Source: a virus
Lineage: Duplodnaviria > Caudoviricetes
IMG/VR virus record: IMGVR_UViG_3300029288_000119
Span: 1-64,000 of that record
Length of the DNA stretch: 64,000 nucleotides
Reading direction: 5' to 3' (one strand)
Part shown: one piece after another, positions 1-64,000 of the stretch
Layout: every line of letters begins with the position of its first letter
How positions within the stretch are numbered: position 1 is the first letter of the stretch
Translations under genes and position numbers: made by a program
Notes under the pieces: model-generated
Told to the model about the DNA's origin: nothing
What the model saw: the letters and a program-made list of their open reading frames with translations, nothing else
The model's database searches: none

Positions 1-1
1 T

Positions 2-196
2 TGTGTTTCCTGTACTTGGATCTAAATATTTTCCTCTTTTAATTGACCAGTAATATATTATCGGTGGACATACCGAGATCGGATGAAACCTCATCGCATC
101 TATCAATTTTAAATAACCAGTATATGGATCTTCTATTGTTTCATTTTCATTAAATGAACAAAAATTATTAAGAATTTCTGAAGCGTATGATATCAT
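2..196 (-). CDS. Hypothetical protein, 3' end cut by window edge (MISYASEIL...YYWSIKRGKYLDPSTGNT)
   Basis: Read by hand; ATG overlaps the upstream stop (ATGA). Shares YYWSIKRxKYxDxxTG with 7969..8418. Confidence 0.7.
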   Translation of the reverse strand, partial: MISYASEILNNFCSFNENETIEDPYTGYLKLIDAMRFHPISVCPPIIYYWSIKRGKYLDPSTGNT

Positions 197-534
197 ATGA
201 TCTTTATGAAAACTTGTAGGTTTTTCTTCTTTGCTGTGTCAATCATATTCTTTGTTCCGCGACTTTCTCCGTCCCAGATCGCGATGAGTGCTTCACCATA
301 ATTCGCCATTTCTGAGTTTCGAATTATTCCAGCGGCTTTCCCATGTTTATCCCAATCGGCAGGAAATCTTTTAACTGGTATTTTGTGTTCATATGCCCAA
401 CGCTCACCAAGAGAATCAACGCCTCTTGCAGTTCCGCTAACGACTTCAGTGATTTCAAATTTCGATTCTTCAATTGCCTCTTTAACAATGTTATAATCGA
501 AAATCTCTCTTGAACCTGCAATTATAACTTTCAT
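193..534 (-). CDS. SLOG-family protein (YspA/DUF2493-like)
   Basis: MKVIIAGSR, VVSGTARGVD, AGIIRNSEM, WDGESRGTKNM motifs. Confidence 0.85.
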   Translation of the reverse strand: MKVIIAGSREIFDYNIVKEAIEESKFEITEVVSGTARGVDSLGERWAYEHKIPVKRFPADWDKHGKAAGIIRNSEMANYGEALIAIWDGESRGTKNMIDTAKKKNLQVFIKII

Positions 535-538
535 ATGA

Positions 539-739
539 CTACCACAATTCCTCTACTTTTTCAATCAGTTCCCAAACACCTTGATTTTCACTTGGATGAA
601 CCCAATTGATTGGTGCAATCCACCTGTAGCCATCTTCTAAAATTCCTATTGCTGCTAGTGAAGTTCCGCCGCCCTCACTTTTCTTCCAGTATATGCGATA
701 TAAACCATTACGGAGAGATAGCGATTCTTCCCATGTCAT
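539..739 (-). CDS. Hypothetical protein
   Basis: ATGA overlap with upstream stop at 736-739. Confidence 0.6.
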   Translation of the reverse strand: MTWEESLSLRNGLYRIYWKKSEGGGTSLAAIGILEDGYRWIAPINWVHPSENQGVWELIEKVEELW

Positions 740-1038
740 TTTAACCCCCATCGGAGCCATTCGATTTCAGCGAGATCCCAAGCAATTTCACAAACACCAT
801 CATAGTTCATTGAATGGCACCGAATTACATATGGAACTCGTCTCCACTGATTAGATTTAGCCCTTTCGAGAAGCCATTTAGCAACTTTTCCACCAGTAGG
901 TTCCCCGTCAAACAAATCATAGTCCAAAGAAATTTCTTCAACTTTATTCCTTTCTAACCATTCTATTGCTTCATCAGCTTTTCTTGTGTGAATCCAACCT
1001 TCTGGCGCAAGCCGATCATCATCAAGCCAGATTTTCAT
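736..1038 (-). CDS. Cyclic-phosphate-processing receiver-domain protein (RNA-repair associated)
   Basis: KIWLDDDR..PEGW, ISLDYDL, TG.KVA.WL, CHSMN pattern. Confidence 0.75.
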   Translation of the reverse strand: MKIWLDDDRLAPEGWIHTRKADEAIEWLERNKVEEISLDYDLFDGEPTGGKVAKWLLERAKSNQWRRVPYVIRCHSMNYDGVCEIAWDLAEIEWLRWGLK

Positions 1039-1658
1039 TTTATTTCTCTTGCCTTAACTTTAACCGAATATTTTTTATCTTCTCTTTGTTTTCCAGAACC
1101 TTTACATTTATCACATGTACTTTCAAATGTAAAACCCATACCACGGCAATTAGAGCATGGTATAGCCATCACAAAAAAACTATTACTTCCACCCTGTTTT
1201 TCATAAACTCGTCCATTTCCATTACATTTTTCACATGTTCTTTTGTTGTGAAATGGATCACCATTACATTTATCACATTTCATATGTTTTGATACAACAA
1301 ATTCTTTTGTTACACCATTGATCAATTCGTCTACTGAAAATGTTATATGTGCAGTTTGTTGTTTTTGATTGGAACGAGAACCGAAAAAATCACTAAGAAA
1401 ATCATTAAAATTGAAACCTCCACCAAAATCATCAGTATGTCGCCATGGATTAAAATCAGGTTGAAATTGTGTCCCTTTTGTTATTTGCTGGTATGCTTCA
1501 TTTATTTCTTTAAATTTTTCTTCATGGAGTTTCTTTTCGTTTTCATCAGTGAATTTATCGGGGTGATGTTCAAGAGCCAATTTTTTATATGCTTTTTTTA
1601 TTTCATCTTCCGAAGAATTTTGTGAAACACCGAGAATTTCATATGGATTTTTAGTCAT
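1035..1658 (-). CDS. dnaJ: DnaJ-like co-chaperone (J domain, G/F region, zinc finger; C-terminal domain truncated)
   Basis: NPYEILGV, HPD motif, FKEINEAY, four CxxCxGxx repeats; only 207 aa. Confidence 0.9.
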   Translation of the reverse strand: MTKNPYEILGVSQNSSEDEIKKAYKKLALEHHPDKFTDENEKKLHEEKFKEINEAYQQITKGTQFQPDFNPWRHTDDFGGGFNFNDFLSDFFGSRSNQKQQTAHITFSVDELINGVTKEFVVSKHMKCDKCNGDPFHNKRTCEKCNGNGRVYEKQGGSNSFFVMAIPCSNCRGMGFTFESTCDKCKGSGKQREDKKYSVKVKAREIK

Positions 1659-1872
1659 TTGTCTTTACAAAGTCTTTTAATATTCCTACATATCCACAAC
1701 AATTGCAACAACATTTGTCGTCTTGTTCTAATATGAGATCAGCCACATGATACTTTACATCCATGTTTGGATCTTGAACCCTTATACATGCCACAACCTC
1801 AATTGTTATTGAATCAGTTCCATTACAATCGGCATTTGGACATTTAAGATATGAAATTTCATCTATTTTCAT
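1651..1872 (-). CDS. Hypothetical zinc-ribbon protein
   Basis: CPNADC...CNCCG; start chosen to minimise overlap. Confidence 0.55.
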   Translation of the reverse strand: MKIDEISYLKCPNADCNGTDSITIEVVACIRVQDPNMDVKYHVADLILEQDDKCCCNCCGYVGILKDFVKTND

Positions 1873-2182
1873 TAGATTTCTTTTTCTGCGGCAACCACTC
1901 AAAGTGATCATTAATTTTTGTTATTTTTGATTGTGATTCAAGTTCTTTAAGATTTTTCTTGCCGATATCAAATCCGATTGATATATGGGTGTAATATCTC
2001 ACATTATCTTTATAGACAGAACCAAGTTTGCCTGTGTTTGCCGCATTTTCACAAAGAAGATAAACTTCTCCTGGCAATCCACCGACCCCAATTGCTATAT
2101 CGTATGCCTTAAAAGCATATGATTCTTCTGTTCTATTTTTATACAACCAATCGCTAATTCGCTCTATTGATACGCTTGGCAT
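1859..2182 (-). CDS. Hypothetical protein (possible winged helix)
   Basis: Tightly packed ORF in operon. Confidence 0.55.
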   Translation of the reverse strand: MPSVSIERISDWLYKNRTEESYAFKAYDIAIGVGGLPGEVYLLCENAANTGKLGSVYKDNVRYYTHISIGFDIGKKNLKELESQSKITKINDHFEWLPQKKKSNENR

Positions 2183-2409
2183 TATTGAACCTTTACGTTG
2201 TCTCTAAATACGGCTTCGATAATTGCAACCAGATTTAGAATATCATCTTCCCCGACTGCTATTGCATATTCAGAATGCTTATTTTTTAATTCATCTAAAT
2301 AATGCAATACTCTATTGCGGCAAATTTCCCCATCCTTAAATAACCATTCTATTTGATTGTTGTCACACATTTGTTTCTTTTCCTTTCTATTCATCAATAA
2401 TATGCCCAA
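2182..2409 (-). CDS. Hypothetical protein
   Basis: Packed ORF; true start may be further 3'. Confidence 0.5.
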   Translation of the reverse strand: MGILLMNRKEKKQMCDNNQIEWLFKDGEICRNRVLHYLDELKNKHSEYAIAVGEDDILNLVAIIEAVFRDNVKVQ

Positions 2410-2644
2410 TTACTTGTTGCGACTCATAGTGTTTGTGACATTTAGAACATTCATATTCTTTTAAAGCTGTGGCTGCTAGTGGAATCCATGGAGCATCACA
2501 ACATGGGGTTGTTTTATTCAAAATTTCCACTCTTAATCCAACATTAAATATCCCACTTTTACTACATGATTCACATCCGCCACCACTACATGTTGGACAA
2601 ACAACAGCCAGTGAATTTTTTGACCAGTTATATACCTTGTTCAT
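2387..2644 (-). CDS. Cys-rich hypothetical protein
   Basis: CPTC, CESC, CSKC motifs. Confidence 0.55.
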   Translation of the reverse strand: MNKVYNWSKNSLAVVCPTCSGGGCESCSKSGIFNVGLRVEILNKTTPCCDAPWIPLAATALKEYECSKCHKHYESQQVIGHIIDE

Positions 2645-2646
2645 TT

Positions 2647-2687
2647 AGACGACACGATACTCGTAAGAGATTCATCGTGTCGTTTTT
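2647..2687 (+). terminator. Strong intergenic hairpin with plus-strand U-tract
   Basis: AGACGACACGAT pairs with ATCGTGTCGTTT; inner CTC-GTAA-GAG (GNRA loop); T-run follows. Confidence 0.55.
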
Positions 2688-2695
2688 ATATCCTG

Positions 2696-3037
2696 TTATC
2701 GACTCATGCGATAGACATACGCGGGACGACCAAATTGGGTAATACGTTTGGCGGACTTCCTCTCAATTACCCCATTCTTCATGAAAATTTTAATGGCCTT
2801 CATAATGGTTGATTTGCTAAGATTACTACGATTAATAATCTTATTGAGATTGCTAAACTTGTTTCCACTGGCGGAAATGATTTCTCGTACTAAAGCCCTA
2901 TTCTGTTTTGCTTGGTTCTTCTTGTATTTTCGTAAATATTGACCCCCTCCTCCTTGAATGTTCTGGCCCTTATAACCAGAAACCTCCTGCACATTAATCG
3001 TCACAATGAATGAACCAATTCGCATTTTCTTCTGCAT
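2696..3037 (-). CDS. Winged-helix DNA-binding protein
   Basis: LSKSTIMKAIKIFMKNGVIER...GRPAYVY. Confidence 0.65.
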   Translation of the reverse strand: MQKKMRIGSFIVTINVQEVSGYKGQNIQGGGGQYLRKYKKNQAKQNRALVREIISASGNKFSNLNKIINRSNLSKSTIMKAIKIFMKNGVIERKSAKRITQFGRPAYVYRMSR

Positions 3038-3112
3038 TCTAACACTCCCTTTTTTAATAACCGAAATTGGTTATTATTATAAGCGCTATTGTAACATGTC
3101 CATGGCCAAGTG

Positions 3113-5077
3113 TCAAGCAATCATTTTCCAGAAATCGGCTTCGGAAAGAATGATGACTCCGAGCTTCTTTGCTTTTTGTGTCTTGTTAGATTCTTTTGAT
3201 GGGTCGGCCTGAACAAGATATGTAGTAGTTTTTGTAATAGACTCCGCTACTTCACCACCGTTTTCCCCTACAATTTCCCACATCTTATCGCGCGTGGTAT
3301 GTTTTCCTGTTTCCGGATCGATCCGTTCGATGGCACCCGTAAAGCAAAAGCTCTTTTTATTCAATTTTCCGCTCATTTTAGAAACCTCTTCTTTCTTTGC
3401 CGTTTCCTTACCTTTGATTTTTACTACAGTTAAAAGATCTTGGATGATTTCCTTTTTATTAATCATGCCAGAAAGAAAAGCATTGCCAACAGATTCTCCG
3501 ATCCCCTTAATACTTGTGAGTTTTCCCAGATTGTTCTCATTTGCAAGTTTAGTTAATCTATCAATAGTATCATATCCTTCATTAATTAATAGTTGGCACA
3601 TTTCGGTGGAAAATCCACGAATGTTTAGGCCACCAACAAAAATTGCCAATGGAATATTATATCGCTTACTTTGGACAGCTTCTACAATCTTTTCCGCCGA
3701 TCTATGACCTTGGCCCTCAAGAGTTTCAATTTGTTCAACGGTAAGACGATAAAGATCTGCCGGATTTTTCACAAGTTCGTGATTGTAAAGAAGTTCAATG
3801 GTTTTTTTGCCAATTCCTAGCGTTTTAATCCCTATTTTATCAATCCATTTAAGAATATGGCCAACATCATTGCCTGAACAATCCTCGTTATAGCACATGA
3901 GGAATTTGCCATCAACAGTTGTCTTACCGCTACATGTTGGACACTTATCAATGATTGGGAATCTTTTAGAATTGGTTTTGGAAACTACGCCACTAATGAA
4001 TGGAATTACATCATTTGAGCGAATTAGAACAATAGTATCTCCGGAACCAAGATTAAAATTATTAAAAATTTCTAAATTGTGAAGTAGAGCATGTGTGATT
4101 GTAACCCCACCAATTTGTGTTGGTTCGAGAATTGCAACTGGTGTTAAGCGTCCATTACGACCTTGATCCCAGCGAACATCGACAATCTTCGTGGTCTTTT
4201 CAATTGGTGGGAACTTCCAAGCAATCTGGGCTTTTGGATTTTTATTATATTCTCCCCATGCTTTCTGTTTATTGATGTTGTTTAGTTTAATAACCATCCC
4301 ATCAATATCGTGATCAAGATTTGCTCTTCGTGATGCGACATATTCATTAAAAATTCGAATGGCATCTTTTGTGGAAACAGAATGAGTTGAAACAGTTTGT
4401 AAGTCGTGATCACGCAAGAATTGAATTTTTTCGTCTTCCGTTTCCCATTCGAAGTCTTCGGATGCAACATCATAATAAAGGATAGTCAGATAATTACTAT
4501 ATTTATGATCAAACCTTGTTACAATTCCGCTTGCCGAATTACGTGGATTCTTGCACGATTCAATTTCGAGTAGTTTTTTGAAATCTGGGGCCAACAGGAA
4601 GATTTCACCACGAATACTTCCTGTGAAACTTTCAATTCTGGTTTTGACATTTTTCATCAATACGATATTTTCTAATACATCTTCGCCCTCAACGCCATTA
4701 GACCTGCGGCAGGCATGTTTCAGGGAGCCATTGACATATTCGAGGCTAATCGATGATCCGTCGAGTTTTTCTTGAATTACAAATGTTCCACTAAGGTCGT
4801 TGTCTGTCCCACCAATTTCTCGTGCCCATTTGACGAACTCTTCCTCAAAAATGACCTTGTTCAAACTAGTCATTGGAATTAGATGTTTATGGGTTGTCCA
4901 CGGGGTATCCCTAGGAACTGCTGCCCCGATTTTCTTTAGATAGTCATTGTTTGGATCGATTTTTCGAAGTTCGTCTTTAAGACTATCATATTCTTCATCA
5001 GATAATAGAGATTTACTTTTGTTGTAATAGTAATCATCTGCTTTGACCAATTTCATAACAATTTCTTTAATTTTCAT
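3113..5077 (-). CDS. ligA: NAD-dependent DNA ligase
   Basis: EKLDG adenylation motif, RGE, NPRN, DGMVIK, AWKF, OB fold, zinc finger, HhH, C-terminal BRCT (FCFTG). Confidence 0.97.
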   Translation of the reverse strand: MKIKEIVMKLVKADDYYYNKSKSLLSDEEYDSLKDELRKIDPNNDYLKKIGAAVPRDTPWTTHKHLIPMTSLNKVIFEEEFVKWAREIGGTDNDLSGTFVIQEKLDGSSISLEYVNGSLKHACRRSNGVEGEDVLENIVLMKNVKTRIESFTGSIRGEIFLLAPDFKKLLEIESCKNPRNSASGIVTRFDHKYSNYLTILYYDVASEDFEWETEDEKIQFLRDHDLQTVSTHSVSTKDAIRIFNEYVASRRANLDHDIDGMVIKLNNINKQKAWGEYNKNPKAQIAWKFPPIEKTTKIVDVRWDQGRNGRLTPVAILEPTQIGGVTITHALLHNLEIFNNFNLGSGDTIVLIRSNDVIPFISGVVSKTNSKRFPIIDKCPTCSGKTTVDGKFLMCYNEDCSGNDVGHILKWIDKIGIKTLGIGKKTIELLYNHELVKNPADLYRLTVEQIETLEGQGHRSAEKIVEAVQSKRYNIPLAIFVGGLNIRGFSTEMCQLLINEGYDTIDRLTKLANENNLGKLTSIKGIGESVGNAFLSGMINKKEIIQDLLTVVKIKGKETAKKEEVSKMSGKLNKKSFCFTGAIERIDPETGKHTTRDKMWEIVGENGGEVAESITKTTTYLVQADPSKESNKTQKAKKLGVIILSEADFWKMIA

Positions 5078-5083
5078 GGAAAT

Positions 5084-5112
5084 ATTATAACATGAACAAA
5101 AGGCTTTGCCAA
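5084..5112 (-). promoter_or_regulatory. Sigma70-type promoter giving a leaderless ligA mRNA
   Basis: TTGGCA-N17-TATAAT-N6-ATG with TG extension; no SD. Confidence 0.75.
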
Positions 5113-5134
5113 TTATAATTAAGGTAAAGAGGGA

Positions 5135-6400
5135 ATGGATATGGGATTAGCGGTGAAAATAAAATTGACAAAAAGACAAGAGGACAAAATATTGGAATTG
5201 TATCGGTTAGGTATGAACAGGGAAACGATAGCCCCACTAGTGCACACCACTGAACATGGGGTCAAGAAAACCATTAAAAAGTTTAGAAAAATATATGATT
5301 TTAGCAACAGGATTTGCGAATTAAATGAACAGAAAACAATAAAACTTAACGAGCATCAACTTCAGTGTATTATAGGAACCTTGTTAGGCGATGGATCATT
5401 AAGCATAAAACCATATGGACAAATATCCTATAGCACATCTCACGGATTGGAGCAAAGAGACTATTTAAAACACATTAGTAGTGTTCTTCGCGTTAATTGG
5501 CATAAATATGTTAAAAATGAAAACAGTTACTCTGCTGGCAAAGATTATTACAAACTAAATTACTATAATAAATATGAATTATTAAAAATAGCAAAATTTG
5601 TGTTGGCCAACAAAAGAAAGACAATAACCAAAGAATGGTGTGATCAATTAACTGCCGAGGGACTAGCATATTGGTTTATGGATGATGGGTCTAGCTGTAA
5701 TAGTGGCAGCTCCATATCAGTTGAGTTTTCCACTTTATCCTTTACTTTGAGGGAAATTAATATGTTACGAGACATGTTATTCATCAAATTCGGTATTTAC
5801 ACTACAATCAGAAAACATGGCAATGATGGATATGGTCGCGTGATATCGTTGCGACAAATATCGGTAAATAGATTTATGGATTTAATCGAGCCATATATTG
5901 TAGATTGTTTAAAATATAAAATTAAGAAAAGAAAGTGTGAAACATTAAAAATAAATCATCATCATTGGATATCCGACAAGCAAAAACAATTCATTTTAAA
6001 AAATTACAATAAATTAAGCACAAAAACAATTGCTGATATACTCCACATCAACCAAAGCACTGTCTTGCGCATTCAAACAAAAAAATATGGAAATAAACCA
6101 AAACCCGAACATCTATCGGAAAATAGATCCAGGGAAATATTAGATTGTTATATAAAATGTGACGGAAATTCTAATGAGGTTTGTAAAAAATTCGGTATTA
6201 CACATTCAATGTTATACCACATAAGAGCAAAATACGGGATAAAAGCATCTAGACCGTTTAGAAGATTAAGCAATAATCAAATTAAATACATTTTAAATAA
6301 CCACGGAAAAATGACGTTGAGAGCCATTGCTAGAATACTTCATATTAATAAATGCACGGTAAGCGATGTTTGGTGTAGATACCGTAGGAATACTAGATAG
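5135..6400 (+). mobile_element. Free-standing LAGLIDADG homing endonuclease with flanking HTH modules
   Basis: IIGTLLGDGS and LAYWFMDDGS motifs; opposite strand to neighbours; ATAATTA at 5115-5121. Confidence 0.88.
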
Positions 6401-6665
6401 CGTCAAAGAGTTTAAGCATCGATGCGTGGCATACCACATTCTGTGCCGCATTGTTAGTGTTTTCACTACGCAAAGATAAACGAGACACAATTTGCCCTCT
6501 TTTGTTGTAAATAGTGAAAACAGTTTGTGGGATGTATCCATCAACAGTAATAGATGTGCACAATGATAATGATGCGAATGGCCTATCTCTTCCCATTCTT
6601 CAAGATTCATTGGAATTTTGTGGTAGTTCCATGGTGATCATCCGAGCTTTTTATCAAGATGGTTA
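6395..6665 (+). ncRNA. Candidate structured RNA directly 3' of the endonuclease
   Basis: Several hairpins with plus-strand G-U pairs, including an 11-bp perfect stem 6458-6468/6512-6522; no convincing ORF. Confidence 0.3.
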
Positions 6666-7151
6666 TTATTTCTTTAGAATGTCTGATAGTTTATTTACGG
6701 GGTGAATTTTGCGTTTTCTAGACCCATCATTCCTAATTTCTTCATCATCATCAATCACCATATGATCATTTTTTCTGTCTTTTTTATATGGATCTTTATT
6801 AATTTTGTTTCCGGTTTTCATTCCAATTGGATTTTGATATCCGACTATTGAGGCAGTTGAACTCATTTCGTCTATTTTTCGAATTATTTCAGAATCAATA
6901 GCCTCTTCTTTTAGTGCTTTTTCTTTTCCGTCATTCTTGTCATCTTCATCTTCATCATCGAAATTCATTGTAAATGCAGCGGAATTGTATCCAACTGATC
7001 CTCCAGTCCCGGATACTTCATCTAAAAATTCCTCTTCGTAGCAGTATGTGTGATATGGAACCCCTTTTATTTTTATTTCTTCCTCTGGAAATACTTCCTC
7101 ATGACAAATAGCGCACAGTTTCATAATTTTAAAATTTCTCAACCTCCGCAA
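6666..7151 (-). CDS. Probable late, internal head protein
   Basis: ATAATTA-N4-TTG start; repeated DE(V/M)SxTxxxVGY units; acidic low-complexity linkers. Confidence 0.55.
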   Translation of the reverse strand: MRRLRNFKIMKLCAICHEEVFPEEEIKIKGVPYHTYCYEEEFLDEVSGTGGSVGYNSAAFTMNFDDEDEDDKNDGKEKALKEEAIDSEIIRKIDEMSSTASIVGYQNPIGMKTGNKINKDPYKKDRKNDHMVIDDDEEIRNDGSRKRKIHPVNKLSDILKK

Positions 7152-7161
7152 TTATTAATTA

Positions 7162-7707
7162 TTATTTAGTAGGTGTTTCTTTCATTGAATGAATATGATC
7201 ATAATAACCATTATAATATGCTCTATTAATGGCGTTTTTGGCAATTAATATTTCTTCCCAATGTGAATTTAAGCGATGTGTGTTAATAGAATTGCGAAAA
7301 TCTTTCATTTTGTACCATGAGTGATTCCAATATGGATGAGCTATCCTATCAAATACCTGATTCGCTTCTTCGACTGGAACAAATATGGCAAACATTGAAA
7401 ATATGTGAAACAATTGGGTATATTCTTCTTTGTATTTTTCCACAATTTTGCTGCTGTCTATCCATTCTATTGGCTCAGAATAAACCACTTTTCTTTGTGA
7501 TAAATATTCAACGAATTCATTTTTAAATTCATTCGAAAATCTAAAAACAGTGTAGTAATCTTCATAAAAGAAATGCCACTGCTTGTCCTGCTTTAAAACA
7601 TCGAAATAAACATCTTTTATGAAAGACCATGCACGATTTTCATTTTTATTAAAACTCTCCCCTTCAAAACTACAAATTTTTATTTCTTTCATTTCGTTTG
7701 TCTCCAA
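7162..7707 (-). CDS. Hypothetical protein
   Basis: 181-aa ORF in operon. Confidence 0.6.
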   Translation of the reverse strand: METNEMKEIKICSFEGESFNKNENRAWSFIKDVYFDVLKQDKQWHFFYEDYYTVFRFSNEFKNEFVEYLSQRKVVYSEPIEWIDSSKIVEKYKEEYTQLFHIFSMFAIFVPVEEANQVFDRIAHPYWNHSWYKMKDFRNSINTHRLNSHWEEILIAKNAINRAYYNGYYDHIHSMKETPTK

Positions 7708-7724
7708 TTCGGTATTCTGTAATT

Positions 7725-8033
7725 TTATTTCCTCACAAATTTTGCTTTTATTGCCGCCTCAAGAACAGCATCGATTGCATCTTTTTCGTTGAAAGCTCCG
7801 AATATTGCGACTCCAGTGAAGTATGATTCACTTCCGTCGCCAAGTTGGAAAGTTGCGCAATATTTATCTTTAATTTTCTTTACATCGAGAACGAAGCCAT
7901 CGCAATAAGCTCTCTTAAAATGAACACTTGGTGGACTTACAATTGGTTCATCATGCTCGTGCGTGAATTCAATCTTCTTTGGTAATTTTATCATCTTCAT
8001 CAACCCGGCAGAGAAATGATTTTTCTGTGTCAA
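7725..8033 (-). CDS. Hypothetical protein
   Basis: Packed ORF; start uncertain. Confidence 0.55.
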   Translation of the reverse strand: MTQKNHFSAGLMKMIKLPKKIEFTHEHDEPIVSPPSVHFKRAYCDGFVLDVKKIKDKYCATFQLGDGSESYFTGVAIFGAFNEKDAIDAVLEAAIKAKFVRK

Positions 8034-8418
8034 GAACTACAATCTTTGCTTCTTCACCCGGAATTCCAAAAATTTTTACTTCATCTCTAGAATTATCATT
8101 TTTATAAATAATGAGGTTTTTTATACTACCAATAATTTTATCGTCAATTTCTTTTGGCGCTGGAACGAAACCTTCCATTGCTTCAAACAATATACAAATA
8201 TTTTTACTTACTCCAATGTATCGAATATCTCTTTTAAAGAATGGGTCAGTATTCGTTTTTTCTTTTAATACTTTTTGTGTTAACAAATATAAATTAAAAA
8301 ACCATTCTAGTGGATTAATGTGGGGATGCTGGGCGTCTTTTTTTACTTCCTCACCAGTTTTATAATCTACATATTTGTTTCTTTTAATTGACCAATAATA
8401 TGTATTATCTTCTTTCAT
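7969..8418 (-). CDS. Hypothetical protein
   Basis: Shares YYWSIKRxKYxDxxTG with ORF 2..196. Confidence 0.65.
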   Translation of the reverse strand: MKEDNTYYWSIKRNKYVDYKTGEEVKKDAQHPHINPLEWFFNLYLLTQKVLKEKTNTDPFFKRDIRYIGVSKNICILFEAMEGFVPAPKEIDDKIIGSIKNLIIYKNDNSRDEVKIFGIPGEEAKIVVLDTEKSFLCRVDEDDKITKED

Positions 8419-8714
8419 TATAACCTCTTTTGACGCTTTACTATTACTCGTGTCAGAAAATCTAAGTCATCTTGGGCCTTTGGATGAAGTGTTTTTTCAT
8501 TCTCTTTGAGAGTTTTAAAGTATGTTATTAATGATTCTTCATAACTTACAATAGCATCGCCAAGTGAACATCCATATCCATATCTGTTAAGACGAGAATC
8601 AGAAATCACATAACCTTTCGTAGCCGAATGTGTTAATGCAACTTCAATCGGCTCTCTAAGAGTGAATTCTGGATCAGTGAGTCCATTAAGTAAAAATGTT
8701 TCATTATCTTTCAT
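8418..8714 (-). CDS. Possible HicB-like protein
   Basis: GYVISD..LNRYGYGCSLGDAI pattern resembles the HicB partial RNase H fold. Confidence 0.45.
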   Translation of the reverse strand: MKDNETFLLNGLTDPEFTLREPIEVALTHSATKGYVISDSRLNRYGYGCSLGDAIVSYEESLITYFKTLKENEKTLHPKAQDDLDFLTRVIVKRQKRL

Positions 8715-9196
8715 TTGTTCACTTGCTTAATATCGCAGCTTTCAAGAATTATTTTTCCGACCGAAGCGAATAACCAGTTTGCGAGATCTTCGGCTTCTTT
8801 ACGGCTAATAAAATATTCTTTTGCGTCTTTCATTGTTATCTTCACGCATTCTCTGCCATTGTGTTTTACATTCGAAGTTATTTTTATGTTTTGTACAAGT
8901 GTCTCGCAGACGAGATTGTCAATTTGTGACCACTTCTTATTGCGGTCCATATATTTGATCAAGTCACTTGATGTATAACTCCCGTATCTATTTGACTCAG
9001 AGGAGTCTCCAGCCCATCGTGTCCATTTTGATCTGATAATGGCTTCGATCTGTAGGTCGTTTAAACCTCGCTTTCGCAATGCCTTGATGCAAGATCCCCA
9101 CCCTCCACGATATGCATCTGTAGAGTATGCATCACTCAACCGATCTGCAAATGTGGTCACCTCTTCAACTACATCTTTTATTTTTTTATTAGTCAT
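8711..9196 (-). CDS. Phage hypothetical protein
   Basis: ATGA-coupled ORF with RSKWTRWAGD block. Confidence 0.6.
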   Translation of the reverse strand: MTNKKIKDVVEEVTTFADRLSDAYSTDAYRGGWGSCIKALRKRGLNDLQIEAIIRSKWTRWAGDSSESNRYGSYTSSDLIKYMDRNKKWSQIDNLVCETLVQNIKITSNVKHNGRECVKITMKDAKEYFISRKEAEDLANWLFASVGKIILESCDIKQVNK

Positions 9197-9522
9197 TGCT
9201 TATTGTTTTCTATTAAATTCAGTGCGATAGGAAGATCCATATCCACTAATCTATTTGCCACAAAAGAGTCGTGGATGTATTCTTCATTTTCTTTTATGTT
9301 CGAGATTATTTTGTCAGAAAGTGCTTCTAATAAATTATTAACTGGACAAACTGCATTTTGTACTGGTTTATCATTTTTACTATCAATCCACGTACGAAAA
9401 TCAATAATATAACAATCTATACAATATTGTGCTTTACCATCGCAATTTGTGTGTGAATCTCTAACACACGCCGCTTCACAACCCTTATGACAATTTCCGT
9501 TTTTATCGCAATGCCATTTCAT
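9193..9522 (-). CDS. Cys-rich hypothetical protein
   Basis: Packed ORF. Confidence 0.55.
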   Translation of the reverse strand: MKWHCDKNGNCHKGCEAACVRDSHTNCDGKAQYCIDCYIIDFRTWIDSKNDKPVQNAVCPVNNLLEALSDKIISNIKENEEYIHDSFVANRLVDMDLPIALNLIENNKQ

Positions 9523-9524
9523 AT

Positions 9525-9857
9525 TTATTTCTCTTTTCCCAGCATTTCATCCATTTCATTACCGAAAACTTCCTCAAAACCACAAAGAGAATAACCCATA
9601 AGCATATAATACTCCATCACATCGTGCACCGAAAAAAGTCCCGAATGATAAAGTCTTCCTATTTGATTTAGATCAATTAAGGGAATATCGTGCGAACACT
9701 GTACAACATAATCTATAACTTTGTTTCGTCTGAAACGTAACGTCTCGTCTTTATCACGAATTATTTCTGCTTGTGGAAATAGTTGCAAGATATCTTTATA
9801 ATGCTCGACAAGAACTGGATCATCGTGTGGAACTTTTTTATCATTATTGTTATTCAT
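9525..9857 (-). CDS. Hypothetical protein
   Basis: SD-led ORF; GYSLCGFEEVF block. Confidence 0.6.
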   Translation of the reverse strand: MNNNNDKKVPHDDPVLVEHYKDILQLFPQAEIIRDKDETLRFRRNKVIDYVVQCSHDIPLIDLNQIGRLYHSGLFSVHDVMEYYMLMGYSLCGFEEVFGNEMDEMLGKEK

Positions 9858-10094
9858 TTATTTCTCTCCACAATTGTCTGCAATCATCATTGCGAAGTTT
9901 GCCACGTCTATTGCTTCATCTGTTATATTTTTCCCGCACATTATCGCTTCTTCGAGTTCGCCTACTTCTTGCTTTAGACGTACGACAAGCCATTCGAGCT
10001 TACATTCTTGCCAACCACCCTTAAAATCATTTGCCTTTAGTTTATTCTCCATCAATTCAACAAACTTTTGGAGTTCTGGACGAATAATAGTCAT
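9858..10094 (-). CDS. MazG-like all-alpha NTP pyrophosphohydrolase
   Basis: EVGEL...DEAIDVANF (ExxE...ExxD). Confidence 0.65.
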   Translation of the reverse strand: MTIIRPELQKFVELMENKLKANDFKGGWQECKLEWLVVRLKQEVGELEEAIMCGKNITDEAIDVANFAMMIADNCGEK

Positions 10095-10561
10095 GGCAGT
10101 AAAACCCAATCAAGAATCCCACTTATATATTCATTGTAATTGTGTTTTAAAATGATTTCGTCGTCTTTATAAATCCATTTGTAGTCATCGAAGAATTTAT
10201 CATTCTTCTTTATTTCTTCTGAATCAACTATAACGTGATAAGTAACATTTATCGTGTGAGATTGAGATTCGAAGGGTCCATCGTCAAAGATTGTTTCAAA
10301 CGCACCAATTTGATCAATGAGTTTGTAAGATCCGATACCCACTTCTTCATTCAGTTTTCTTTTTATACAGTCTTCAAGGGTTTCATTTTTATAGAGCCGA
10401 CCACCAGGAAACCAATATTCTCCTTGAGCTGGTTTTTCTGTTCTTTTTAAAAACAAAAACTTCTCTTTACATTCTACAACGATATCTACACAAGGAATCG
10501 GGAAACTTCCGAGCATGAGTTTATAGAGATTTTTATCTACTTTTTGAATTTGTTTCATCAT
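10091..10561 (-). CDS. NUDIX hydrolase (GDP-mannose hydrolase-like)
   Basis: PGGRLYKNETLEDCIKRKLNEEVG Nudix box. Confidence 0.88.
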   Translation of the reverse strand: MMKQIQKVDKNLYKLMLGSFPIPCVDIVVECKEKFLFLKRTEKPAQGEYWFPGGRLYKNETLEDCIKRKLNEEVGIGSYKLIDQIGAFETIFDDGPFESQSHTINVTYHVIVDSEEIKKNDKFFDDYKWIYKDDEIILKHNYNEYISGILDWVLLP

Positions 10562-10784
10562 TTAGCTCTTTTTCTTCGAGAATCATTGCCTGCGCAAGTT
10601 GATAAGTTTTTTGTGATGAATATTCGTCAACAAGATAAAGATTTCCTGTTCTAAAGGGTACGCCTAGAAGTTTCCATCCTTCATCAAGCATTTCTTGAAC
10701 TTTTTCTTCAAGTGCACATGGTTTCCATTCAGCATCATCTCTTTTAAATGTTATGTCAGTTCCGAAAATGATTTTATATTTCAT
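10533..10784 (-). CDS. DUF1737-like small protein
   Basis: LEEKVQEMLDEGWKLLG...QAMI. Confidence 0.5.
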   Translation of the reverse strand: MKYKIIFGTDITFKRDDAEWKPCALEEKVQEMLDEGWKLLGVPFRTGNLYLVDEYSSQKTYQLAQAMILEEKELNDETNSKSR

Positions 10785-11722
10785 GTTAATTCAATTTTCC
10801 AATTATAAAAAGGATATAATCCTCTATCTGGGCGATAGCGTGCACGAAGGTCAGGATTTTCAATTATGTCATCTACTGTGTATGTCGGTTCTTCACCACC
10901 TGGGTTTCTTATTGATGAAAAACCAAATTTTCCCTTTTCAAGTGATCTTATTTTTTCAATAAGTTTTTCTGTAATTTTCATTTGTCCAACTTTTTCTATG
11001 AATGATGAAGCACTTTTTCTAAACTCGAAACCAAATGAGTTCCATTCGATTGTTTTCTCATAGTCTGTAATATGATAGAATAACATTTGATTTCTTATTC
11101 TGTCAATTCTAACAGTCTTTGCCATATAATCTTCATCTATGAAATCGGCATCCAAGAAACCAACGAAGACATATTTTTCTTTGCTTTTACCTCGATAAAT
11201 ACCACCGATTTCAAGATCTTTTTGTGATATCTTCTTTTTCTTTCCATCTTCAGTTGATTCAATGAGAAGTTTATGAAGATCGCTACCAACACGAACAAGT
11301 TTCATTTCAGAACCAACAGTTGCCCAAATGAATTTTCCTGTTGGAACACCCTTTACTATTTCACAATTGATGATTGTATCGAGTAGAACATCTTCCCTCA
11401 AATCAAAGAAGAAATTTTCATTTGTTACGATCTTATATGCTCTTCCGCCCTCATTCCGTTTTTCAAGTGAAAGAATTTTTATCGGCATCGGATCATTATT
11501 TCTCGTAAGGGTTTCTACTTTTTTGTTAGAATAATCTTGAGCCCATCTTTTTCCAGTCTCACAAGTCTTTTCGTTATCCGCGTTAGAACAAAAGGCCGGA
11601 ATCACTTCTTGACCTTTCCAGCCAGCCTTTAGAAGAGGATTATCCCAATAGCATTCTGTCACAAGCTTCTTTGATGAAGAATAAAAATAAGTAACTCTTT
11701 CTGGAATATTACCGGTTATCAT
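10781..11722 (-). CDS. Hypothetical protein
   Basis: Long ORF; AGGAG SD before ATG at 11722. Confidence 0.7.
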   Translation of the reverse strand: MITGNIPERVTYFYSSSKKLVTECYWDNPLLKAGWKGQEVIPAFCSNADNEKTCETGKRWAQDYSNKKVETLTRNNDPMPIKILSLEKRNEGGRAYKIVTNENFFFDLREDVLLDTIINCEIVKGVPTGKFIWATVGSEMKLVRVGSDLHKLLIESTEDGKKKKISQKDLEIGGIYRGKSKEKYVFVGFLDADFIDEDYMAKTVRIDRIRNQMLFYHITDYEKTIEWNSFGFEFRKSASSFIEKVGQMKITEKLIEKIRSLEKGKFGFSSIRNPGGEEPTYTVDDIIENPDLRARYRPDRGLYPFYNWKIELT

Positions 11723-11873
11723 TTCTTCTCCTACGATGCCTCCTTGCGGGCGTGCGGAATCGCATATCGTCATGACGATCCATTGGTTTTATAACAAATT
11801 TTATTATTCGATAAATAACAAAAATAATAATAAGATAATACACAATTGTGGCAATTATCACCACTACCCACAC
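11709..11873 (-). CDS. Small membrane protein (54 aa, not in ORF track)
   Basis: GTG start, MWVVVIIATIVYYLIIIFVIY, then Arg-rich tail; fills the gap. Confidence 0.55.
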   Translation of the reverse strand: MWVVVIIATIVYYLIIIFVIYRIIKFVIKPMDRHDDMRFRTPARRHRRRRNDNR

Positions 11874-11882
11874 TACCTTCCT

Positions 11883-12329
11883 CTAGTCATCGGCTTTCTC
11901 GACATCTTTCGCCAAACGCAAAGCCCATGCGTCGATGTCCTCATCTTTGCGATTTGCACATGCTGCAACTGCACGTTCAGCCAGAGCCGTAAGTTCTGGG
12001 GACGGTACACTTATATGAGTTGATATCTTGTATTCATTGGTCCGTACGTGTTCGAGAAAATCTTCTGGCGGCTTCACCCCGTGCTCCTCGAGATAGTGCG
12101 CGAACCCTTCCGGCCAGACCCAAACCCCATCGGTGAGGTCAGAATCACCGTTGTTGCAACGGCAGAATCGGCACCACGAGTAGCCCATCCACGCCGTCTT
12201 GAACTGTCCCGACTTCAGGTACTCGATGACCTTCCGCCGCTCCTCCGGATCCCACTCCGCGTCAACCAACGTGTGTGGATCCGGACGGTCGTCGCTGCTG
12301 TAAGTTTTCCAAAATCCAACACTCTTCAT
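11883..12329 (-). CDS. Hypothetical protein in a GC-rich patch
   Basis: GGAGG SD; CRFC...WVWPEGFAHYLEEHGVKPP. Confidence 0.7.
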   Translation of the reverse strand: MKSVGFWKTYSSDDRPDPHTLVDAEWDPEERRKVIEYLKSGQFKTAWMGYSWCRFCRCNNGDSDLTDGVWVWPEGFAHYLEEHGVKPPEDFLEHVRTNEYKISTHISVPSPELTALAERAVAACANRKDEDIDAWALRLAKDVEKADD

Positions 12330-12336
12330 TTTCGAA

Positions 12337-12615
12337 TTACCCTCCAGGAAATAAGCGATCAACCTCAGAGGGCCATAATACGACGCACATTTCTCTCGGC
12401 GTCGCGGGATCTTTGGCTCTTGTTTCGAGTTCGGCATACATAGTGCAACATAGAATACGTGCATCATTTCGTTCTTTAGTTAATCGTTCTATCTCTGCTC
12501 TCAATGCTTCATAAGAGTCGCACAGGCGCTTGCCGCGTGGGGTCAGTTCCAGCCGCCACATGGCAACGATCTCTTTTGTCAGCACATCTGCGTCAAATGG
12601 AGCACCGTTACTCAT
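12337..12615 (-). CDS. Hypothetical protein
   Basis: GAGG SD before MSNGAPF. Confidence 0.55.
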   Translation of the reverse strand: MSNGAPFDADVLTKEIVAMWRLELTPRGKRLCDSYEALRAEIERLTKERNDARILCCTMYAELETRAKDPATPREMCVVLWPSEVDRLFPGG

Positions 12616-12619
12616 GTTT

Positions 12620-13678
12620 TTATTCCTCTTCTTTAAGAAGATATTGATTGTTAATTGCTTTAAATGATATTGTTTGACCCTTCCACAATAAATTCGACTT
12701 GAAGACGAGCCCTTCTTTTTTCTTATTCTTGTTGAGAGAACTGTTTCCTTCGGCATATTTGAGAAGCGAGTCAACGTCTTTAAACTTATCAAATACATAG
12801 AGTTCTTGTTCAATAATTGGAACATGTTCAATGAGTGGATTCATTTCATTAATTTTTCCAAGAAATTCATAGCGTTCTTTTGGAACGAGATGTCTCTGAT
12901 TATTTATGTCCCAGATATTGAAGATAAAGAAGTGTTTTCCCTTCAATTGAAGTTTATTCTTTTGAATTCCCTCACCAGCTAGTTCGCCTTGAAGAGCAAT
13001 ATTAAGATTCAGAGTTTTTAGAATCTCATTAATCTTCAATTCTTTTGCTGTACTCCAATACGCGTCTTCATCTACTTCTTCAAGCCACAAGTTTCGAGAA
13101 CATACACCAAATTCTCCGTCATTGAAGAAGAATGTGCCACTCATACCATCAATTTTTTCGCTTACTTCATATGGAATTGAAACTCCATGAAAATATTCTG
13201 GATTGAAATATTTCGAAAGATTCTGAATTCTCTCTTCATCAGTCTTGCAAAGAAATGAAGGCCAGTTTCCTTTCGCTTTTCCAGTAAGATAACCAGAAAG
13301 AGGGGGGTCCCATTTCTTCACTTTGAGAAGATCTGAATAATCGAGTTCTGTTGATATTGTTATACTCGAAAATTCATCGAATTTCGAAATTGGTATGAGA
13401 AGTCCTTGAGAAAGAGTTCCACGAAGTTTCATCGTCTTGATTCTGAAACCTTCACCACCATCATACTTTCGATAGCAACTTTTTCGAAGGAACTCGAAAC
13501 GAGGATTTATTGGGAGAAACGAATCAATCTCGAAGTATATACCGAGATCACCCGGCTTGAACTCACCCTTTGACACAACGCATTGCCAACCACCGACTCT
13601 CGCTAGTTCAATTTTGTCGGCTCCCTCGATTGGAAGAATTTCTGATACTGCTTTAACTGTTACGAGTTTTCGTTCCAC
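12620..13678 (-). CDS. RNA ligase, DRB0094/Rnl2-type
   Basis: N-terminal PIEGADKIE OB-like module, KTDEERIQN, EKIDG, QGE, EGLVFK, FKAIN. Confidence 0.92.
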   Translation of the reverse strand: MERKLVTVKAVSEILPIEGADKIELARVGGWQCVVSKGEFKPGDLGIYFEIDSFLPINPRFEFLRKSCYRKYDGGEGFRIKTMKLRGTLSQGLLIPISKFDEFSSITISTELDYSDLLKVKKWDPPLSGYLTGKAKGNWPSFLCKTDEERIQNLSKYFNPEYFHGVSIPYEVSEKIDGMSGTFFFNDGEFGVCSRNLWLEEVDEDAYWSTAKELKINEILKTLNLNIALQGELAGEGIQKNKLQLKGKHFFIFNIWDINNQRHLVPKERYEFLGKINEMNPLIEHVPIIEQELYVFDKFKDVDSLLKYAEGNSSLNKNKKKEGLVFKSNLLWKGQTISFKAINNQYLLKEEE

Positions 13679-13928
13679 TTTTTGTTTCTCCTCTTATCTT
13701 TTTTAAGAGATTTCTGCGCTCTTTTTCAACTTTTTGTAAATCTATTCCAGCATAATCAGCAAGTAATTTTTCAAATGAAATGTTTAATGGGTGGATTTTT
13801 GTTATAAATTGCGATTCATTATATCTAGCTAAAAAAATTCCTTGATCTCCAAGCCATTCGAGAAATTCACCGATGGATTGAAGATGGAGTTCAGCCCTCA
13901 CTTTTACTAGTTTATCAAGCTCATTCAT
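13653..13928 (-). CDS. Hypothetical protein
   Basis: QSIGEFLEWL block. Confidence 0.6.
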   Translation of the reverse strand: MNELDKLVKVRAELHLQSIGEFLEWLGDQGIFLARYNESQFITKIHPLNISFEKLLADYAGIDLQKVEKERRNLLKKIRGETKSGTKTRNS

Positions 13929-13931
13929 AAT

Positions 13932-14660
13932 TTAAGCCTTTCTAGCAAAATATGGTCTACTTAGTTCCATCATTGCTTCAAGTATTTGTTTCTCTTTATT
14001 AATGATGTACTGATTTGTTGGCTCTTGTAGTTGCTGTTTCTCTTCTTTTACCGTTATTGTTTGTTCGTTGAATTGTAAACTACTTGTTCCATTTCCAATA
14101 ATTTCTGGCCTTTTTTGATTTTGATAATCTGCACGAGAAAACAATATTGCTTCGTGAATTTCTGCCTCAATGCTCCCAACAAAAAACTCAAGATTTTCAA
14201 AAGTGTTGAGAAGTAGTAATTCTGCGTTTACAATTGTGTTATAATCTATAGTGAGCGGTTGGTGCTGAGAATCTATTGCGGAAACGGAAAAATGATGATG
14301 AAAGATCTTCCTACAGTCACATTTTTGGCCAAGTGGCATCAAAAAGCAATCATTCGGAAAACGAAATGTCACTTGTTGTGTTTCTTGTTTTTCATCACAA
14401 AAAATACAACTATAATTCATCTTACTGAAAAGTTTTAAATATTTATTGAGCACTGGAAGTGAAATGCCAATTGTACTATTTATTTGCTGATAACATACTT
14501 CATGTGAAAAGAGTCTAATATCCATTCCGCGTTCGAGAGGAATAGAATATTGTATACCAGAATCATCAATTCCGGCACCACAAAAGAAACATAGATTTTT
14601 ATGACCATATGTAACAGTAGTCATTTTATCTGTTCCACGGATTTTGAGAAAAGTCAGCAA
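13932..14660 (-). CDS. Cys/His zinc-finger hypothetical protein
   Basis: CFFC...HEVC; similar to the C-terminal part of 14626..15243. Confidence 0.6.
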   Translation of the reverse strand: MLTFLKIRGTDKMTTVTYGHKNLCFFCGAGIDDSGIQYSIPLERGMDIRLFSHEVCYQQINSTIGISLPVLNKYLKLFSKMNYSCIFCDEKQETQQVTFRFPNDCFLMPLGQKCDCRKIFHHHFSVSAIDSQHQPLTIDYNTIVNAELLLLNTFENLEFFVGSIEAEIHEAILFSRADYQNQKRPEIIGNGTSSLQFNEQTITVKEEKQQLQEPTNQYIINKEKQILEAMMELSRPYFARKA

Positions 14661-15243
14661 AACAATCTATTTTTGTTTCTCTCTTCTTCACACTATTTTT
14701 TGGTTTAGAAAACAAGTTCTTTAGCTTTTCAAGTGAGTCAATAAATGAAATCTGTAATAATTGCGACACATGATCTACAGTACGAAAACAAGTAAAATGC
14801 ATAAAATCACGATCTTTTGATGAAGTTATCGTTCGGTTGCTTATTGCAACTTCCACGACATCTTCACGGATTCCATTGGAACCACAGAGGGCACACTTCT
14901 CTTGATTATTTCTCCACTGAATAAATTTTTTGTCTTCTTCAATTTTTCTGTGTTCTTTATAAGGATCAATTTTTTCATGAGATTCATATAACTTTTTTGC
15001 TCCATCGAAAAGATACCAAAAATCGTTTTCATTATAAACCCAAGATCGAGTTGTTGAATCACACAAATGTTCTCTCCAGAAAGCATTTACGTATTTATCT
15101 CCACATGTTGTACAATATCTTACAGAAGCTGTTGAATCTGGTTGTTCACACTTATTTGTCACTATAATGTCCGTAGTTGTTCCGCAAATATAACATTCTT
15201 TTAAATTTGTCTCGCAAACATAACCATGACACTTCTTTAACAT
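14626..15243 (-). CDS. Cys/His zinc-finger hypothetical protein
   Basis: CYIC, CTTC, CALC...HFTC. Confidence 0.6.
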   Translation of the reverse strand: MLKKCHGYVCETNLKECYICGTTTDIIVTNKCEQPDSTASVRYCTTCGDKYVNAFWREHLCDSTTRSWVYNENDFWYLFDGAKKLYESHEKIDPYKEHRKIEEDKKFIQWRNNQEKCALCGSNGIREDVVEVAISNRTITSSKDRDFMHFTCFRTVDHVSQLLQISFIDSLEKLKNLFSKPKNSVKKRETKIDCFADFSQNPWNR

Positions 15244-15245
15244 TT

Positions 15246-15542
15246 TTATCCTTCTCTAATCAATTCTGCAACTCTATTCGCAACGATGCTCCCATGACAT
15301 TTATAAGGATTCTTACAACCACAACTGATTGTTATTTCTTTCTTTTTCTTGAGCAATTTTACGATCTTTTGTGATTGTTTGTCAACTGTCTTCACATATT
15401 GAGAATATCTCTTTAGCATCCTTGAACGTGGATTTCCAACATCAATAATACTTTCAAGCTTTAAAAATTCCTTTGGAATCTTGATATTCTTTTTCTCGAA
15501 GTTGTTGACAACAATTGTATAACCACTTACTTTAATAACCAT
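15246..15542 (-). CDS. DUF4326-like protein
   Basis: GNP...ISCGCKNPYKCHGSIVA. Confidence 0.7.
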   Translation of the reverse strand: MVIKVSGYTIVVNNFEKKNIKIPKEFLKLESIIDVGNPRSRMLKRYSQYVKTVDKQSQKIVKLLKKKKEITISCGCKNPYKCHGSIVANRVAELIREG

Positions 15543-15630
15543 TTGAACATCATTCTATCAATAAATGGCTTCAGTTGAAATCAAGAATTTTTATTTAGGA
15601 GAGCAAGAATCATCACTACAATAAATAAAT

Positions 15631-15978
15631 TTATTTTCTAATTTTTTGAGAAACACTTATTGCCTCCTTGGTATCAGCAATAATTTTCATCGCTTTTGCT
15701 TTTGCTTCTTTTCGTTTTCCACGACAGTCTTTGCATCCTGTACATAGGTCAAACAATTCTTCTCTATATCCTGGGCCTTTCCAATATAATCCGGTGCCAC
15801 CACAACCAACAGGCTCTCTGATTCGGTTTTCCCACTCTTCAATTTCTTTCCATTCCTTTTTTGTTGGTTCATCAGAGAACGAAAATTTATCAAAACGTGA
15901 AGTTTGGTCTTCAACGTACTCTTCAATGCACTCCTCAACAATTATTCCATCTCTAAGTACCAATTCAAATCTTTTCAC
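15631..15978 (-). CDS. Hypothetical protein with CxGTG...CxGCxxC module
   Basis: Same module is inserted in PNKP. Confidence 0.6.
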   Translation of the reverse strand: MKRFELVLRDGIIVEECIEEYVEDQTSRFDKFSFSDEPTKKEWKEIEEWENRIREPVGCGGTGLYWKGPGYREELFDLCTGCKDCRGKRKEAKAKAMKIIADTKEAISVSQKIRK

Positions 15979-15998
15979 GTTAAATCTCTACGCTTATT

Positions 15999-16199
15999 TT
16001 ACTCTTCAGTTCTTGTTTCTTGTAGTTCGCTGCATGCGGTCATAAGTGCTTTTCTCCAGATGCGTTCACGTTCATCAGCAAGATATAGTTCCTGTGCTAA
16101 GCGTTCAATAGCACTTGCCATTTGTTTCTGGTCTGTTTTTTCGAGAACAAGAGCAATAGCCTTCGCGTTTTCTATTGCTCGCAATACAGATTCTCGCAT
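15999..16199 (-). CDS. Hypothetical protein
   Basis: Strong GAGGAG SD. Confidence 0.55.
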   Translation of the reverse strand: MRESVLRAIENAKAIALVLEKTDQKQMASAIERLAQELYLADERERIWRKALMTACSELQETRTEE

Positions 16200-16447
16200 T
16201 TTTTCTCCTCCTCAACAATTACCCCATCTCGAAACCATTGAACCCAAAATCGTTTTCCACACTTATCGCATTGTTCTTCTCGTGGCTGTTTATTCACAAC
16301 ATCGAAGAAGTAATCATCAGCATATCCCCATAACTTAATCGAATGTTTGATATTGTATTTTGCAAGATCTTCATCTTTATGAAGACAAGAACAATCGAAT
16401 CTAAAAAGTATATCTCGGCCTCCTACTAGTTCAAATCTTTGTTTCAT
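16172..16447 (-). CDS. Hypothetical zinc-ribbon protein
   Basis: CSC...CDKCG. Confidence 0.55.
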   Translation of the reverse strand: MKQRFELVGGRDILFRFDCSCLHKDEDLAKYNIKHSIKLWGYADDYFFDVVNKQPREEQCDKCGKRFWVQWFRDGVIVEEEKKCENLYCEQ

Positions 16448-16706
16448 TTCTCACCATTTTCACAATTTCATCATAATCATAATGGAAAAAATAGTATTCA
16501 CCTACAGTAGAAGTATGAAGGTATATTTCTATTATTGTATCTCTTTTTATTATTTCATCAAATATCTCTTTGTAGGAATTGTTGGCAAGCTCTTCATCAA
16601 GAAGTTTTAGATTTGAAACATACTCTTCGATGTTCTGATTTAATTCTCTGTGGTAGTTAATATTGATGGTTATAAACGGAAACTTTGAAATAACATCTCT
16701 CATCAA
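16431..16706 (-). CDS. Hypothetical protein
   Basis: Coupled to PNKP stop. Confidence 0.55.
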   Translation of the reverse strand: MMRDVISKFPFITININYHRELNQNIEEYVSNLKLLDEELANNSYKEIFDEIIKRDTIIEIYLHTSTVGEYYFFHYDYDEIVKMVRNETKI

Positions 16707-17797
16707 AAATCTCCGTCATCTACTTGGATACAAGTTAGACCAAGATCGTGCCTGACCATCTGAACTACAACAGAACGGTCATCGATCCATATTTCCACAA
16801 AATATTTCCCTCTTATGTGTTCATCAAAGAGTTCTTTCTTAACTATCGAATCTTTTCTATTATCATCATCTTTGCGCACAAAAAGATCAAACGATATTTC
16901 ATTTCTAAGCATATTTATAAAAGGTTGAGTCATTACATATTTTGATATCCAAGTGAGAGTATCTTTCTTTGCTGCTTCTTTTCTACCTGAGAAGAATATA
17001 ATATGAGGTATACTATTTTGAAAATCATTGTTTGCACTCAATTCAAATTTAACATCTTTCCCCAAACAGTAGTTGTGGATTATTTGAATTATTTCTTCTT
17101 TCGGAATATCTAGGAGAACTTTTGTTGCATCATAAATGTCTCTATCGCCTTTTTCGGCAATCGTTCCATCGATATCACAAATGATGCAATGGGGAAGTGA
17201 GGGATCTTGATCGAGTTTCTTTACATTCTTTAGAGGAGCGATATACTTGTTGTAAAATCCTCTAATCACTTTTTGACCAACATGTCCGACAGTTCTCTTG
17301 TTATCTCGATCAATTGCTTCAGAAAGAGAAATATCAAAGGACTTCACCTCAAGTTCATATTCATTTTTGCACTTGAGACACCCAGAACACTTGCCCCAAT
17401 TTGTATCTATCCCATCTGGAGTTCTTACGATACCAGTTCCATCACATTCATTCGGTTTGTCTGGATCAATATTCATTGACTTATCAAACCCGAGTCCAAT
17501 ATCAAAATTCCACTTCTCAACGATTTCTCTTATTCTCTTTTCGTGCTTGGGATCCAAGTTCGTGTCATCAATTATAATGTTGTAACCATCTTGCATAAAC
17601 TGATTAATGAGAAGATCTCTAATCCTTAGAACACATTGTTCATTCTTCTTCGACCACTTGTTGTTATCGAGCATGAGACGGAGATCATCTTTGTTAATTC
17701 GCTTCCACTTTTCCGGTTCTTTATCGATAAGTTCGCGAGCCCAGTTTGTTTTACCAGAAGCGGGCAGTCCTTTGCACAATATTAATTTTTTTGTCAT
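16703..17797 (-). CDS. pseT: Polynucleotide 5'-kinase/3'-phosphatase with a Cys-rich insertion
   Basis: GLPASGKT P-loop, DDTNL, HAD motif DIDGT, SGR, IDDR. Confidence 0.93.
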   Translation of the reverse strand: MTKKLILCKGLPASGKTNWARELIDKEPEKWKRINKDDLRLMLDNNKWSKKNEQCVLRIRDLLINQFMQDGYNIIIDDTNLDPKHEKRIREIVEKWNFDIGLGFDKSMNIDPDKPNECDGTGIVRTPDGIDTNWGKCSGCLKCKNEYELEVKSFDISLSEAIDRDNKRTVGHVGQKVIRGFYNKYIAPLKNVKKLDQDPSLPHCIICDIDGTIAEKGDRDIYDATKVLLDIPKEEIIQIIHNYCLGKDVKFELSANNDFQNSIPHIIFFSGRKEAAKKDTLTWISKYVMTQPFINMLRNEISFDLFVRKDDDNRKDSIVKKELFDEHIRGKYFVEIWIDDRSVVVQMVRHDLGLTCIQVDDGDF

Positions 17798-17955
17798 TCA
17801 TCCTCCGACATTCTACGAGCTGCACGGATGGCGATGTTGATCTCGTCAATGGCCGTTTTCAGTGCCGCAACGTAGTCATCAACGGGACACCTTACGGCTT
17901 CCATCTGGCGAAGGAAGTCCTGTACGATCTTATCGAACTTTTCGTCGTTGCTCAT
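17794..17955 (-). CDS. Small GC-rich early protein (53 aa, not in ORF track)
   Basis: MSNDEKFDKIVQDFLRQMEA...; ATGA-coupled to pseT; directly after a consensus promoter. Confidence 0.7.
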   Translation of the reverse strand: MSNDEKFDKIVQDFLRQMEAVRCPVDDYVAALKTAIDEINIAIRAARRMSEDE

Positions 17956-17964
17956 CGGATTACC

Positions 17965-17993
17965 ATTATACAATACGGAACAATTTCTGTCAA
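17965..17993 (-). promoter_or_regulatory. Perfect sigma70 consensus promoter
   Basis: TTGACA-N17-TATAAT, 9 nt before ATG at 17955. Confidence 0.85.
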
Positions 17994-18114
17994 TAATGTG
18001 TCTTTGGATTTTAAATTAAACTTTGCGATTTCATATTATCAAACCTTTCTATTTATGCTATATACCATATCTAAGAATCAACTTCAATAATAATTAAAAC
18101 ATGGAGGTAATAAC

Positions 18115-19329
18115 ATGTTCAGATTATCGGTAGAAACCATAGAAACAATCAAAAAGGAATTCGAATCCGGAATTAGCTGTAGTAAACTTGCCTGGAAATA
18201 CGACGTTGACAGGCATACGATTTACAGATATCTCGGAAGAAAGAAATATCCATCAGCAATAAAAAGAGATCAGAAAAGAAAATCAATTTATTTGTTAACA
18301 GAAACAGAAACTAATGGAATTGTTTCAGACTATGTCAATGGTATGAGTGGTGTCCAAATTCAAGATAAATACAATATTGGCCAGTGGACTATTTATCGAA
18401 TGTTAAAGAGAAATGGGGTCAAATTGCGACCAGCATCTGGTCATAGAATTTATCAACTTGATGAATCATATTTTGAGATTATTAATACTGAGGAAAAAGC
18501 GTATGATTTTGGTTGGATATGCGCTGATGGCGGCGTGGATAAATATCCAACTTATTGTTTACAAATTGGAATAGCTCAAAAAGATAAACATATGCTTGTT
18601 GAATTTCTAAACAGAATCAAATCAAATTATAAAATACGTGATTTTTTCGGTAAAGACAAATCTGGAAACAAAAATGTTCCAAAATCTTCCATTTGTATAT
18701 ATTCTAAAAAAATGGTGTTAGATTTGGAAGCGAAAGGTTGTTGCAACGTTTATAACGAATCAATTAAAACTTATAATCTAAAATGGCCAACATCAGATAT
18801 TGTCCCTCCGCATTTAATGATTCATTTTTTCAGGGGGTATTCCGATGGTGATGGGTCATTTTATTTAAATAAAAACGATAGAATAGGATTTGATTTTTTA
18901 TCCTGTTATGATTTTTGTGAGGGAGCGCTCAATTGGTTAAACAAAGAATTTAAAATACACAAAACCAAAATATGTTTTAGTAAAAACATTAACAATGTTA
19001 AATATGGCGGTAGAAGACAAGTATCACAAATTTGGCACATATTATATGATAACGCGACAATTTGGCTCCCAAGGAAAAAGGATTCAATTAAAGATCATTT
19101 ATCGTCATTAGAAGATATTGCCAAGGGGAAGCACAACCATAGATTTACGAAAGAACAGAAACAAAATATTATAAGTGAATATCTCAATTTGATTAAGACA
19201 ATTAAACCAGAAACAATAATTAAGCCACATACAATATCGGGCGCGGCTTGTGTTATTTTAATGGGGAAATATAATATATCAAGCGGGAGAATCAGAGAGT
19301 TGGTGAGAAACCCTAAGCTTTGCGATTAA
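18115..19329 (+). mobile_element. Free-standing double-motif LAGLIDADG homing endonuclease with HTH modules
   Basis: EKAYDFGWICADG and HFFRGYSDGDG; opposite strand to neighbours. Confidence 0.88.
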
Positions 19330-19846
19330 TCGACTCCTCAACGGTAAATCCATTTGGATAACGTTCGTGAAGTTTTTTTAGATTTCGTTTCATAACTTCT
19401 TCTAATGACACACCCAATGCATGGGCCAACAATGCGCTATACCACTCGCTATCTCCAAGTTCCAAAATTAATTTGTCGATTTTTTCCTGTGTAAGTGGGT
19501 GACCTTGATATCCTATTTTTGTTGTTATACTAGCAATTTCTCCAGCCTCACTACACATAGACATCGTTGAATAGAGCAACTTAGTTAATTGATCATTTTT
19601 GTAAAGCCACGGACCTGACACTGCATTGGCTAATTCACGATATCGTTCAATTTCAAGGGGTTTTGTGTCATCCCACTCCAAGGATAATAAATCCCTTGCA
19701 TCAAAGTCAATAAGCATACCATCAATTTCCAACGAATACATAGCGACAATTCCCGACATGTATCTTTGTCGGAGTGTGCCACGTTTTCCAGCAAAATCTT
19801 TTAAATTAGGATTAACCACAATATACTTGTTTTCATTATATGTCAT
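19313..19846 (-). CDS. MazG-family NTP pyrophosphohydrolase with N-terminal extension
   Basis: SEAGEI, ELGDSEWY, NLKKLHERYPNGF. Confidence 0.85.
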   Translation of the reverse strand: MTYNENKYIVVNPNLKDFAGKRGTLRQRYMSGIVAMYSLEIDGMLIDFDARDLLSLEWDDTKPLEIERYRELANAVSGPWLYKNDQLTKLLYSTMSMCSEAGEIASITTKIGYQGHPLTQEKIDKLILELGDSEWYSALLAHALGVSLEEVMKRNLKKLHERYPNGFTVEESINRKA

Positions 19847-20610
19847 TATTCCTCCCACCACGATCCAGTTTCTTGATATCCTTTTCTTTTTGCGGCTGAA
19901 ATATAACTTCTAGTGTTCGTATACCAATCTTCTGGAAGCGGAACGATATTATCTGGTCTTCGTATAACACTTTTTAGTTCTTTTTCTCTGAGCGGTTCTG
20001 ATATTCCGACTTCTTCTGCACGAAGGACCATAGTCGAACACCAGAGAAATCTCAGTTTCACAACATCACTTTCTTGAACTCCACAAGTGATATTTGGATC
20101 TTTCGAGAGATATTCAGTAATTGCAATTATCGGTCTGCTCTTGAACTTCGCCTTAAATGATCTCTTAAGTAACGTTTTGGTGCAGCCATAACCAATTGCA
20201 CGAGGGAGAAGTAATAGAGTTATTTGATCACCGATGAACAGCTTTCGAAATTCATTATAGCCTGCATTTGTGAGATGATTTCCAACAACTCTTATTCCTT
20301 CTTCAAACGATTTTTGAGCACCCCAAATGTTACTCTTTGGATCGAGAGGAAAAACATTGAAACGTCCAATTTCATCATCTAGTTTATATTTTCCAGTAAG
20401 ACAGGTTTGTCCGAATTCGGGATATTTCGTTTCTGCATATGGCTTATCAAATGACTCGTGCCAAATATATTCAGCCATAATTGCGGGATCGATAATTGCA
20501 TCGAGTTCTCGAAGTGTTTTTCCATGTTTTACGAGAACAACTTTTTTAGCATTCTCTATACATTCGTCAACTTGTTTCTTAGCTTGTTGCTGAACATCAC
20601 TCCAAGACAT
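19846..20610 (-). CDS. Hypothetical protein
   Basis: 254-aa coupled ORF. Confidence 0.65.
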   Translation of the reverse strand: MSWSDVQQQAKKQVDECIENAKKVVLVKHGKTLRELDAIIDPAIMAEYIWHESFDKPYAETKYPEFGQTCLTGKYKLDDEIGRFNVFPLDPKSNIWGAQKSFEEGIRVVGNHLTNAGYNEFRKLFIGDQITLLLLPRAIGYGCTKTLLKRSFKAKFKSRPIIAITEYLSKDPNITCGVQESDVVKLRFLWCSTMVLRAEEVGISEPLREKELKSVIRRPDNIVPLPEDWYTNTRSYISAAKRKGYQETGSWWEE

Positions 20611-21047
20611 TAATAATTCTCCAAAGCGTTATCACTGTCGTGTTCGTAGTAATCAAGAAATTCGTCATCATAACAGTAATGCAATTTATGCTCGCTACAA
20701 CTAACATTCAAGCACATGTTCATATAATCATATTTTTCGTCTATTGATCCTTTTTCTATTACAACGCTATTACATTTCTTGCAAACTCCATCATCCCACC
20801 AACTTATTTCTAAACCTACTTTTTCTAACTCTTCAAGCGCAGATTTTACATAAGATAATGAACACTCTTGTTCAGATACATCTTCTGACCAGCATTTCCT
20901 ATAGCTTTCTACTTCTTTTTGAACTTCTTCTGGTGTCATATATTTTTCTATACATGTCATGTGATAAACTAAACAATGTTTTCTAAAAATTGAGTCAGCT
21001 TCATCAGAAACAGTTTTTGGAATTATTCGTTGATACCTAAGTTTCAA
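20610..21047 (-). CDS. Hypothetical protein
   Basis: Coupled ORF with CKKC. Confidence 0.55.
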   Translation of the reverse strand: MKLRYQRIIPKTVSDEADSIFRKHCLVYHMTCIEKYMTPEEVQKEVESYRKCWSEDVSEQECSLSYVKSALEELEKVGLEISWWDDGVCKKCNSVVIEKGSIDEKYDYMNMCLNVSCSEHKLHYCYDDEFLDYYEHDSDNALENY

Positions 21048-21053
21048 TACAGT

Positions 21054-21500
21054 TTACTCCATTTTTAATTGTGATCTAATTTTAAGTCTACTACAAAATT
21101 CTCTTTCTGTTAATACTGTTTGTGAAGCATTATTTTTACCAATTGAGTGTGTAAGAACTGCATCGTTTGTTGCAAGAAGTGCTTTTTTGAACCCTTCATT
21201 TTTAGACAATGCATCATATGCTCTATCTAAAAGACTCTGATATTCTTGACTGTGACGATCAATTTCCTGTCCTTGCCAATATAAAATTTGATGTTTCCAC
21301 CACTTCTTTGGCTTGCCTTTAAATTTGGCTGCTAAACCAACAAGAGTACATACATGTTTTTGCATTTCAGGGTTTGCAAATTTAAGAGATTGAAGAAAAC
21401 CTTCCATACTATTACAGTTTATTCCATCAATTACAAATGGATGAGGAGCAAAATTAGACAATGAAGAAGCTGGATACCCTTGTTTTGAACCTATGTCCAT
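21054..21500 (-). CDS. NADAR-domain protein (T4 gp30.3-like)
   Basis: LSNFAPHPF..DG..CNSMEGFLQSLK...LLAT...LTH. Confidence 0.85.
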   Translation of the reverse strand: MDIGSKQGYPASSLSNFAPHPFVIDGINCNSMEGFLQSLKFANPEMQKHVCTLVGLAAKFKGKPKKWWKHQILYWQGQEIDRHSQEYQSLLDRAYDALSKNEGFKKALLATNDAVLTHSIGKNNASQTVLTEREFCSRLKIRSQLKME

Positions 21501-21504
21501 TCAT

Positions 21505-21669
21505 TTACTCGTCATTAAAAAAGAAAAGAAGTGTAATAAAAATAAGAATAAATATCGATACCGGAAACCATAAAGGTGCAAACACCCAAAACCATGGCCA
21601 AGTAATCACATTTGTGAGTTTAAGAACAAGAAAAGCTATGAATAGTGCCGTAAACAAGCTGATCTTCAT
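21505..21669 (-). CDS. Small two-TM phage membrane protein (54 aa, not in ORF track)
   Basis: LVLKLTNVITWPWFWVFAPLW signature. Confidence 0.75.
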   Translation of the reverse strand: MKISLFTALFIAFLVLKLTNVITWPWFWVFAPLWFPVSIFILIFITLLFFFNDE

Positions 21670-22214
21670 TTTTTGTTAATACGAGATGAATATGTTGTAG
21701 TAGTTTTGGTATTATTTGCTTCATCTGGATTGAGATCAATCGTTGTCAATTTTCCCGTTGTCCATGTCCAGTTGCCTTCACCACCACAAATGTCCGGTGT
21801 TGCATATGCCGTTACTGTTATACCATAATAAACAACATGTGGTGGAACATATGGATTAATCCATGGAGAAGGTTTATATTCTAGCTCCTTGTTTGCAAGC
21901 ATCCCCTTTACTTCTTCAATACGTTCAAGGATCTTCTTAAATGCAGCATCCTCAATAATTTCTTCAACATCTTGTTGTATACTCGTTGAAACTCGAACAA
22001 TGTGTTCATTATCAAGAGATTCACACTTGCCAAAATCATCAGGACCAATTGTTAACACTATGCTATCGGAATCGAGGTCTTTATGTAGCTTTTCACTTAC
22101 TTTTTGAAGCGACTCAATTGTTTTAAATTTGAAACTCATTGTCGTTGATGGTTTATCGAGCTGCGCTGTAAATATACCAACAGTAAGAATATGAATGTTA
22201 TTTATTTTTGTCAT
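21666..22214 (-). CDS. Hypothetical protein
   Basis: Coupled ORF. Confidence 0.6.
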   Translation of the reverse strand: MTKINNIHILTVGIFTAQLDKPSTTMSFKFKTIESLQKVSEKLHKDLDSDSIVLTIGPDDFGKCESLDNEHIVRVSTSIQQDVEEIIEDAAFKKILERIEEVKGMLANKELEYKPSPWINPYVPPHVVYYGITVTAYATPDICGGEGNWTWTTGKLTTIDLNPDEANNTKTTTTYSSRINKK

Positions 22215-22561
22215 TTCTCTATAACTCCATTAATCAACTCTTCTTTCATGATAAGACATTTTTCTCCATTAATATCTATTTCTTGGCCAGACCATTCACC
22301 TAAAATTATTTTATCGCCCGCCTTCACTTCTGGCGCAACTCTACGACCATTTCCGAGAATTTTTCCCGGCCCAACAGCAACAACATATCCAATTGTGCTT
22401 TTCTTTTGTGCTGTCGGCGGAATGATGAGGCCGCCTGGAGTTGTTTCTTCGCTCTTTTCTCTTCTAATGATGACAAGATCAAATAACGGCTTTATTGTCT
22501 TATATGGCTCACGATCAAAGTAAAGATCTGTATCTCTCGGATCTTTTTCAATATCAAACAT
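22211..22561 (-). CDS. groES: Co-chaperonin GroES
   Basis: IKPLFDLV, TPGGLIIP, VVAVGPG, VKAGDKI. Confidence 0.93.
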   Translation of the reverse strand: MFDIEKDPRDTDLYFDREPYKTIKPLFDLVIIRREKSEETTPGGLIIPPTAQKKSTIGYVVAVGPGKILGNGRRVAPEVKAGDKIILGEWSGQEIDINGEKCLIMKEELINGVIEK

Positions 22562-22566
22562 TTCTT

Positions 22567-22839
22567 TTATTCTCCTTTTTTATTATTTCCCTTAACCTTT
22601 GCAAGTATATCATTGGCGTATTCAATTTGTGTATTTGAATCACGTAGTAAGTCTAATATCCTAGAATTCATATGATATTGTAATTGTCTAAGAACATCCT
22701 TGTGCGCAATATTTTCTTCTAAATTTTCTATTGTTTTTAATTCACTCCACAACTTTATTGCTTGTATTTTTAATGCAGTGGCAGACTTTGCCATTCTTTT
22801 TATTGCTGAAGTTACTTTAACTATTTTATTCCTTGTCAC
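22567..22839 (-). CDS. Hypothetical helical protein
   Basis: GAGG SD. Confidence 0.55.
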   Translation of the reverse strand: MTRNKIVKVTSAIKRMAKSATALKIQAIKLWSELKTIENLEENIAHKDVLRQLQYHMNSRILDLLRDSNTQIEYANDILAKVKGNNKKGE

Positions 22840-23227
22840 AATTCCTCCGCATCATTTTTGAAATGATCATATGGTCAACATACAATTTTTTGTTTATGTG
22901 TTGTTCAGACATCGATGCATTGTACTCAGATGATTTCATTTTATTTTCATATTGATAGGCGTGATACATCTCATGTATTAAAACACACACAAACCCAATT
23001 GTTGATTTTGGGTTTAGTGTTTTTTTGTTTATTGTTATGAAATGACATGGCCCATACTCTGATTCGTGTTTGTCATACCATATGTATTCACCGTAATCAA
23101 CAATACTACCAACAATAGATATGACCATTGGTTTTTTAATGCGAAGATAATTATTGATCCAATTACAAATTTGTAGTAATGGAATTTTATGTCCACGTTT
23201 AGGACATTTCAGGATTTTAATTACCAA
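22826..23227 (-). CDS. Zincin-like metallopeptidase
   Basis: LIHEMYHAYQ then SEYNA. Confidence 0.7.
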   Translation of the reverse strand: MVIKILKCPKRGHKIPLLQICNWINNYLRIKKPMVISIVGSIVDYGEYIWYDKHESEYGPCHFITINKKTLNPKSTIGFVCVLIHEMYHAYQYENKMKSSEYNASMSEQHINKKLYVDHMIISKMMRRNCDKE

Positions 23228-23466
23228 GGTATTTCTATGGCAACAATTTTAATTTGTGTATTGTTTATTTTTTTGCGTGCTACAATTTCAAAACCACATT
23301 TTCTAATTTCATTATATAATTGCTTTGTTCTAATATTGTCTTTATTTATCACAAATGTACAACAGTTTCCATCATCAAATGACGAAACATAATTTTCGTA
23401 TTTTTTGTTTAATGGGGTAAAATTATCTAATGTATCATGAAGATTATCCAATTTAGTTCTAAACAT
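23221..23466 (-). CDS. Hypothetical protein
   Basis: AGGAGGAGG SD. Confidence 0.55.
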   Translation of the reverse strand: MFRTKLDNLHDTLDNFTPLNKKYENYVSSFDDGNCCTFVINKDNIRTKQLYNEIRKCGFEIVARKKINNTQIKIVAIEIPW

Positions 23467-23500
23467 GTAGTGGTGTACCTCCTCCTGTAATAATTTTAAC

Positions 23501-23692
23501 TTAAAAGGATTTGTCGCTGAATGGCTCTACGAATTTCTTATGCACCCTGGTGATGGTTTCCGATATCTCCGACTTGTTATTATTATCAATCTTAAGTTTT
23601 TGTATGTTATAGTAATCTCCTTCCATAGAAACGATTCGGCCCAATTTCCAATCAGAAAACAAATCTAATTTCCACCAAACAATATTATCCAT
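23501..23692 (-). CDS. Small hypothetical protein (possible SH3-like)
   Basis: Starts just downstream of the tRNA. Confidence 0.5.
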   Translation of the reverse strand: MDNIVWWKLDLFSDWKLGRIVSMEGDYYNIQKLKIDNNNKSEISETITRVHKKFVEPFSDKSF

Positions 23693-23704
23693 GATTTTCC
23701 CCAG

Positions 23705-23776
23705 TTGCAGGAGGGAGAATTGAACTCCCGACATGGCGAATATGAGTCGCCTGTTCTACCGCTGAACTATCCTGCA
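23705..23776 (-). tRNA. tRNA with CAT anticodon, Ile2-like (alternatively elongator Met); CCA not encoded
   Basis: TGCAGGA TA GTTC AGCGGTA GAAC A GGCGA CTCATAT TCGCC ATGTC GGGAG TTCAATT CTCCC TCCTGCA A folds as a full cloverleaf. Confidence 0.92.
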
Positions 23777-24462
23777 TTGCTTGGTTTTGTACCAGTCATT
23801 CTATATCTTTGTATGTTTTTCATAATGCTATTATATTTTTTTAAATATACCTGACCAAACTCCAGTGAAATGGCATCACAAATTTGATTGGATAATTGTT
23901 TTCCTTGTTCAATCTGCGCCGCGTGTGCTATTTCGTGGATTAGTGTTTCAATAAAAGATTTCTTTGATTTTAGTTCTCTCACATTAAAAACTATTTTATG
24001 ATACGATTCCTTATTTTCATATAAAGCAACTGCAACAGTATCAATTAATGCAATTTTGTTGGTTGAAAATTTTAATGTAATTGGTTTGTCTATATTAAAA
24101 TCCGATGCGATTTCTACAGCAATTTCTGCAATACAGTGTCTTTGGATTGGATCGGTAATATCATAAACCTCTACCAGAGGAACTCCAACATATTTACAAG
24201 ACAGACCAAGCTGTTTTTGTATTTTCCTTACGGCACGTTTCTCCGTCAGACACACATTTATTCTTGTTGTCCCTAAACACCTAGCAATTTCGACATGTGT
24301 CATATATCCCCATGCCTTTATGGCACAAAAAATACAATTATTATACTTCTTGGCGTAGGGATGCGCCAGATAAAATCGTTCGTCTTTTGGTGATATATTA
24401 TGCGTGCAAGGGCCGACTTTTATGTCTTTGGGCTGCTCTGCATATAATATTAAATCCGCCAT
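23767..24462 (-). CDS. Sigma region-4-like HTH fused to a zincin metallopeptidase
   Basis: MTHVEIARCLGTTRINVCLTEKRAVRKI plus LIHEIAHAAQ. Confidence 0.65.
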   Translation of the reverse strand: MADLILYAEQPKDIKVGPCTHNISPKDERFYLAHPYAKKYNNCIFCAIKAWGYMTHVEIARCLGTTRINVCLTEKRAVRKIQKQLGLSCKYVGVPLVEVYDITDPIQRHCIAEIAVEIASDFNIDKPITLKFSTNKIALIDTVAVALYENKESYHKIVFNVRELKSKKSFIETLIHEIAHAAQIEQGKQLSNQICDAISLEFGQVYLKKYNSIMKNIQRYRMTGTKPSNAG

Positions 24463-24468
24463 TAATCC

Positions 24469-24876
24469 TCATTCGTTGAAATAAATTACACCCTCTGTAT
24501 TGTGCGAAATAGTAAAGTGGGCCTTTCGAACCCCAACAATGGCCAATTGCCTCTTGCAAATGGGACACGGCTCTGCATTTGCTGCACAAAGATTCTTAGT
24601 AATCCTTGCAACATACAAAACTGCACCCCTAGTAATGTCTTCTGAAAGATGTGCGACGCAATCAAGCTCAGCATGAGTACATCGCCGAAAGGGTTTCTTT
24701 TCCCGTAATTCTCGCGACAGTCTTTGAACAATCGGATCAGTTTTCCTCTTATTTGTCCCTGTACTAATTACGTTTCCGCCACGCACCAATACTGCCCCAA
24801 GAGCAAATGTCTTGGCGGGGTTATTCTGCCAGTTCTTCAGAGCAACCTTACAAGCCACTCTTAGCCACCTATTCAT
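24469..24876 (-). CDS. Cytidine/deoxycytidylate deaminase-superfamily protein
   Basis: LGAVLV, HAE, PCPIC. Confidence 0.88.
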   Translation of the reverse strand: MNRWLRVACKVALKNWQNNPAKTFALGAVLVRGGNVISTGTNKRKTDPIVQRLSRELREKKPFRRCTHAELDCVAHLSEDITRGAVLYVARITKNLCAANAEPCPICKRQLAIVGVRKAHFTISHNTEGVIYFNE

Positions 24877-24882
24877 AATTAG

Positions 24883-24912
24883 ATGATATCATAGATGATA
24901 TGTTTCTGTCAA
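24883..24912 (-). promoter_or_regulatory. Sigma70-type leaderless promoter
   Basis: TTGACA-N18-TATCAT-N6-ATG with TG extension. Confidence 0.7.
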
Positions 24913-25155
24913 CATTATTTAAATTCATCCCGAATCCACCCAATAAAAAAATTACGATCCTTTACACTATCCGATTTAAGCATGGAATGTATTGCATTGT
25001 GAGAACACACCACAGCCATATCATTAATATCATTATATATCGGATCTAAAGATAAAAATTGATTAAATGAACCCATTGATAACCTATATGTCATGTTTTT
25101 GAAATTGTAAAAATGAAATCCTTTTGCATGTCTTACTATAATCCAGAAACCAGAA

Positions 25156-25383
25156 TTACACGTCTGGAATTTCGAATTGACTTTGGTCTTTTTCTTGTTC
25201 CTGATCCTTTTTATTGGCTTCTTCGATTTTTTCAATGGCAATGTTTATTTTCAATTCTGTCAATTTATATACAGTCAAATTCTCCGCAATTTTTAGTGCC
25301 AAATCATTAATGTTGTTGACAACCGTTAATTCACCATTATTTGTTTTGATCAGAAACATTCTTAATGCGTTCCTTTTCCGCAA
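25156..25383 (-). CDS. Hypothetical protein
   Basis: Packed ORF; start likely the internal MFLIK. Confidence 0.5.
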   Translation of the reverse strand: MRKRNALRMFLIKTNNGELTVVNNINDLALKIAENLTVYKLTELKINIAIEKIEEANKKDQEQEKDQSQFEIPDV

Positions 25384-25663
25384 GTATATTATTTCGTAGT
25401 TCTTGGTTTATTTTAACATCTTGCTGATCGAAATTAAATTTGCATATATTGGCCATTTTTTCAATAATATTAGTAACTTCACTCATTTTTTTGCTTTCAA
25501 TCTCTTGAGATTCGGCGTCTGATAGCATAATCCTGTTGTACGAAATTAACAGTTCTCGTATGCTACCGATTTTACCCTCTAAAATCTCTCTAGTAGTAAT
25601 ATCTTTTTCAATTAAAATAGAACAGACAGCTAAAATAGTGGCATAATTTTCTGTTGGACTCAT
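25337..25663 (-). CDS. Hypothetical protein
   Basis: GGAG SD. Confidence 0.55.
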   Translation of the reverse strand: MSPTENYATILAVCSILIEKDITTREILEGKIGSIRELLISYNRIMLSDAESQEIESKKMSEVTNIIEKMANICKFNFDQQDVKINQELRNNILAEKERIKNVSDQNK

Positions 25664-25679
25664 GGCATGTCACTCCAAT

Positions 25680-25949
25680 CTATTTTGACTTAATTGTAGT
25701 TTTCTTCTCTACGAACAAATTGAACTTGCATTTATTCCTATTTGATTCTTTATTTGACACATTACGGTTAACTTGCGCATGGTTGCATCTAAAAAATGCA
25801 AATGGTTTACTAATTTGTCTGTTTATATTTATTTCGGCTATTCCATGCTTTATCATCCAAACAGTTCCAAATGCACAATTTGCGCAGATTGGATAATTTG
25901 GATCTCCTCTTCGATTTGTACTGGACGCGGTTTTAATTTCTGTTTCCAT
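25680..25949 (-). CDS. Cys-containing hypothetical protein
   Basis: AAGGAG SD; CANC...C...C. Confidence 0.55.
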   Translation of the reverse strand: METEIKTASSTNRRGDPNYPICANCAFGTVWMIKHGIAEININRQISKPFAFFRCNHAQVNRNVSNKESNRNKCKFNLFVEKKTTIKSK

Positions 25950-26000
25950 TTTTATTTCTATCTCCTTGAATAAGAATCATAACAAAATTTATGTGTTCTG

Positions 26001-27575
26001 TCAACTGTATTTTTGGACAATTTTGGTACTTTCTTGTTTATTAATTAGAGATGCCCCATTATCGGTTGTACTTTTCCCGTCCTCATTAAATAAATACAAC
26101 CCAAGTTTTTCTTTGAGATGTGTAAATTTCGCATTGGCTTCTGATAATCGAATCCAGAAATCCCAATCTCCAGCACTTTGAAATGATTCATCAAAAAGTC
26201 CAATCTTGTTTATCCACTTTTTTCTCCACATTGGATAGTGCCCACCGTAACAGTATTTCTTTAATGATTCTTTATCATATTCCGGCCAATTAAGCTCCCC
26301 TATTCTGGTGTGTTTTTCAAAAGTTTCATTTGGAGTTTTTGTGACAAAAGAATCAGAATAAACAAAATCATTTTCATTAATTTTTGCATACAATTTCATA
26401 ATGGAATCTTTGGCAAACCTATCATCAGCATTCATATTTATTACTATATTCGCCTTACATTTTGACAGTGCTTTGTTCCATCCTTTATATATTCCATCTT
26501 TAAGTGGATGTTTGTTTGTATAAAATCTAATCGGTGATTTAATTTTTTGAAAATATTCTACAATTTCAACCGTTTTGTCCGTTGATCCACCATCATATAT
26601 AACAACTTCATAATTTGGAGCATTGAAAGATGTAACATTCTCTAAATAATCTCTTATATAATTCTGTGAATTATATGTTGTGCAGAATATCGAAATTTCT
26701 GGTCGTTGATTTTGCAATTCGCACAACAGTGTCTTTTTTGCTTTATCAAAAATTGAATCGAAATCAATGTTATCTTTGTTCCACCATTCTTCACGAGCAT
26801 ATCCAACAAGTTTATTTGTTATCACCTTTTTACCGAGGTATTTTGCTTCAAATATCCATCTTGATGCACTCTCGGTGAGTTTTGGAATAAAAATAATTCC
26901 TTCCGATTGTGCTAATTTCTTCATAAGATCTGGCCACTTAAGACCAGCGATTAATTCATATTCAAGTCCATTTTTCACAGCATATTCAACAGCACCTTGA
27001 GTATTTTTGTGATAATGTTGTGAATTAAAAATTAAATATTTACCATTCGACGATTTAATTTCTTTTAATTCGTTAAGTAATTTTAATTCTTCTCTTCTCC
27101 ACAAATTTGTACCAAGACATACATTGTTACAATATATATTTAAGTCAAACAACTGATCATGGAATTGAGTCTGGGTAAAAATAACCTGGGCAAAAAAATA
27201 AAACATGTGAACAAATGAATTCCTAGAATAACAATTACAAATTAATGATGAGCCGTGCAGAAATGGATTACGATGTACACAATATTTTGCATCATTTTCA
27301 ACAATGAAATATGTAATTTCGTCATCAGTTAATTTATTGACTATAGATTCGAATGTTTCCCTGCTTTTAATTTTGGCAAAATTGGAGAAAATATATGTAT
27401 TATTTTTATTAAATGATTCCGCACCCACTTGATCACTTTTCAATTTATTAACTGAATATCCACTGTCCGTAAGCACTTCCATGATCGCAGCATCATTTAA
27501 TTCTGCACCACCATTTAATTCTTCCACAAAAAAATCAGAAACCCACGTAATTTGTTTTGTATTATTTATCATCAT
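26001..27575 (-). CDS. Two-domain glycosyltransferase (GT-B-like N-terminus plus GT2 C-terminus)
   Basis: GGAE, ESASRWIFEAK; then DGGSTDKT, NADD, DWDFWIR. Confidence 0.85.
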   Translation of the reverse strand: MMINNTKQITWVSDFFVEELNGGAELNDAAIMEVLTDSGYSVNKLKSDQVGAESFNKNNTYIFSNFAKIKSRETFESIVNKLTDDEITYFIVENDAKYCVHRNPFLHGSSLICNCYSRNSFVHMFYFFAQVIFTQTQFHDQLFDLNIYCNNVCLGTNLWRREELKLLNELKEIKSSNGKYLIFNSQHYHKNTQGAVEYAVKNGLEYELIAGLKWPDLMKKLAQSEGIIFIPKLTESASRWIFEAKYLGKKVITNKLVGYAREEWWNKDNIDFDSIFDKAKKTLLCELQNQRPEISIFCTTYNSQNYIRDYLENVTSFNAPNYEVVIYDGGSTDKTVEIVEYFQKIKSPIRFYTNKHPLKDGIYKGWNKALSKCKANIVINMNADDRFAKDSIMKLYAKINENDFVYSDSFVTKTPNETFEKHTRIGELNWPEYDKESLKKYCYGGHYPMWRKKWINKIGLFDESFQSAGDWDFWIRLSEANAKFTHLKEKLGLYLFNEDGKSTTDNGASLINKQESTKIVQKYS

Positions 27576-27780
27576 CTTTGTATTTCTCCATCATTTGTTC
27601 TATTTCATCTATGTTTTTGTCATAATATAAACACAATGCGCATCCTATACCAAAAAATATTGCAAAAATTTCAACAATTGCTAACATAACAAATGATAAT
27701 CCGTTAATAGGTTGAATAATATATCCCAAAGCAATACAGGTGACAAACAACAATATAAATGACAAAAATTTTCTAAGCAT
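27562..27780 (-). CDS. Two-TM membrane protein
   Basis: Two hydrophobic stretches. Confidence 0.55.
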   Translation of the reverse strand: MLRKFLSFILLFVTCIALGYIIQPINGLSFVMLAIVEIFAIFFGIGCALCLYYDKNIDEIEQMMEKYKDDDK

Positions 27781-28165
27781 TGTTCTCCCATGCTTCCGAT
27801 GCCAATGCTAATAGTCGATATTTTTGTTTTTCGCTTTTATATTTTAATGATAAGCGATAATATTTTGTTGGTGCCCATACCAATGATGCCAATTCCACTG
27901 TAAAATATCCAATATTAGCTATTTTCCTAGCTGTTTTTAATGGACAATCAAAAACAATGTAAAATTCATCCGGATTTCCATGACCACCACACGATAGAAT
28001 TGTTTTTATTCCAATAGATGTCATCTTATTTACAAAATAATTAACATCTTTATCCAACGATATCTCATGTTGATATACGGGAACATTTAAATTTGGTTGT
28101 ATCGATACAGTCTTTTTTCTTTCTCTCCACCATGGACTATTTTTTATAATTTTTGCTATTGTCAT
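27773..28165 (-). CDS. Hypothetical protein with TxxSCxGH motif
   Basis: GIKTILSCGGH. Confidence 0.55.
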   Translation of the reverse strand: MTIAKIIKNSPWWRERKKTVSIQPNLNVPVYQHEISLDKDVNYFVNKMTSIGIKTILSCGGHGNPDEFYIVFDCPLKTARKIANIGYFTVELASLVWAPTKYYRLSLKYKSEKQKYRLLALASEAWENNA

Positions 28166-28222
28166 ACGTAATCACTTTCTTGTGGAGTGGGGAGAATTCT
28201 GTAACTCAAAAGGATTGGATTT

Positions 28223-29479
28223 TTATGACGCAACTATTTCTTCAAGATTTTCGTTTTTAAATATTGAATCGGCAATAGTGTTTTCATTTTCTTTTAAAAG
28301 GTTATATTTATCGAAAATTTCGTAATATTTATCTTCTATTACTTTGATATTTAATGTTTCGCGAATTTTGGCACCAAGTTCTTCCGCCCATTTTTTAGGA
28401 ATATCATAATTTTGATACATCTTTTTTAAGTGTCTTACAGCTTCAGCATGGTCTGGAAACCACCATCGGTTGCCTTCAGCGAATATGTCATTTTTAATAC
28501 CACTTTCTTTAAGTTCACATGGTATTTTTATCCACTTCCCGAGATTAAGAAATTCCGTATGGGCTGTGGCATTTGAAGCAATGATTGGCTTATTACAAGC
28601 TGCTAAATCTTGAATACACAACCCGTATCCCTCACCATGTGTTAAAAATACTCCTGCTTTGACTCTAGTATCTTTATATAATTGCGCCAACTTTTTATCC
28701 GGCATGTGTCCATGTACCAAAATAATCTTTGGAAATTGATCATATTCTTTAACAATGCTTTTAATTTTATTAATTGTATGTGTCTCGTCTATGTATGATG
28801 CGCCAATGGAACTAACTTTCATAACCAGCCCGATTTGTTCTTTATCAGGATGATCTCGGAAAGCCTCTTTAAATACCCTAATAATACCTTCAATATTTTT
28901 TCGATCTATTCCAATACCCCATTGTCCAGACGTAATAAAACAAAATGGTGGCAAATCTAGATCAATATCAGATTCATGTATGTCGTTAAAAATCGATGTA
29001 TCAACAGATTCTGGAATTACTTCTATTGGAACGGTACACTGTAGCATGGACCCATCGCTTCCCTGATATTTAGTATTTATAAATGTGGATTTTGTAAATT
29101 CTGACGGAACAATCATAAGATCCATTTCATTTGCTTTTATAATCCACTGAGGAGGAACTCTGTCGCATTCAACACCAGCAGTTATACCAACACTTGCAGG
29201 GGCCATTCTTTGGAATTCCGGAGGGACTGATATAAATACTGATATGTCCGGTTGAATTTTGGCCTGCTGCCACGAATATGATTTTCCAACCAAGCCAATA
29301 ATAAATGATTTTTCAGGAGAATCTTTTTGAGAAATAAACGGCACCTCTCCCCACCTAAGCGGGCGGGCCACCACATCAAGCCCACACTTGCCGGTTAGTG
29401 CATATAACACTTGACGGCTATGTACGCCATATCCACTATTGCTAAGAACTGGAGCCGTAAATACCACTTTTTTCGCCAT
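28223..29479 (-). CDS. GT4-like (GT-B) glycosyltransferase
   Basis: SGYGVHSR, VPSEF, RKNI, GEGYGL. Confidence 0.88.
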   Translation of the reverse strand: MAKKVVFTAPVLSNSGYGVHSRQVLYALTGKCGLDVVARPLRWGEVPFISQKDSPEKSFIIGLVGKSYSWQQAKIQPDISVFISVPPEFQRMAPASVGITAGVECDRVPPQWIIKANEMDLMIVPSEFTKSTFINTKYQGSDGSMLQCTVPIEVIPESVDTSIFNDIHESDIDLDLPPFCFITSGQWGIGIDRKNIEGIIRVFKEAFRDHPDKEQIGLVMKVSSIGASYIDETHTINKIKSIVKEYDQFPKIILVHGHMPDKKLAQLYKDTRVKAGVFLTHGEGYGLCIQDLAACNKPIIASNATAHTEFLNLGKWIKIPCELKESGIKNDIFAEGNRWWFPDHAEAVRHLKKMYQNYDIPKKWAEELGAKIRETLNIKVIEDKYYEIFDKYNLLKENENTIADSIFKNENLEEIVAS

Positions 29480-29557
29480 TCTCTTCCTCTCTCCTTTGTT
29501 TGATATTATATCATCTTACCATGCTATTGTAATTCTTAGGTTTCATAATTATTAATC

Positions 29558-29587
29558 TTGACTAATACATACTTTTCATGATATAAT
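29558..29587 (+). promoter_or_regulatory. Sigma70-type leaderless promoter
   Basis: TTGACT-N18-TATAAT-N6-ATG with TG extension. Confidence 0.75.
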
Positions 29588-29593
29588 CGGGGT

Positions 29594-31012
29594 ATGAAGT
29601 CAAAGGAATGGTTTTCTGTTGATAAAGACGGACTCGCTAAGATCCTGTCGCGGAAAGGCATCGAATTCGCTCTGTTTGAATTAATTCAAAATGCTTGGGA
29701 TCAGGATGTTACCAAAGTTTCCGTTTCCCTTCGTCCCGAAAAAAATGGCAAGGTAATCATTACTGTTGCCGATGATGATCCCGCTGGTTTTTGCGATCTA
29801 ACACATGCTTATACTTTGTTTGCGGAATCGGTTAAAAAGTCCGACCCTCTGAAAAGAGGAAAATTCAACCTCGGAGAAAAGTTGGTTTTTGCTCTTGCAG
29901 AATCAGCTACTGTTATGACCACGACTGGTTCTGTTGAATTCAACAAAAATGGTAGATACAATTCTTCTGTAAAAACCGATACTGGATCAATTATTACCGT
30001 CCTACTGAAGATGTCTATCGAGGAAATTGATCGAATTAATTCCAAAATTAATACGCTTATTCCTCCTGTGATTACATACTTCAATGAGACAGAAGTTCCA
30101 AAGCGGGTTCCTGTTGCCACATTTGATGCTGTACTTGATACTGAAATCTCCAATAAAGATGGTTACTTGAAAAAGAGTCCAAGGAAAACAACTATCAATG
30201 TTTATGAACCCAAAAATGGTGAAACTGGAACTTTATATGAAATGGGAATCCCGGTTGTAGAAACCAGGGATAAGTGGCATTACGATATTCAGCAGAAAAT
30301 TCCGTTAAATCTTGATAGGGATAATGTACCACCTCAATATCTTCGAACTCTCCGAACTTTGGCATTTAATGCATTGTTTGATAAAACCACCAAGGAAGAT
30401 GCAAACAATTCATGGGTTCGCGATGCTCTGTCGGATTCTAGGTGTTCTGATGATGCTGTAAAGGCTGCAATCAAAAACCGATTTGGTGAAAAGGTCGTTA
30501 TTTATGACAGCAGTGACCCGGAAGCAAATAAGATTGCAGTAAGTAGAGGATATACAATTATTCATGGTGGCCATTTAAGTGCAAATGAATGGGAGAATGT
30601 TCATCGATCTAATGCTGTTCTACCAGCAGGCAAAGTAACCCCAAGTCCAAAGCCCTATAGTGAGAATGGAGATCCCCTTACCATTATTCCACGCGAAAAG
30701 TGGACCCAACCAATGTGTCAGGTCGAATCTTTTGCCATTGATATGGCACGATATCTATTTGGCCATTCAATTGTAGTGTTATGGGTAAACGAATTCTCGT
30801 GGAATTTTGCCGCAACATATGGTAATGATGAACTGACACTTAATAAGTGCAAAATTCCACAATCATTCTATAAGGATGAAATTACGACAGATATGCTAAG
30901 CTTGTTAATTCACGAATTTGGACATGAACATTCGTCAGACCACTTATCGTCACAATACCACAAAGCACTATGTAATATTGGTGCAAAAATGTTCATGTGG
31001 AAACGCAATTAA
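29594..31012 (+). CDS. GHKL (Hsp90/MORC-like) ATPase fused to a C-terminal zincin
   Basis: ELIQNAWD, DDDPAGF, RGKFNLGEK, GSII; LIHEFGH...H at the C-terminus. Confidence 0.8.
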   Translation: MKSKEWFSVDKDGLAKILSRKGIEFALFELIQNAWDQDVTKVSVSLRPEKNGKVIITVADDDPAGFCDLTHAYTLFAESVKKSDPLKRGKFNLGEKLVFALAESATVMTTTGSVEFNKNGRYNSSVKTDTGSIITVLLKMSIEEIDRINSKINTLIPPVITYFNETEVPKRVPVATFDAVLDTEISNKDGYLKKSPRKTTINVYEPKNGETGTLYEMGIPVVETRDKWHYDIQQKIPLNLDRDNVPPQYLRTLRTLAFNALFDKTTKEDANNSWVRDALSDSRCSDDAVKAAIKNRFGEKVVIYDSSDPEANKIAVSRGYTIIHGGHLSANEWENVHRSNAVLPAGKVTPSPKPYSENGDPLTIIPREKWTQPMCQVESFAIDMARYLFGHSIVVLWVNEFSWNFAATYGNDELTLNKCKIPQSFYKDEITTDMLSLLIHEFGHEHSSDHLSSQYHKALCNIGAKMFMWKRN

Positions 31013-31338
31013 GTTACAATTCCTGATATTTTCTTTAATTTCTCAACCATTATTGGATCAATGTTTGTAGTAATTGGAGATTTTTCGCGCATATTCATAT
31101 CATAAATTTGTTTTTCTTCATCAGTTGGTGGTCTAATTGGGATCATGCTCATATTCTCAATTTTTATATTCGGAACTTCATTCATAATTGGTACAAACAT
31201 CATACCACCATCTTGTCCTCTAGCTGGAAGGGGAATGACTTCAAATGCATCTTTAATACAATTATTGTGTTCTGTACTTTCTCTTACTCCAATAATTTTC
31301 TGACCAAATAAATAAAATATCTCAATTTTTTCTGACAT
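31009..31338 (-). CDS. Hypothetical protein
   Basis: AAGGA SD. Confidence 0.55.
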   Translation of the reverse strand: MSEKIEIFYLFGQKIIGVRESTEHNNCIKDAFEVIPLPARGQDGGMMFVPIMNEVPNIKIENMSMIPIRPPTDEEKQIYDMNMREKSPITTNIDPIMVEKLKKISGIVT

Positions 31339-31354
31339 TTTTTAGTCCTTTCTT

Positions 31355-31528
31355 TTATTCATATGCATTAATACCAATTTTTATTTGTGGATATCCATCC
31401 ACCGCTACGTTTCCTTCTGTCGAAGCCACAATTTTTGTTTTACCAGATTTAGATTTGCCAAATCTTTTAGTCAAATCAATTTCAATTACTAGAATATGAT
31501 CTTTACGTTTCATTGTTATGTTTTTCAT
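31355..31528 (-). CDS. Small hypothetical protein
   Basis: SKSGKTKIVASTEGN block; TAATG coupling. Confidence 0.65.
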   Translation of the reverse strand: MKNITMKRKDHILVIEIDLTKRFGKSKSGKTKIVASTEGNVAVDGYPQIKIGINAYE

Positions 31529-32787
31529 TAGATTATGTGTGTTCTCCAGGGTTTCCAATGATCATATGGTGGCTTCCCATAGCTTTGAATAACTTCTTGA
31601 ATTTTCTCATCCCAGGTCGAAATCATTTTATCAAAATTAAAATGTTGTACTGTCCATTCGCGGGCAATTTGACCACGCCGTCTACATTCTTCACGACCCA
31701 ATTTATAAAAATATTCAAGAGATTCAACAACCTGTTCATGTGATACTCTATCTTCAGCAATTGTGTGAATTTGTTGTGATCCTACATATGTTATTACTGC
31801 TGGTTCTAATGAAATTCCCCAACGATCCTCTTCTTTCATTTCCGGATCAATTTGATCTTGAAGACCACCAGTTTTATTATTGATAGTGCAACATCCGGCA
31901 TTTCTTGCTTCTAATGCGCTTAGTCCAAAGCCCTCTGCATAGGCGATGTTTAGTGTTACATCAGCTATATTATATAAAATATTCAACTTTTCTGGCGGTA
32001 TTTTATCAGTAGAAAACATAACACAATCCTGAGCATTAAATTCATTCATAACTTCTACGAGATTTGGTCCCTCCTGATCACCAGGATTACAATGCATAAT
32101 GAGTTTTATTTTTCCAGGATATTTATCGGCCAGCATTTTTGTTGCATAAATAACATCTGATGGATTTTTTCTTCTTGCATTTCTATTGTTCCAAAATATA
32201 ACAAATCTGTCAACATTATCTTTCCCGAGAAGCATCTCTTTGTGTTTTATAATTTCCGCTTCCGACAATGGTTTAAACAGATCGTGTGGAACGGCATGTG
32301 GAATATATGCGGATCTAGTTTCATGTCCAAGTTTGGTAACACAATTGTGGGTCAATTTCGAAATGCAACCAAGGAACGTTGTCGATCTATAAAAATCATT
32401 ATTAAATTTTGGTGGCGGATAATTGTCCCATATGTGATTATAAATTATCGGACATTGATTGAGAATTTCATCGGACATTTCATATAGCCAAACCCAAAAG
32501 CGAGGATCTGTAAAAATAAAAAGTGCATCTGGTTTTTCGCTATCAATTAACATTCTAAGAAACATCTTGTCGCCGAAACCATCTTTGGGAAATATTACAC
32601 AATCATCACCCCATGGGTCTACTTTTATGGGGGTATAGTTAGGATGCTTTACTGCCCCTCCGACCATGCGAAGGGTATATCGTCCGGTGCGTAGTAGCCC
32701 TTCAGCGATATAGCGCATTTGTGTACCGACTCCTGACGGCACAAGCATAATATCACTTAAACACACCAACTTAGTTTTTTGTGTCAT
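31528..32787 (-). CDS. GT4-like (GT-B) glycosyltransferase
   Basis: SGVGTQ, RNARRK, AEGFGLSALEA, TGGLQDQ. Confidence 0.9.
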   Translation of the reverse strand: MTQKTKLVCLSDIMLVPSGVGTQMRYIAEGLLRTGRYTLRMVGGAVKHPNYTPIKVDPWGDDCVIFPKDGFGDKMFLRMLIDSEKPDALFIFTDPRFWVWLYEMSDEILNQCPIIYNHIWDNYPPPKFNNDFYRSTTFLGCISKLTHNCVTKLGHETRSAYIPHAVPHDLFKPLSEAEIIKHKEMLLGKDNVDRFVIFWNNRNARRKNPSDVIYATKMLADKYPGKIKLIMHCNPGDQEGPNLVEVMNEFNAQDCVMFSTDKIPPEKLNILYNIADVTLNIAYAEGFGLSALEARNAGCCTINNKTGGLQDQIDPEMKEEDRWGISLEPAVITYVGSQQIHTIAEDRVSHEQVVESLEYFYKLGREECRRRGQIAREWTVQHFNFDKMISTWDEKIQEVIQSYGKPPYDHWKPWRTHII

Positions 32788-32856
32788 TCTGACTCCTTAT
32801 CATTTTATAACACGAAGCGAAGTAGTTTTCGTCTAGTTGATACTTTCTGGCCAAAA

Positions 32857-33627
32857 TTATTCTTTCGTTTCCATTTCATCCGTTTCATTTAGTACGTTGT
32901 CGATCTCTTTTGTAACATCATCTATGGCTGGTTGTGCTATTTCTGTTTCCGTAACAATGGGTAGTGTTAATTGTTTCTCCGACCTTTTAATGTGGTATTT
33001 AATCGTTGGAATAGATACACCAAATTTCTTGGCAATAGATTTATACGATTCTCCCCCCTCCCTGGATTTTATAATTTCGGTTATCTGCTCTTTTGTTAAT
33101 TTTCCATTTTGAGTTGCCATTTTTTCTATTATCTCCTTTTCATCACACATTGTAATATCCTCATTCAAAATTGTTATTTCATTATTTATATAACTTTTTA
33201 TTATTTTTGCTACCAACATTTTTAAATCTTTGGAATCTAGCTGTTCACCTACAGTTTTCTGTAAATCAATAAGTGATTGTTGAAATTCCGAATCGACATA
33301 CAATTCATCAATAGATAATTGTTCTTTCTGTTTAAAAGATGGTGGGGGAGGTTTATAATCATGTATATACTTACCTATTGTTTGTGGACATGAATTATAT
33401 TCTTTGGACAATTCCCTAATACCGGCTCCATTCCTAAATTTTTCACTAATTTCTCGTATCTGCTGTTCATCAAACCTAGGGGGAAGATCAGTATTTTCTC
33501 CAGCCGCAAACAATTTTGCCACAATCGCAGATTTATTTACATTATATAAATCAACCAATTCAGGAATACCCGTTCCTTTCCTGAACCTTTCAATTAGTTC
33601 ATCCCACTGTTGTTCTGTCAGCGCCAC
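32857..33627 (-). CDS. Multi-HTH DNA-binding protein
   Basis: Three GxxxxxLxxxYxV-type HTH units; TATAAT-N6-GTG start. Confidence 0.65.
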   Translation of the reverse strand: MALTEQQWDELIERFRKGTGIPELVDLYNVNKSAIVAKLFAAGENTDLPPRFDEQQIREISEKFRNGAGIRELSKEYNSCPQTIGKYIHDYKPPPPSFKQKEQLSIDELYVDSEFQQSLIDLQKTVGEQLDSKDLKMLVAKIIKSYINNEITILNEDITMCDEKEIIEKMATQNGKLTKEQITEIIKSREGGESYKSIAKKFGVSIPTIKYHIKRSEKQLTLPIVTETEIAQPAIDDVTKEIDNVLNETDEMETKE

Positions 33628-33663
33628 CTAAGAATTATATATGAACATTCAAAAATTGTAATT

Positions 33664-33936
33664 TTACCACAACATAGAAACGATTTTTTCGCCAAGTTTT
33701 TTATCAAGATATTCAACAATCGTATTTATGTCTTCTTCCGACATATCATGCATCTTAACAGACAAATCCGTCATTATTTGTTCAATTTTACCAATTATTT
33801 GTTCAGCAATTTCTTCCGGTTCGAGCATAGACACAGTTTCCTCATATTCATTTAATTGTTTTTTCTCAGTCATTGACTTTTTATTTTCTAACAATTTTTT
33901 AACTTCACTAAGTTTCGTTCTATAAATTTTCGTCAT
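33664..33936 (-). CDS. Small acidic probable head protein with KIYRTKLSE leader
   Basis: Leader shared with 38269 and 40758. Confidence 0.6.
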   Translation of the reverse strand: MTKIYRTKLSEVKKLLENKKSMTEKKQLNEYEETVSMLEPEEIAEQIIGKIEQIMTDLSVKMHDMSEEDINTIVEYLDKKLGEKIVSMLW

Positions 33937-33998
33937 TATCTTACCTTTCTATACATTTTATTACATCCCTGTTATAATTATAATCTATATGGTAAATT

Positions 33999-34409
33999 AT
34001 GCCTAAATTTTTATTTGGAAAACCTACTTCTATTGAGCGTAAAGTTACCAAGTTAGTTAGAAAATTGTCCAAGGAATATAATTTTGCATATAGATTAAAT
34101 CATAGTATTAAAGGTGGTTATAACGTAGATATATTTATACCATCATTTAATTTTGTCATAGAATTACAGGGTGGATACTATCACGCCGATCCAAGAATCT
34201 ATGAGGGCAAGAAACTAAATGAAATGCAATTACATAATGTATCTCGTGATAAAAGAAAAAGAATATTTTTAGACCAATTATACAATTATATTATTTGGTG
34301 GGAAACCGAAATAAATCAAAAAAATTTCGGCAAAGAATTTAACAAAATAATGAGAGAAGCACTGAAAGAAATTTCATTGGGGAATAAATATCAGAAGGAA
34401 TTTATTTAG
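33999..34409 (+). CDS. Vsr/DUF559-like endonuclease
   Basis: TSIE, YNVDIF, VIELQGGYYH, RD..K, WWE. Confidence 0.8.
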   Translation: MPKFLFGKPTSIERKVTKLVRKLSKEYNFAYRLNHSIKGGYNVDIFIPSFNFVIELQGGYYHADPRIYEGKKLNEMQLHNVSRDKRKRIFLDQLYNYIIWWETEINQKNFGKEFNKIMREALKEISLGNKYQKEFI

Positions 34410-35536
34410 GGTGCCCAATTCCATGCTGCCTCATCACCCTTTACATATTTCTCATAAAACTCTTTGCGTTTGCGTTCATATTCCTTCGTACCACGACGAG
34501 TTTTTCCACCAAACCATTTTACATAATTGTCAATAACGATTTCTGCTGCTTTACCGCGTGGAATTTGTCCTTTTGCCAATTGATCGGTTAGTTGTTGTAA
34601 AAATCCAGCAAATCCACCACGTTCATCATCATAAAAATTTTGTGATTGCTCCCACTCTTTTGTGGATTGTACCCTTTCTCTCATAAATTCAATGAGTGGT
34701 GCAAAACGAGCAATTCGTGCTTCTTCACTAGATTTTTCTTTATTCATTTCATCGGACAAGTTGTTTTTAATGAATTCACGTGCCGCTCGTTGCAACATTT
34801 CTCCCTGTTTGTCTTCCCGATTTGTCCATCCGCCGCCGGGTTTATACCCCCTGTCACTATTATCAAGATTTGCAAGCCACTTAATATATCCAATATTTGC
34901 TTTGGCAATGTTCGAAAGCTTCTGTCCTTTATATTTGCCGAATGGGACAACCGCATCACCAATTAATGATTCTTCTTGTGCCTTAATTTCGGAAGCCATT
35001 AATGTTTTAAGATATTCAACAAATTTCTTTACTTCATAACTTCCAGAAGTAATATGTGTTGCAAGATAGACTAAATAGGAAGGGTCGTTTTCTTTTACCC
35101 ATCCAATTGTTTTCCCTGCATGTTTTTTACCAACGAGCATTGGAGTATTTTCATCGAAAACAATATGTCTACCACCAGTATTGGGATCCAGATCAACATT
35201 ATAATCTGGAATATAAATTTTTGTTATCTCTAATTTTTGCAACATACCTGGAAGTTTTCTTAACACTTCTTCCCATGATTTGGCAATGTTTGCAATCCAT
35301 GCCGATCTTCTATTATACCCCACAGACCTTTGTCCCAATGCGTTTGGTTCTCCCTCTTGGTATGCTTCCATCCAATCTGATCTCAGCGTATATAATTTTT
35401 TTCCAGCACCATAGGAAATCCAAGTTCCACCTTTTTCATCGAATTCTTTTTCCGGAATAAGAGAAATACCAGCATCAGCAAGTCGTTTTCCCAATTCTTC
35501 ACTTGCCTCATTTAAGATATTAGAGAATTTAATCAT
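34406..35536 (-). CDS. Leader-bearing protein with two DUF3820/ExoX-C-like repeats
   Basis: MIKFSNILNE; MLVGKKHAGKTI..V...PSYLVYL and VPFGKYKGQKLSNI...GYIKWL. Confidence 0.65.
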   Translation of the reverse strand: MIKFSNILNEASEELGKRLADAGISLIPEKEFDEKGGTWISYGAGKKLYTLRSDWMEAYQEGEPNALGQRSVGYNRRSAWIANIAKSWEEVLRKLPGMLQKLEITKIYIPDYNVDLDPNTGGRHIVFDENTPMLVGKKHAGKTIGWVKENDPSYLVYLATHITSGSYEVKKFVEYLKTLMASEIKAQEESLIGDAVVPFGKYKGQKLSNIAKANIGYIKWLANLDNSDRGYKPGGGWTNREDKQGEMLQRAAREFIKNNLSDEMNKEKSSEEARIARFAPLIEFMRERVQSTKEWEQSQNFYDDERGGFAGFLQQLTDQLAKGQIPRGKAAEIVIDNYVKWFGGKTRRGTKEYERKRKEFYEKYVKGDEAAWNWAP

Positions 35537-35925
35537 ATTTTCCTCTTTGTTATAAATTCATCAACTTCCTGTTTCCAATCTCTTAGGGAATTGAAATTAC
35601 TTAACCGAAATCCCAATCGGCCCAATGATTCACCGCCCAACCAGCCCACAAATCTCGATTGAAACCTGCCGGAATCAAAACCAACTGTGAAACCTTTATA
35701 ATAATATGTTGGTGAGTCATAATGTCTATTTGTGCCACCAATTCTGAGAATATCATTCATATAGCTATATTTTTCACCATCTAATGAAATTTCATCAATA
35801 ACTTGCTGTCTGTGCTCTTTACTTACATGTTTATTTATCGCATCAAGAATTTTCTGTGGAATTGGAATTCTTTCATCTTCATCAGCAGCTTCTACGTTTT
35901 CAATTATTTCTTTTAGTTTAATCAT
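35533..35925 (-). CDS. Leader-bearing hypothetical protein
   Basis: MIKLKEIIE. Confidence 0.6.
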   Translation of the reverse strand: MIKLKEIIENVEAADEDERIPIPQKILDAINKHVSKEHRQQVIDEISLDGEKYSYMNDILRIGGTNRHYDSPTYYYKGFTVGFDSGRFQSRFVGWLGGESLGRLGFRLSNFNSLRDWKQEVDEFITKRKI

Positions 35926-37097
35926 TCATTTTCTTTCGCCCATACTTCATTCATCGTTTTTTCTGATACGAATTTCATGAATTTTTCATTTTTAAAGGTT
36001 ACATTATGAAAAGTAATTGGAAATTGATTAAAAGCCAAACCACGAGGAGACACATTGATTGTGATGTCGTTTCTTGTTGTAAAACCAGTATTGTCAGAAA
36101 ATTTAAATTTCATAATACCACTAAAACTAACTCCAAATGATCCATTAACAGTTTTATCTGTTACTGTAATTCCATTTTTTGTCTTTTCGCCAATAACGGC
36201 AGTTAATTTTTTCATGTTGTTAATTACAAATGCATTGGCTGCATCATCTGCTTGTTGTGTTGCAAATTTTTCAATTTTTTCATTCGCATCGCTACGATAT
36301 TTGATTTTAACAAGCCGTCCATTTTTATGCCACTTATAATCCCATGGATCACGTTCTTCATTAAATTCAAGTAATGAATCAATAAGACTTGACAACGGAG
36401 AGTGTTTAAAAAATGTTCCTGGTGATGCTGTTTCAATTGTTCGTTCATTCATAAATCGATTGGTCATCTTCGTGACCATATTAATATAACTTGTTTTTAA
36501 TTCTTCTTTATGTTTCTGAATCAAATTGTCGAGTAACAACCTAATTTCGCCGAGAACATTCATAGATTGGCGTGGAGGTTGATAAATTGGTTTTGGTGGT
36601 TTTGTAGGATCTAGTCTTCTTCCCTTAGTAATAAATGGTTTTACATCGTCAAAGAGATCTTTAATAACCTTCCACGATTTATAAAGTTCAAGATACTTTT
36701 CAATTATCTTGTTGCCCTTACCATCGCCTTTATTGATACCAAGGTATAATTCCGCTATATGGATTAATTTATTGATCGATTGAAAAGTCTGAAACGTGCC
36801 ACCAAATAACTCACGTTGAGCACGATGTATTGAATCTTCTGGAACTCCCACATATTTGGCAGTGGATTTAGTAAAATCATCGCCGGGTAATCGTTCGCCA
36901 CGATGATAAGATACAGAACCGATTTCATCAAAATTTCTGCTAAGGGCAAATTTGGCTTCTTTGAAATCTACATTCCAAATAAATTTCTTTTCTTTAGCAT
37001 TCCATAAAAGATCGACCCATTTTTTGTTTCTCTCTTCAAGAAAAAGGGGGTATTTATTTTCGATTTGTTCTTTAAGAATATTAGAAAATTTGAGCAT
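35922..37097 (-). CDS. Leader-bearing hypothetical protein
   Basis: MLKFSNILKE; ATAATTA-N4-ATG. Confidence 0.7.
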   Translation of the reverse strand: MLKFSNILKEQIENKYPLFLEERNKKWVDLLWNAKEKKFIWNVDFKEAKFALSRNFDEIGSVSYHRGERLPGDDFTKSTAKYVGVPEDSIHRAQRELFGGTFQTFQSINKLIHIAELYLGINKGDGKGNKIIEKYLELYKSWKVIKDLFDDVKPFITKGRRLDPTKPPKPIYQPPRQSMNVLGEIRLLLDNLIQKHKEELKTSYINMVTKMTNRFMNERTIETASPGTFFKHSPLSSLIDSLLEFNEERDPWDYKWHKNGRLVKIKYRSDANEKIEKFATQQADDAANAFVINNMKKLTAVIGEKTKNGITVTDKTVNGSFGVSFSGIMKFKFSDNTGFTTRNDITINVSPRGLAFNQFPITFHNVTFKNEKFMKFVSEKTMNEVWAKENE

Positions 37098-37101
37098 ACT
37101 T

Positions 37102-37166
37102 TAATTATATCATCCGGTGATTCATTCGTCAATATGTTGACAAGAGTATCACAATTGTGGTATTGT
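37102..37166. promoter_or_regulatory. Back-to-back divergent promoters
   Basis: Minus: TTGACG-N17-TATAAT(TA), 6 nt from TATAAT to ATG. Plus: TTGACA (37137)-N18-TATTGT with TG extension. Confidence 0.7.
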
Positions 37167-37188
37167 TTATTTGAAAGGATAGGGGATA

Positions 37189-37560
37189 ATGTCACGACAT
37201 CAAGGTCAAACCAGCGTTGAAATCTCAACAACTGTTAATCTTACCGATGATAAGGGTAATGAAACCGAAACCGATGTGGAAGTAACCGTCAAGGCGTATG
37301 TGTCGCCACCAGTAAGACCGACAATTCGAATGGATCCGGACGATTGTGACTCTGGAGATTCGGGAGACTTCGATGTAATTTCGGTGATTCGGGATGATAC
37401 CGGGGAGGACATTACCGATAGGGTTGACCACGAACAATTCTGGGACATGGCAGTCGAGGATGTTAAAGCACAGGACGAAACGGCCTACGAAGATGCCATG
37501 GAGGCACGGGCGGAAGCCCGACGTGAACGAGAAGAATACTTTGATGATGGGGAGGATTGA
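37189..37560 (+). CDS. Highly acidic hypothetical protein
   Basis: Very D/E rich; SD and promoter upstream; raised GC. Confidence 0.7.
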   Translation: MSRHQGQTSVEISTTVNLTDDKGNETETDVEVTVKAYVSPPVRPTIRMDPDDCDSGDSGDFDVISVIRDDTGEDITDRVDHEQFWDMAVEDVKAQDETAYEDAMEARAEARREREEYFDDGED

Positions 37561-37570
37561 TTAAATACCA

Positions 37571-37810
37571 ATGCCGTCACCAATTTGTGTAAAATGTGGC
37601 AAAGAAATGCGTTGTAAGAAGAACTCATTTATCGTAACCAACAAAATCTATGTTTGGTCGGGTGATAAATACCAATGTCCAAAATGCGGTATCGAAGTAG
37701 TAGTTGGATTTGGCACACCGGCAGATCTAAACAATCCGACATCATGGGCCAAAACTGCTCTTAGTAATGCGAAAGCCAATAATTCCTTCGTAGAAGTTGA
37801 CAATCTGTAG
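37571..37810 (+). CDS. Zinc-ribbon protein
   Basis: CVKC...CPKC; GGAGG SD. Confidence 0.65.
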   Translation: MPSPICVKCGKEMRCKKNSFIVTNKIYVWSGDKYQCPKCGIEVVVGFGTPADLNNPTSWAKTALSNAKANNSFVEVDNL

Positions 37811-37823
37811 CTCACACGAACGA

Positions 37824-38269
37824 CTATTCAGTTTCCTCTGGTTTTTTACCACCTAAATAATAAGCTTTCGGTAAGTCTTCGGGACCCCAATCCATAGTTA
37901 AATATTTACAATAAAAATTACCTATTATCTCACCATCAATCATACGAATGGAATTTGAATTTAACGAGTCATCGACAAATGTGGTATATTCATATTCAGA
38001 ATCTTTTGAATAATCCTCACCACCTAGTTTTGGTGGTGCCTCCTCTTTAGTCATCCCATAATGCTTATAATATTTTTTAAGTTTGAGATCTTCCAAATTT
38101 TTGGCATCTATTTTTACAACGATATATTTTCCCTCTATTCGTGATACTTTAATACGCAAACCAAATTTAACTAAACCTTTGAGTATCTCTTTTTTACAAT
38201 TTTTAATACCATTTATGACTTGATCTTCTGATTTCTTAATTCATTTAGTGTGATTCTATAAATCTTCAT
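37824..38269 (-). pseudogene. Leader-bearing gene split by a -1 frameshift near 38235
   Basis: MKIYRITLNEL in frame 0 stops at 38213; the -1 frame is open from 38240 to 37824. Confidence 0.6.
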
Positions 38270-38294
38270 TTTATTATTCTAATTAATTATACAT

Positions 38295-39098
38295 TTAATT
38301 TTTTTGTAGTACATCACACGGACAATGTTCCGTCATATAAAATTCACACCATTTGCATATTTTAGAATTGTGACTTTTGTAAAATTTATTTTTTTCTATC
38401 AAATTTATATAATGATGTAAATTAAATACCGCTTTTTTAATTGATTCCTGTCCACTAGGAATTCTTTTAACATTTATTGGTAATTTAGTGTCTTTTTTAT
38501 TCAAAAATAAATAATCTGTGGTAATTTTTTGTAGATCAACATTGTGTTTTTTCGCCCAAAAATACTTATATAAAAGTGGTTGTGAAATTACTGAAATGTC
38601 ACGCAATTTTTCAAAATCCCAAGTGGCTTTTGATGTCTTAATGTCCCAGATCCGATATTTCCCATTATAATAAAAAACAAGGTCCAAACGGCCACTGAAT
38701 AGCCAATTTTCATTAATTTGTTCTTTAATTTCTTCCTCGCATACAACTTGTTCAAGCTTACCAAAATCTATCGCTTCGTAAAAACCACTGTTCTCTATAT
38801 TATCAAAAATATTATGCCCATCTTGTCGTAATTCATCAACCCTAGAAAAATCCTGGGCTGTCAATTTGTCTTTATTATCATTTATGTATTTATCAAATCG
38901 ATTTTCGAATATACTCTTTGCATTAGACAATGATTTGTTTAAAAATGATTGCTGAATGGCATCATGTGCGGCATTACCAAATATTGTATGAATTGATTGT
39001 TTAAATTCGGATAATTTAGCTATATAAACGAGATACCACTTAAAGAAGCATTCGCCAAATGTTGTAATTGCCGATGGGCCTATTTTTCTTGTATCCAT
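38295..39098 (-). CDS. PD-(D/E)xK nuclease (Cas4/RecB-like)
   Basis: EC, FGNAAH, GRLD, WDIKTS, QPLLY, CKWC...C; TATAAT-N6-ATG. Confidence 0.88.
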   Translation of the reverse strand: MDTRKIGPSAITTFGECFFKWYLVYIAKLSEFKQSIHTIFGNAAHDAIQQSFLNKSLSNAKSIFENRFDKYINDNKDKLTAQDFSRVDELRQDGHNIFDNIENSGFYEAIDFGKLEQVVCEEEIKEQINENWLFSGRLDLVFYYNGKYRIWDIKTSKATWDFEKLRDISVISQPLLYKYFWAKKHNVDLQKITTDYLFLNKKDTKLPINVKRIPSGQESIKKAVFNLHHYINLIEKNKFYKSHNSKICKWCEFYMTEHCPCDVLQKN

Positions 39099-39115
39099 CG
39101 GGATATTATATCATA

Positions 39116-40210
39116 TTATGGATATAATTGTTGAACCAATTGTGAATTTTTCTCTATTTTGTCTATGGTTACCATGGAATTTTCAATAGAAGAACCAAAA
39201 AATTGAAATTTAATTTTGCTAGATAAGCTTCTGTAAATATTCCATACCTGATCGGCTGTTGTTATATATAATTTTATTGATTCAATTGCTTCAGATGAAT
39301 AATCTTTACGAACATCTGCATATTTTTGCCAGTCAATAAGAGTAATGGCACGTAAAATCTGTTTTCCAAGAAGTGCTATTGATTTCTGGCCATTCTTTTT
39401 TGTTTTGATTATTATATTCTCCGTTTTATTCCGTAATCTTTGTTCGGGAGCTAATGTTGGATCATCATTAACTATCGTAATGTGTGTTCCATTTCTATTG
39501 TTTATCTCATTCGCTTTATTTACAAATTCCGACACGCTATGACTAGCATAACCAAATCTTTGAACTTGCCATGCATGAATCATTTCATGAATCATGACAT
39601 CACGAAATTGTTCATCTGACATATCAAAAAATGAAGACATTATTATTCTGACATTGCCGGATGGTGGATTCGATTGGGTTAAGTCCCTTTTATCATATTT
39701 AGCCAAACCAAGTTTCCGGCGCATTTGTGAATTCCAAGACAACGAAACTGGAATTATAATCTCATTGTGAAAAACATCCCTATTATATTCATTAAATTTT
39801 TGTTGAAGATCAAATTTATAGTCCCGACGTTCTTTTAACACATATCCCTCATAAATCATTTCTGGAGGCTCTTCAATGAGCTTCATTTTTTGAGGTGCTT
39901 CAACTGTTATCTTTTTAAAATTGTTCTTCTTCGCAAAAAGAAATATTGTATCCTTTGTTGTATTATCAAGACGGTTGCAAAGAAAGTTACTTTCTCTATG
40001 AACAATCCATCCTTTGCCAAGAAGGAAATCAGAATAATCAGAAAGAGATAAACCAGGATCCATATCAATGAATTCGTCGTTATAATATTTTTCAACGACA
40101 TCTGGAGCGACTTCTGCATGTTCTTCACTCTTGATGGGAACTTCGATTTTCCCATCTCTTGAAATCCAATGACCTGCACCGAAGTATTTTTCGATGTCGT
40201 AATCCATCAA
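39116..40210 (-). CDS. Two-domain protein with an SprT-like zincin
   Basis: FNEYN..VF, LG.A, MIHEMIHAWQ, H...F. Confidence 0.8.
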   Translation of the reverse strand: MMDYDIEKYFGAGHWISRDGKIEVPIKSEEHAEVAPDVVEKYYNDEFIDMDPGLSLSDYSDFLLGKGWIVHRESNFLCNRLDNTTKDTIFLFAKKNNFKKITVEAPQKMKLIEEPPEMIYEGYVLKERRDYKFDLQQKFNEYNRDVFHNEIIIPVSLSWNSQMRRKLGLAKYDKRDLTQSNPPSGNVRIIMSSFFDMSDEQFRDVMIHEMIHAWQVQRFGYASHSVSEFVNKANEINNRNGTHITIVNDDPTLAPEQRLRNKTENIIIKTKKNGQKSIALLGKQILRAITLIDWQKYADVRKDYSSEAIESIKLYITTADQVWNIYRSLSSKIKFQFFGSSIENSMVTIDKIEKNSQLVQQLYP

Positions 40211-40539
40211 TCAATTTCCTGAATGAATTTTTTTATTGCCGCGTCGATCTTTTTGTGTGCATCGAGAGAAGTTATTTCATTCTCATCACAATATTCTGAA
40301 ACGATGTTTGCGATCTGTTGAAGTTGATCTTTCATCTTTGCCATCTTTTGTTGAAGAGACTCTTTTTCCTTCTCAACTTCTCTTGCTTTATCAATGAGAA
40401 TTCGAAAAGATTCTCGCTCTTTAAGAAAATATTCAATCGTTTCAACAAGTTTAGGCACTTCGATAGCTATCGTTGAATCCCACTTCGAGGCTCTTTCAAC
40501 GAGCATTTTCAATTCTTGTAGATCTGTTAGAAGTTCCAT
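40207..40539 (-). CDS. Coiled-coil hypothetical protein
   Basis: ATAATTA-N4-ATG. Confidence 0.6.
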   Translation of the reverse strand: MELLTDLQELKMLVERASKWDSTIAIEVPKLVETIEYFLKERESFRILIDKAREVEKEKESLQQKMAKMKDQLQQIANIVSEYCDENEITSLDAHKKIDAAIKKFIQEID

Positions 40540-40582
40540 ATCTTAATTATTTTGGAACTTGGAATTTGTAAATTATATTTCT

Positions 40583-40758
40583 CTAGGTAAACGTATCAAT
40601 TAATGCTTTTTGCACGTCGTCAAGTTCTTCTTCGCCAGATTCGGCATAGTAGCTTATACTTTCGAGATATGTAGCAATAGCATCATCTATATCTTTCTTA
40701 CTAAGATTGTTTTCACTACTTTCTTCAATTCACTAAGTGTTGTTCTATAGACCTTCAT
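40583..40758 (-). pseudogene. Leader-bearing small gene split by a -1 frameshift near 40715
   Basis: Strong SD; MKVYRTTLSELKKVV then ENNLSKKDIDDAIATYLES in the -1 frame. Confidence 0.55.
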
Positions 40759-40780
40759 ATTATTCCTCCTCCTCTAACTA

Positions 40781-42706
40781 TTAACCAGAACCCGGTAACA
40801 CCCAACAGTTCTCAGGTGTACCAGCTGCTAGGTCTGATGTGGCGTTCGCTGGCATTGCCTGAGCCGCTGAACCACCTAGTACCAGTGCAGCAGCACCCCA
40901 GGTTGGCGCTGCACCAGCATGTGCTAGTTGTGAACCACGTTTCACCCTGACCGCCGTGCCAGTGGCTGCTGCGTTACCACCAGCCATGGTGCCTAAAGAC
41001 ACATGGCAATCAGTTTCTATGTCGATAGCACCGTTGGCTCCGTAGTCCGTCGCGTTATTGCCTGAACCAGCAGGTAGAGTGAAAGCGGAACCAGCTGCTT
41101 GAGTGATCCTTGCTCCACGGCGAGCTCGTAACACGGGAGCAGCTGTACCACCCTCGCTGGGGTTGGTGGCTGACTTGGTAACGGCACCACCGAAGTGCAC
41201 CTTGGCATTCGGCCCAACGTAGATGTCCGGGCCATCGCCTTTCCGAGCTGCAATGGTCAAGGCTGCCGAGAACTCGGCCTCACCGTCTTCGATGTACCAG
41301 TCGCCGTCGTCCCCCTTAAGGCTGGTGGGACATGCGTCCATCTGTAGTCTTCCGCCCTTTTCCACCTTGCAGCCGTACAGATTAGTGCCCGTACCGGTGT
41401 TGTTGCCATCAATAGTAGCAGAGGCCAACTGCAGCATCCCTAAGGTATCCACCCAAATTAGGCCAGAAGCAATTCCAGCAGCAGAAACATCCAGAAACGA
41501 AAGTTTCGATACACTACCTACAGCACCACGGTAAAAACGAACAGCGGTTGTGCCAGAACACTTTACGATCAAATTGCTTAGGTGTGAAGTACCAAGATAT
41601 TCACAGATGACCCCAATTGTGCAGCAATACTGTATGTAAATAGATAGTGGGTTCATTACGCAATGTACAATATTAGCAAAGAACCCACCAAAAAAGACAT
41701 AGTTAGACGCTTCTGCACGTAGCGAGCCATTGGCTGTCACATCGGTTGTCCAAGACCCACAACGACAAGTTTCACTCGTTCCGGGAGAACCAAGTAGACC
41801 AAACTCGGCCGCGAGTACTCTGGACACATAGAAGTTGTCTGACTCGATACAGGATCGTACTTCCCAACAATGGGACACTCGAATAGGCAGTGTTCCGGTC
41901 GCTTTTACTGAAAATCGCAGCCCATTTGTTTGCACTGCGGAGAAGCGCTCGCAAGTAATACCAAGAACCACATTTGCGGGCCATGCGAAAGCTGTGTTCC
42001 AGGACTGCCCTCTTTGGTAGCCATATCGAAGGTTTTGAATCCCAGATACGGACGGCTCGCGTATGCTGACGGAGACCGTGCCACCACCAACCAGCCATGC
42101 CGGAACCGATGCTGTGCTAATCGTTACGGTACCACCGGACACCCGCAGCGCTTGATACACGATACGATTTGTTCCCAGGGTAAACACCAACCAGCGTCCC
42201 TCATCTGCGGCGGCTGGAACCCAGCCATTGAAGGTAAGTTCCCGCATTCCATGTGCTAGCGCTGTTGCAGCCACGGTGTTGACTGTTCCGGTCGCCACAA
42301 TGGTCCAGTCATCCACGTGGTGGATCACGTTGACCGTCGTTGAACCAGCAAGGGCACCAGCTAGAATCAGGTCCTCATTGGCAAATGTCCCACGGACGTA
42401 GATGTCAATTCTTAGATTACCTGGATTCGATGCGAGGATACCCTCCACCTGAGCCTGTACATGCGCCAGCGTCTTCCAGGCAGCAGCCCATGAAGAGCCG
42501 TCGTTGGCGTCATCTCCGAGAGTCCCGTCGACGTAATATCTTCTTATATTCGTATCTGTGATAATAATTGTCTGTTCTGTTGTTGTTCGAACATCGCTTG
42601 TTATTGTCCAACCATTGCTATATTGATCGATTATTGACTGTCTATTTGCGTCATAATCATTGCTCGTTCCATCGAATGTAAATGAAAACGTTTGTGTTGT
42701 TGTCAT
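40781..42706 (-). CDS. Tail spike/receptor-binding protein (beta-helix-like), GC-rich
   Basis: YYVDGTLGDDANDGSSWAAAWKT, G/A/T-rich beta repeats; GC far above flanks. Confidence 0.7.
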   Translation of the reverse strand: MTTTQTFSFTFDGTSNDYDANRQSIIDQYSNGWTITSDVRTTTEQTIIITDTNIRRYYVDGTLGDDANDGSSWAAAWKTLAHVQAQVEGILASNPGNLRIDIYVRGTFANEDLILAGALAGSTTVNVIHHVDDWTIVATGTVNTVAATALAHGMRELTFNGWVPAAADEGRWLVFTLGTNRIVYQALRVSGGTVTISTASVPAWLVGGGTVSVSIREPSVSGIQNLRYGYQRGQSWNTAFAWPANVVLGITCERFSAVQTNGLRFSVKATGTLPIRVSHCWEVRSCIESDNFYVSRVLAAEFGLLGSPGTSETCRCGSWTTDVTANGSLRAEASNYVFFGGFFANIVHCVMNPLSIYIQYCCTIGVICEYLGTSHLSNLIVKCSGTTAVRFYRGAVGSVSKLSFLDVSAAGIASGLIWVDTLGMLQLASATIDGNNTGTGTNLYGCKVEKGGRLQMDACPTSLKGDDGDWYIEDGEAEFSAALTIAARKGDGPDIYVGPNAKVHFGGAVTKSATNPSEGGTAAPVLRARRGARITQAAGSAFTLPAGSGNNATDYGANGAIDIETDCHVSLGTMAGGNAAATGTAVRVKRGSQLAHAGAAPTWGAAALVLGGSAAQAMPANATSDLAAGTPENCWVLPGSG

Positions 42707-42752
42707 TTATCTTCCATTATAATTATCGTCCTATCCCAAAAATCATTTCAAT

Positions 42753-43373
42753 TCATAACTTTTTCGATTCCATCTTGACAACATTCATTGGATCATATTC
42801 ATAATCCGTATCATCTTTCGAAAAAATCATCCCCCAATGATCGAGTTTCTTCTCTTCTCCTTCTGGAGTCACATTAGAATCATGCCATCTCTTATCGAAT
42901 TCTTCAAAGGGAATATATGCTCTTACGACAGATGATGGATCTTCGAAAATAATTTCTTTGTCAGTATAGCCAACAGCGATAACATAATGTCCTTCATTCC
43001 ATTCTTCAATCCAATCATCTTCATCTTTCTTTTCTTTATCTGGCCAAGCTTGAATGAGCATGAGGACTGGTTTATCTTTATCGAGAAGTTTCTTAAGAGA
43101 GTCAATTGTGAGACCTGTTAACTGCTTCGTTTTGATGCCATATTCTTTCTTAAGAACTTTTTCAATATTTTCTGCTGACGTTCCATCATCTTCACTTACA
43201 TCGAGGCTATCAAGGAGATTTTCTTCTCTTTCATCGATACCAAAGAATGCAAGAATACATAGGACTGCGGAAGCACCACAATCATACGCATAAACTTGTC
43301 GAAACTCAGGAAATTCAATGAGCTTTTGTACATCAAGTTTTCGTTCGAGTATTAAGTCTATTAGTTTTTTCAT
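42753..43373 (-). CDS. Peptidase C39-like cysteine protease with leader
   Basis: Q....DCGAS, GHYVIAVGY, EDPS; MKKLIDLILE. Confidence 0.85.
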   Translation of the reverse strand: MKKLIDLILERKLDVQKLIEFPEFRQVYAYDCGASAVLCILAFFGIDEREENLLDSLDVSEDDGTSAENIEKVLKKEYGIKTKQLTGLTIDSLKKLLDKDKPVLMLIQAWPDKEKKDEDDWIEEWNEGHYVIAVGYTDKEIIFEDPSSVVRAYIPFEEFDKRWHDSNVTPEGEEKKLDHWGMIFSKDDTDYEYDPMNVVKMESKKL

Positions 43374-45259
43374 ATTTCTCTCCAAGCATCGCCATTTCTA
43401 ATTCTAATTGATTTTATCGCTTGTGGCGGAATATGATGATATGTCCAAATTGATCCAAACATAACATTTGCATCTTTATAGAAATTAACTTTCTTTCTTA
43501 TCTTTGTTGTATCAATTTCAATAATAGCGACATCATCAATGCTTTTTATGTTGTGCTCCATTTCTTGCGCCATGTCTACAATTTCATCACCGGGCCAAGT
43601 CGTAAAAAAGTAAACTCTATCTGGATAAGGAAAAACTTTTGATGAACCCTTGGGTATTATACCACGCTTCTTTATATTGTTAACATTGTTTATTGAAGTG
43701 AAGTGATAGATATCTTGTGGTAAATTAAGAATTCCGCTCTTCGGATTTTCTGATGTTATTTTTTCAGTATAAAATGGCTGAATGACTATTTCATACTCAT
43801 AACTCTTATCTTCATCAAAGTTTGGTAAATGCCCTTGTTTCTTTGAAATAAACCAACCGATTTTCTTTAATTTGCTGTTAATATTTTCAATGTCAGTTTC
43901 TTTACAATAAAATACAAAACTATTCCAGTTCTTATCTAGTAATAAATCGAGGTTTGAAAATCCTTTTTCACCAGCTTCATCTTCATTGTTCTCTTTGTTA
44001 TCGAGTTCTCTTACATTACGAACGATATATGACCATAGCTCTTTTGGACTTATTGGTTTCACTTTAGCTTCTTTTAATACTTGACCATGTATAATTTTCG
44101 ATTCACTTAGTTTATATTTACATTCATATTCTTTCCACCACATTAGAAGTTCATCGAATTTCGAGACAAATGATTTCCCATGTGCATCAAAACGGAGCTT
44201 TGTCGCGTAAATAAGAGCCTCTTCTTGATCAGCTCCACTCAGTTCACTTATATCATCGACGCCATAAGCTTGCTTCAAATATTTTCTATTGACAACTCTC
44301 TTAAATTCGTCATCTGTTGCCTTACCAAGATTGAGATAATGGGCAAGTTCATGAAGTGTTGCATGTACTGTTGTTGGCTGTCGAAGAAATATTTTTCCAA
44401 AAACTTGATATTCTTGTCTTCCCATAGCTTGTTTTATAGTTGGCGGATTCACAACTCCAAAATGTTCACATGCTTTTTTGATTAGCTGCCGAGCTTCATC
44501 GAAGTTTATTCGAATAGTTATCGCAAGTTTCATAATATCGAGTGCACTTGTGAGCTTACAAACTTTGTTGTACTCACCGGGAAGTTTCTGTTCGATGATT
44601 TGTTTAGTTAAATATTGATACATATAAGTTAAAAACAATTTCATGACCGGATCATTAAAATCAAAGTGTTCAGTATATTGCCAAAACACTTCGCTTTCTT
44701 CTATGCCTGGATTAATTTCTCTGTTCTGTGGTTCCCTTAATTTTTGCAATATTTGTTTTTTTGAATAACCAACATTTAAAAATTCATTAACTGCACTCTT
44801 AGCATTAGCCATAATTTCTCGTTTATCACTTAAATATGTGAAATTCGATGCCATGTTAACCGATTTGATTTCACTAGATCTAGTTAGTTGTTCTCTATGA
44901 ACAAGCTCATGAGATATTATTGAATCAAGTACGTTTAAGAAAGATTTAAACCATTGTGAGTCATCCAATTCTTCCCAAATGTCATTGTTTAATATTATGT
45001 GTATATTCAATTTATCGTCAATATATCCTTCAACAACTCCAACTTTGGCATAATCATCACGATTACTTTCTCTTGCATCAATATCAAAATAGATAGAATG
45101 TTGAAAAAAAATGTCATTAAGTATGTTAACAACATCCATGGAAGATAAGTCGGATGTAAATTTGTTGATGTTTTTGTTTAATTCGTCTTTCACGAATGTG
45201 GCATCAACATCAATGGCCGATTCCATTATTTGCCACAATAATGAATTGTTGCATATCAT
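43370..45259 (-). CDS. Multidomain protein: two zincins and a C-terminal ADP-ribosyltransferase-like domain
   Basis: SHELVH, LHELAH; YHFT....I...GI, RVYFF, IIEID, HIPPQAI. Confidence 0.75.
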   Translation of the reverse strand: MICNNSLLWQIMESAIDVDATFVKDELNKNINKFTSDLSSMDVVNILNDIFFQHSIYFDIDARESNRDDYAKVGVVEGYIDDKLNIHIILNNDIWEELDDSQWFKSFLNVLDSIISHELVHREQLTRSSEIKSVNMASNFTYLSDKREIMANAKSAVNEFLNVGYSKKQILQKLREPQNREINPGIEESEVFWQYTEHFDFNDPVMKLFLTYMYQYLTKQIIEQKLPGEYNKVCKLTSALDIMKLAITIRINFDEARQLIKKACEHFGVVNPPTIKQAMGRQEYQVFGKIFLRQPTTVHATLHELAHYLNLGKATDDEFKRVVNRKYLKQAYGVDDISELSGADQEEALIYATKLRFDAHGKSFVSKFDELLMWWKEYECKYKLSESKIIHGQVLKEAKVKPISPKELWSYIVRNVRELDNKENNEDEAGEKGFSNLDLLLDKNWNSFVFYCKETDIENINSKLKKIGWFISKKQGHLPNFDEDKSYEYEIVIQPFYTEKITSENPKSGILNLPQDIYHFTSINNVNNIKKRGIIPKGSSKVFPYPDRVYFFTTWPGDEIVDMAQEMEHNIKSIDDVAIIEIDTTKIRKKVNFYKDANVMFGSIWTYHHIPPQAIKSIRIRNGDAWREI

Positions 45260-45317
45260 CTTTTTATTCCGGATAGAGCTTTGTCAAAAAATGATTTGTA
45301 TTTTCCGTTGTACATTG

Positions 45318-46664
45318 TTAAACAACCTTAAACTTCCAATTATTATCATGATATGTTTCATACGTTCGATTTCTTCTTATCTTCAATACGATCTCATAAT
45401 AATTGTTTATGTTGAATGACGACATTGGAAGTTGGAAATAATGTCCCTCTCCATCATAACTCAATTTCGTATAATCCGATGCCGATATAACTGTCCAATC
45501 ATTAATATAATCATGTATTTCATAAAAGGCATTATCAAATACTCTTATCGGGACTACATTCCATGGCGATTCAAATGAATTTAGCTCCCATTCATAATCT
45601 CGTATATTCACATTAAATCTAACAAATTCGTCGTATTTGTATTCATCATCCACATCAATAGAAACTAACAATTTTTGTTGCTGCGCTGATTGTGATCCCG
45701 TGTGCTGATAAACAGAAATTGAACCTGTCATATAATCAATACCACCAGAAGACCACACATCCCACAATTGCGATCCGGTAAACGATGGTATATAAATTGT
45801 TGAAGCATAAATACCGGTACTAATCCATGATGAAGTAAATGATGCTGAAAATGATGAAGATCCAGAGTTCACATTATCATATAAAGTAACATCCATCGAT
45901 CCAGAACCAACCAATGGAAGATCCTCAAAATTTCCATCATAAAGATTATAAAAATAGATAGAACCACTACGACCAATAATTGTATATCCCCTACGATCTT
46001 TCATAACATCGGGAACTTTTATTTCAATCCATGGCCATTTATTTTTATCAGTTGAATGTCGCGAATAAAATCTCTTTATATAATAATCAACATCGTTTTG
46101 TTCTTCGGTGTCCGTTAACTTTACAATTAATCCATTTGATCCAGAATTGATCCAATAATTCCAAATTGATGTAATATCTCCGTTAAGATCTTCTATACCA
46201 GAATCAAAACTAAATGAGCAACCAACTGAGCCAATATAATCAGAACCAGTATTTGTCCAAATTGCAGTTGATGATGCGCTAAGCCATGAACAATAACCAT
46301 AGTCCCACATATCAATTCCAACACCTTCACTAAATGAGCGAGACATTGGGTGGGCTACCAAATAATATGATGTCGGAACAGTATCACCATGAACAATGTT
46401 ATATAGGTGTAATGAACACGAAATTGAACTTGAAGATAACGAATAATAATTCATAACGGAATCATATGATGATGTATCAAATTGTAACAAAATACGACCA
46501 TAAGAATCACCACCTCTAAGTGAACTAGAGGTAGTATCTAATGATTTATATACACTAAGAACAGGCGACGCTCCAAAATTTGTGTCCCATGATTGACTAC
46601 GAAAGTTATTCGCAAAGTCATTAATTATATAGGTATCTTTTGATGCCGGTATTCGTATGATCAT
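45318..46664 (-). CDS. Virion structural protein (baseplate-associated, DNRLRE-like N-terminus)
   Basis: ASKDTYI, NFG, RILLQFD; S/G/T-rich; late motif upstream. Confidence 0.65.
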   Translation of the reverse strand: MIIRIPASKDTYIINDFANNFRSQSWDTNFGASPVLSVYKSLDTTSSSLRGGDSYGRILLQFDTSSYDSVMNYYSLSSSSISCSLHLYNIVHGDTVPTSYYLVAHPMSRSFSEGVGIDMWDYGYCSWLSASSTAIWTNTGSDYIGSVGCSFSFDSGIEDLNGDITSIWNYWINSGSNGLIVKLTDTEEQNDVDYYIKRFYSRHSTDKNKWPWIEIKVPDVMKDRRGYTIIGRSGSIYFYNLYDGNFEDLPLVGSGSMDVTLYDNVNSGSSSFSASFTSSWISTGIYASTIYIPSFTGSQLWDVWSSGGIDYMTGSISVYQHTGSQSAQQQKLLVSIDVDDEYKYDEFVRFNVNIRDYEWELNSFESPWNVVPIRVFDNAFYEIHDYINDWTVISASDYTKLSYDGEGHYFQLPMSSFNINNYYEIVLKIRRNRTYETYHDNNWKFKVV

Positions 46665-46692
46665 ATTTTAATTATTATTCTTATAAATACAA

Positions 46693-48456
46693 TTATAATA
46701 TAACACCGGAAATTGAAGATACATCGTTAGTCAATTGAAATATTGAAAAATCGGGACAATAGTAAATTCCATTATCTTCAACAATTGATGAATTGGTAAA
46801 TCTATATGTCACATCAGCAACAGAATATACCCCATCTATGTTTTGTAATCCTTGGATTATTTCTGATTTTATAATTGGTTCTCCAATGTTTCTAATACTT
46901 TTGTCGAAATATCCCCTTAAGAAATTCAAACAAAGAGCCAGAATTGTTTGTCTATTAGTATTTGGTTCAGCTATTACCTTAAACGATACTGTAAAATTAA
47001 TAATGTCTGCAGCCGACATATATATAGTATCGGTTAGCATTGCATATCTTTTCAAATATGTACGAAGATTTTTCTTTAATGTTTCTGTTGGTTCTGAATA
47101 ATTTCCATTCTCATCATATGTTAACATGCTAATATCAACGACATTGGAAGATCTACAATTTTTCTGAATTTGGGCTTTACAAATACTACCTGCAATACTT
47201 GGCATCGAAAATAGTCGCATTATATAATCATCAGCAGTTACACATCTATCTTGTGCAGCAAAATTGGCTTTTGCAAATTGTTTAATTTCGAATAAAGTGA
47301 GTTCATCCCTACCACCCTGTGATGGTTGTGCATTATTTGTAGATATCGAATTGATTGCTGCTGATTTTGTTGCGTCATTGAGTCCGGTATATCTAAACTC
47401 AACAATGGCATTATCAACTTTTCTAATTGTGTTCGATGGAACAACACTTGATGCCCCACCACCAGATCTATAATATACATCCAACACGGTATTATATGGA
47501 GCTATTCCCATAGTTTTGGAATTAACCAATTTCTGTGGGTCTATTGAATATCCAGAAAAATAGGATTTCCCATATAGTGGTATTGATATTTCAGCAGTAT
47601 TAGGTATTATTGTATCGTCATCGGTTTCTTCTTTACCCGAACCAAAATTTAGCGATAAATATCCGGTATTATAATCAAATTCCGTCACGAATCTTCTTGG
47701 CACTCTTCTTAATTTCAATACGTATGGTACTAATGTACTGTCATAATCTGTATTTACTGATGCCTCGAATACAGTATCCTGTGATAAATAATCAACTTGA
47801 TACCATTTATTACCACTTATATCAATTACATCATTTATATCAATTGTATCAGCATCATCAATTATTAATTTTCTATATCGTATAAAATCATTAATATTAA
47901 ATGTTTTCTTTTTGGTTTGGGCAGAAACTGCAAGTGTAGATCTTTGTAATGCAAAGTATTCAATTACACCAGTTGATGAATTTATAGCTTGGTATGAATC
48001 GGATCCGGTAGCTTTTGAAAAATCCACATCATATAATGTTTCAAATTTCGTTCCGTTATTCGCTAAAACTGTGGATCCACGTTTAACAATTGGTGCATAT
48101 TGATAATTTGGAAGTGGTATTCCAGTAGAATATTCTGCAGGAACAGATATATAAAATGTTTGATCGACCAACGATGCAGCCTTAAGAGGAGGTTTATAAC
48201 CAAGCATTTTAGCTATTTTATAAACTGATTCTTTTTGTACAGCAAGATCTATGTCTAACTCATTAATTACCCTATTTAGATAAAAGGAAAGCATATCAGA
48301 TGAAGCTGCAAGAACATCCAACAATGCTTGGGACGTACTACCCTCAGAAAAATCCCTCCACGTAGAGGGGTAGTACGCCTTTAGTATATTAACAAACGAT
48401 TCATTGAATGAAGCGAAGTCTTGTCCCAAATAAGACAATTGTATATTATTCACCAT
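46693..48456 (-). CDS. Baseplate wedge protein (T4 gp6-like)
   Basis: DF..F...LK.Y, AKMLGYKP, GG.DE, AQDRCVTADDY. Confidence 0.9.
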   Translation of the reverse strand: MVNNIQLSYLGQDFASFNESFVNILKAYYPSTWRDFSEGSTSQALLDVLAASSDMLSFYLNRVINELDIDLAVQKESVYKIAKMLGYKPPLKAASLVDQTFYISVPAEYSTGIPLPNYQYAPIVKRGSTVLANNGTKFETLYDVDFSKATGSDSYQAINSSTGVIEYFALQRSTLAVSAQTKKKTFNINDFIRYRKLIIDDADTIDINDVIDISGNKWYQVDYLSQDTVFEASVNTDYDSTLVPYVLKLRRVPRRFVTEFDYNTGYLSLNFGSGKEETDDDTIIPNTAEISIPLYGKSYFSGYSIDPQKLVNSKTMGIAPYNTVLDVYYRSGGGASSVVPSNTIRKVDNAIVEFRYTGLNDATKSAAINSISTNNAQPSQGGRDELTLFEIKQFAKANFAAQDRCVTADDYIMRLFSMPSIAGSICKAQIQKNCRSSNVVDISMLTYDENGNYSEPTETLKKNLRTYLKRYAMLTDTIYMSAADIINFTVSFKVIAEPNTNRQTILALCLNFLRGYFDKSIRNIGEPIIKSEIIQGLQNIDGVYSVADVTYRFTNSSIVEDNGIYYCPDFSIFQLTNDVSSISGVIL

Positions 48457-49583
48457 TTTATTTTCCTCAATGAGACATTATTTTGTCTTAATATTTGATA
48501 TATAGAAGCATAACTAATTCCATTAGATAATTTACGTATTTCATCTATTTTTAAATTAGAATTGTATAAATTAACAACTTTTTGCGCATCTATTATGTGT
48601 TTTTTATGATTCTCTCGTAATGTAATATTATTCTTAGCAAGCAATTTATATAAATAATTTATACTTATGTCATAATTATTTGATATTTGTTTGATATCAA
48701 ATCCATTTTTATAGTCTAAAACAATTTTTCTCACATCTAAATCGGACAATTTATTGTTTTGTTTTTTACCGACATCTTTTTCCGCTAATACAAATGATTT
48801 AAAATAAGTCTCCTTACGTGATAGGGATATTGTAGAATTATGATACATTAAATAATAAATTTTAGAAACTTGATTAATGCCACCATAATGAACTGACCAT
48901 GCACCTTTATGTGATATTATTTTTGTTTTATCTAAGCTGCATACATTCATCAACCATAATTGCATTTTTTTACAAAATTCACAATTGGATAAAACAGATA
49001 CATATTTAGTTTTTCCATTATGTACACAACCATCGCCATCAAAATAACCACGAAAGAAATGGATTAATAAGTGCGTTGGAACAATATTTTCAGCAGGCCA
49101 TCGAATTATATTGGTTTTTTTTTGTGGACATCCTTTATTAATTAGATCACGTACCATGGATCGAGAACTTATTATTATTCTAGCTCTTGTTCTGAATTTC
49201 TTATATTTTTTATCGTAAAAAACTTGTTTAGTAATACCATGATTTGAATGAAGACAATTTAAAAATTTTTGTAAATGATTACGATCTTTCCATTGTAAAT
49301 TAATCGCAACACCATCGCGTACCACTGCTCCATCCGCATAAAGAAAACCCAACCAATAAGCTTTCTCTTGAGAATTTATTATTTTAAAAAAATCCCAATT
49401 ACATTGGTATTTATGTGTACCCCATGATTTAGTTAATCCCTGCTTTTTTAACGTTCGATATATTGTTCTATGGCAAATTTTGTATTTATTTTCCAAATTA
49501 CTATATGATAAGCCATTTTTGTAATCTTCACAAATTTCATTTTTTGTGTTTTCTGACATATTATTTATGGTTATTCTATTCAT
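48450..49583 (-). mobile_element. LAGLIDADG homing endonuclease between baseplate genes
   Basis: EKAYWLGFLYADG and HFFRGYFDGDG; paralog of 18115..19329. Confidence 0.88.
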
Positions 49584-49613
49584 GTTGTTTTATTATATAT
49601 CAATTTCTTTCAA

Positions 49614-50099
49614 TTATTGTGCCTCATAAGTCTGAACTGTTAATGTCAACACGTCACTTATATTATCAGCCGATATATTAAATGAATAACTTATCGTTAC
49701 TATAATTTCCGTTTCACTTGGCTCGCGAACACCTACTGGCAGTTGATCTCCACAATAATATACCCCTATTCCATTTATTTTAACAAATTTCATCCATAAG
49801 TTGGTGGATTTTATGATTTCCTCTACAATTGCTTGTTTTAATATATCAGTTTTAGGCTGAAACAATAAATTTAATAAATCACACCCATATGATCTTCTAT
49901 ATATTCTTTCCCCACGTTTTGTTAATAACAAATTTTTTAAATTTTGCCTGACAACTGACGCTACATCAGGATCACTTTCAAATGCATCACCATCATTTGA
50001 TATTGCTAATGGTCTGGCAATATTAATTGTCTGTTTAACAATATCCGTAGTATTACTAGGTGTATATTCATCGGAATACCCATATGTTGATGTTGTCAT
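49614..50099 (-). CDS. Baseplate wedge subunit (gp25/GPW-like)
   Basis: QNLKNLLLTKRGERI...YGCDL..LLF. Confidence 0.9.
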   Translation of the reverse strand: MTTSTYGYSDEYTPSNTTDIVKQTINIARPLAISNDGDAFESDPDVASVVRQNLKNLLLTKRGERIYRRSYGCDLLNLLFQPKTDILKQAIVEEIIKSTNLWMKFVKINGIGVYYCGDQLPVGVREPSETEIIVTISYSFNISADNISDVLTLTVQTYEAQ

Positions 50100-50125
50100 A
50101 TAATAATTATGTGTTATAGAACAAC

Positions 50126-51277
50126 CTAAACTGCATTAGATTTGGTTGCAACTTGCATTGCCGCCGCAACTTCATGTAATTTAGCACTTGCATTTGACAA
50201 TGCAGCTTTTGAAACAGGAGGGGCTCCGGGTAAAGGAGTAAAATCAGCAAACGTAACGGCATCTAAAAATATTGCAATTTGCTCCAAAAGGGAAGGAATA
50301 TCCGGCCCTATTGTTGTAAGAATTTTATTGGTTCCCGAAGGCCCCCCGATAACTGTGGTTCCATCAATAACAACATTATTAGCACGAATTGTTACTTTTT
50401 GGTTGCCTTCAATTTCAATGTTACCCTCTTTATTAAATTTTATTTTCACCCCACCGTCTTTCGACTCGACAAGAATGTTTTTTCTTGCAATCAAAGCATT
50501 GTTGTCGCTCTTTATGTACCAAAGAGCTTCTTCCTCCTGATTACCAAGACCATTTATCATGTTGCTTTTAGAAGAAATATATATTCTTGACTTATCATTC
50601 TCAAAATCAGGATCACCATTTTCTTTTTGAACACCAACGACTATATCTATCGCTTCCCCATCCTCATATCCGCTATCTGTTGTATCTCTTCTATCATTTC
50701 CTAAAACTATACGTCCTGTATTTTTACTGGATATTAAATGATCTTGAATTCTTTTTTCAAAATTTATTCTTTTTTGTAATTTTGGCTTAAATTCATCAAT
50801 AATAGATTGCAAATCTTCCTGAGATGCCACAATGTCATTGATCGACAAAGTATTAGATTGGGATTCAACACCAAAAGCTTCCGCTGCAGAATTATCTGAG
50901 GTATTTTGCGTTAAATCTTGACCAGCATCAACGTAGCTTTTATCTATATTTGGCCATCGACTGTACCAAAATCCATAATCGAGTGAATCTTTTTCATATA
51001 TGACAGAAACACTTTCCATTGGAGCTACTGGTGGTGTATCATAGTCATTAATTGGCCACACAATGGTAAATCCGGAATCATTCATATTAATTTGTGGTTT
51101 ATAAATTTTTACTTTTAGTGCACCAATCGGACTCATACCATTATTGAATAATCCACCTTTTGTATCTACCTCGTATACCAACGCTCTATATAATATATAA
51201 TTGCTTACGTCGTTCAAATTACTTTTCATAGTCCTTTGAAATATCGTAAACGGATTACGAGCAGTTGTAGTAACCAT
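50126..51277 (-). CDS. Baseplate hub/spike-like protein
   Basis: N-terminal OB-like region, beta-rich C-terminus, next to gp25. Confidence 0.6.
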   Translation of the reverse strand: MVTTTARNPFTIFQRTMKSNLNDVSNYILYRALVYEVDTKGGLFNNGMSPIGALKVKIYKPQINMNDSGFTIVWPINDYDTPPVAPMESVSVIYEKDSLDYGFWYSRWPNIDKSYVDAGQDLTQNTSDNSAAEAFGVESQSNTLSINDIVASQEDLQSIIDEFKPKLQKRINFEKRIQDHLISSKNTGRIVLGNDRRDTTDSGYEDGEAIDIVVGVQKENGDPDFENDKSRIYISSKSNMINGLGNQEEEALWYIKSDNNALIARKNILVESKDGGVKIKFNKEGNIEIEGNQKVTIRANNVVIDGTTVIGGPSGTNKILTTIGPDIPSLLEQIAIFLDAVTFADFTPLPGAPPVSKAALSNASAKLHEVAAAMQVATKSNAV

Positions 51278-51279
51278 GA

Positions 51280-51564
51280 TTAGCTCACTTTTTCGTTAAA
51301 TTGAACAGGAATTGCGTTGGCTATATCTGTATAGTCTTCATTCTGTGGTTCTGATTTTTTAATAGCAAGACGTGCACGTTCGATCTCTAGTAACATCGAA
51401 TTCATTCTACATAACACTTCGCTGATCTTGCTAACCGTTCCGCCAACAACAGAAAATTCAGCACTATCATTAACTTGAACTTTTTGTAACATGTTTAACA
51501 AATATTGCCGATCATTGAGGATTTTTTCTTCTACCTGTTCAAAATTTTTTTCTTTTTTAGTCAT
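51280..51564 (-). CDS. Hypothetical protein
   Basis: ATAATTA 7 nt upstream. Confidence 0.55.
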   Translation of the reverse strand: MTKKEKNFEQVEEKILNDRQYLLNMLQKVQVNDSAEFSVVGGTVSKISEVLCRMNSMLLEIERARLAIKKSEPQNEDYTDIANAIPVQFNEKVS

Positions 51565-51570
51565 CTCAAT

Positions 51571-52356
51571 TTAATTATTCATTATCCATTTGTTTTTGAC
51601 ATCATAATATATTTTTTTCAATCTTCCAAGAGACAATGATATTTGTTTTGGTGTCATCCCTAGCATATCTCTCAAATATATAATCGCCGCTTTCCTATTA
51701 TGTATATCTATTTCATCTATATGATTCAACAAATGAATAACACCATTCAATACTTTGGCATCACGATCTACACAATAATTTTTAATTTCACCAAAATTAT
51801 CTATTAAAAATACAATAAAATCCTTATCAAAAAATTGATATTCACACTCATCGTATGTTGATTTCGATTTCTCTCTGACATAATTTTTTACTTGTGTTTC
51901 ATCTGTCGAAACAAATTTTTTCTCCGATCTTTTAACAATATTGTGTTGCTGGAACAACCAATTTTTGGCTATAATATTAAAATATGAAAAAGCTGTTTCT
52001 GGTCTATTAGTGTCGAATGTTTCTATTTTCATAAACAAAAATCTTACACAATCATCTCTCAAATTTGACACATTATCTAAACCATTTACCTTATATACGA
52101 ATATCAAATTGCTAGCCAGGGCTATAAATGGTTTTTTTAATTCATTTTCAAATATAAGACTTTTTTGTTTTGGATCCTTACATTTAATAAATTTTGCAAT
52201 TGAATGACCAGTTTCTTTTGTAAAATAATTTTTGCGTTTTCCACTTTTTGTCGTACAGAATTTTTTTCTTTTCAGATATTCCTGTTCTCTAATCTTTTTT
52301 CTTTGTTCCTTTGTTAATTTTTTATTTTCCTCACCCTTTTTTTTCTTCCCGAACAT
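51571..52356 (-). CDS. Phage late sigma factor (T4 gp55-like)
   Basis: NYFT, LASNL, DDCV..L...I.TFD, AFSYFNIIAKNWL (sigma region 2 like). Confidence 0.75.
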   Translation of the reverse strand: MFGKKKKGEENKKLTKEQRKKIREQEYLKRKKFCTTKSGKRKNYFTKETGHSIAKFIKCKDPKQKSLIFENELKKPFIALASNLIFVYKVNGLDNVSNLRDDCVRFLFMKIETFDTNRPETAFSYFNIIAKNWLFQQHNIVKRSEKKFVSTDETQVKNYVREKSKSTYDECEYQFFDKDFIVFLIDNFGEIKNYCVDRDAKVLNGVIHLLNHIDEIDIHNRKAAIIYLRDMLGMTPKQISLSLGRLKKIYYDVKNKWIMNN

Positions 52357-52530
52357 TTACACTTACCAATTCTTTGATCCTATACACATTTTTCTATGTA
52401 GTTATAGGTATCACATATACCTACATTATACCACAAAACAATTATCTTGTAAGTTCAGGCTACTAATATAGCTTGAAGTTCCCGGAAGACCAAGGAAAAG
52501 CCAGGGAGATATATTTTATATTATACGTCT

Positions 52531-52797
52531 TTAAACTTGAGAATGAGGAAACAGATCTTTAAGTTGACCATATCTATCTTTAGTGGCTCTAACTCGTCTG
52601 TTGAAAGCAACAACCCAACTGTCGTTCATTAGCAGATGTTTTTCGGTCATTCTTTCAAAAAATCGATAGTCATCTTGTATTTTATCATATTCTTCATCAA
52701 GAAATCCTACCAATTTTGTGTGGGCAATATAAAACCTTACATTTAATATTAAACTTGCAACCAATAATATAGATATAATGATTATTGTTATTATCAT
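52531..52797 (-). CDS. Membrane-anchored protein
   Basis: N-terminal TM helix followed by a helical region. Confidence 0.55.
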   Translation of the reverse strand: MIITIIIISILLVASLILNVRFYIAHTKLVGFLDEEYDKIQDDYRFFERMTEKHLLMNDSWVVAFNRRVRATKDRYGQLKDLFPHSQV

Positions 52798-53441
52798 TTT
52801 ATTTTTGGGTGTGTTGATGATACTTTTACGTGTCTTTTTATTTTGGCATAATCTTCTAAGATATCAACAATTTCTCGCCAATTTTTTACCCTTATGATTT
52901 TATCTTTTATGTCGTTTGGTAAATCACGATTATAAATATGATCGAACACTATTACTTTCTTCCCAGATTTTATAATATTTTCAATCGTGCTTGGTTTATC
53001 CTCGATATAAATATCACAATCTACTTTTTCTTTTTCCGATGTACAATACATTTGATCATATTTAATTTTATGGATTTTGAGCCATTTTACCGTATCCTTT
53101 AACAGATCATCAGTTGCTTGGTCTGTAACAATATTAATATCATATCCAATGGCTCTTAGTCTCGAAATTGCTTCTTGAACATAATCATAGGTAGGAGCTT
53201 TCACCATAACTTCTGAATGATGATCATAAATCCAAAATTGGTTAATTTCTTCTGGAGACAAATTTTTGAATGATTTTGTGATATTATAAAAGCGAAAATC
53301 TTGAGTATTTGTCCTTTCATTACCTAATACATCAATTTTGACAGCAGGAATGTGCTTTTTAAATGTTGTAATTATTGAAGATATAAAATTTCTGAGACAT
53401 CCGTCTACATCTACGCTAAGCCTTGGCAATTTATTTTCCAT
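52794..53441 (-). CDS. 5'(3')-deoxyribonucleotidase (HAD, NT5C-like)
   Basis: DVDGCL, IVT, T.KWL, YIEDKP, YNR. Confidence 0.85.
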   Translation of the reverse strand: MENKLPRLSVDVDGCLRNFISSIITTFKKHIPAVKIDVLGNERTNTQDFRFYNITKSFKNLSPEEINQFWIYDHHSEVMVKAPTYDYVQEAISRLRAIGYDINIVTDQATDDLLKDTVKWLKIHKIKYDQMYCTSEKEKVDCDIYIEDKPSTIENIIKSGKKVIVFDHIYNRDLPNDIKDKIIRVKNWREIVDILEDYAKIKRHVKVSSTHPKIK

Positions 53442-53512
53442 AGTATGCCCTTTCTTATATAATCATCCTTCAATTTCAATTATACTAACTTAAAACAAAT
53501 TTGTTATGTATG

Positions 53513-56485
53513 CTAACTCCTTCTAATTCCCGTTCCTAATGTACTATATATTGCAACATTTTTTGGTAACATATGCGGTTTTTTATTTCGCTCCAGTAAA
53601 TGACTTTCTATTACCTTTTCTTCTCCAATAAAACAAGTTCTGGCTGGTATTAATTTTTCAACAATCGACATGTAAAATTTGTCAACACCGGAAATATTGT
53701 TGAAATAATTTATAAATGATATGTTCCCGGATAATCTGGTAAAATATGGCTCTACAAATTGTTTTAAGCTATATTCGTTTCTATATTCAAGTCCAGGAAC
53801 ACCAATAATATAGCTCACTTTATTTGTTTTATCAAACAACCTAATCATATCCCTATTCAATGCATCTATCGCATTATATTCCATGGACATCATATCAACT
53901 CTATCATAGTCAACATTAATATTGTCATGTTCTCCATAAATTATGTCATTCGTATTCCACTTTAAAGAAATATCTGGACACAAATGTTTATATTCAAACA
54001 AACTGGAATAAAAATTACCAGTTGTTGATGGGGCAAAATTTAAACCAGTAACATCAACCATTGATTTATAATAACCATAATTTGTAATGTTTTGTATTGT
54101 TCCGCTTGTATTGGATTGTATACCATCGTCTAATATCCAATGCCCAATTAACTTTACATAATCATATTCCGGATTGACAGAACCAACTGATGTTAAATCA
54201 TAACAATGTGAATTCAATTCAGTATCTATTAATAATTTATCCCATAATCTGAACTCTGATTGTACAGTTTCGGTCTGTTTTCCTAAACTTCCAGAAAATG
54301 CTCCAACATATAAATAACCATTAAAAGATTCAGTAATAAACGCCCCGACACTAGAACAAATTGATTGGATTTCTTCTGAAGTTGGATCATATTTTTTAAT
54401 ATCAAGATAGTGTATTGGTATAATTTTGTCGATATTTCTTCTATATGATATGTTATAATATTCACCATCAAAAATTTCTATTAATGATGATGTTAATCTT
54501 TGAATTACACCCTCACTTGATCCGCTAGTTTCAATATAAACATTACCATACGATGAAGTAAGATCCCGCTCAAATGCCAAACATATCTCGCCACCAAGTG
54601 TGTGTTTAATACCCCATATTGATCCAGTTGTAATATATGGTTGACTTGTAACTATCGTTTCAAAGAATGTCCCGGATTCATATGACAAATATGGTTTAAA
54701 CGAAACCAAAGTTTCAATAGACAATGAATTAGTTAATTGATACGGCAATTGTGACGCAGACATAATAATACATGATGCAGTTGAATGTGCATTTGTACCT
54801 TCAATATCTTCTAAATCTGGTTTACCACCAAAATTTAATATTTTTACATACCTTGAATCACCAATATATGAACTAGTTATTGGATAAGAATATGTTGAAT
54901 CATAGTCCTTAACTGAAATTATTTCATTATTTAACCCAACACAGTGCATAAATGCATCAATCGATTCTTTTGTTCCCTTTGTTTTATATACATATGTAAT
55001 GTTAGAAAGTATATTCCTCCAAAATATTTCATTTATGTCTTTAATTGAATATAATATGTTATTACTTGCTGAATGTTGTATAAAATATTCAGCTATCGTG
55101 GCAGTTGGGAAATTATCAAACGATTCTAAACCGTATAATTTAATGGCTGTTTGTAATAATTTGTATGGAACATTTTCCGCATTGTGGAAATTCTTAATCT
55201 CTTGAACATGTATTTTAATTTCGTCCAACTGTCTGGCGAATAAATATAATAAATTCGTAAGGTTATATGATTTTAAAGATTCCTCTTCATCTAAGTATGA
55301 TTGTGGAATCAAATTAGTAATCATATATCTATTTGTTGAATCATATTCTTTAGCAGATTCCCAAATAGTATTAATATGTGTTACTACATCGGAATAATCA
55401 TCTAAAACAATTGGATCATAATAATCATATTCATCAGACATTATACTATCGCCAGATGATCCAACTAATGAACCAGACACCTTATTTGCGGCGCTATAGT
55501 TCTGAATTCGAAGATCTATTGGATTTTTAGCATAATCATAAACAACATTATATAATGATCCATCACTCGTTATATAGTGTGGTTCATTAAATTTAACATA
55601 AAGAACAAGTTCTGGCTCCCAGTGAATGTGTCTGTTATAATATTCAGCAATTTGCTCAGATGTTCTATATGAATTCCATATTCTTAATTCATCAAGCGAT
55701 CCTTCAAGATATTCCCCAATTGGAGGACCTGGAGGGGGTTCCGGAGATCGAGATCCAATATAAACACCAAGTGATCCTGTTTCCAAAATAAGATGACCAA
55801 TTGGACTTGACGAAGTTACAAGAGCAAGTTCCCCATCAACATAAGCTCTTGTCTCGGCACTAGCGGAAGAATAACAAAAAGCAAAATGGTGTCCAACATT
55901 ATAATACGAATTAGAAAATGGACAAGAAGCGGAAAAAATTGTAGATCCTGATTGAACTCTAAAAATCATTTCATTCGATGCTGATAAAAAGACTTCATAA
56001 TATAATTGATCAAAATCCCGACCCCGTTTAACTATGTATTGATTAGGATAACCGGGTGCATAAGATGCTGTTAATTGACAACAAAATTCTATGGATAAAG
56101 AATTATCCGATGAAGTAAGAGACATTTTATTTTCATAATCAGCCCCAAATATATAAGAGTTTGATCCACTATTAAAAAAGTGACCTGAATATGATGGAAA
56201 TTTTTTAAATGAATATTTTTCAAATCCATTTAACGTATCCCACCAAGACATCCATTCATTCCACGACCATGTGCGATTATATTCGTTAAACAATCTCCAT
56301 AAAAAAATATTATATTTTGAATATGCGCTTTGGTATGTAGTGTGATTTGACCATTCGGAATAATCTATCTTTTCACCCGGCAAATTATATGATTTAAGGT
56401 ATGATTCGAGAATAGCTGAATTTTCGGCTGATGAACTTAGAAAAGAAAGATCTAGGGGATAATCGGATCCGCGAAAAGATGTCAT
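53513..56485 (-). CDS. Large virion/baseplate protein with LamG-like domains
   Basis: HHFAF, YVDG, GSLDELRIWN, KTKGTKESI; late motif upstream. Confidence 0.7.
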   Translation of the reverse strand: MTSFRGSDYPLDLSFLSSSAENSAILESYLKSYNLPGEKIDYSEWSNHTTYQSAYSKYNIFLWRLFNEYNRTWSWNEWMSWWDTLNGFEKYSFKKFPSYSGHFFNSGSNSYIFGADYENKMSLTSSDNSLSIEFCCQLTASYAPGYPNQYIVKRGRDFDQLYYEVFLSASNEMIFRVQSGSTIFSASCPFSNSYYNVGHHFAFCYSSASAETRAYVDGELALVTSSSPIGHLILETGSLGVYIGSRSPEPPPGPPIGEYLEGSLDELRIWNSYRTSEQIAEYYNRHIHWEPELVLYVKFNEPHYITSDGSLYNVVYDYAKNPIDLRIQNYSAANKVSGSLVGSSGDSIMSDEYDYYDPIVLDDYSDVVTHINTIWESAKEYDSTNRYMITNLIPQSYLDEEESLKSYNLTNLLYLFARQLDEIKIHVQEIKNFHNAENVPYKLLQTAIKLYGLESFDNFPTATIAEYFIQHSASNNILYSIKDINEIFWRNILSNITYVYKTKGTKESIDAFMHCVGLNNEIISVKDYDSTYSYPITSSYIGDSRYVKILNFGGKPDLEDIEGTNAHSTASCIIMSASQLPYQLTNSLSIETLVSFKPYLSYESGTFFETIVTSQPYITTGSIWGIKHTLGGEICLAFERDLTSSYGNVYIETSGSSEGVIQRLTSSLIEIFDGEYYNISYRRNIDKIIPIHYLDIKKYDPTSEEIQSICSSVGAFITESFNGYLYVGAFSGSLGKQTETVQSEFRLWDKLLIDTELNSHCYDLTSVGSVNPEYDYVKLIGHWILDDGIQSNTSGTIQNITNYGYYKSMVDVTGLNFAPSTTGNFYSSLFEYKHLCPDISLKWNTNDIIYGEHDNINVDYDRVDMMSMEYNAIDALNRDMIRLFDKTNKVSYIIGVPGLEYRNEYSLKQFVEPYFTRLSGNISFINYFNNISGVDKFYMSIVEKLIPARTCFIGEEKVIESHLLERNKKPHMLPKNVAIYSTLGTGIRRS

Positions 56486-56492
56486 ATACTAA

Positions 56493-57779
56493 TTATCTAT
56501 GATTCAAAAGCCCCAACTTTTCCAAATTATCAACTGATAAAAATACACTATCATCAATATTTTTCCACGTCCCAAGAAATAGTCCGGAGAATTTAATTTT
56601 GTAAGTTTCGCACATTTTTCTGAATTCTGTCGTAAAAATATTTTTAATTAACCACGAAATAACCTTCGGTGTTATTACTTCCTTAGGTGTTCTTTTCCCT
56701 TTTACAGCGGAGTCAACAAAATTCATAAAATTGATACTTAAATATATGTCGTCCCCAGTATTATTATAAATCATTGATTCAAAAAGATTTTCTTTTGAGA
56801 ATGTATAAACTCTTCTAGGAAGTTTAGATAGTGACGTTAAAATTGCTGGATCTTTGGTAATGTCTTCCCCACATTGTTTAGAAATTTCTTCCCATGTAAT
56901 TTCTTCTTGATCGTTATAACATCCACCAGAGTCGCCTTTGATAATTTCCCTATCCATTTCTGGTGTTTGTTGCCACTTATCCCACGTTAAAATTTCGCCA
57001 GTCTTCTTGTTAGTGTATTTGTTCGAATTAACACGTATTGGAAATGAACGATAATTAAGAATAATTGGACCGACAGTCCATGGTGGTAACATGGAATCAT
57101 CAAGAAACGCGGCAACAGAACAATTCCTAGATGTTGTTTTTGGCCAAAATTTACTATATAAACTAAGTTGCCAACCCTGAGCAATTTCACCAAGTATCGA
57201 TTCACCATTAATCAGACGGTTTATTATTTTTTCTTGTGTATTTATTAAATAACTCTCAAGACCGGATATATCTTTTGCTATTATCGCATCTTCTCTACGT
57301 AATAATCGGCGTGCTCTACTACTACCCACTCCATGAAGTGTAGACCCTATTTTTAAATTGATACAATCTCTGTTCTGTTTTTTGTTCCCGTCAAAATCAA
57401 CCAGACCCTTTTCGTAATCAACGTCTGTATCAGAAACAATCGCGCAATTTGGGTGGATTTTTATTTTGTCTGGATTGAAATGATATTTATCTATTTCATT
57501 TAAAAAAGTGCGCGTAGCAAATACACAACCCGGTGACAAATATTGTTCTTCATAATCATTTAAAGAAGTAATACTACTTAAACATTGATGTACAAATTCG
57601 CGACCATCATCATGAATTATTGTGTGTGCTGCGTTCTCCATAAATGTATTAACGGCTGATTTTGTGTGGTCTTGTTTAAAATGTTTCCAAACATAAGCAC
57701 CGCGAGATCCTTTTGCAGAACTACCAGCACCACCATCAAGAACAACGGTAATTTTCCCCGGTTTAAAGACTGGCTGCAT
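56493..57779 (-). CDS. purZ: PurZ-type adenylosuccinate synthetase homolog (2-amino-deoxyadenylosuccinate synthase)
   Basis: GSSAKG (Ser where PurA has catalytic Asp), NAAHT, IGST, QG..LS, FPIRV, SG.CY.D, KLPRRVYTFS, NF. Confidence 0.85.
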   Translation of the reverse strand: MQPVFKPGKITVVLDGGAGSSAKGSRGAYVWKHFKQDHTKSAVNTFMENAAHTIIHDDGREFVHQCLSSITSLNDYEEQYLSPGCVFATRTFLNEIDKYHFNPDKIKIHPNCAIVSDTDVDYEKGLVDFDGNKKQNRDCINLKIGSTLHGVGSSRARRLLRREDAIIAKDISGLESYLINTQEKIINRLINGESILGEIAQGWQLSLYSKFWPKTTSRNCSVAAFLDDSMLPPWTVGPIILNYRSFPIRVNSNKYTNKKTGEILTWDKWQQTPEMDREIIKGDSGGCYNDQEEITWEEISKQCGEDITKDPAILTSLSKLPRRVYTFSKENLFESMIYNNTGDDIYLSINFMNFVDSAVKGKRTPKEVITPKVISWLIKNIFTTEFRKMCETYKIKFSGLFLGTWKNIDDSVFLSVDNLEKLGLLNHR

Positions 57780-57800
57780 TATCGTCTCTTTCTACCCCAC

Positions 57801-58172
57801 TTATTCAACCTCAACACGAATTGCTGGTATCGATCTCACATCGTTTTTCCCATTGCCATATGACAATTTTTTCGATTCTATGTTTATTAATTCCTGTTTA
57901 TGTCTATTTAGTTCTTCCATAAGAAATTGCTTCATGGCTATGGCTGTTTCAATATCAATTGTGCATCTAGATTTATCATTAATAATTTGTTCCAATTTTC
58001 CAACATCAATACTCATGGCCTCTATATCTTCAAGATGCCTGCTTGCTTCATTATGCCAAAACCAGGAATACACATCATCATAAATTTTTTCTTTTTTTAC
58101 CTCATGTCCATAATTTATTAATTGATAAATTCTTGATGCCATATCGGACAATTTAATTCGTTCTTTTGACAT
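57801..58172 (-). CDS. Hypothetical protein
   Basis: AAGGAG SD; directly upstream of purZ. Confidence 0.6.
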   Translation of the reverse strand: MSKERIKLSDMASRIYQLINYGHEVKKEKIYDDVYSWFWHNEASRHLEDIEAMSIDVGKLEQIINDKSRCTIDIETAIAMKQFLMEELNRHKQELINIESKKLSYGNGKNDVRSIPAIRVEVE

Positions 58173-58202
58173 GTTCTCTCCTTATTTTAACACATTACAA
58201 TT

Positions 58203-58388
58203 CTAATCGTGAAGTATTTGTCGTCCGGTAACAACAACTTCACTTGATTCGCGTGGATTTATTTTTTCAAAATTTTTACACCCACAATTTGGGCATGCTA
58301 TCAAACACATACAATTTTCACAACATTTCTCACCGTCTACTTTTCTTTGATATATGGCCCCGCATTCAAGGCATTTTGCTAACATCAT
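58203..58388 (-). CDS. Zinc-ribbon protein
   Basis: CLEC, CENC, CPNC. Confidence 0.6.
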   Translation of the reverse strand: MMLAKCLECGAIYQRKVDGEKCCENCMCLIACPNCGCKNFEKINPRESSEVVVTGRQILHD

Positions 58389-58401
58389 GTCAGCTCCCTA
58401 T

Positions 58402-58668
58402 TTATTTAGATTGACGACCAGTTCCTTGACCAGTCCCAGCATTTGGTATCATAGATCTTAACTGTTCAATTGCTTGAATCAACGTGGTAAGTCTATCCTC
58501 ATGATTTCTAATAAGTGTTTGCACATTTAGATTGTCTTGCTCTAAATCTTTAATTTTTGCCTTTAATGATTTAATTTGCGCTTCGGTCGTTTGTACTACT
58601 GCCATGTTTTCACTCTCCTCTTTCTTCCCTATTTTTATGGTGGGTTTCTTTTTAAATGGCCACCACAT
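58402..58668 (-). CDS. Coiled-coil protein
   Basis: Heptad pattern; alternative start at MAVV with GAGGAG SD. Confidence 0.55.
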   Translation of the reverse strand: MWWPFKKKPTIKIGKKEESENMAVVQTTEAQIKSLKAKIKDLEQDNLNVQTLIRNHEDRLTTLIQAIEQLRSMIPNAGTGQGTGRQSK

Positions 58669-58717
58669 TTCACTTTATTGTGCTTTCTTTTCTTAATTTC
58701 ATTAAAAACATTTTACA

Positions 58718-58993
58718 CTATTTGAGCAAAATTGATTTAAGAGATAAACAATCTCTTATTATATATTCACAAATTTTGGCCTGAATGCTACCACATACTA
58801 TATGATATTCGTTTTTAGTTTTTGCTTTCGAATCAATTAAAACATTTAATTTTACAAAATGATTATATGTAATATTTAAATTATTTTCAAGCAATGGTGA
58901 TGTAGCATCGAATATTAATTCTGCTGATATTAACCGAGCCGGGTCTTTTTCAATCAACAATTTTATTCGTTTGTCTAAATTTTCTATGTTCAT
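58718..58993 (-). CDS. Hypothetical protein
   Basis: GAGG SD. Confidence 0.55.
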   Translation of the reverse strand: MNIENLDKRIKLLIEKDPARLISAELIFDATSPLLENNLNITYNHFVKLNVLIDSKAKTKNEYHIVCGSIQAKICEYIIRDCLSLKSILLK

Positions 58994-59000
58994 TTCTACC

Positions 59001-59642
59001 TCACAATTTCCAAACTAACATATTCATAGTCGTGCCATTATTTTCATATCCCAATAATTCGTTATCATACACAATACATTTTGATTGGTCAGAAACGGTG
59101 CTATTTGCTATGTTTTCTAAAATTTTTGAATTCAAATCCATGTTTATCGATGGCGTCTTAATATCCTTCAATTTTAGATTAAAAACATCGGTAAATTCTT
59201 TCTTTATTATATTGGCACACAAAATAAATCCGCCTTTTTTAGTAATTCTATACATTTCTTCGAAAGTAGCTACACATTCATCGATATTCAAATAATTAAA
59301 AAGCGTATTACAAAACGATCTATCAACAGATTCAGTTTTTAATTCAACATTAAAAACATCGTTTAATAACAACATAGAATTTTTTGACAAATTGTTATTA
59401 ACATGTTCACTACAAAAATCGATTCCAACAGTTCTACCACTTTCGGAGTTACCTTCAATAAACGATAATAAAGCGCCATTACCACAGCCAAATTCTGCAA
59501 TTATGTCGGTTTTCCGACTGTTGATTTGGTAAAGTATAGATCGCCCTACATATTCTGGCAAATATTCAAATACAGAATTTAATTTATTCCGATCATCTAA
59601 ATTTTTATCAGAAATCCAAAATTCCATCCACTGTTTGGTCAT
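59001..59642 (-). CDS. Class I SAM-dependent methyltransferase
   Basis: AEFGCGNG, GIDF, EEMYRITKKGG; no DPPY/NPPY motif. Confidence 0.85.
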   Translation of the reverse strand: MTKQWMEFWISDKNLDDRNKLNSVFEYLPEYVGRSILYQINSRKTDIIAEFGCGNGALLSFIEGNSESGRTVGIDFCSEHVNNNLSKNSMLLLNDVFNVELKTESVDRSFCNTLFNYLNIDECVATFEEMYRITKKGGFILCANIIKKEFTDVFNLKLKDIKTPSINMDLNSKILENIANSTVSDQSKCIVYDNELLGYENNGTTMNMLVWKL

Positions 59643-59646
59643 ATTA

Positions 59647-59985
59647 TTATGCTTTCACTTTAGATTGATATTGGCATGGAGGACGACCAGATTGTACATT
59701 TAATCTTCTACTAGCTTCTACCAGACCCGATACAACAAATTCAGCTAAAGTTAGACGTGTTTGTCGTTCTTTATATGTTCCTTGTGGATATCTAAATTTT
59801 ATTAATATTTCTTTAATTGTCATCGGGTTCTTGTATATCATAGATATTAATCTTTTGCATTCGCTTCTGTTTAACATTTTATAATGTGGTCGTCTATATG
59901 ATTCAACAACATCATACCATGTTCGATATAATGACTTTATAATTATCAGAATATTTTTTTCTGGAATTTCTATAACTTTTTTCAT
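59647..59985 (-). CDS. Winged-helix protein
   Basis: PMTIKEI...LAEFVVSGLV...GRPP..Y. Confidence 0.55.
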   Translation of the reverse strand: MKKVIEIPEKNILIIIKSLYRTWYDVVESYRRPHYKMLNRSECKRLISMIYKNPMTIKEILIKFRYPQGTYKERQTRLTLAEFVVSGLVEASRRLNVQSGRPPCQYQSKVKA

Positions 59986-60287
59986 TTTATAATTGGTTCA
60001 ATTGATTCCATAACATCGGCAAGCTCATTACCATCAATTTGTTTTTTCACAGCACTTATTGCAACTGCAATTAATTTTCCATCTAATGAAAATTTCTTTA
60101 TAAATTCCTTCTTCATATCATTTTTTTCTTGTCTTAACGTATCTAACTGGTCATCAATTTCGCATATGCGCGTGACGAGAGCCTTAATTGCGTCTTTCTT
60201 GTCCTTGATTTCCTCATCATCATTGTTTAATTTTTCGGCAACTGAATCTTTCGACATTTTTGTTTCCTTTCTAAAATAGTGTAACAC
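59982..60287 (-). CDS. dsDNA-binding protein (T4 DsbA/GapR-like)
   Basis: IKALVTRI.EIDDQ...LRQE..DMKKE....LDGK; true start probably MSKD. Confidence 0.6.
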   Translation of the reverse strand: MLHYFRKETKMSKDSVAEKLNNDDEEIKDKKDAIKALVTRICEIDDQLDTLRQEKNDMKKEFIKKFSLDGKLIAVAISAVKKQIDGNELADVMESIEPIIK

Positions 60288-60302
60288 AACAATATAAAAA
60301 TG

Positions 60303-60626
60303 TTATTGTGGTGGTTCACCGATAATAATTTCTACAATGCCAGCTTCTTTTGCGGCCTTAGTACAGTCATTGCAAGCATATGTATGTCCAACAACATATA
60401 ATTTTCCACCATTTGCTTTATTACCTGCGGACGCAATTGCATTTATTTCAGCATGTGCTGATTGTTTGCAAATTGACTTGCACAACTCATAGCCCTCACC
60501 AGTTTTCATACCAATGCGTGGGCAAATTTTTTGCGGATCGTGACAATAATTTGTAGAAACAAATTTACATCCATCCACTGCTATTATCGTTGCAATGACA
60601 GTTTGTTTTGCACATGGACCAATCAT
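60303..60626 (-). CDS. dCMP-deaminase-like protein
   Basis: CAKQTV.A, HAEINAI, YACNDC, AGI. Confidence 0.8.
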   Translation of the reverse strand: MIGPCAKQTVIATIIAVDGCKFVSTNYCHDPQKICPRIGMKTGEGYELCKSICKQSAHAEINAIASAGNKANGGKLYVVGHTYACNDCTKAAKEAGIVEIIIGEPPQ

Positions 60627-60955
60627 CTATTGTCTCCGCTTCCACTAAGAACACCACGCTCCTTACGTGAATTTAATTTCAGCACATTTTCTTCCATTGC
60701 CAATTGCAGTGATATACCAGTTTCTTCACAAATTCTACTAAGATAAAATAAACAATCACCTACTTCGCCGATAAGTTCTTCTCTCTTTTTATCAGTTATT
60801 TTACAATCATCATCCCTTATGGTTTTTTTGATTTTCCCACAAAGCTCCCCACATTCGGAAGCCAAACCAAGAGCCACATATTCTATTGCCCGATTTTTTG
60901 GATAAATACACACACTTTGCGTCCATTCCTGATATTCTTTTAAATTATAACCCAT
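60623..60955 (-). CDS. MazG-family NTP pyrophosphohydrolase
   Basis: LGLASECGE, KIKK.IRD, EVGDCLFY, N..KL.SR..RG...GSGDNR. Confidence 0.9.
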   Translation of the reverse strand: MGYNLKEYQEWTQSVCIYPKNRAIEYVALGLASECGELCGKIKKTIRDDDCKITDKKREELIGEVGDCLFYLSRICEETGISLQLAMEENVLKLNSRKERGVLSGSGDNR

Positions 60956-60978
60956 TTAACACTCCCCTATTCTCTGTT

Positions 60979-61317
60979 TCACATCAGCGGTAAAATGTAA
61001 TGCTCGAATACTTTATCTTCATTTCCTTCTTCAAAAAATTTTATATAAAACGATTTGCCTTCTGTTTGCCGATCATTTATTGTAATCCTTATTTTAGAAT
61101 CTCCATTAAATTTATCACAAATAAACATGGCTCGCCTAATTAACCATTCTGGTTTAATATTATAATATGCTTCTATGTCCTCTAAAAATTCTAAAGTAAA
61201 TGAAACTCGTCCTTTACAACAATCTGGAGATATTATTTGCAAAACATTCTTTTCTTTATCAAATTCAATCATATTACCAAATTGCTTCTGAATTTTTTTA
61301 ATTCGCTCTTTTGTCAT
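60979..61317 (-). CDS. Hypothetical protein
   Basis: Coupled ORF. Confidence 0.55.
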   Translation of the reverse strand: MTKERIKKIQKQFGNMIEFDKEKNVLQIISPDCCKGRVSFTLEFLEDIEAYYNIKPEWLIRRAMFICDKFNGDSKIRITINDRQTEGKSFYIKFFEEGNEDKVFEHYILPLM

Positions 61318-61706
61318 TTAATTCTCCATTCTTCCTGTCGCCAAGGATTGACTCCTGCAATGATTGCCGCCCATTCTTCAAAAGTCGGATTTCTAAATAT
61401 ACCACTTGGTTCAGCCTCATATTCGTGTCCATCTACCATAGAATGATCATAATTAATGAATTTTCCTTCCCAAATAGACAAACCAAACGGAGCATCGTCT
61501 AATCCCAAGTCCGCTAAATTAAAACCGACGGATTCCGTTTCGTTTACAATGTGCCCACCAACATGCCATAAAATGCAGCCATTTCCTTGACCATTGCTAG
61601 CGATAACAGCAAGAGAATCTTTATCTAAATCCCAATCTCCTGGATGTAATTTTTTCTCTTCATCATCCAAATTTAACTTCGTTGGAATTTTTAATAGACC
61701 ACCCAT
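61314..61706 (-). CDS. Hypothetical protein
   Basis: GGAG SD; GLSIWEG...FRNPT.EEW. Confidence 0.6.
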   Translation of the reverse strand: MGGLLKIPTKLNLDDEEKKLHPGDWDLDKDSLAVIASNGQGNGCILWHVGGHIVNETESVGFNLADLGLDDAPFGLSIWEGKFINYDHSMVDGHEYEAEPSGIFRNPTFEEWAAIIAGVNPWRQEEWRIK

Positions 61707-61710
61707 TTCG

Positions 61711-61914
61711 TTATTTACTCCGTTTGTTAATCATTTGGTCAAATAATTTTTTGTCATCCTTCGGAATATGTTTTTCAATCCACTCTCTCAAAGCTTCATC
61801 AGCGATATCTTTAACCATTCTTTTATATTGAACCGCCGCCAATCGAACTACCGAATAGAGATTTTCGGACACCCTAATCATTTCATCTTCTTTTCTGGTT
61901 GGCTTGTCTATCAC
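61711..61914 (-). CDS. Ribbon-helix-helix DNA-binding protein
   Basis: MIRVSENLY..VRLAA......KDIADEALREWI; AAAGGAG SD before GTG. Confidence 0.6.
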   Translation of the reverse strand: MIDKPTRKEDEMIRVSENLYSVVRLAAVQYKRMVKDIADEALREWIEKHIPKDDKKLFDQMINKRSK

Positions 61915-61964
61915 AATACTACTCCTTTCCAATACCAAGAAACCATTTCAATAATAATTATTTT

Positions 61965-62918
61965 ATGGAACAAAAATTACCACCACAAGAAAATGAAACC
62001 ATAGAAGAAAAGAAATGTAAAGTAAGTGGGATATATTTGATTAGAAATTTGGTGAACAATAAAATTTATATTGGATCTGCTGTAAATATTAAAAATAGAT
62101 GGTATCGTCACAAAAATCAACTAACAACAAATAAACACAAAAATCCTTATCTCCAAAGTGCTTGGAACAAATATGGAATTGGGAATTTCTCTTTCGAAAT
62201 TGTCAGTAAACTTCATTTTATTGACAAAAACAAAGAACTGTCAAAACAACACATTCTTGCTAATGAACAAATCTATTTAGATCTTTATGAAAGTTATAAA
62301 AGGGAAAAGGGATACAATATTAACAGAATAGCCGGGAATAGTCTAGGACTTAAACATTCCGAAGAATCTAAAATAAAAATGAGGGAATTTCAGAACAGAC
62401 CGGAAGTAATCGCAGCCAAAAGAAACAGAATACCATGGAATAAGGACAAACATTTGTCAAAAGAATGTATAGAAAAAATGAGGAACAGAACTCCGTGGAA
62501 TAAAGGCAAGCACATGTCCGAAAAAACTAAAGAAAAATTAAGTGAAATAAATCGTGGCAGCAAAAATCCTAGATATGGTAAATATAATGGACATCCGATA
62601 TCAGAATCAACAAGAAACAAATTATCTATTCTTCTTAAAGGTAAGAAACCATGGAACAAAGAACTTCGTGGTATAATACATCAGTCGGCTAAAGCCAGAG
62701 AAACAAATAGGTTGGCACATTTAGGATCAAAAAACCACATGTATGGCAAGTCGCCTTCTACAGAAACAAGAAAAAAATTAAGCATAAAAAATAAGGGTCA
62801 AATACCATGGAATAAGGAACAAAAATTATCAGAAGAGCACAGAAAAAAGATTGGCGAAAAAACAAGAGAAAATCATCGCAAATTGGGGCATAAAACAAGA
62901 ATTCCAAAAGAAAAATAA
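61965..62918 (+). mobile_element. GIY-YIG homing endonuclease with NUMOD3-like repeats
   Basis: SGIYLI...KIYIGS, R...H, E, GYN; repeated PWNK and xxKLS units; ATAATTA-N4-ATG. Confidence 0.92.
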
Positions 62919-63029
62919 GTGAATCATTGAAAGCCAGTAATAATACCTCTGGTCGTTTTCAAAAGGGTTTTACTCCATGGAACAAAAAGCCAGAAGAAAA
63001 ACAAAAAAGAATGTCAAGAATCAAAAAGA

Positions 63030-64000
63030 TCAGGCGACAATCCTGAAAGTTCCAAACTTCATGTTTGAGTAACCCCATTGATCTTCATATGAAATATCCA
63101 AAATTATAACAGAACCCTCCTCAATTATTGAAGCATCAAAACTACTATCCATATTCCATGGCCACAATTTTATGGGATGAGAATTTGTTCCATCATTTAT
63201 TGTGACGATATGGTATTTTTTGCCAGACTTTGTAAGTTTATCTACAATTTTTTCAACATAACCACCAACACAACCGGATCGATCAATATCATTAAATTGC
63301 TTAATTCCATTACGTGCAAATACAGTTTTTATTACTTCAAATTCATCAGATAAAATTTGATGCAAATCGTAACCAAGATAAGTTTTATACAATTTACTTT
63401 TTTCTTTTTTATTTAATTCTCTATTCTGATTACTATCCAAAATTTGATAAATTTGTTCTTCTGGAACTTTTGACTTTTTGCCCCGTTTTTTATTCTCTAG
63501 CAATTCCTCAACGAAAGCACAACAACTTTTCCTTGTCCAGCCAAATTCATCAAAAGCTCCAATTCCAGCAAGAATATTAATACCTTTTTTGTTTAACTTA
63601 GACCAAGACATAGAAAAGAACGACCTGAAATCATTAATATTTTTTTTATGAATTTCTAATTCTTCATAGGCTTTAGGTCCGAATCCTTTAGCTAAAACTA
63701 AACCCAATCTTATGTTTCCATCCTCCGGTTCACATTTGTATCGTGATTTTGTTACACTAAATGGAAGAATTTTAATGTTATGTTTTTTCGCGCTCATCAT
63801 ATATCTGCGCAACTTGTCATCGTCTTCGGTCCTGCTTATTAGACACGTGTAAAATTCTACCGGATAATAATACTTCAACCAAAGACACATTACTGTTATA
63901 TAACCGTATGATAAACCATGTGCTCTATTGAATGAATAACCTGTAAAGTTAAGCAAATAAAGTAGCGTTTCCTGTTTTTCTTGTTCCGCTAATTCTGGAT
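63030..64000 (-). CDS. dnaE: DNA polymerase III alpha subunit, C-terminal part (5' end outside window)
   Basis: YSFNRAH..SY, WLKYYYPVEFY, IRLGL..AKG.G, GAFD, terminal OB fold; frame open to the window edge. Confidence 0.92.
   Translation of the reverse strand, partial: PELAEQEKQETLLYLLNFTGYSFNRAHGLSYGYITVMCLWLKYYYPVEFYTCLISRTEDDDKLRRYMMSAKKHNIKILPFSVTKSRYKCEPEDGNIRLGLVLAKGFGPKAYEELEIHKKNINDFRSFFSMSWSKLNKKGINILAGIGAFDEFGWTRKSCCAFVEELLENKKRGKKSKVPEEQIYQILDSNQNRELNKKEKSKLYKTYLGYDLHQILSDEFEVIKTVFARNGIKQFNDIDRSGCVGGYVEKIVDKLTKSGKKYHIVTINDGTNSHPIKLWPWNMDSSFDASIIEEGSVIILDISYEDQWGYSNMKFGTFRIVA

Follow-up and report, generated by a model that had tools for sequence, protein, structure and literature searches.

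The ORF at 56493–57779 of the window (the whole 64,000-nucleotide stretch analysed, positions 1 to 64,000 of IMG/VR record IMGVR_UViG_3300029288_000119) encodes a protein that, judging from its sequence, lies inside the ATP-type PurZ radiation and groups with neither PurZ0 nor PurA. PurZ is the enzyme by which small phages swap adenine for 2-aminoadenine (Z) in their DNA; the protein described here belongs to a large, phage-only subfamily. On balance, we think it slightly more likely than not that it is a working PurZ of this large-phage subfamily, that it serves a route from dGMP to dZTP, and that Z is placed in the DNA by the phage's DnaE, perhaps as a partial substitution. The features discussed here are:

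56493–57779, minus strand: putative PurZ-like succino-amino-deoxyadenylate synthase, large-phage subfamily (PF00709, motifs, tree, AlphaFold model)
57801–58172, minus strand: 123-aa protein immediately upstream of purZ (no Pfam or PHROG match)
59001–59642, minus strand: class I SAM-dependent methyltransferase, 213 aa (PF08241, E 6.5e-11)
60303–60626, minus strand: dCMP/cytidine-deaminase-like zinc enzyme, 107 aa (PF00383, E 7e-7)
60623–60955, minus strand: MazG-type NTP pyrophosphohydrolase, 110 aa (PF03819, E 2e-8; phrog_229, E 6e-32)
63030–64000, minus strand: C-terminal part of DnaE, a family C polymerase (PF14579)
52794–53441, minus strand: NT5C-family 5'(3')-deoxyribonucleotidase, 215 aa (PF06941, E 2.8e-14)
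9858–10109, minus strand: small all-alpha MazG-like pyrophosphohydrolase, 83 aa (MazZ-2-slot family)

The PurZ-like ORF (428 aa, no internal stops) has the adenylosuccinate-synthetase fold by its Pfam match (PF00709, E 3.8e-12), and the layout and PurZ hallmarks that the initial annotation had described are present exactly as given: GSSAKG (residues 19–24), PIRV (247–250), KLPRRVYTFS (319–328), and the NF of INFMNF (349–354). An insertion of about 30 aa, around residues 251–281, follows PIRV, and ranges from 30 to 60 aa across the subfamily. The AlphaFold (AF2) model has a pLDDT of 88.9; its best PDB structure match by Foldseek is phiVC8 PurZ (6FM1; E 9e-24, TM 0.84, 25% identity), although Pyrococcus PurA matches the fold equally well (TM 0.85). 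A sequence search of the PDB also returned phiVC8 PurZ as the best match (2e-24), followed by Pyrococcus PurA (3e-16) and PurZ0 (9e-8).

Clade positions are given here in S-2L numbering (PMC8342488). Ser23, at the site of PurA Asp13, occurs in 40 of 40 clade members and falls within GSSAKG in the window protein; a serine stands at this site in 100% of phage PurZ sequences, the aspartate is kept in 99% of PurA sequences (PMC12884076), and PurZ is reported to lose its substrate selectivity when the Ser is changed to Asp (preprint). Phe306 is found in 39 of the 40, the remaining row being gapped there, and K26, H52, T132, R146, Q190, T205, R240, V/I241, T273, T276, R280, R281, N305, and Y/F309 are likewise conserved in the clade. 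The base pocket is ATP-type (N-F-x-N/Q/D-Y, not the GTP-type TKLD), formed in the window protein by N350, F351, N353, and F354; the adenine-pocket Phe site holds Met in PurZ0 and Lys in E. coli PurA. Leucine occupies the PurA Arg303 position in the window clade, and both PurZ0 and PurA depart from the clade at the P-loop, TKLD, and GWxD. Two features count against a PurZ reading: the glycine of NAGH is alanine (NAAH) in the window protein, and the large insertion adjoins the Val that selects the sugar. In the aspartate loop, T-S-L-S/T takes the place of T-T-V-T. The PurZ identity initially proposed is thus upheld by the defining substitutions and by placement in the ATP-type radiation, but not by the curated NCBIfam model NF038379, on which the window protein scores 126.9 bits against a cut-off of 300 (clade members 117–146; true PurZ and PurZ0 350–421).

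PurA was considered as an identity and rejected, as Asp13/GDEGKG, TKLD, and GWxD are absent and GSSAKG, NFMNF, and TFS stand at those sites. The PurA models give the window protein 102 bits (archaeal NF003295, cut-off 368), similar to its PurZ-model score, and 44 bits (TIGR00184, cut-off 396). PurZ0 was also set aside: the GSE[AG]KG P-loop and GTP-type pocket are missing, and PurZ0 forms its own clade in the tree (support 99). In this tree (a quick search rooted on E. coli PurA, with no archaeal PurA among its rows), the window clade of 41 rows (support 99) is nested in an 82-row clade (98 SH-aLRT) with the PurZ of phiVC8, S-2L, and SH-Ab 15497, in line with the initial annotation.

With the PurZ (DgsS) of these three phages (PDB 6FM1, 7ODX) the protein shares the fold, the Ser at Asp13, the N-F-x-N-Y/F adenine pocket, the SGxxYxDQxExTWE segment, RRVxTFS, and the joint clade. 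It differs from classical PurZ in its identity of only 24–27%, its insertion, its longer C-terminus, and its position below the HMM cut-off, and the subfamily occurs in 170–340 kb genomes, with DnaE or PolB rather than DpoZ/PrimPol and without datZ or mazZ-1. PurZ0 (Arthrobacter phage Wayne, Gordonia phages; PDB 7VF6) also has Ser at Asp13, and its phages, in parallel with the subfamily, have non-DatZ helpers, among them the NDT-family DmtZ (PMC12884076); unlike the window clade, however, PurZ0 retains the GTP-type T-M/L-x-D, GDWD, and GSEAKG. Archaeal-type PurA (Pyrococcus horikoshii, PDB 5K7X/2D7U; NF003295) resembles the window protein in its short-form fold and similar HMM score, but has Asp13 and GTP specificity, both lacking in the window protein.

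At 90% identity the subfamily forms 149 clusters, with contigs of up to 385 kb, and it has a single match among 185,579 species genomes. In a search of 1.84 billion representatives, none of the best 150 relatives has the PurA-type Asp, and wherever the P-loop could be read the residue is Ser or Gly. When this phage is compared with two complete 320–341 kb genomes that have a subfamily PurZ (G002 and G003), the PurZ-like protein shows 46% identity, whereas DnaE shows 23–28% and RecA 35–37%; by these identities it is strongly conserved. Some copies in the subfamily contain inteins. New here are a lineage with a DnaE module, replacement of the gene at a fixed locus, and the copies with inteins.

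The contig (93,502 bp; about 33% G+C, 67% A+T) is 39% complete by CheckV, which gives an estimated genome of about 240 kb. The jumbo size originally proposed is thus an estimate, with which the contig's T4-type baseplate and TubZ/PhuZ-like genes agree. Upstream of purZ on the same strand lie genes for the methyltransferase, the deaminase-like enzyme, MazG, and a complete DnaE; the co-orientation of DnaE, MazG, and deaminase with purZ noted earlier is real, and domain matches were obtained for all three. It was incorrect, however, that purZ ends this minus-strand run, as a 990-aa gene starts 7 bp 3' of it and minus-strand genes carry on beyond. The whole DnaE (63030–66509, minus strand; 1159 aa, with its C-terminal 322 aa inside the window) combines PHP, DNA_pol3_alpha, finger, and HHH_6 domains in one ORF (Pfam). 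Its pairing with a subfamily PurZ recurs in both complete genomes and, as the initial annotation supposed, is an uncharacterised combination in the literature searched.

Several neighbouring genes are shared with a syntenic relative, L017. The MazG, which may supply dGMP, remove dATP, or do both, is 82% identical there; in G002, where a MazG lies between the DnaE halves, the identity is 50%. As a MazZ-1 it was rejected (hhalign against the MazZ-1 profile, probability 3.9%). The deaminase-like protein, with intact HAE and CxxC zinc motifs, is 74% identical in L017, the 123-aa protein 55% (syntenic), and the NT5C protein 76% (syntenic); it is speculative that the last removes a dNMP. The methyltransferase (59%) is common to L017 only, not clade-wide. 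An MT-A70 N6-adenine methyltransferase gene is also on the contig and would be odd if adenine were fully replaced.

Genes for DatZ, MazZ-1, and DpoZ occur in 0 of 31 subfamily neighbourhoods, while classical PurZ loci have DatZ in 27 of 44 and DpoZ in 33 of 44; the Z-cluster placement (datZ with mazZ or DUF550, usually dpoZ) is likewise absent from the 31 clade loci. Profiles for the three proteins found no match in the 93.5-kb contig, G002, or G003, and the positive control worked. The absence of a DatZ-like HD protein reported for the window thus extends to the whole contig, where the DatZ profile, including its HDxxE..GDxPxPxK signature, has no match. An HD protein of 258 aa (contig 80296–81072) was considered as DatZ and rejected (hhalign probability 4.8%). 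Looking for datZ and mazZ beyond the first reading recovered neither DatZ nor MazZ-1 on the contig, but did recover the MazZ-2-like gene at 9858–10109, 46 kb from purZ. In 18 of 44 classical loci an ORF near purZ is 37–46% identical to this one, and in 17 of them the family lies directly 3' of, and abutting, purZ; the window ORF also matches phiVC8 p26 (E 1.9e-5), located between purZ and datZ. The family occurs in Bacillus phages that are not among the PurZ matches as well.

Other helpers recur. In 12 loci an NDT-like gene lies 1–2.5 kb from purZ, and G003 has one too; five loci have guanylate kinase within 10 kb of purZ, and two more have PurB. NDT enzymes have been tied to dZ phages, where such enzymes clear dAMP or dA (PMC12884076; 10.1101/2025.10.22.683976). 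Searches of the 93.5-kb contig gave no PurB, DUF550, or NDT, and neither MazG nor PurB is detectable in the complete genome G003. Given the missing usual helper genes, Z in the DNA of this phage is plausible rather than established.

We infer the following route. The PurZ-like enzyme would phosphorylate O6 of dGMP using ATP (or dATP, which S-2L PurZ consumes; PMC8342488), and aspartate would displace the phosphate, giving N6-succino-2-amino-2'-deoxyadenylate and so committing the nucleotide to dZTP synthesis. The remaining steps would need adenylosuccinate lyase and kinases, supplied by the host or by the roughly 60% of the genome outside the contig; relatives encode a PurB and a guanylate kinase of their own. 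The MazG and MazZ-2-like pyrophosphohydrolases might supply dGMP, and DnaE would insert Z opposite T. As there is no DatZ-type dATPase, adenine exclusion, if any, would take another route: relatives could cleave dAMP with NDT-type enzymes, and this phage might rely on MazG, NT5C, or the use of dATP by PurZ. Substitution may be partial.

It is also possible, if rather unlikely, that PurZ chemistry operates without bulk replacement of adenine, with some Z placed beside A or the Z nucleotide serving to drain dGTP/dATP pools or evade nucleotide-sensing defences. Such a role would be consistent with the lack of DatZ, DpoZ, and MazZ-1 in every clade genome examined, the two complete ones included, with the lack of detectable MazG and PurB in G003, and with the MT-A70 gene; in the Z-phage literature read, the pathway includes a step that removes dATP or dAMP (DatZ, DutZ, DmtZ). 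To our knowledge, however, Z nucleotides have no other use, and the NDT-like genes beside purZ, the YfbR-like hydrolase of Flavobacterium phage MaF61, and the consumption of dATP by S-2L PurZ all argue against this reading. An ATP-using PurA analogue converting (d)IMP to (d)AMP, and so acting as an auxiliary metabolic gene that enlarges the adenine nucleotide supply of a phage with 67% A+T, would suit the base composition, the PurB of some relatives (needed equally for AMP synthesis), and the near-equal model scores and fold matches. We consider it quite improbable, because Ser replaces catalytic Asp13 in every clade member, because that exchange bears on selectivity, because Leu takes the place of Arg303, the PurA residue in contact with the ribose 2'-OH, and because linkage is to guanylate kinase and NDT genes rather than to adenylate kinase.

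A shifted substrate, with GMP in place of dGMP or another amine in place of aspartate, might instead begin a different modified purine that the neighbouring methyltransferase perhaps finishes. The insertion after the sugar-selecting Val, the altered aspartate loop and NAAH, and the conserved small-molecule-type methyltransferase in the same module could reflect this, but R280, R281, T273, and T276 are kept, KLPRR is identical to S-2L, the PurB of relatives points to a succinyl intermediate, and the methyltransferase is restricted to L017; we regard this as very doubtful.

Returning to the PurZ reading, characterised Z-genome phages in the literature searched are small sipho- or podoviruses replicated by DpoZ or PrimPol, with DatZ/MazZ or DutZ/DmtZ as PurZ partners. 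We suggest, tentatively and at less than even likelihood, that a widespread lineage of large and jumbo phages swaps A for Z by means of subfamily PurZ, non-DpoZ polymerases (here DnaE), and DatZ-free exclusion through NDT-type dAMP cleavage, MazG-type hydrolases, or nucleotidases. If the subfamily makes Z, Z-DNA would reach 170–340 kb myoviruses and DnaE and PolB replicases, with a third independent route of adenine exclusion; a non-canonical genetic alphabet would then be known to be more widely distributed, and new enzymes for Z-DNA production would be at hand. Jumbo size itself is shared with contig G005 (IMG/VR 3300037110_000087, 307 kb), but its PurZ belongs to a neighbouring 'mid' clade and, unlike the window phage, it lacks DnaE and has a classical Z-cluster, in which DatZ and MazZ-1 lie no more than 8 kb from purZ. 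One phage with a subfamily member is already in culture: MaF61 (PQ858689), a T4-like myovirus whose ORF141 (E 1e-46) has all the motifs as well as the insertion. ORF141 is about 30% identical to the window protein and, unlike the window phage, MaF61 has a 168 kb genome with a PolB-type polymerase and encodes its own PurB, guanylate kinase, and YfbR/DatZ-like HD hydrolase.

The window covers the opening 64 kb of a 93,502-bp IMG/VR contig. CheckV places this contig at 39% completeness, which implies a genome of ~240 kb. The open reading frame at 56493-57779(-) is stop-free, encodes 428 amino acids, and contains GSSAKG, PIRV, KLPRRVYTFS, and INFMNF; the motifs quoted in the initial annotation, including an NF loop, are thus present as described. 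Its product matches Pfam Adenylsucc_synt; PHROG 1211, a second match, carries a PurZ-type synthetase annotation. The MazG, deaminase, and DnaE reported as co-oriented with purZ do all lie upstream on the minus strand, but purZ is not the final gene of that run, as had been supposed: a 990-aa gene begins 7 bp past its stop codon. The heptamer ATAATTA overlaps this stop codon and is not enriched across the whole window (34 observed versus 40 expected). Features on the upstream side of purZ are as follows.

Upstream of purZ, minus strand: hypothetical protein, 123 aa
59001-59642, minus strand: class I SAM methyltransferase
60303-60626, minus strand: deaminase with intact zinc motifs
60623-60955, minus strand: MazG, 110 aa
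61899-62918, plus strand: GIY-YIG homing endonuclease with NUMOD3, between MazG and DnaE and adjoining dnaE
Contig 63030-66509, minus strand: complete DnaE, 1159 aa, of which the C-terminus alone falls within the window

The window phage represents a distinct lineage, in which the PurZ-like gene is housed in a DnaE–MazG–deaminase–methyltransferase module. Elsewhere, the contig encodes an RNR large subunit, DnaB, FEN, RecA, a gp32-like protein, and a T4-type baseplate protein, together with two features beyond the window.

Contig 67583-68161, minus strand: MT-A70 family N6-adenine methyltransferase, just past dnaE
Contig 79130-80299, minus strand: TubZ/PhuZ-like tubulin (PF00091 plus a TubZ C-terminal domain)

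TubZ/PhuZ-like tubulins are typical of jumbo phages, and the other contig genes listed here are compatible with a large myovirus. The MT-A70 methyltransferase would be unexpected were adenine wholly replaced by 2-aminoadenine (Z).

PurZ chemistry is the best-supported function of the window protein. In a residue alignment, the phage-only clade to which it belongs has every derived feature that sets ATP-type PurZ apart from PurZ0 and PurA, including the following.

P-loop: GS[ST]xKG, a derived feature of ATP-type PurZ
Base pocket: N-F-x-N-Y/F, where PurA has TKLD
Segment SGxxYxDQxExTWE: likewise derived in ATP-type PurZ
RRVxTFS, where PurA has RRxGWxD

Scoring of the ligand contacts listed for S-2L PurZ (PMC8342488) across 40 clade members found S23, K26, H52, T132, R146, Q190, T205, R240, V/I241, T273, T276, R280, R281, N305, and F306 (S-2L numbering) each kept in 37-40 of them, and Leu occupies the PurA Arg303 position in the clade, as it does in S-2L. 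The clade differs in having Ala at the Tyr21 position, Ala or Ser in many members at the Gly of NAGH, an aspartate loop reading T-S-L-T rather than T-T-V-T, and a 30-60 aa insertion directly past the Val that discriminates against the 2'-OH. The phylogeny proposed in the initial annotation (IQ-TREE on 93 sequences, with E. coli PurA as the root and no archaeal PurA) groups the window protein with PurZ: its clade (41 rows, support 99) is nested within one of 82 rows (98) in which all three characterised PurZ also fall, and PurZ0 forms a separate clade (99). An exhaustive HMMER search of 1.84 billion representatives stands in for the missing archaeal PurA; among the 150 best relatives, every readable P-loop has Ser or Gly and none has Asp. 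A search with the PurZ0 of phage Wayne returned PurZ0 proteins only.

Among solved structures, the window protein is nearest in sequence to phiVC8 PurZ (2e-24), followed by Pyrococcus PurA (3e-16), S-2L PurZ (1e-12), and PurZ0 (9e-8). It scores 126.9 bits on the NCBIfam PurZ model versus 102 on its archaeal PurA counterpart; clade members score 117-146 bits on the former and about the same on the latter. Known proteins used as calibration (PurZ from phiVC8, S-2L, and SH-Ab 15497; PurZ0 from Wayne and Galactica) reach 350-421 bits, and the model cut-off is 300 bits; by the curated definition, therefore, the window protein falls outside PurZ. A confident AlphaFold model (pLDDT 88.9) has phiVC8 PurZ as its best match by E-value; in TM-score, PurZ and archaeal PurA are not distinguished (0.84 versus 0.85).

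Genomic neighborhoods (+/-10 kb) were compared between 44 classical PurZ loci and 31 clade loci. DatZ occurs in 27/44 of the former and DpoZ in 33/44, versus 0/31 for each in the clade. Profiles for DatZ and MazZ-1 had no match in the complete jumbo phage genomes G002 and G003 or anywhere on the 93,502-bp contig, extending to the whole contig the earlier observation that no DatZ is visible in the window; the same profiles, rebuilt without the control's own rows, recovered both genes in a third large phage genome, G005 (1e-18, 4e-16). PurB (PF00206) is absent from the contig, as is DUF550 (PF04447), the search for which had no positive control; neither MazG nor PurB was detectable in G003. Candidates on the contig were rejected: a weak HD protein at 80296-81072 is not DatZ-like, a weak PolA-like ORF at 81076-82212 is not DpoZ-like, and the 110-aa MazG is not MazZ-1.

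Other potential partners recur within parts of the clade. An NDT-like protein (PF15891/PF05014) is encoded 1-2.5 kb from the PurZ-like gene in 12 loci, and away from it in G003; NDT-family enzymes have recently been linked to Z-phages as removers of dAMP or dA (PMC12884076; 10.1101/2025.10.22.683976). Between the NDT-like and PurZ-like genes of locus L006 lies a conserved ~240-aa protein (8156-8869(+)) with homologues in 13 clade loci; by sequence it matched nothing in Pfam, PHROG, or the PDB. In the window, an 83-aa ORF at 9858-10109(-) resembles phiVC8 p26. It also shares 37-46% identity with small ORFs located close to purZ in 18 of the classical loci, and in 17 of these the small ORF abuts purZ (the MazZ-2 position). 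The family is not exclusive to Z-phages, since 17/24 of its isolate-phage matches are Bacillus phages not among the PurZ matches, and its support is therefore modest. On the branch that includes Flavobacterium phage MaF61, 5 loci have guanylate kinase, which reportedly phosphorylates dZMP, within 10 kb of the PurZ-like gene, and another 2 have PurB there. The cultured MaF61 itself carries a full pathway set: PurB, guanylate kinase, a MazG-like protein, thymidylate synthase, DHFR, RNR, and a YfbR-like HD hydrolase that hhalign aligns with the DatZ profile at 84.5%.

DnaE accompanies the PurZ-like gene in the window contig, in the syntenic locus L017, and in G002 and G003, and is absent from MaF61 and the comparison genome G004. 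In both complete jumbo genomes, it is split into two ORFs (G002:161407-165237 and G003:172227-176532); a MazG 50% identical to that of the window lies between the G002 halves. G005 (IMGVR_UViG_3300037110_000087; 307 kb, 98% complete) is a jumbo-phage contig with a classical Z-cluster: at 233965-242103, a "mid-clade" PurZ has DatZ and MazZ-1 no more than 8 kb away. Its purZ adjoins RNR; G005 lacks DnaE and encodes a PolA-like protein of 979 aa.

From sequence, it is plausible that Z reaches the DNA of the window phage to some extent. Full substitution is disfavored by the lack of a DatZ-type dATPase, by the MT-A70 N6-adenine methyltransferase on the contig, and by the fact that no partner gene is shared by the whole clade. 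Use of the enzyme product that is only partial, or not genomic, has a low but appreciable probability. An ATP-using analogue of PurA is improbable, disfavored by the invariant Ser and by the loss of Arg303, and a shift in the substrate of the enzyme is less probable still.

The subfamily comprises 149 clusters at 90% identity, with contigs up to 385 kb and ~54 representatives at E <= 1e-30. Of the IMG/VR loci that carry it, at least 30 in number, two belong to genomes that are complete and have terminal repeats: G002, at 341 kb, and G003, at 320 kb. Among 185,579 species genomes there was a single match, in a Pirellulales MAG (441-kb contig) whose own PurA is frameshifted; among isolate phages, the gene occurs solely in MaF61, and the paper describing that phage does not discuss DNA chemistry. 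Rarity among isolate phages probably accounts for the lack of this subfamily in the PurZ literature searched, in which we found neither a jumbo- or huge-phage PurZ nor one alongside DnaE.

The PurZ-like protein is 46% identical between the window phage and G002/G003, compared with 23-28% for DnaE and 35-37% for RecA. Positions 1-21202 of L017 (IMGVR_UViG_3300032516_000101) are syntenic with window 46693-64000 across the DnaE-to-NT5C module and beyond, and other module proteins are mostly 50-82% identical; the PurZ-like gene that L017 has at this position is just 41% identical and belongs to a different subclade, which suggests gene replacement at a fixed locus. Further, eight of the ~54 closest representatives (P0242, P0245, P0246, P0248, P0251, P0253, P0257, and P0262) have lengths of 750-824 aa, their PurZ-like sequence being interrupted in frame near residues 207-222. 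In the single copy examined (L035:3521-5893(+)), the ~370-aa insert holds a LAGLIDADG (I-SceI-like) endonuclease and is probably an intein.

Additional features are scattered across the contig.

Window 5135-6400, plus strand: LAGLIDADG homing endonuclease with HTH domains
Contig 69818-70495, minus strand: second LAGLIDADG homing endonuclease, adjoining the RNR gene
Window 42753-43385, 39116-40210, and 23767-24462, minus strand: C39 peptidase and two proteins with SprT-like zinc-protease domains
Window 23704-23776, minus strand: single tRNA-Met (CAT anticodon)
Window 26001-27575, 28223-29479, and 31528-32787, minus strand: three clustered glycosyltransferases (one GT2, two GT1/GT4-like)
Window 3113-5077, minus strand: NAD-dependent DNA ligase with BRCT domain
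Window 12620-13678, minus strand: Rnl-type RNA ligase
Window 16703-17797, minus strand: polynucleotide kinase-phosphatase

Possible targets of the glycosyltransferases include DNA, the virion, and the host surface. The ligases and the polynucleotide kinase-phosphatase look like an RNA/tRNA repair set.
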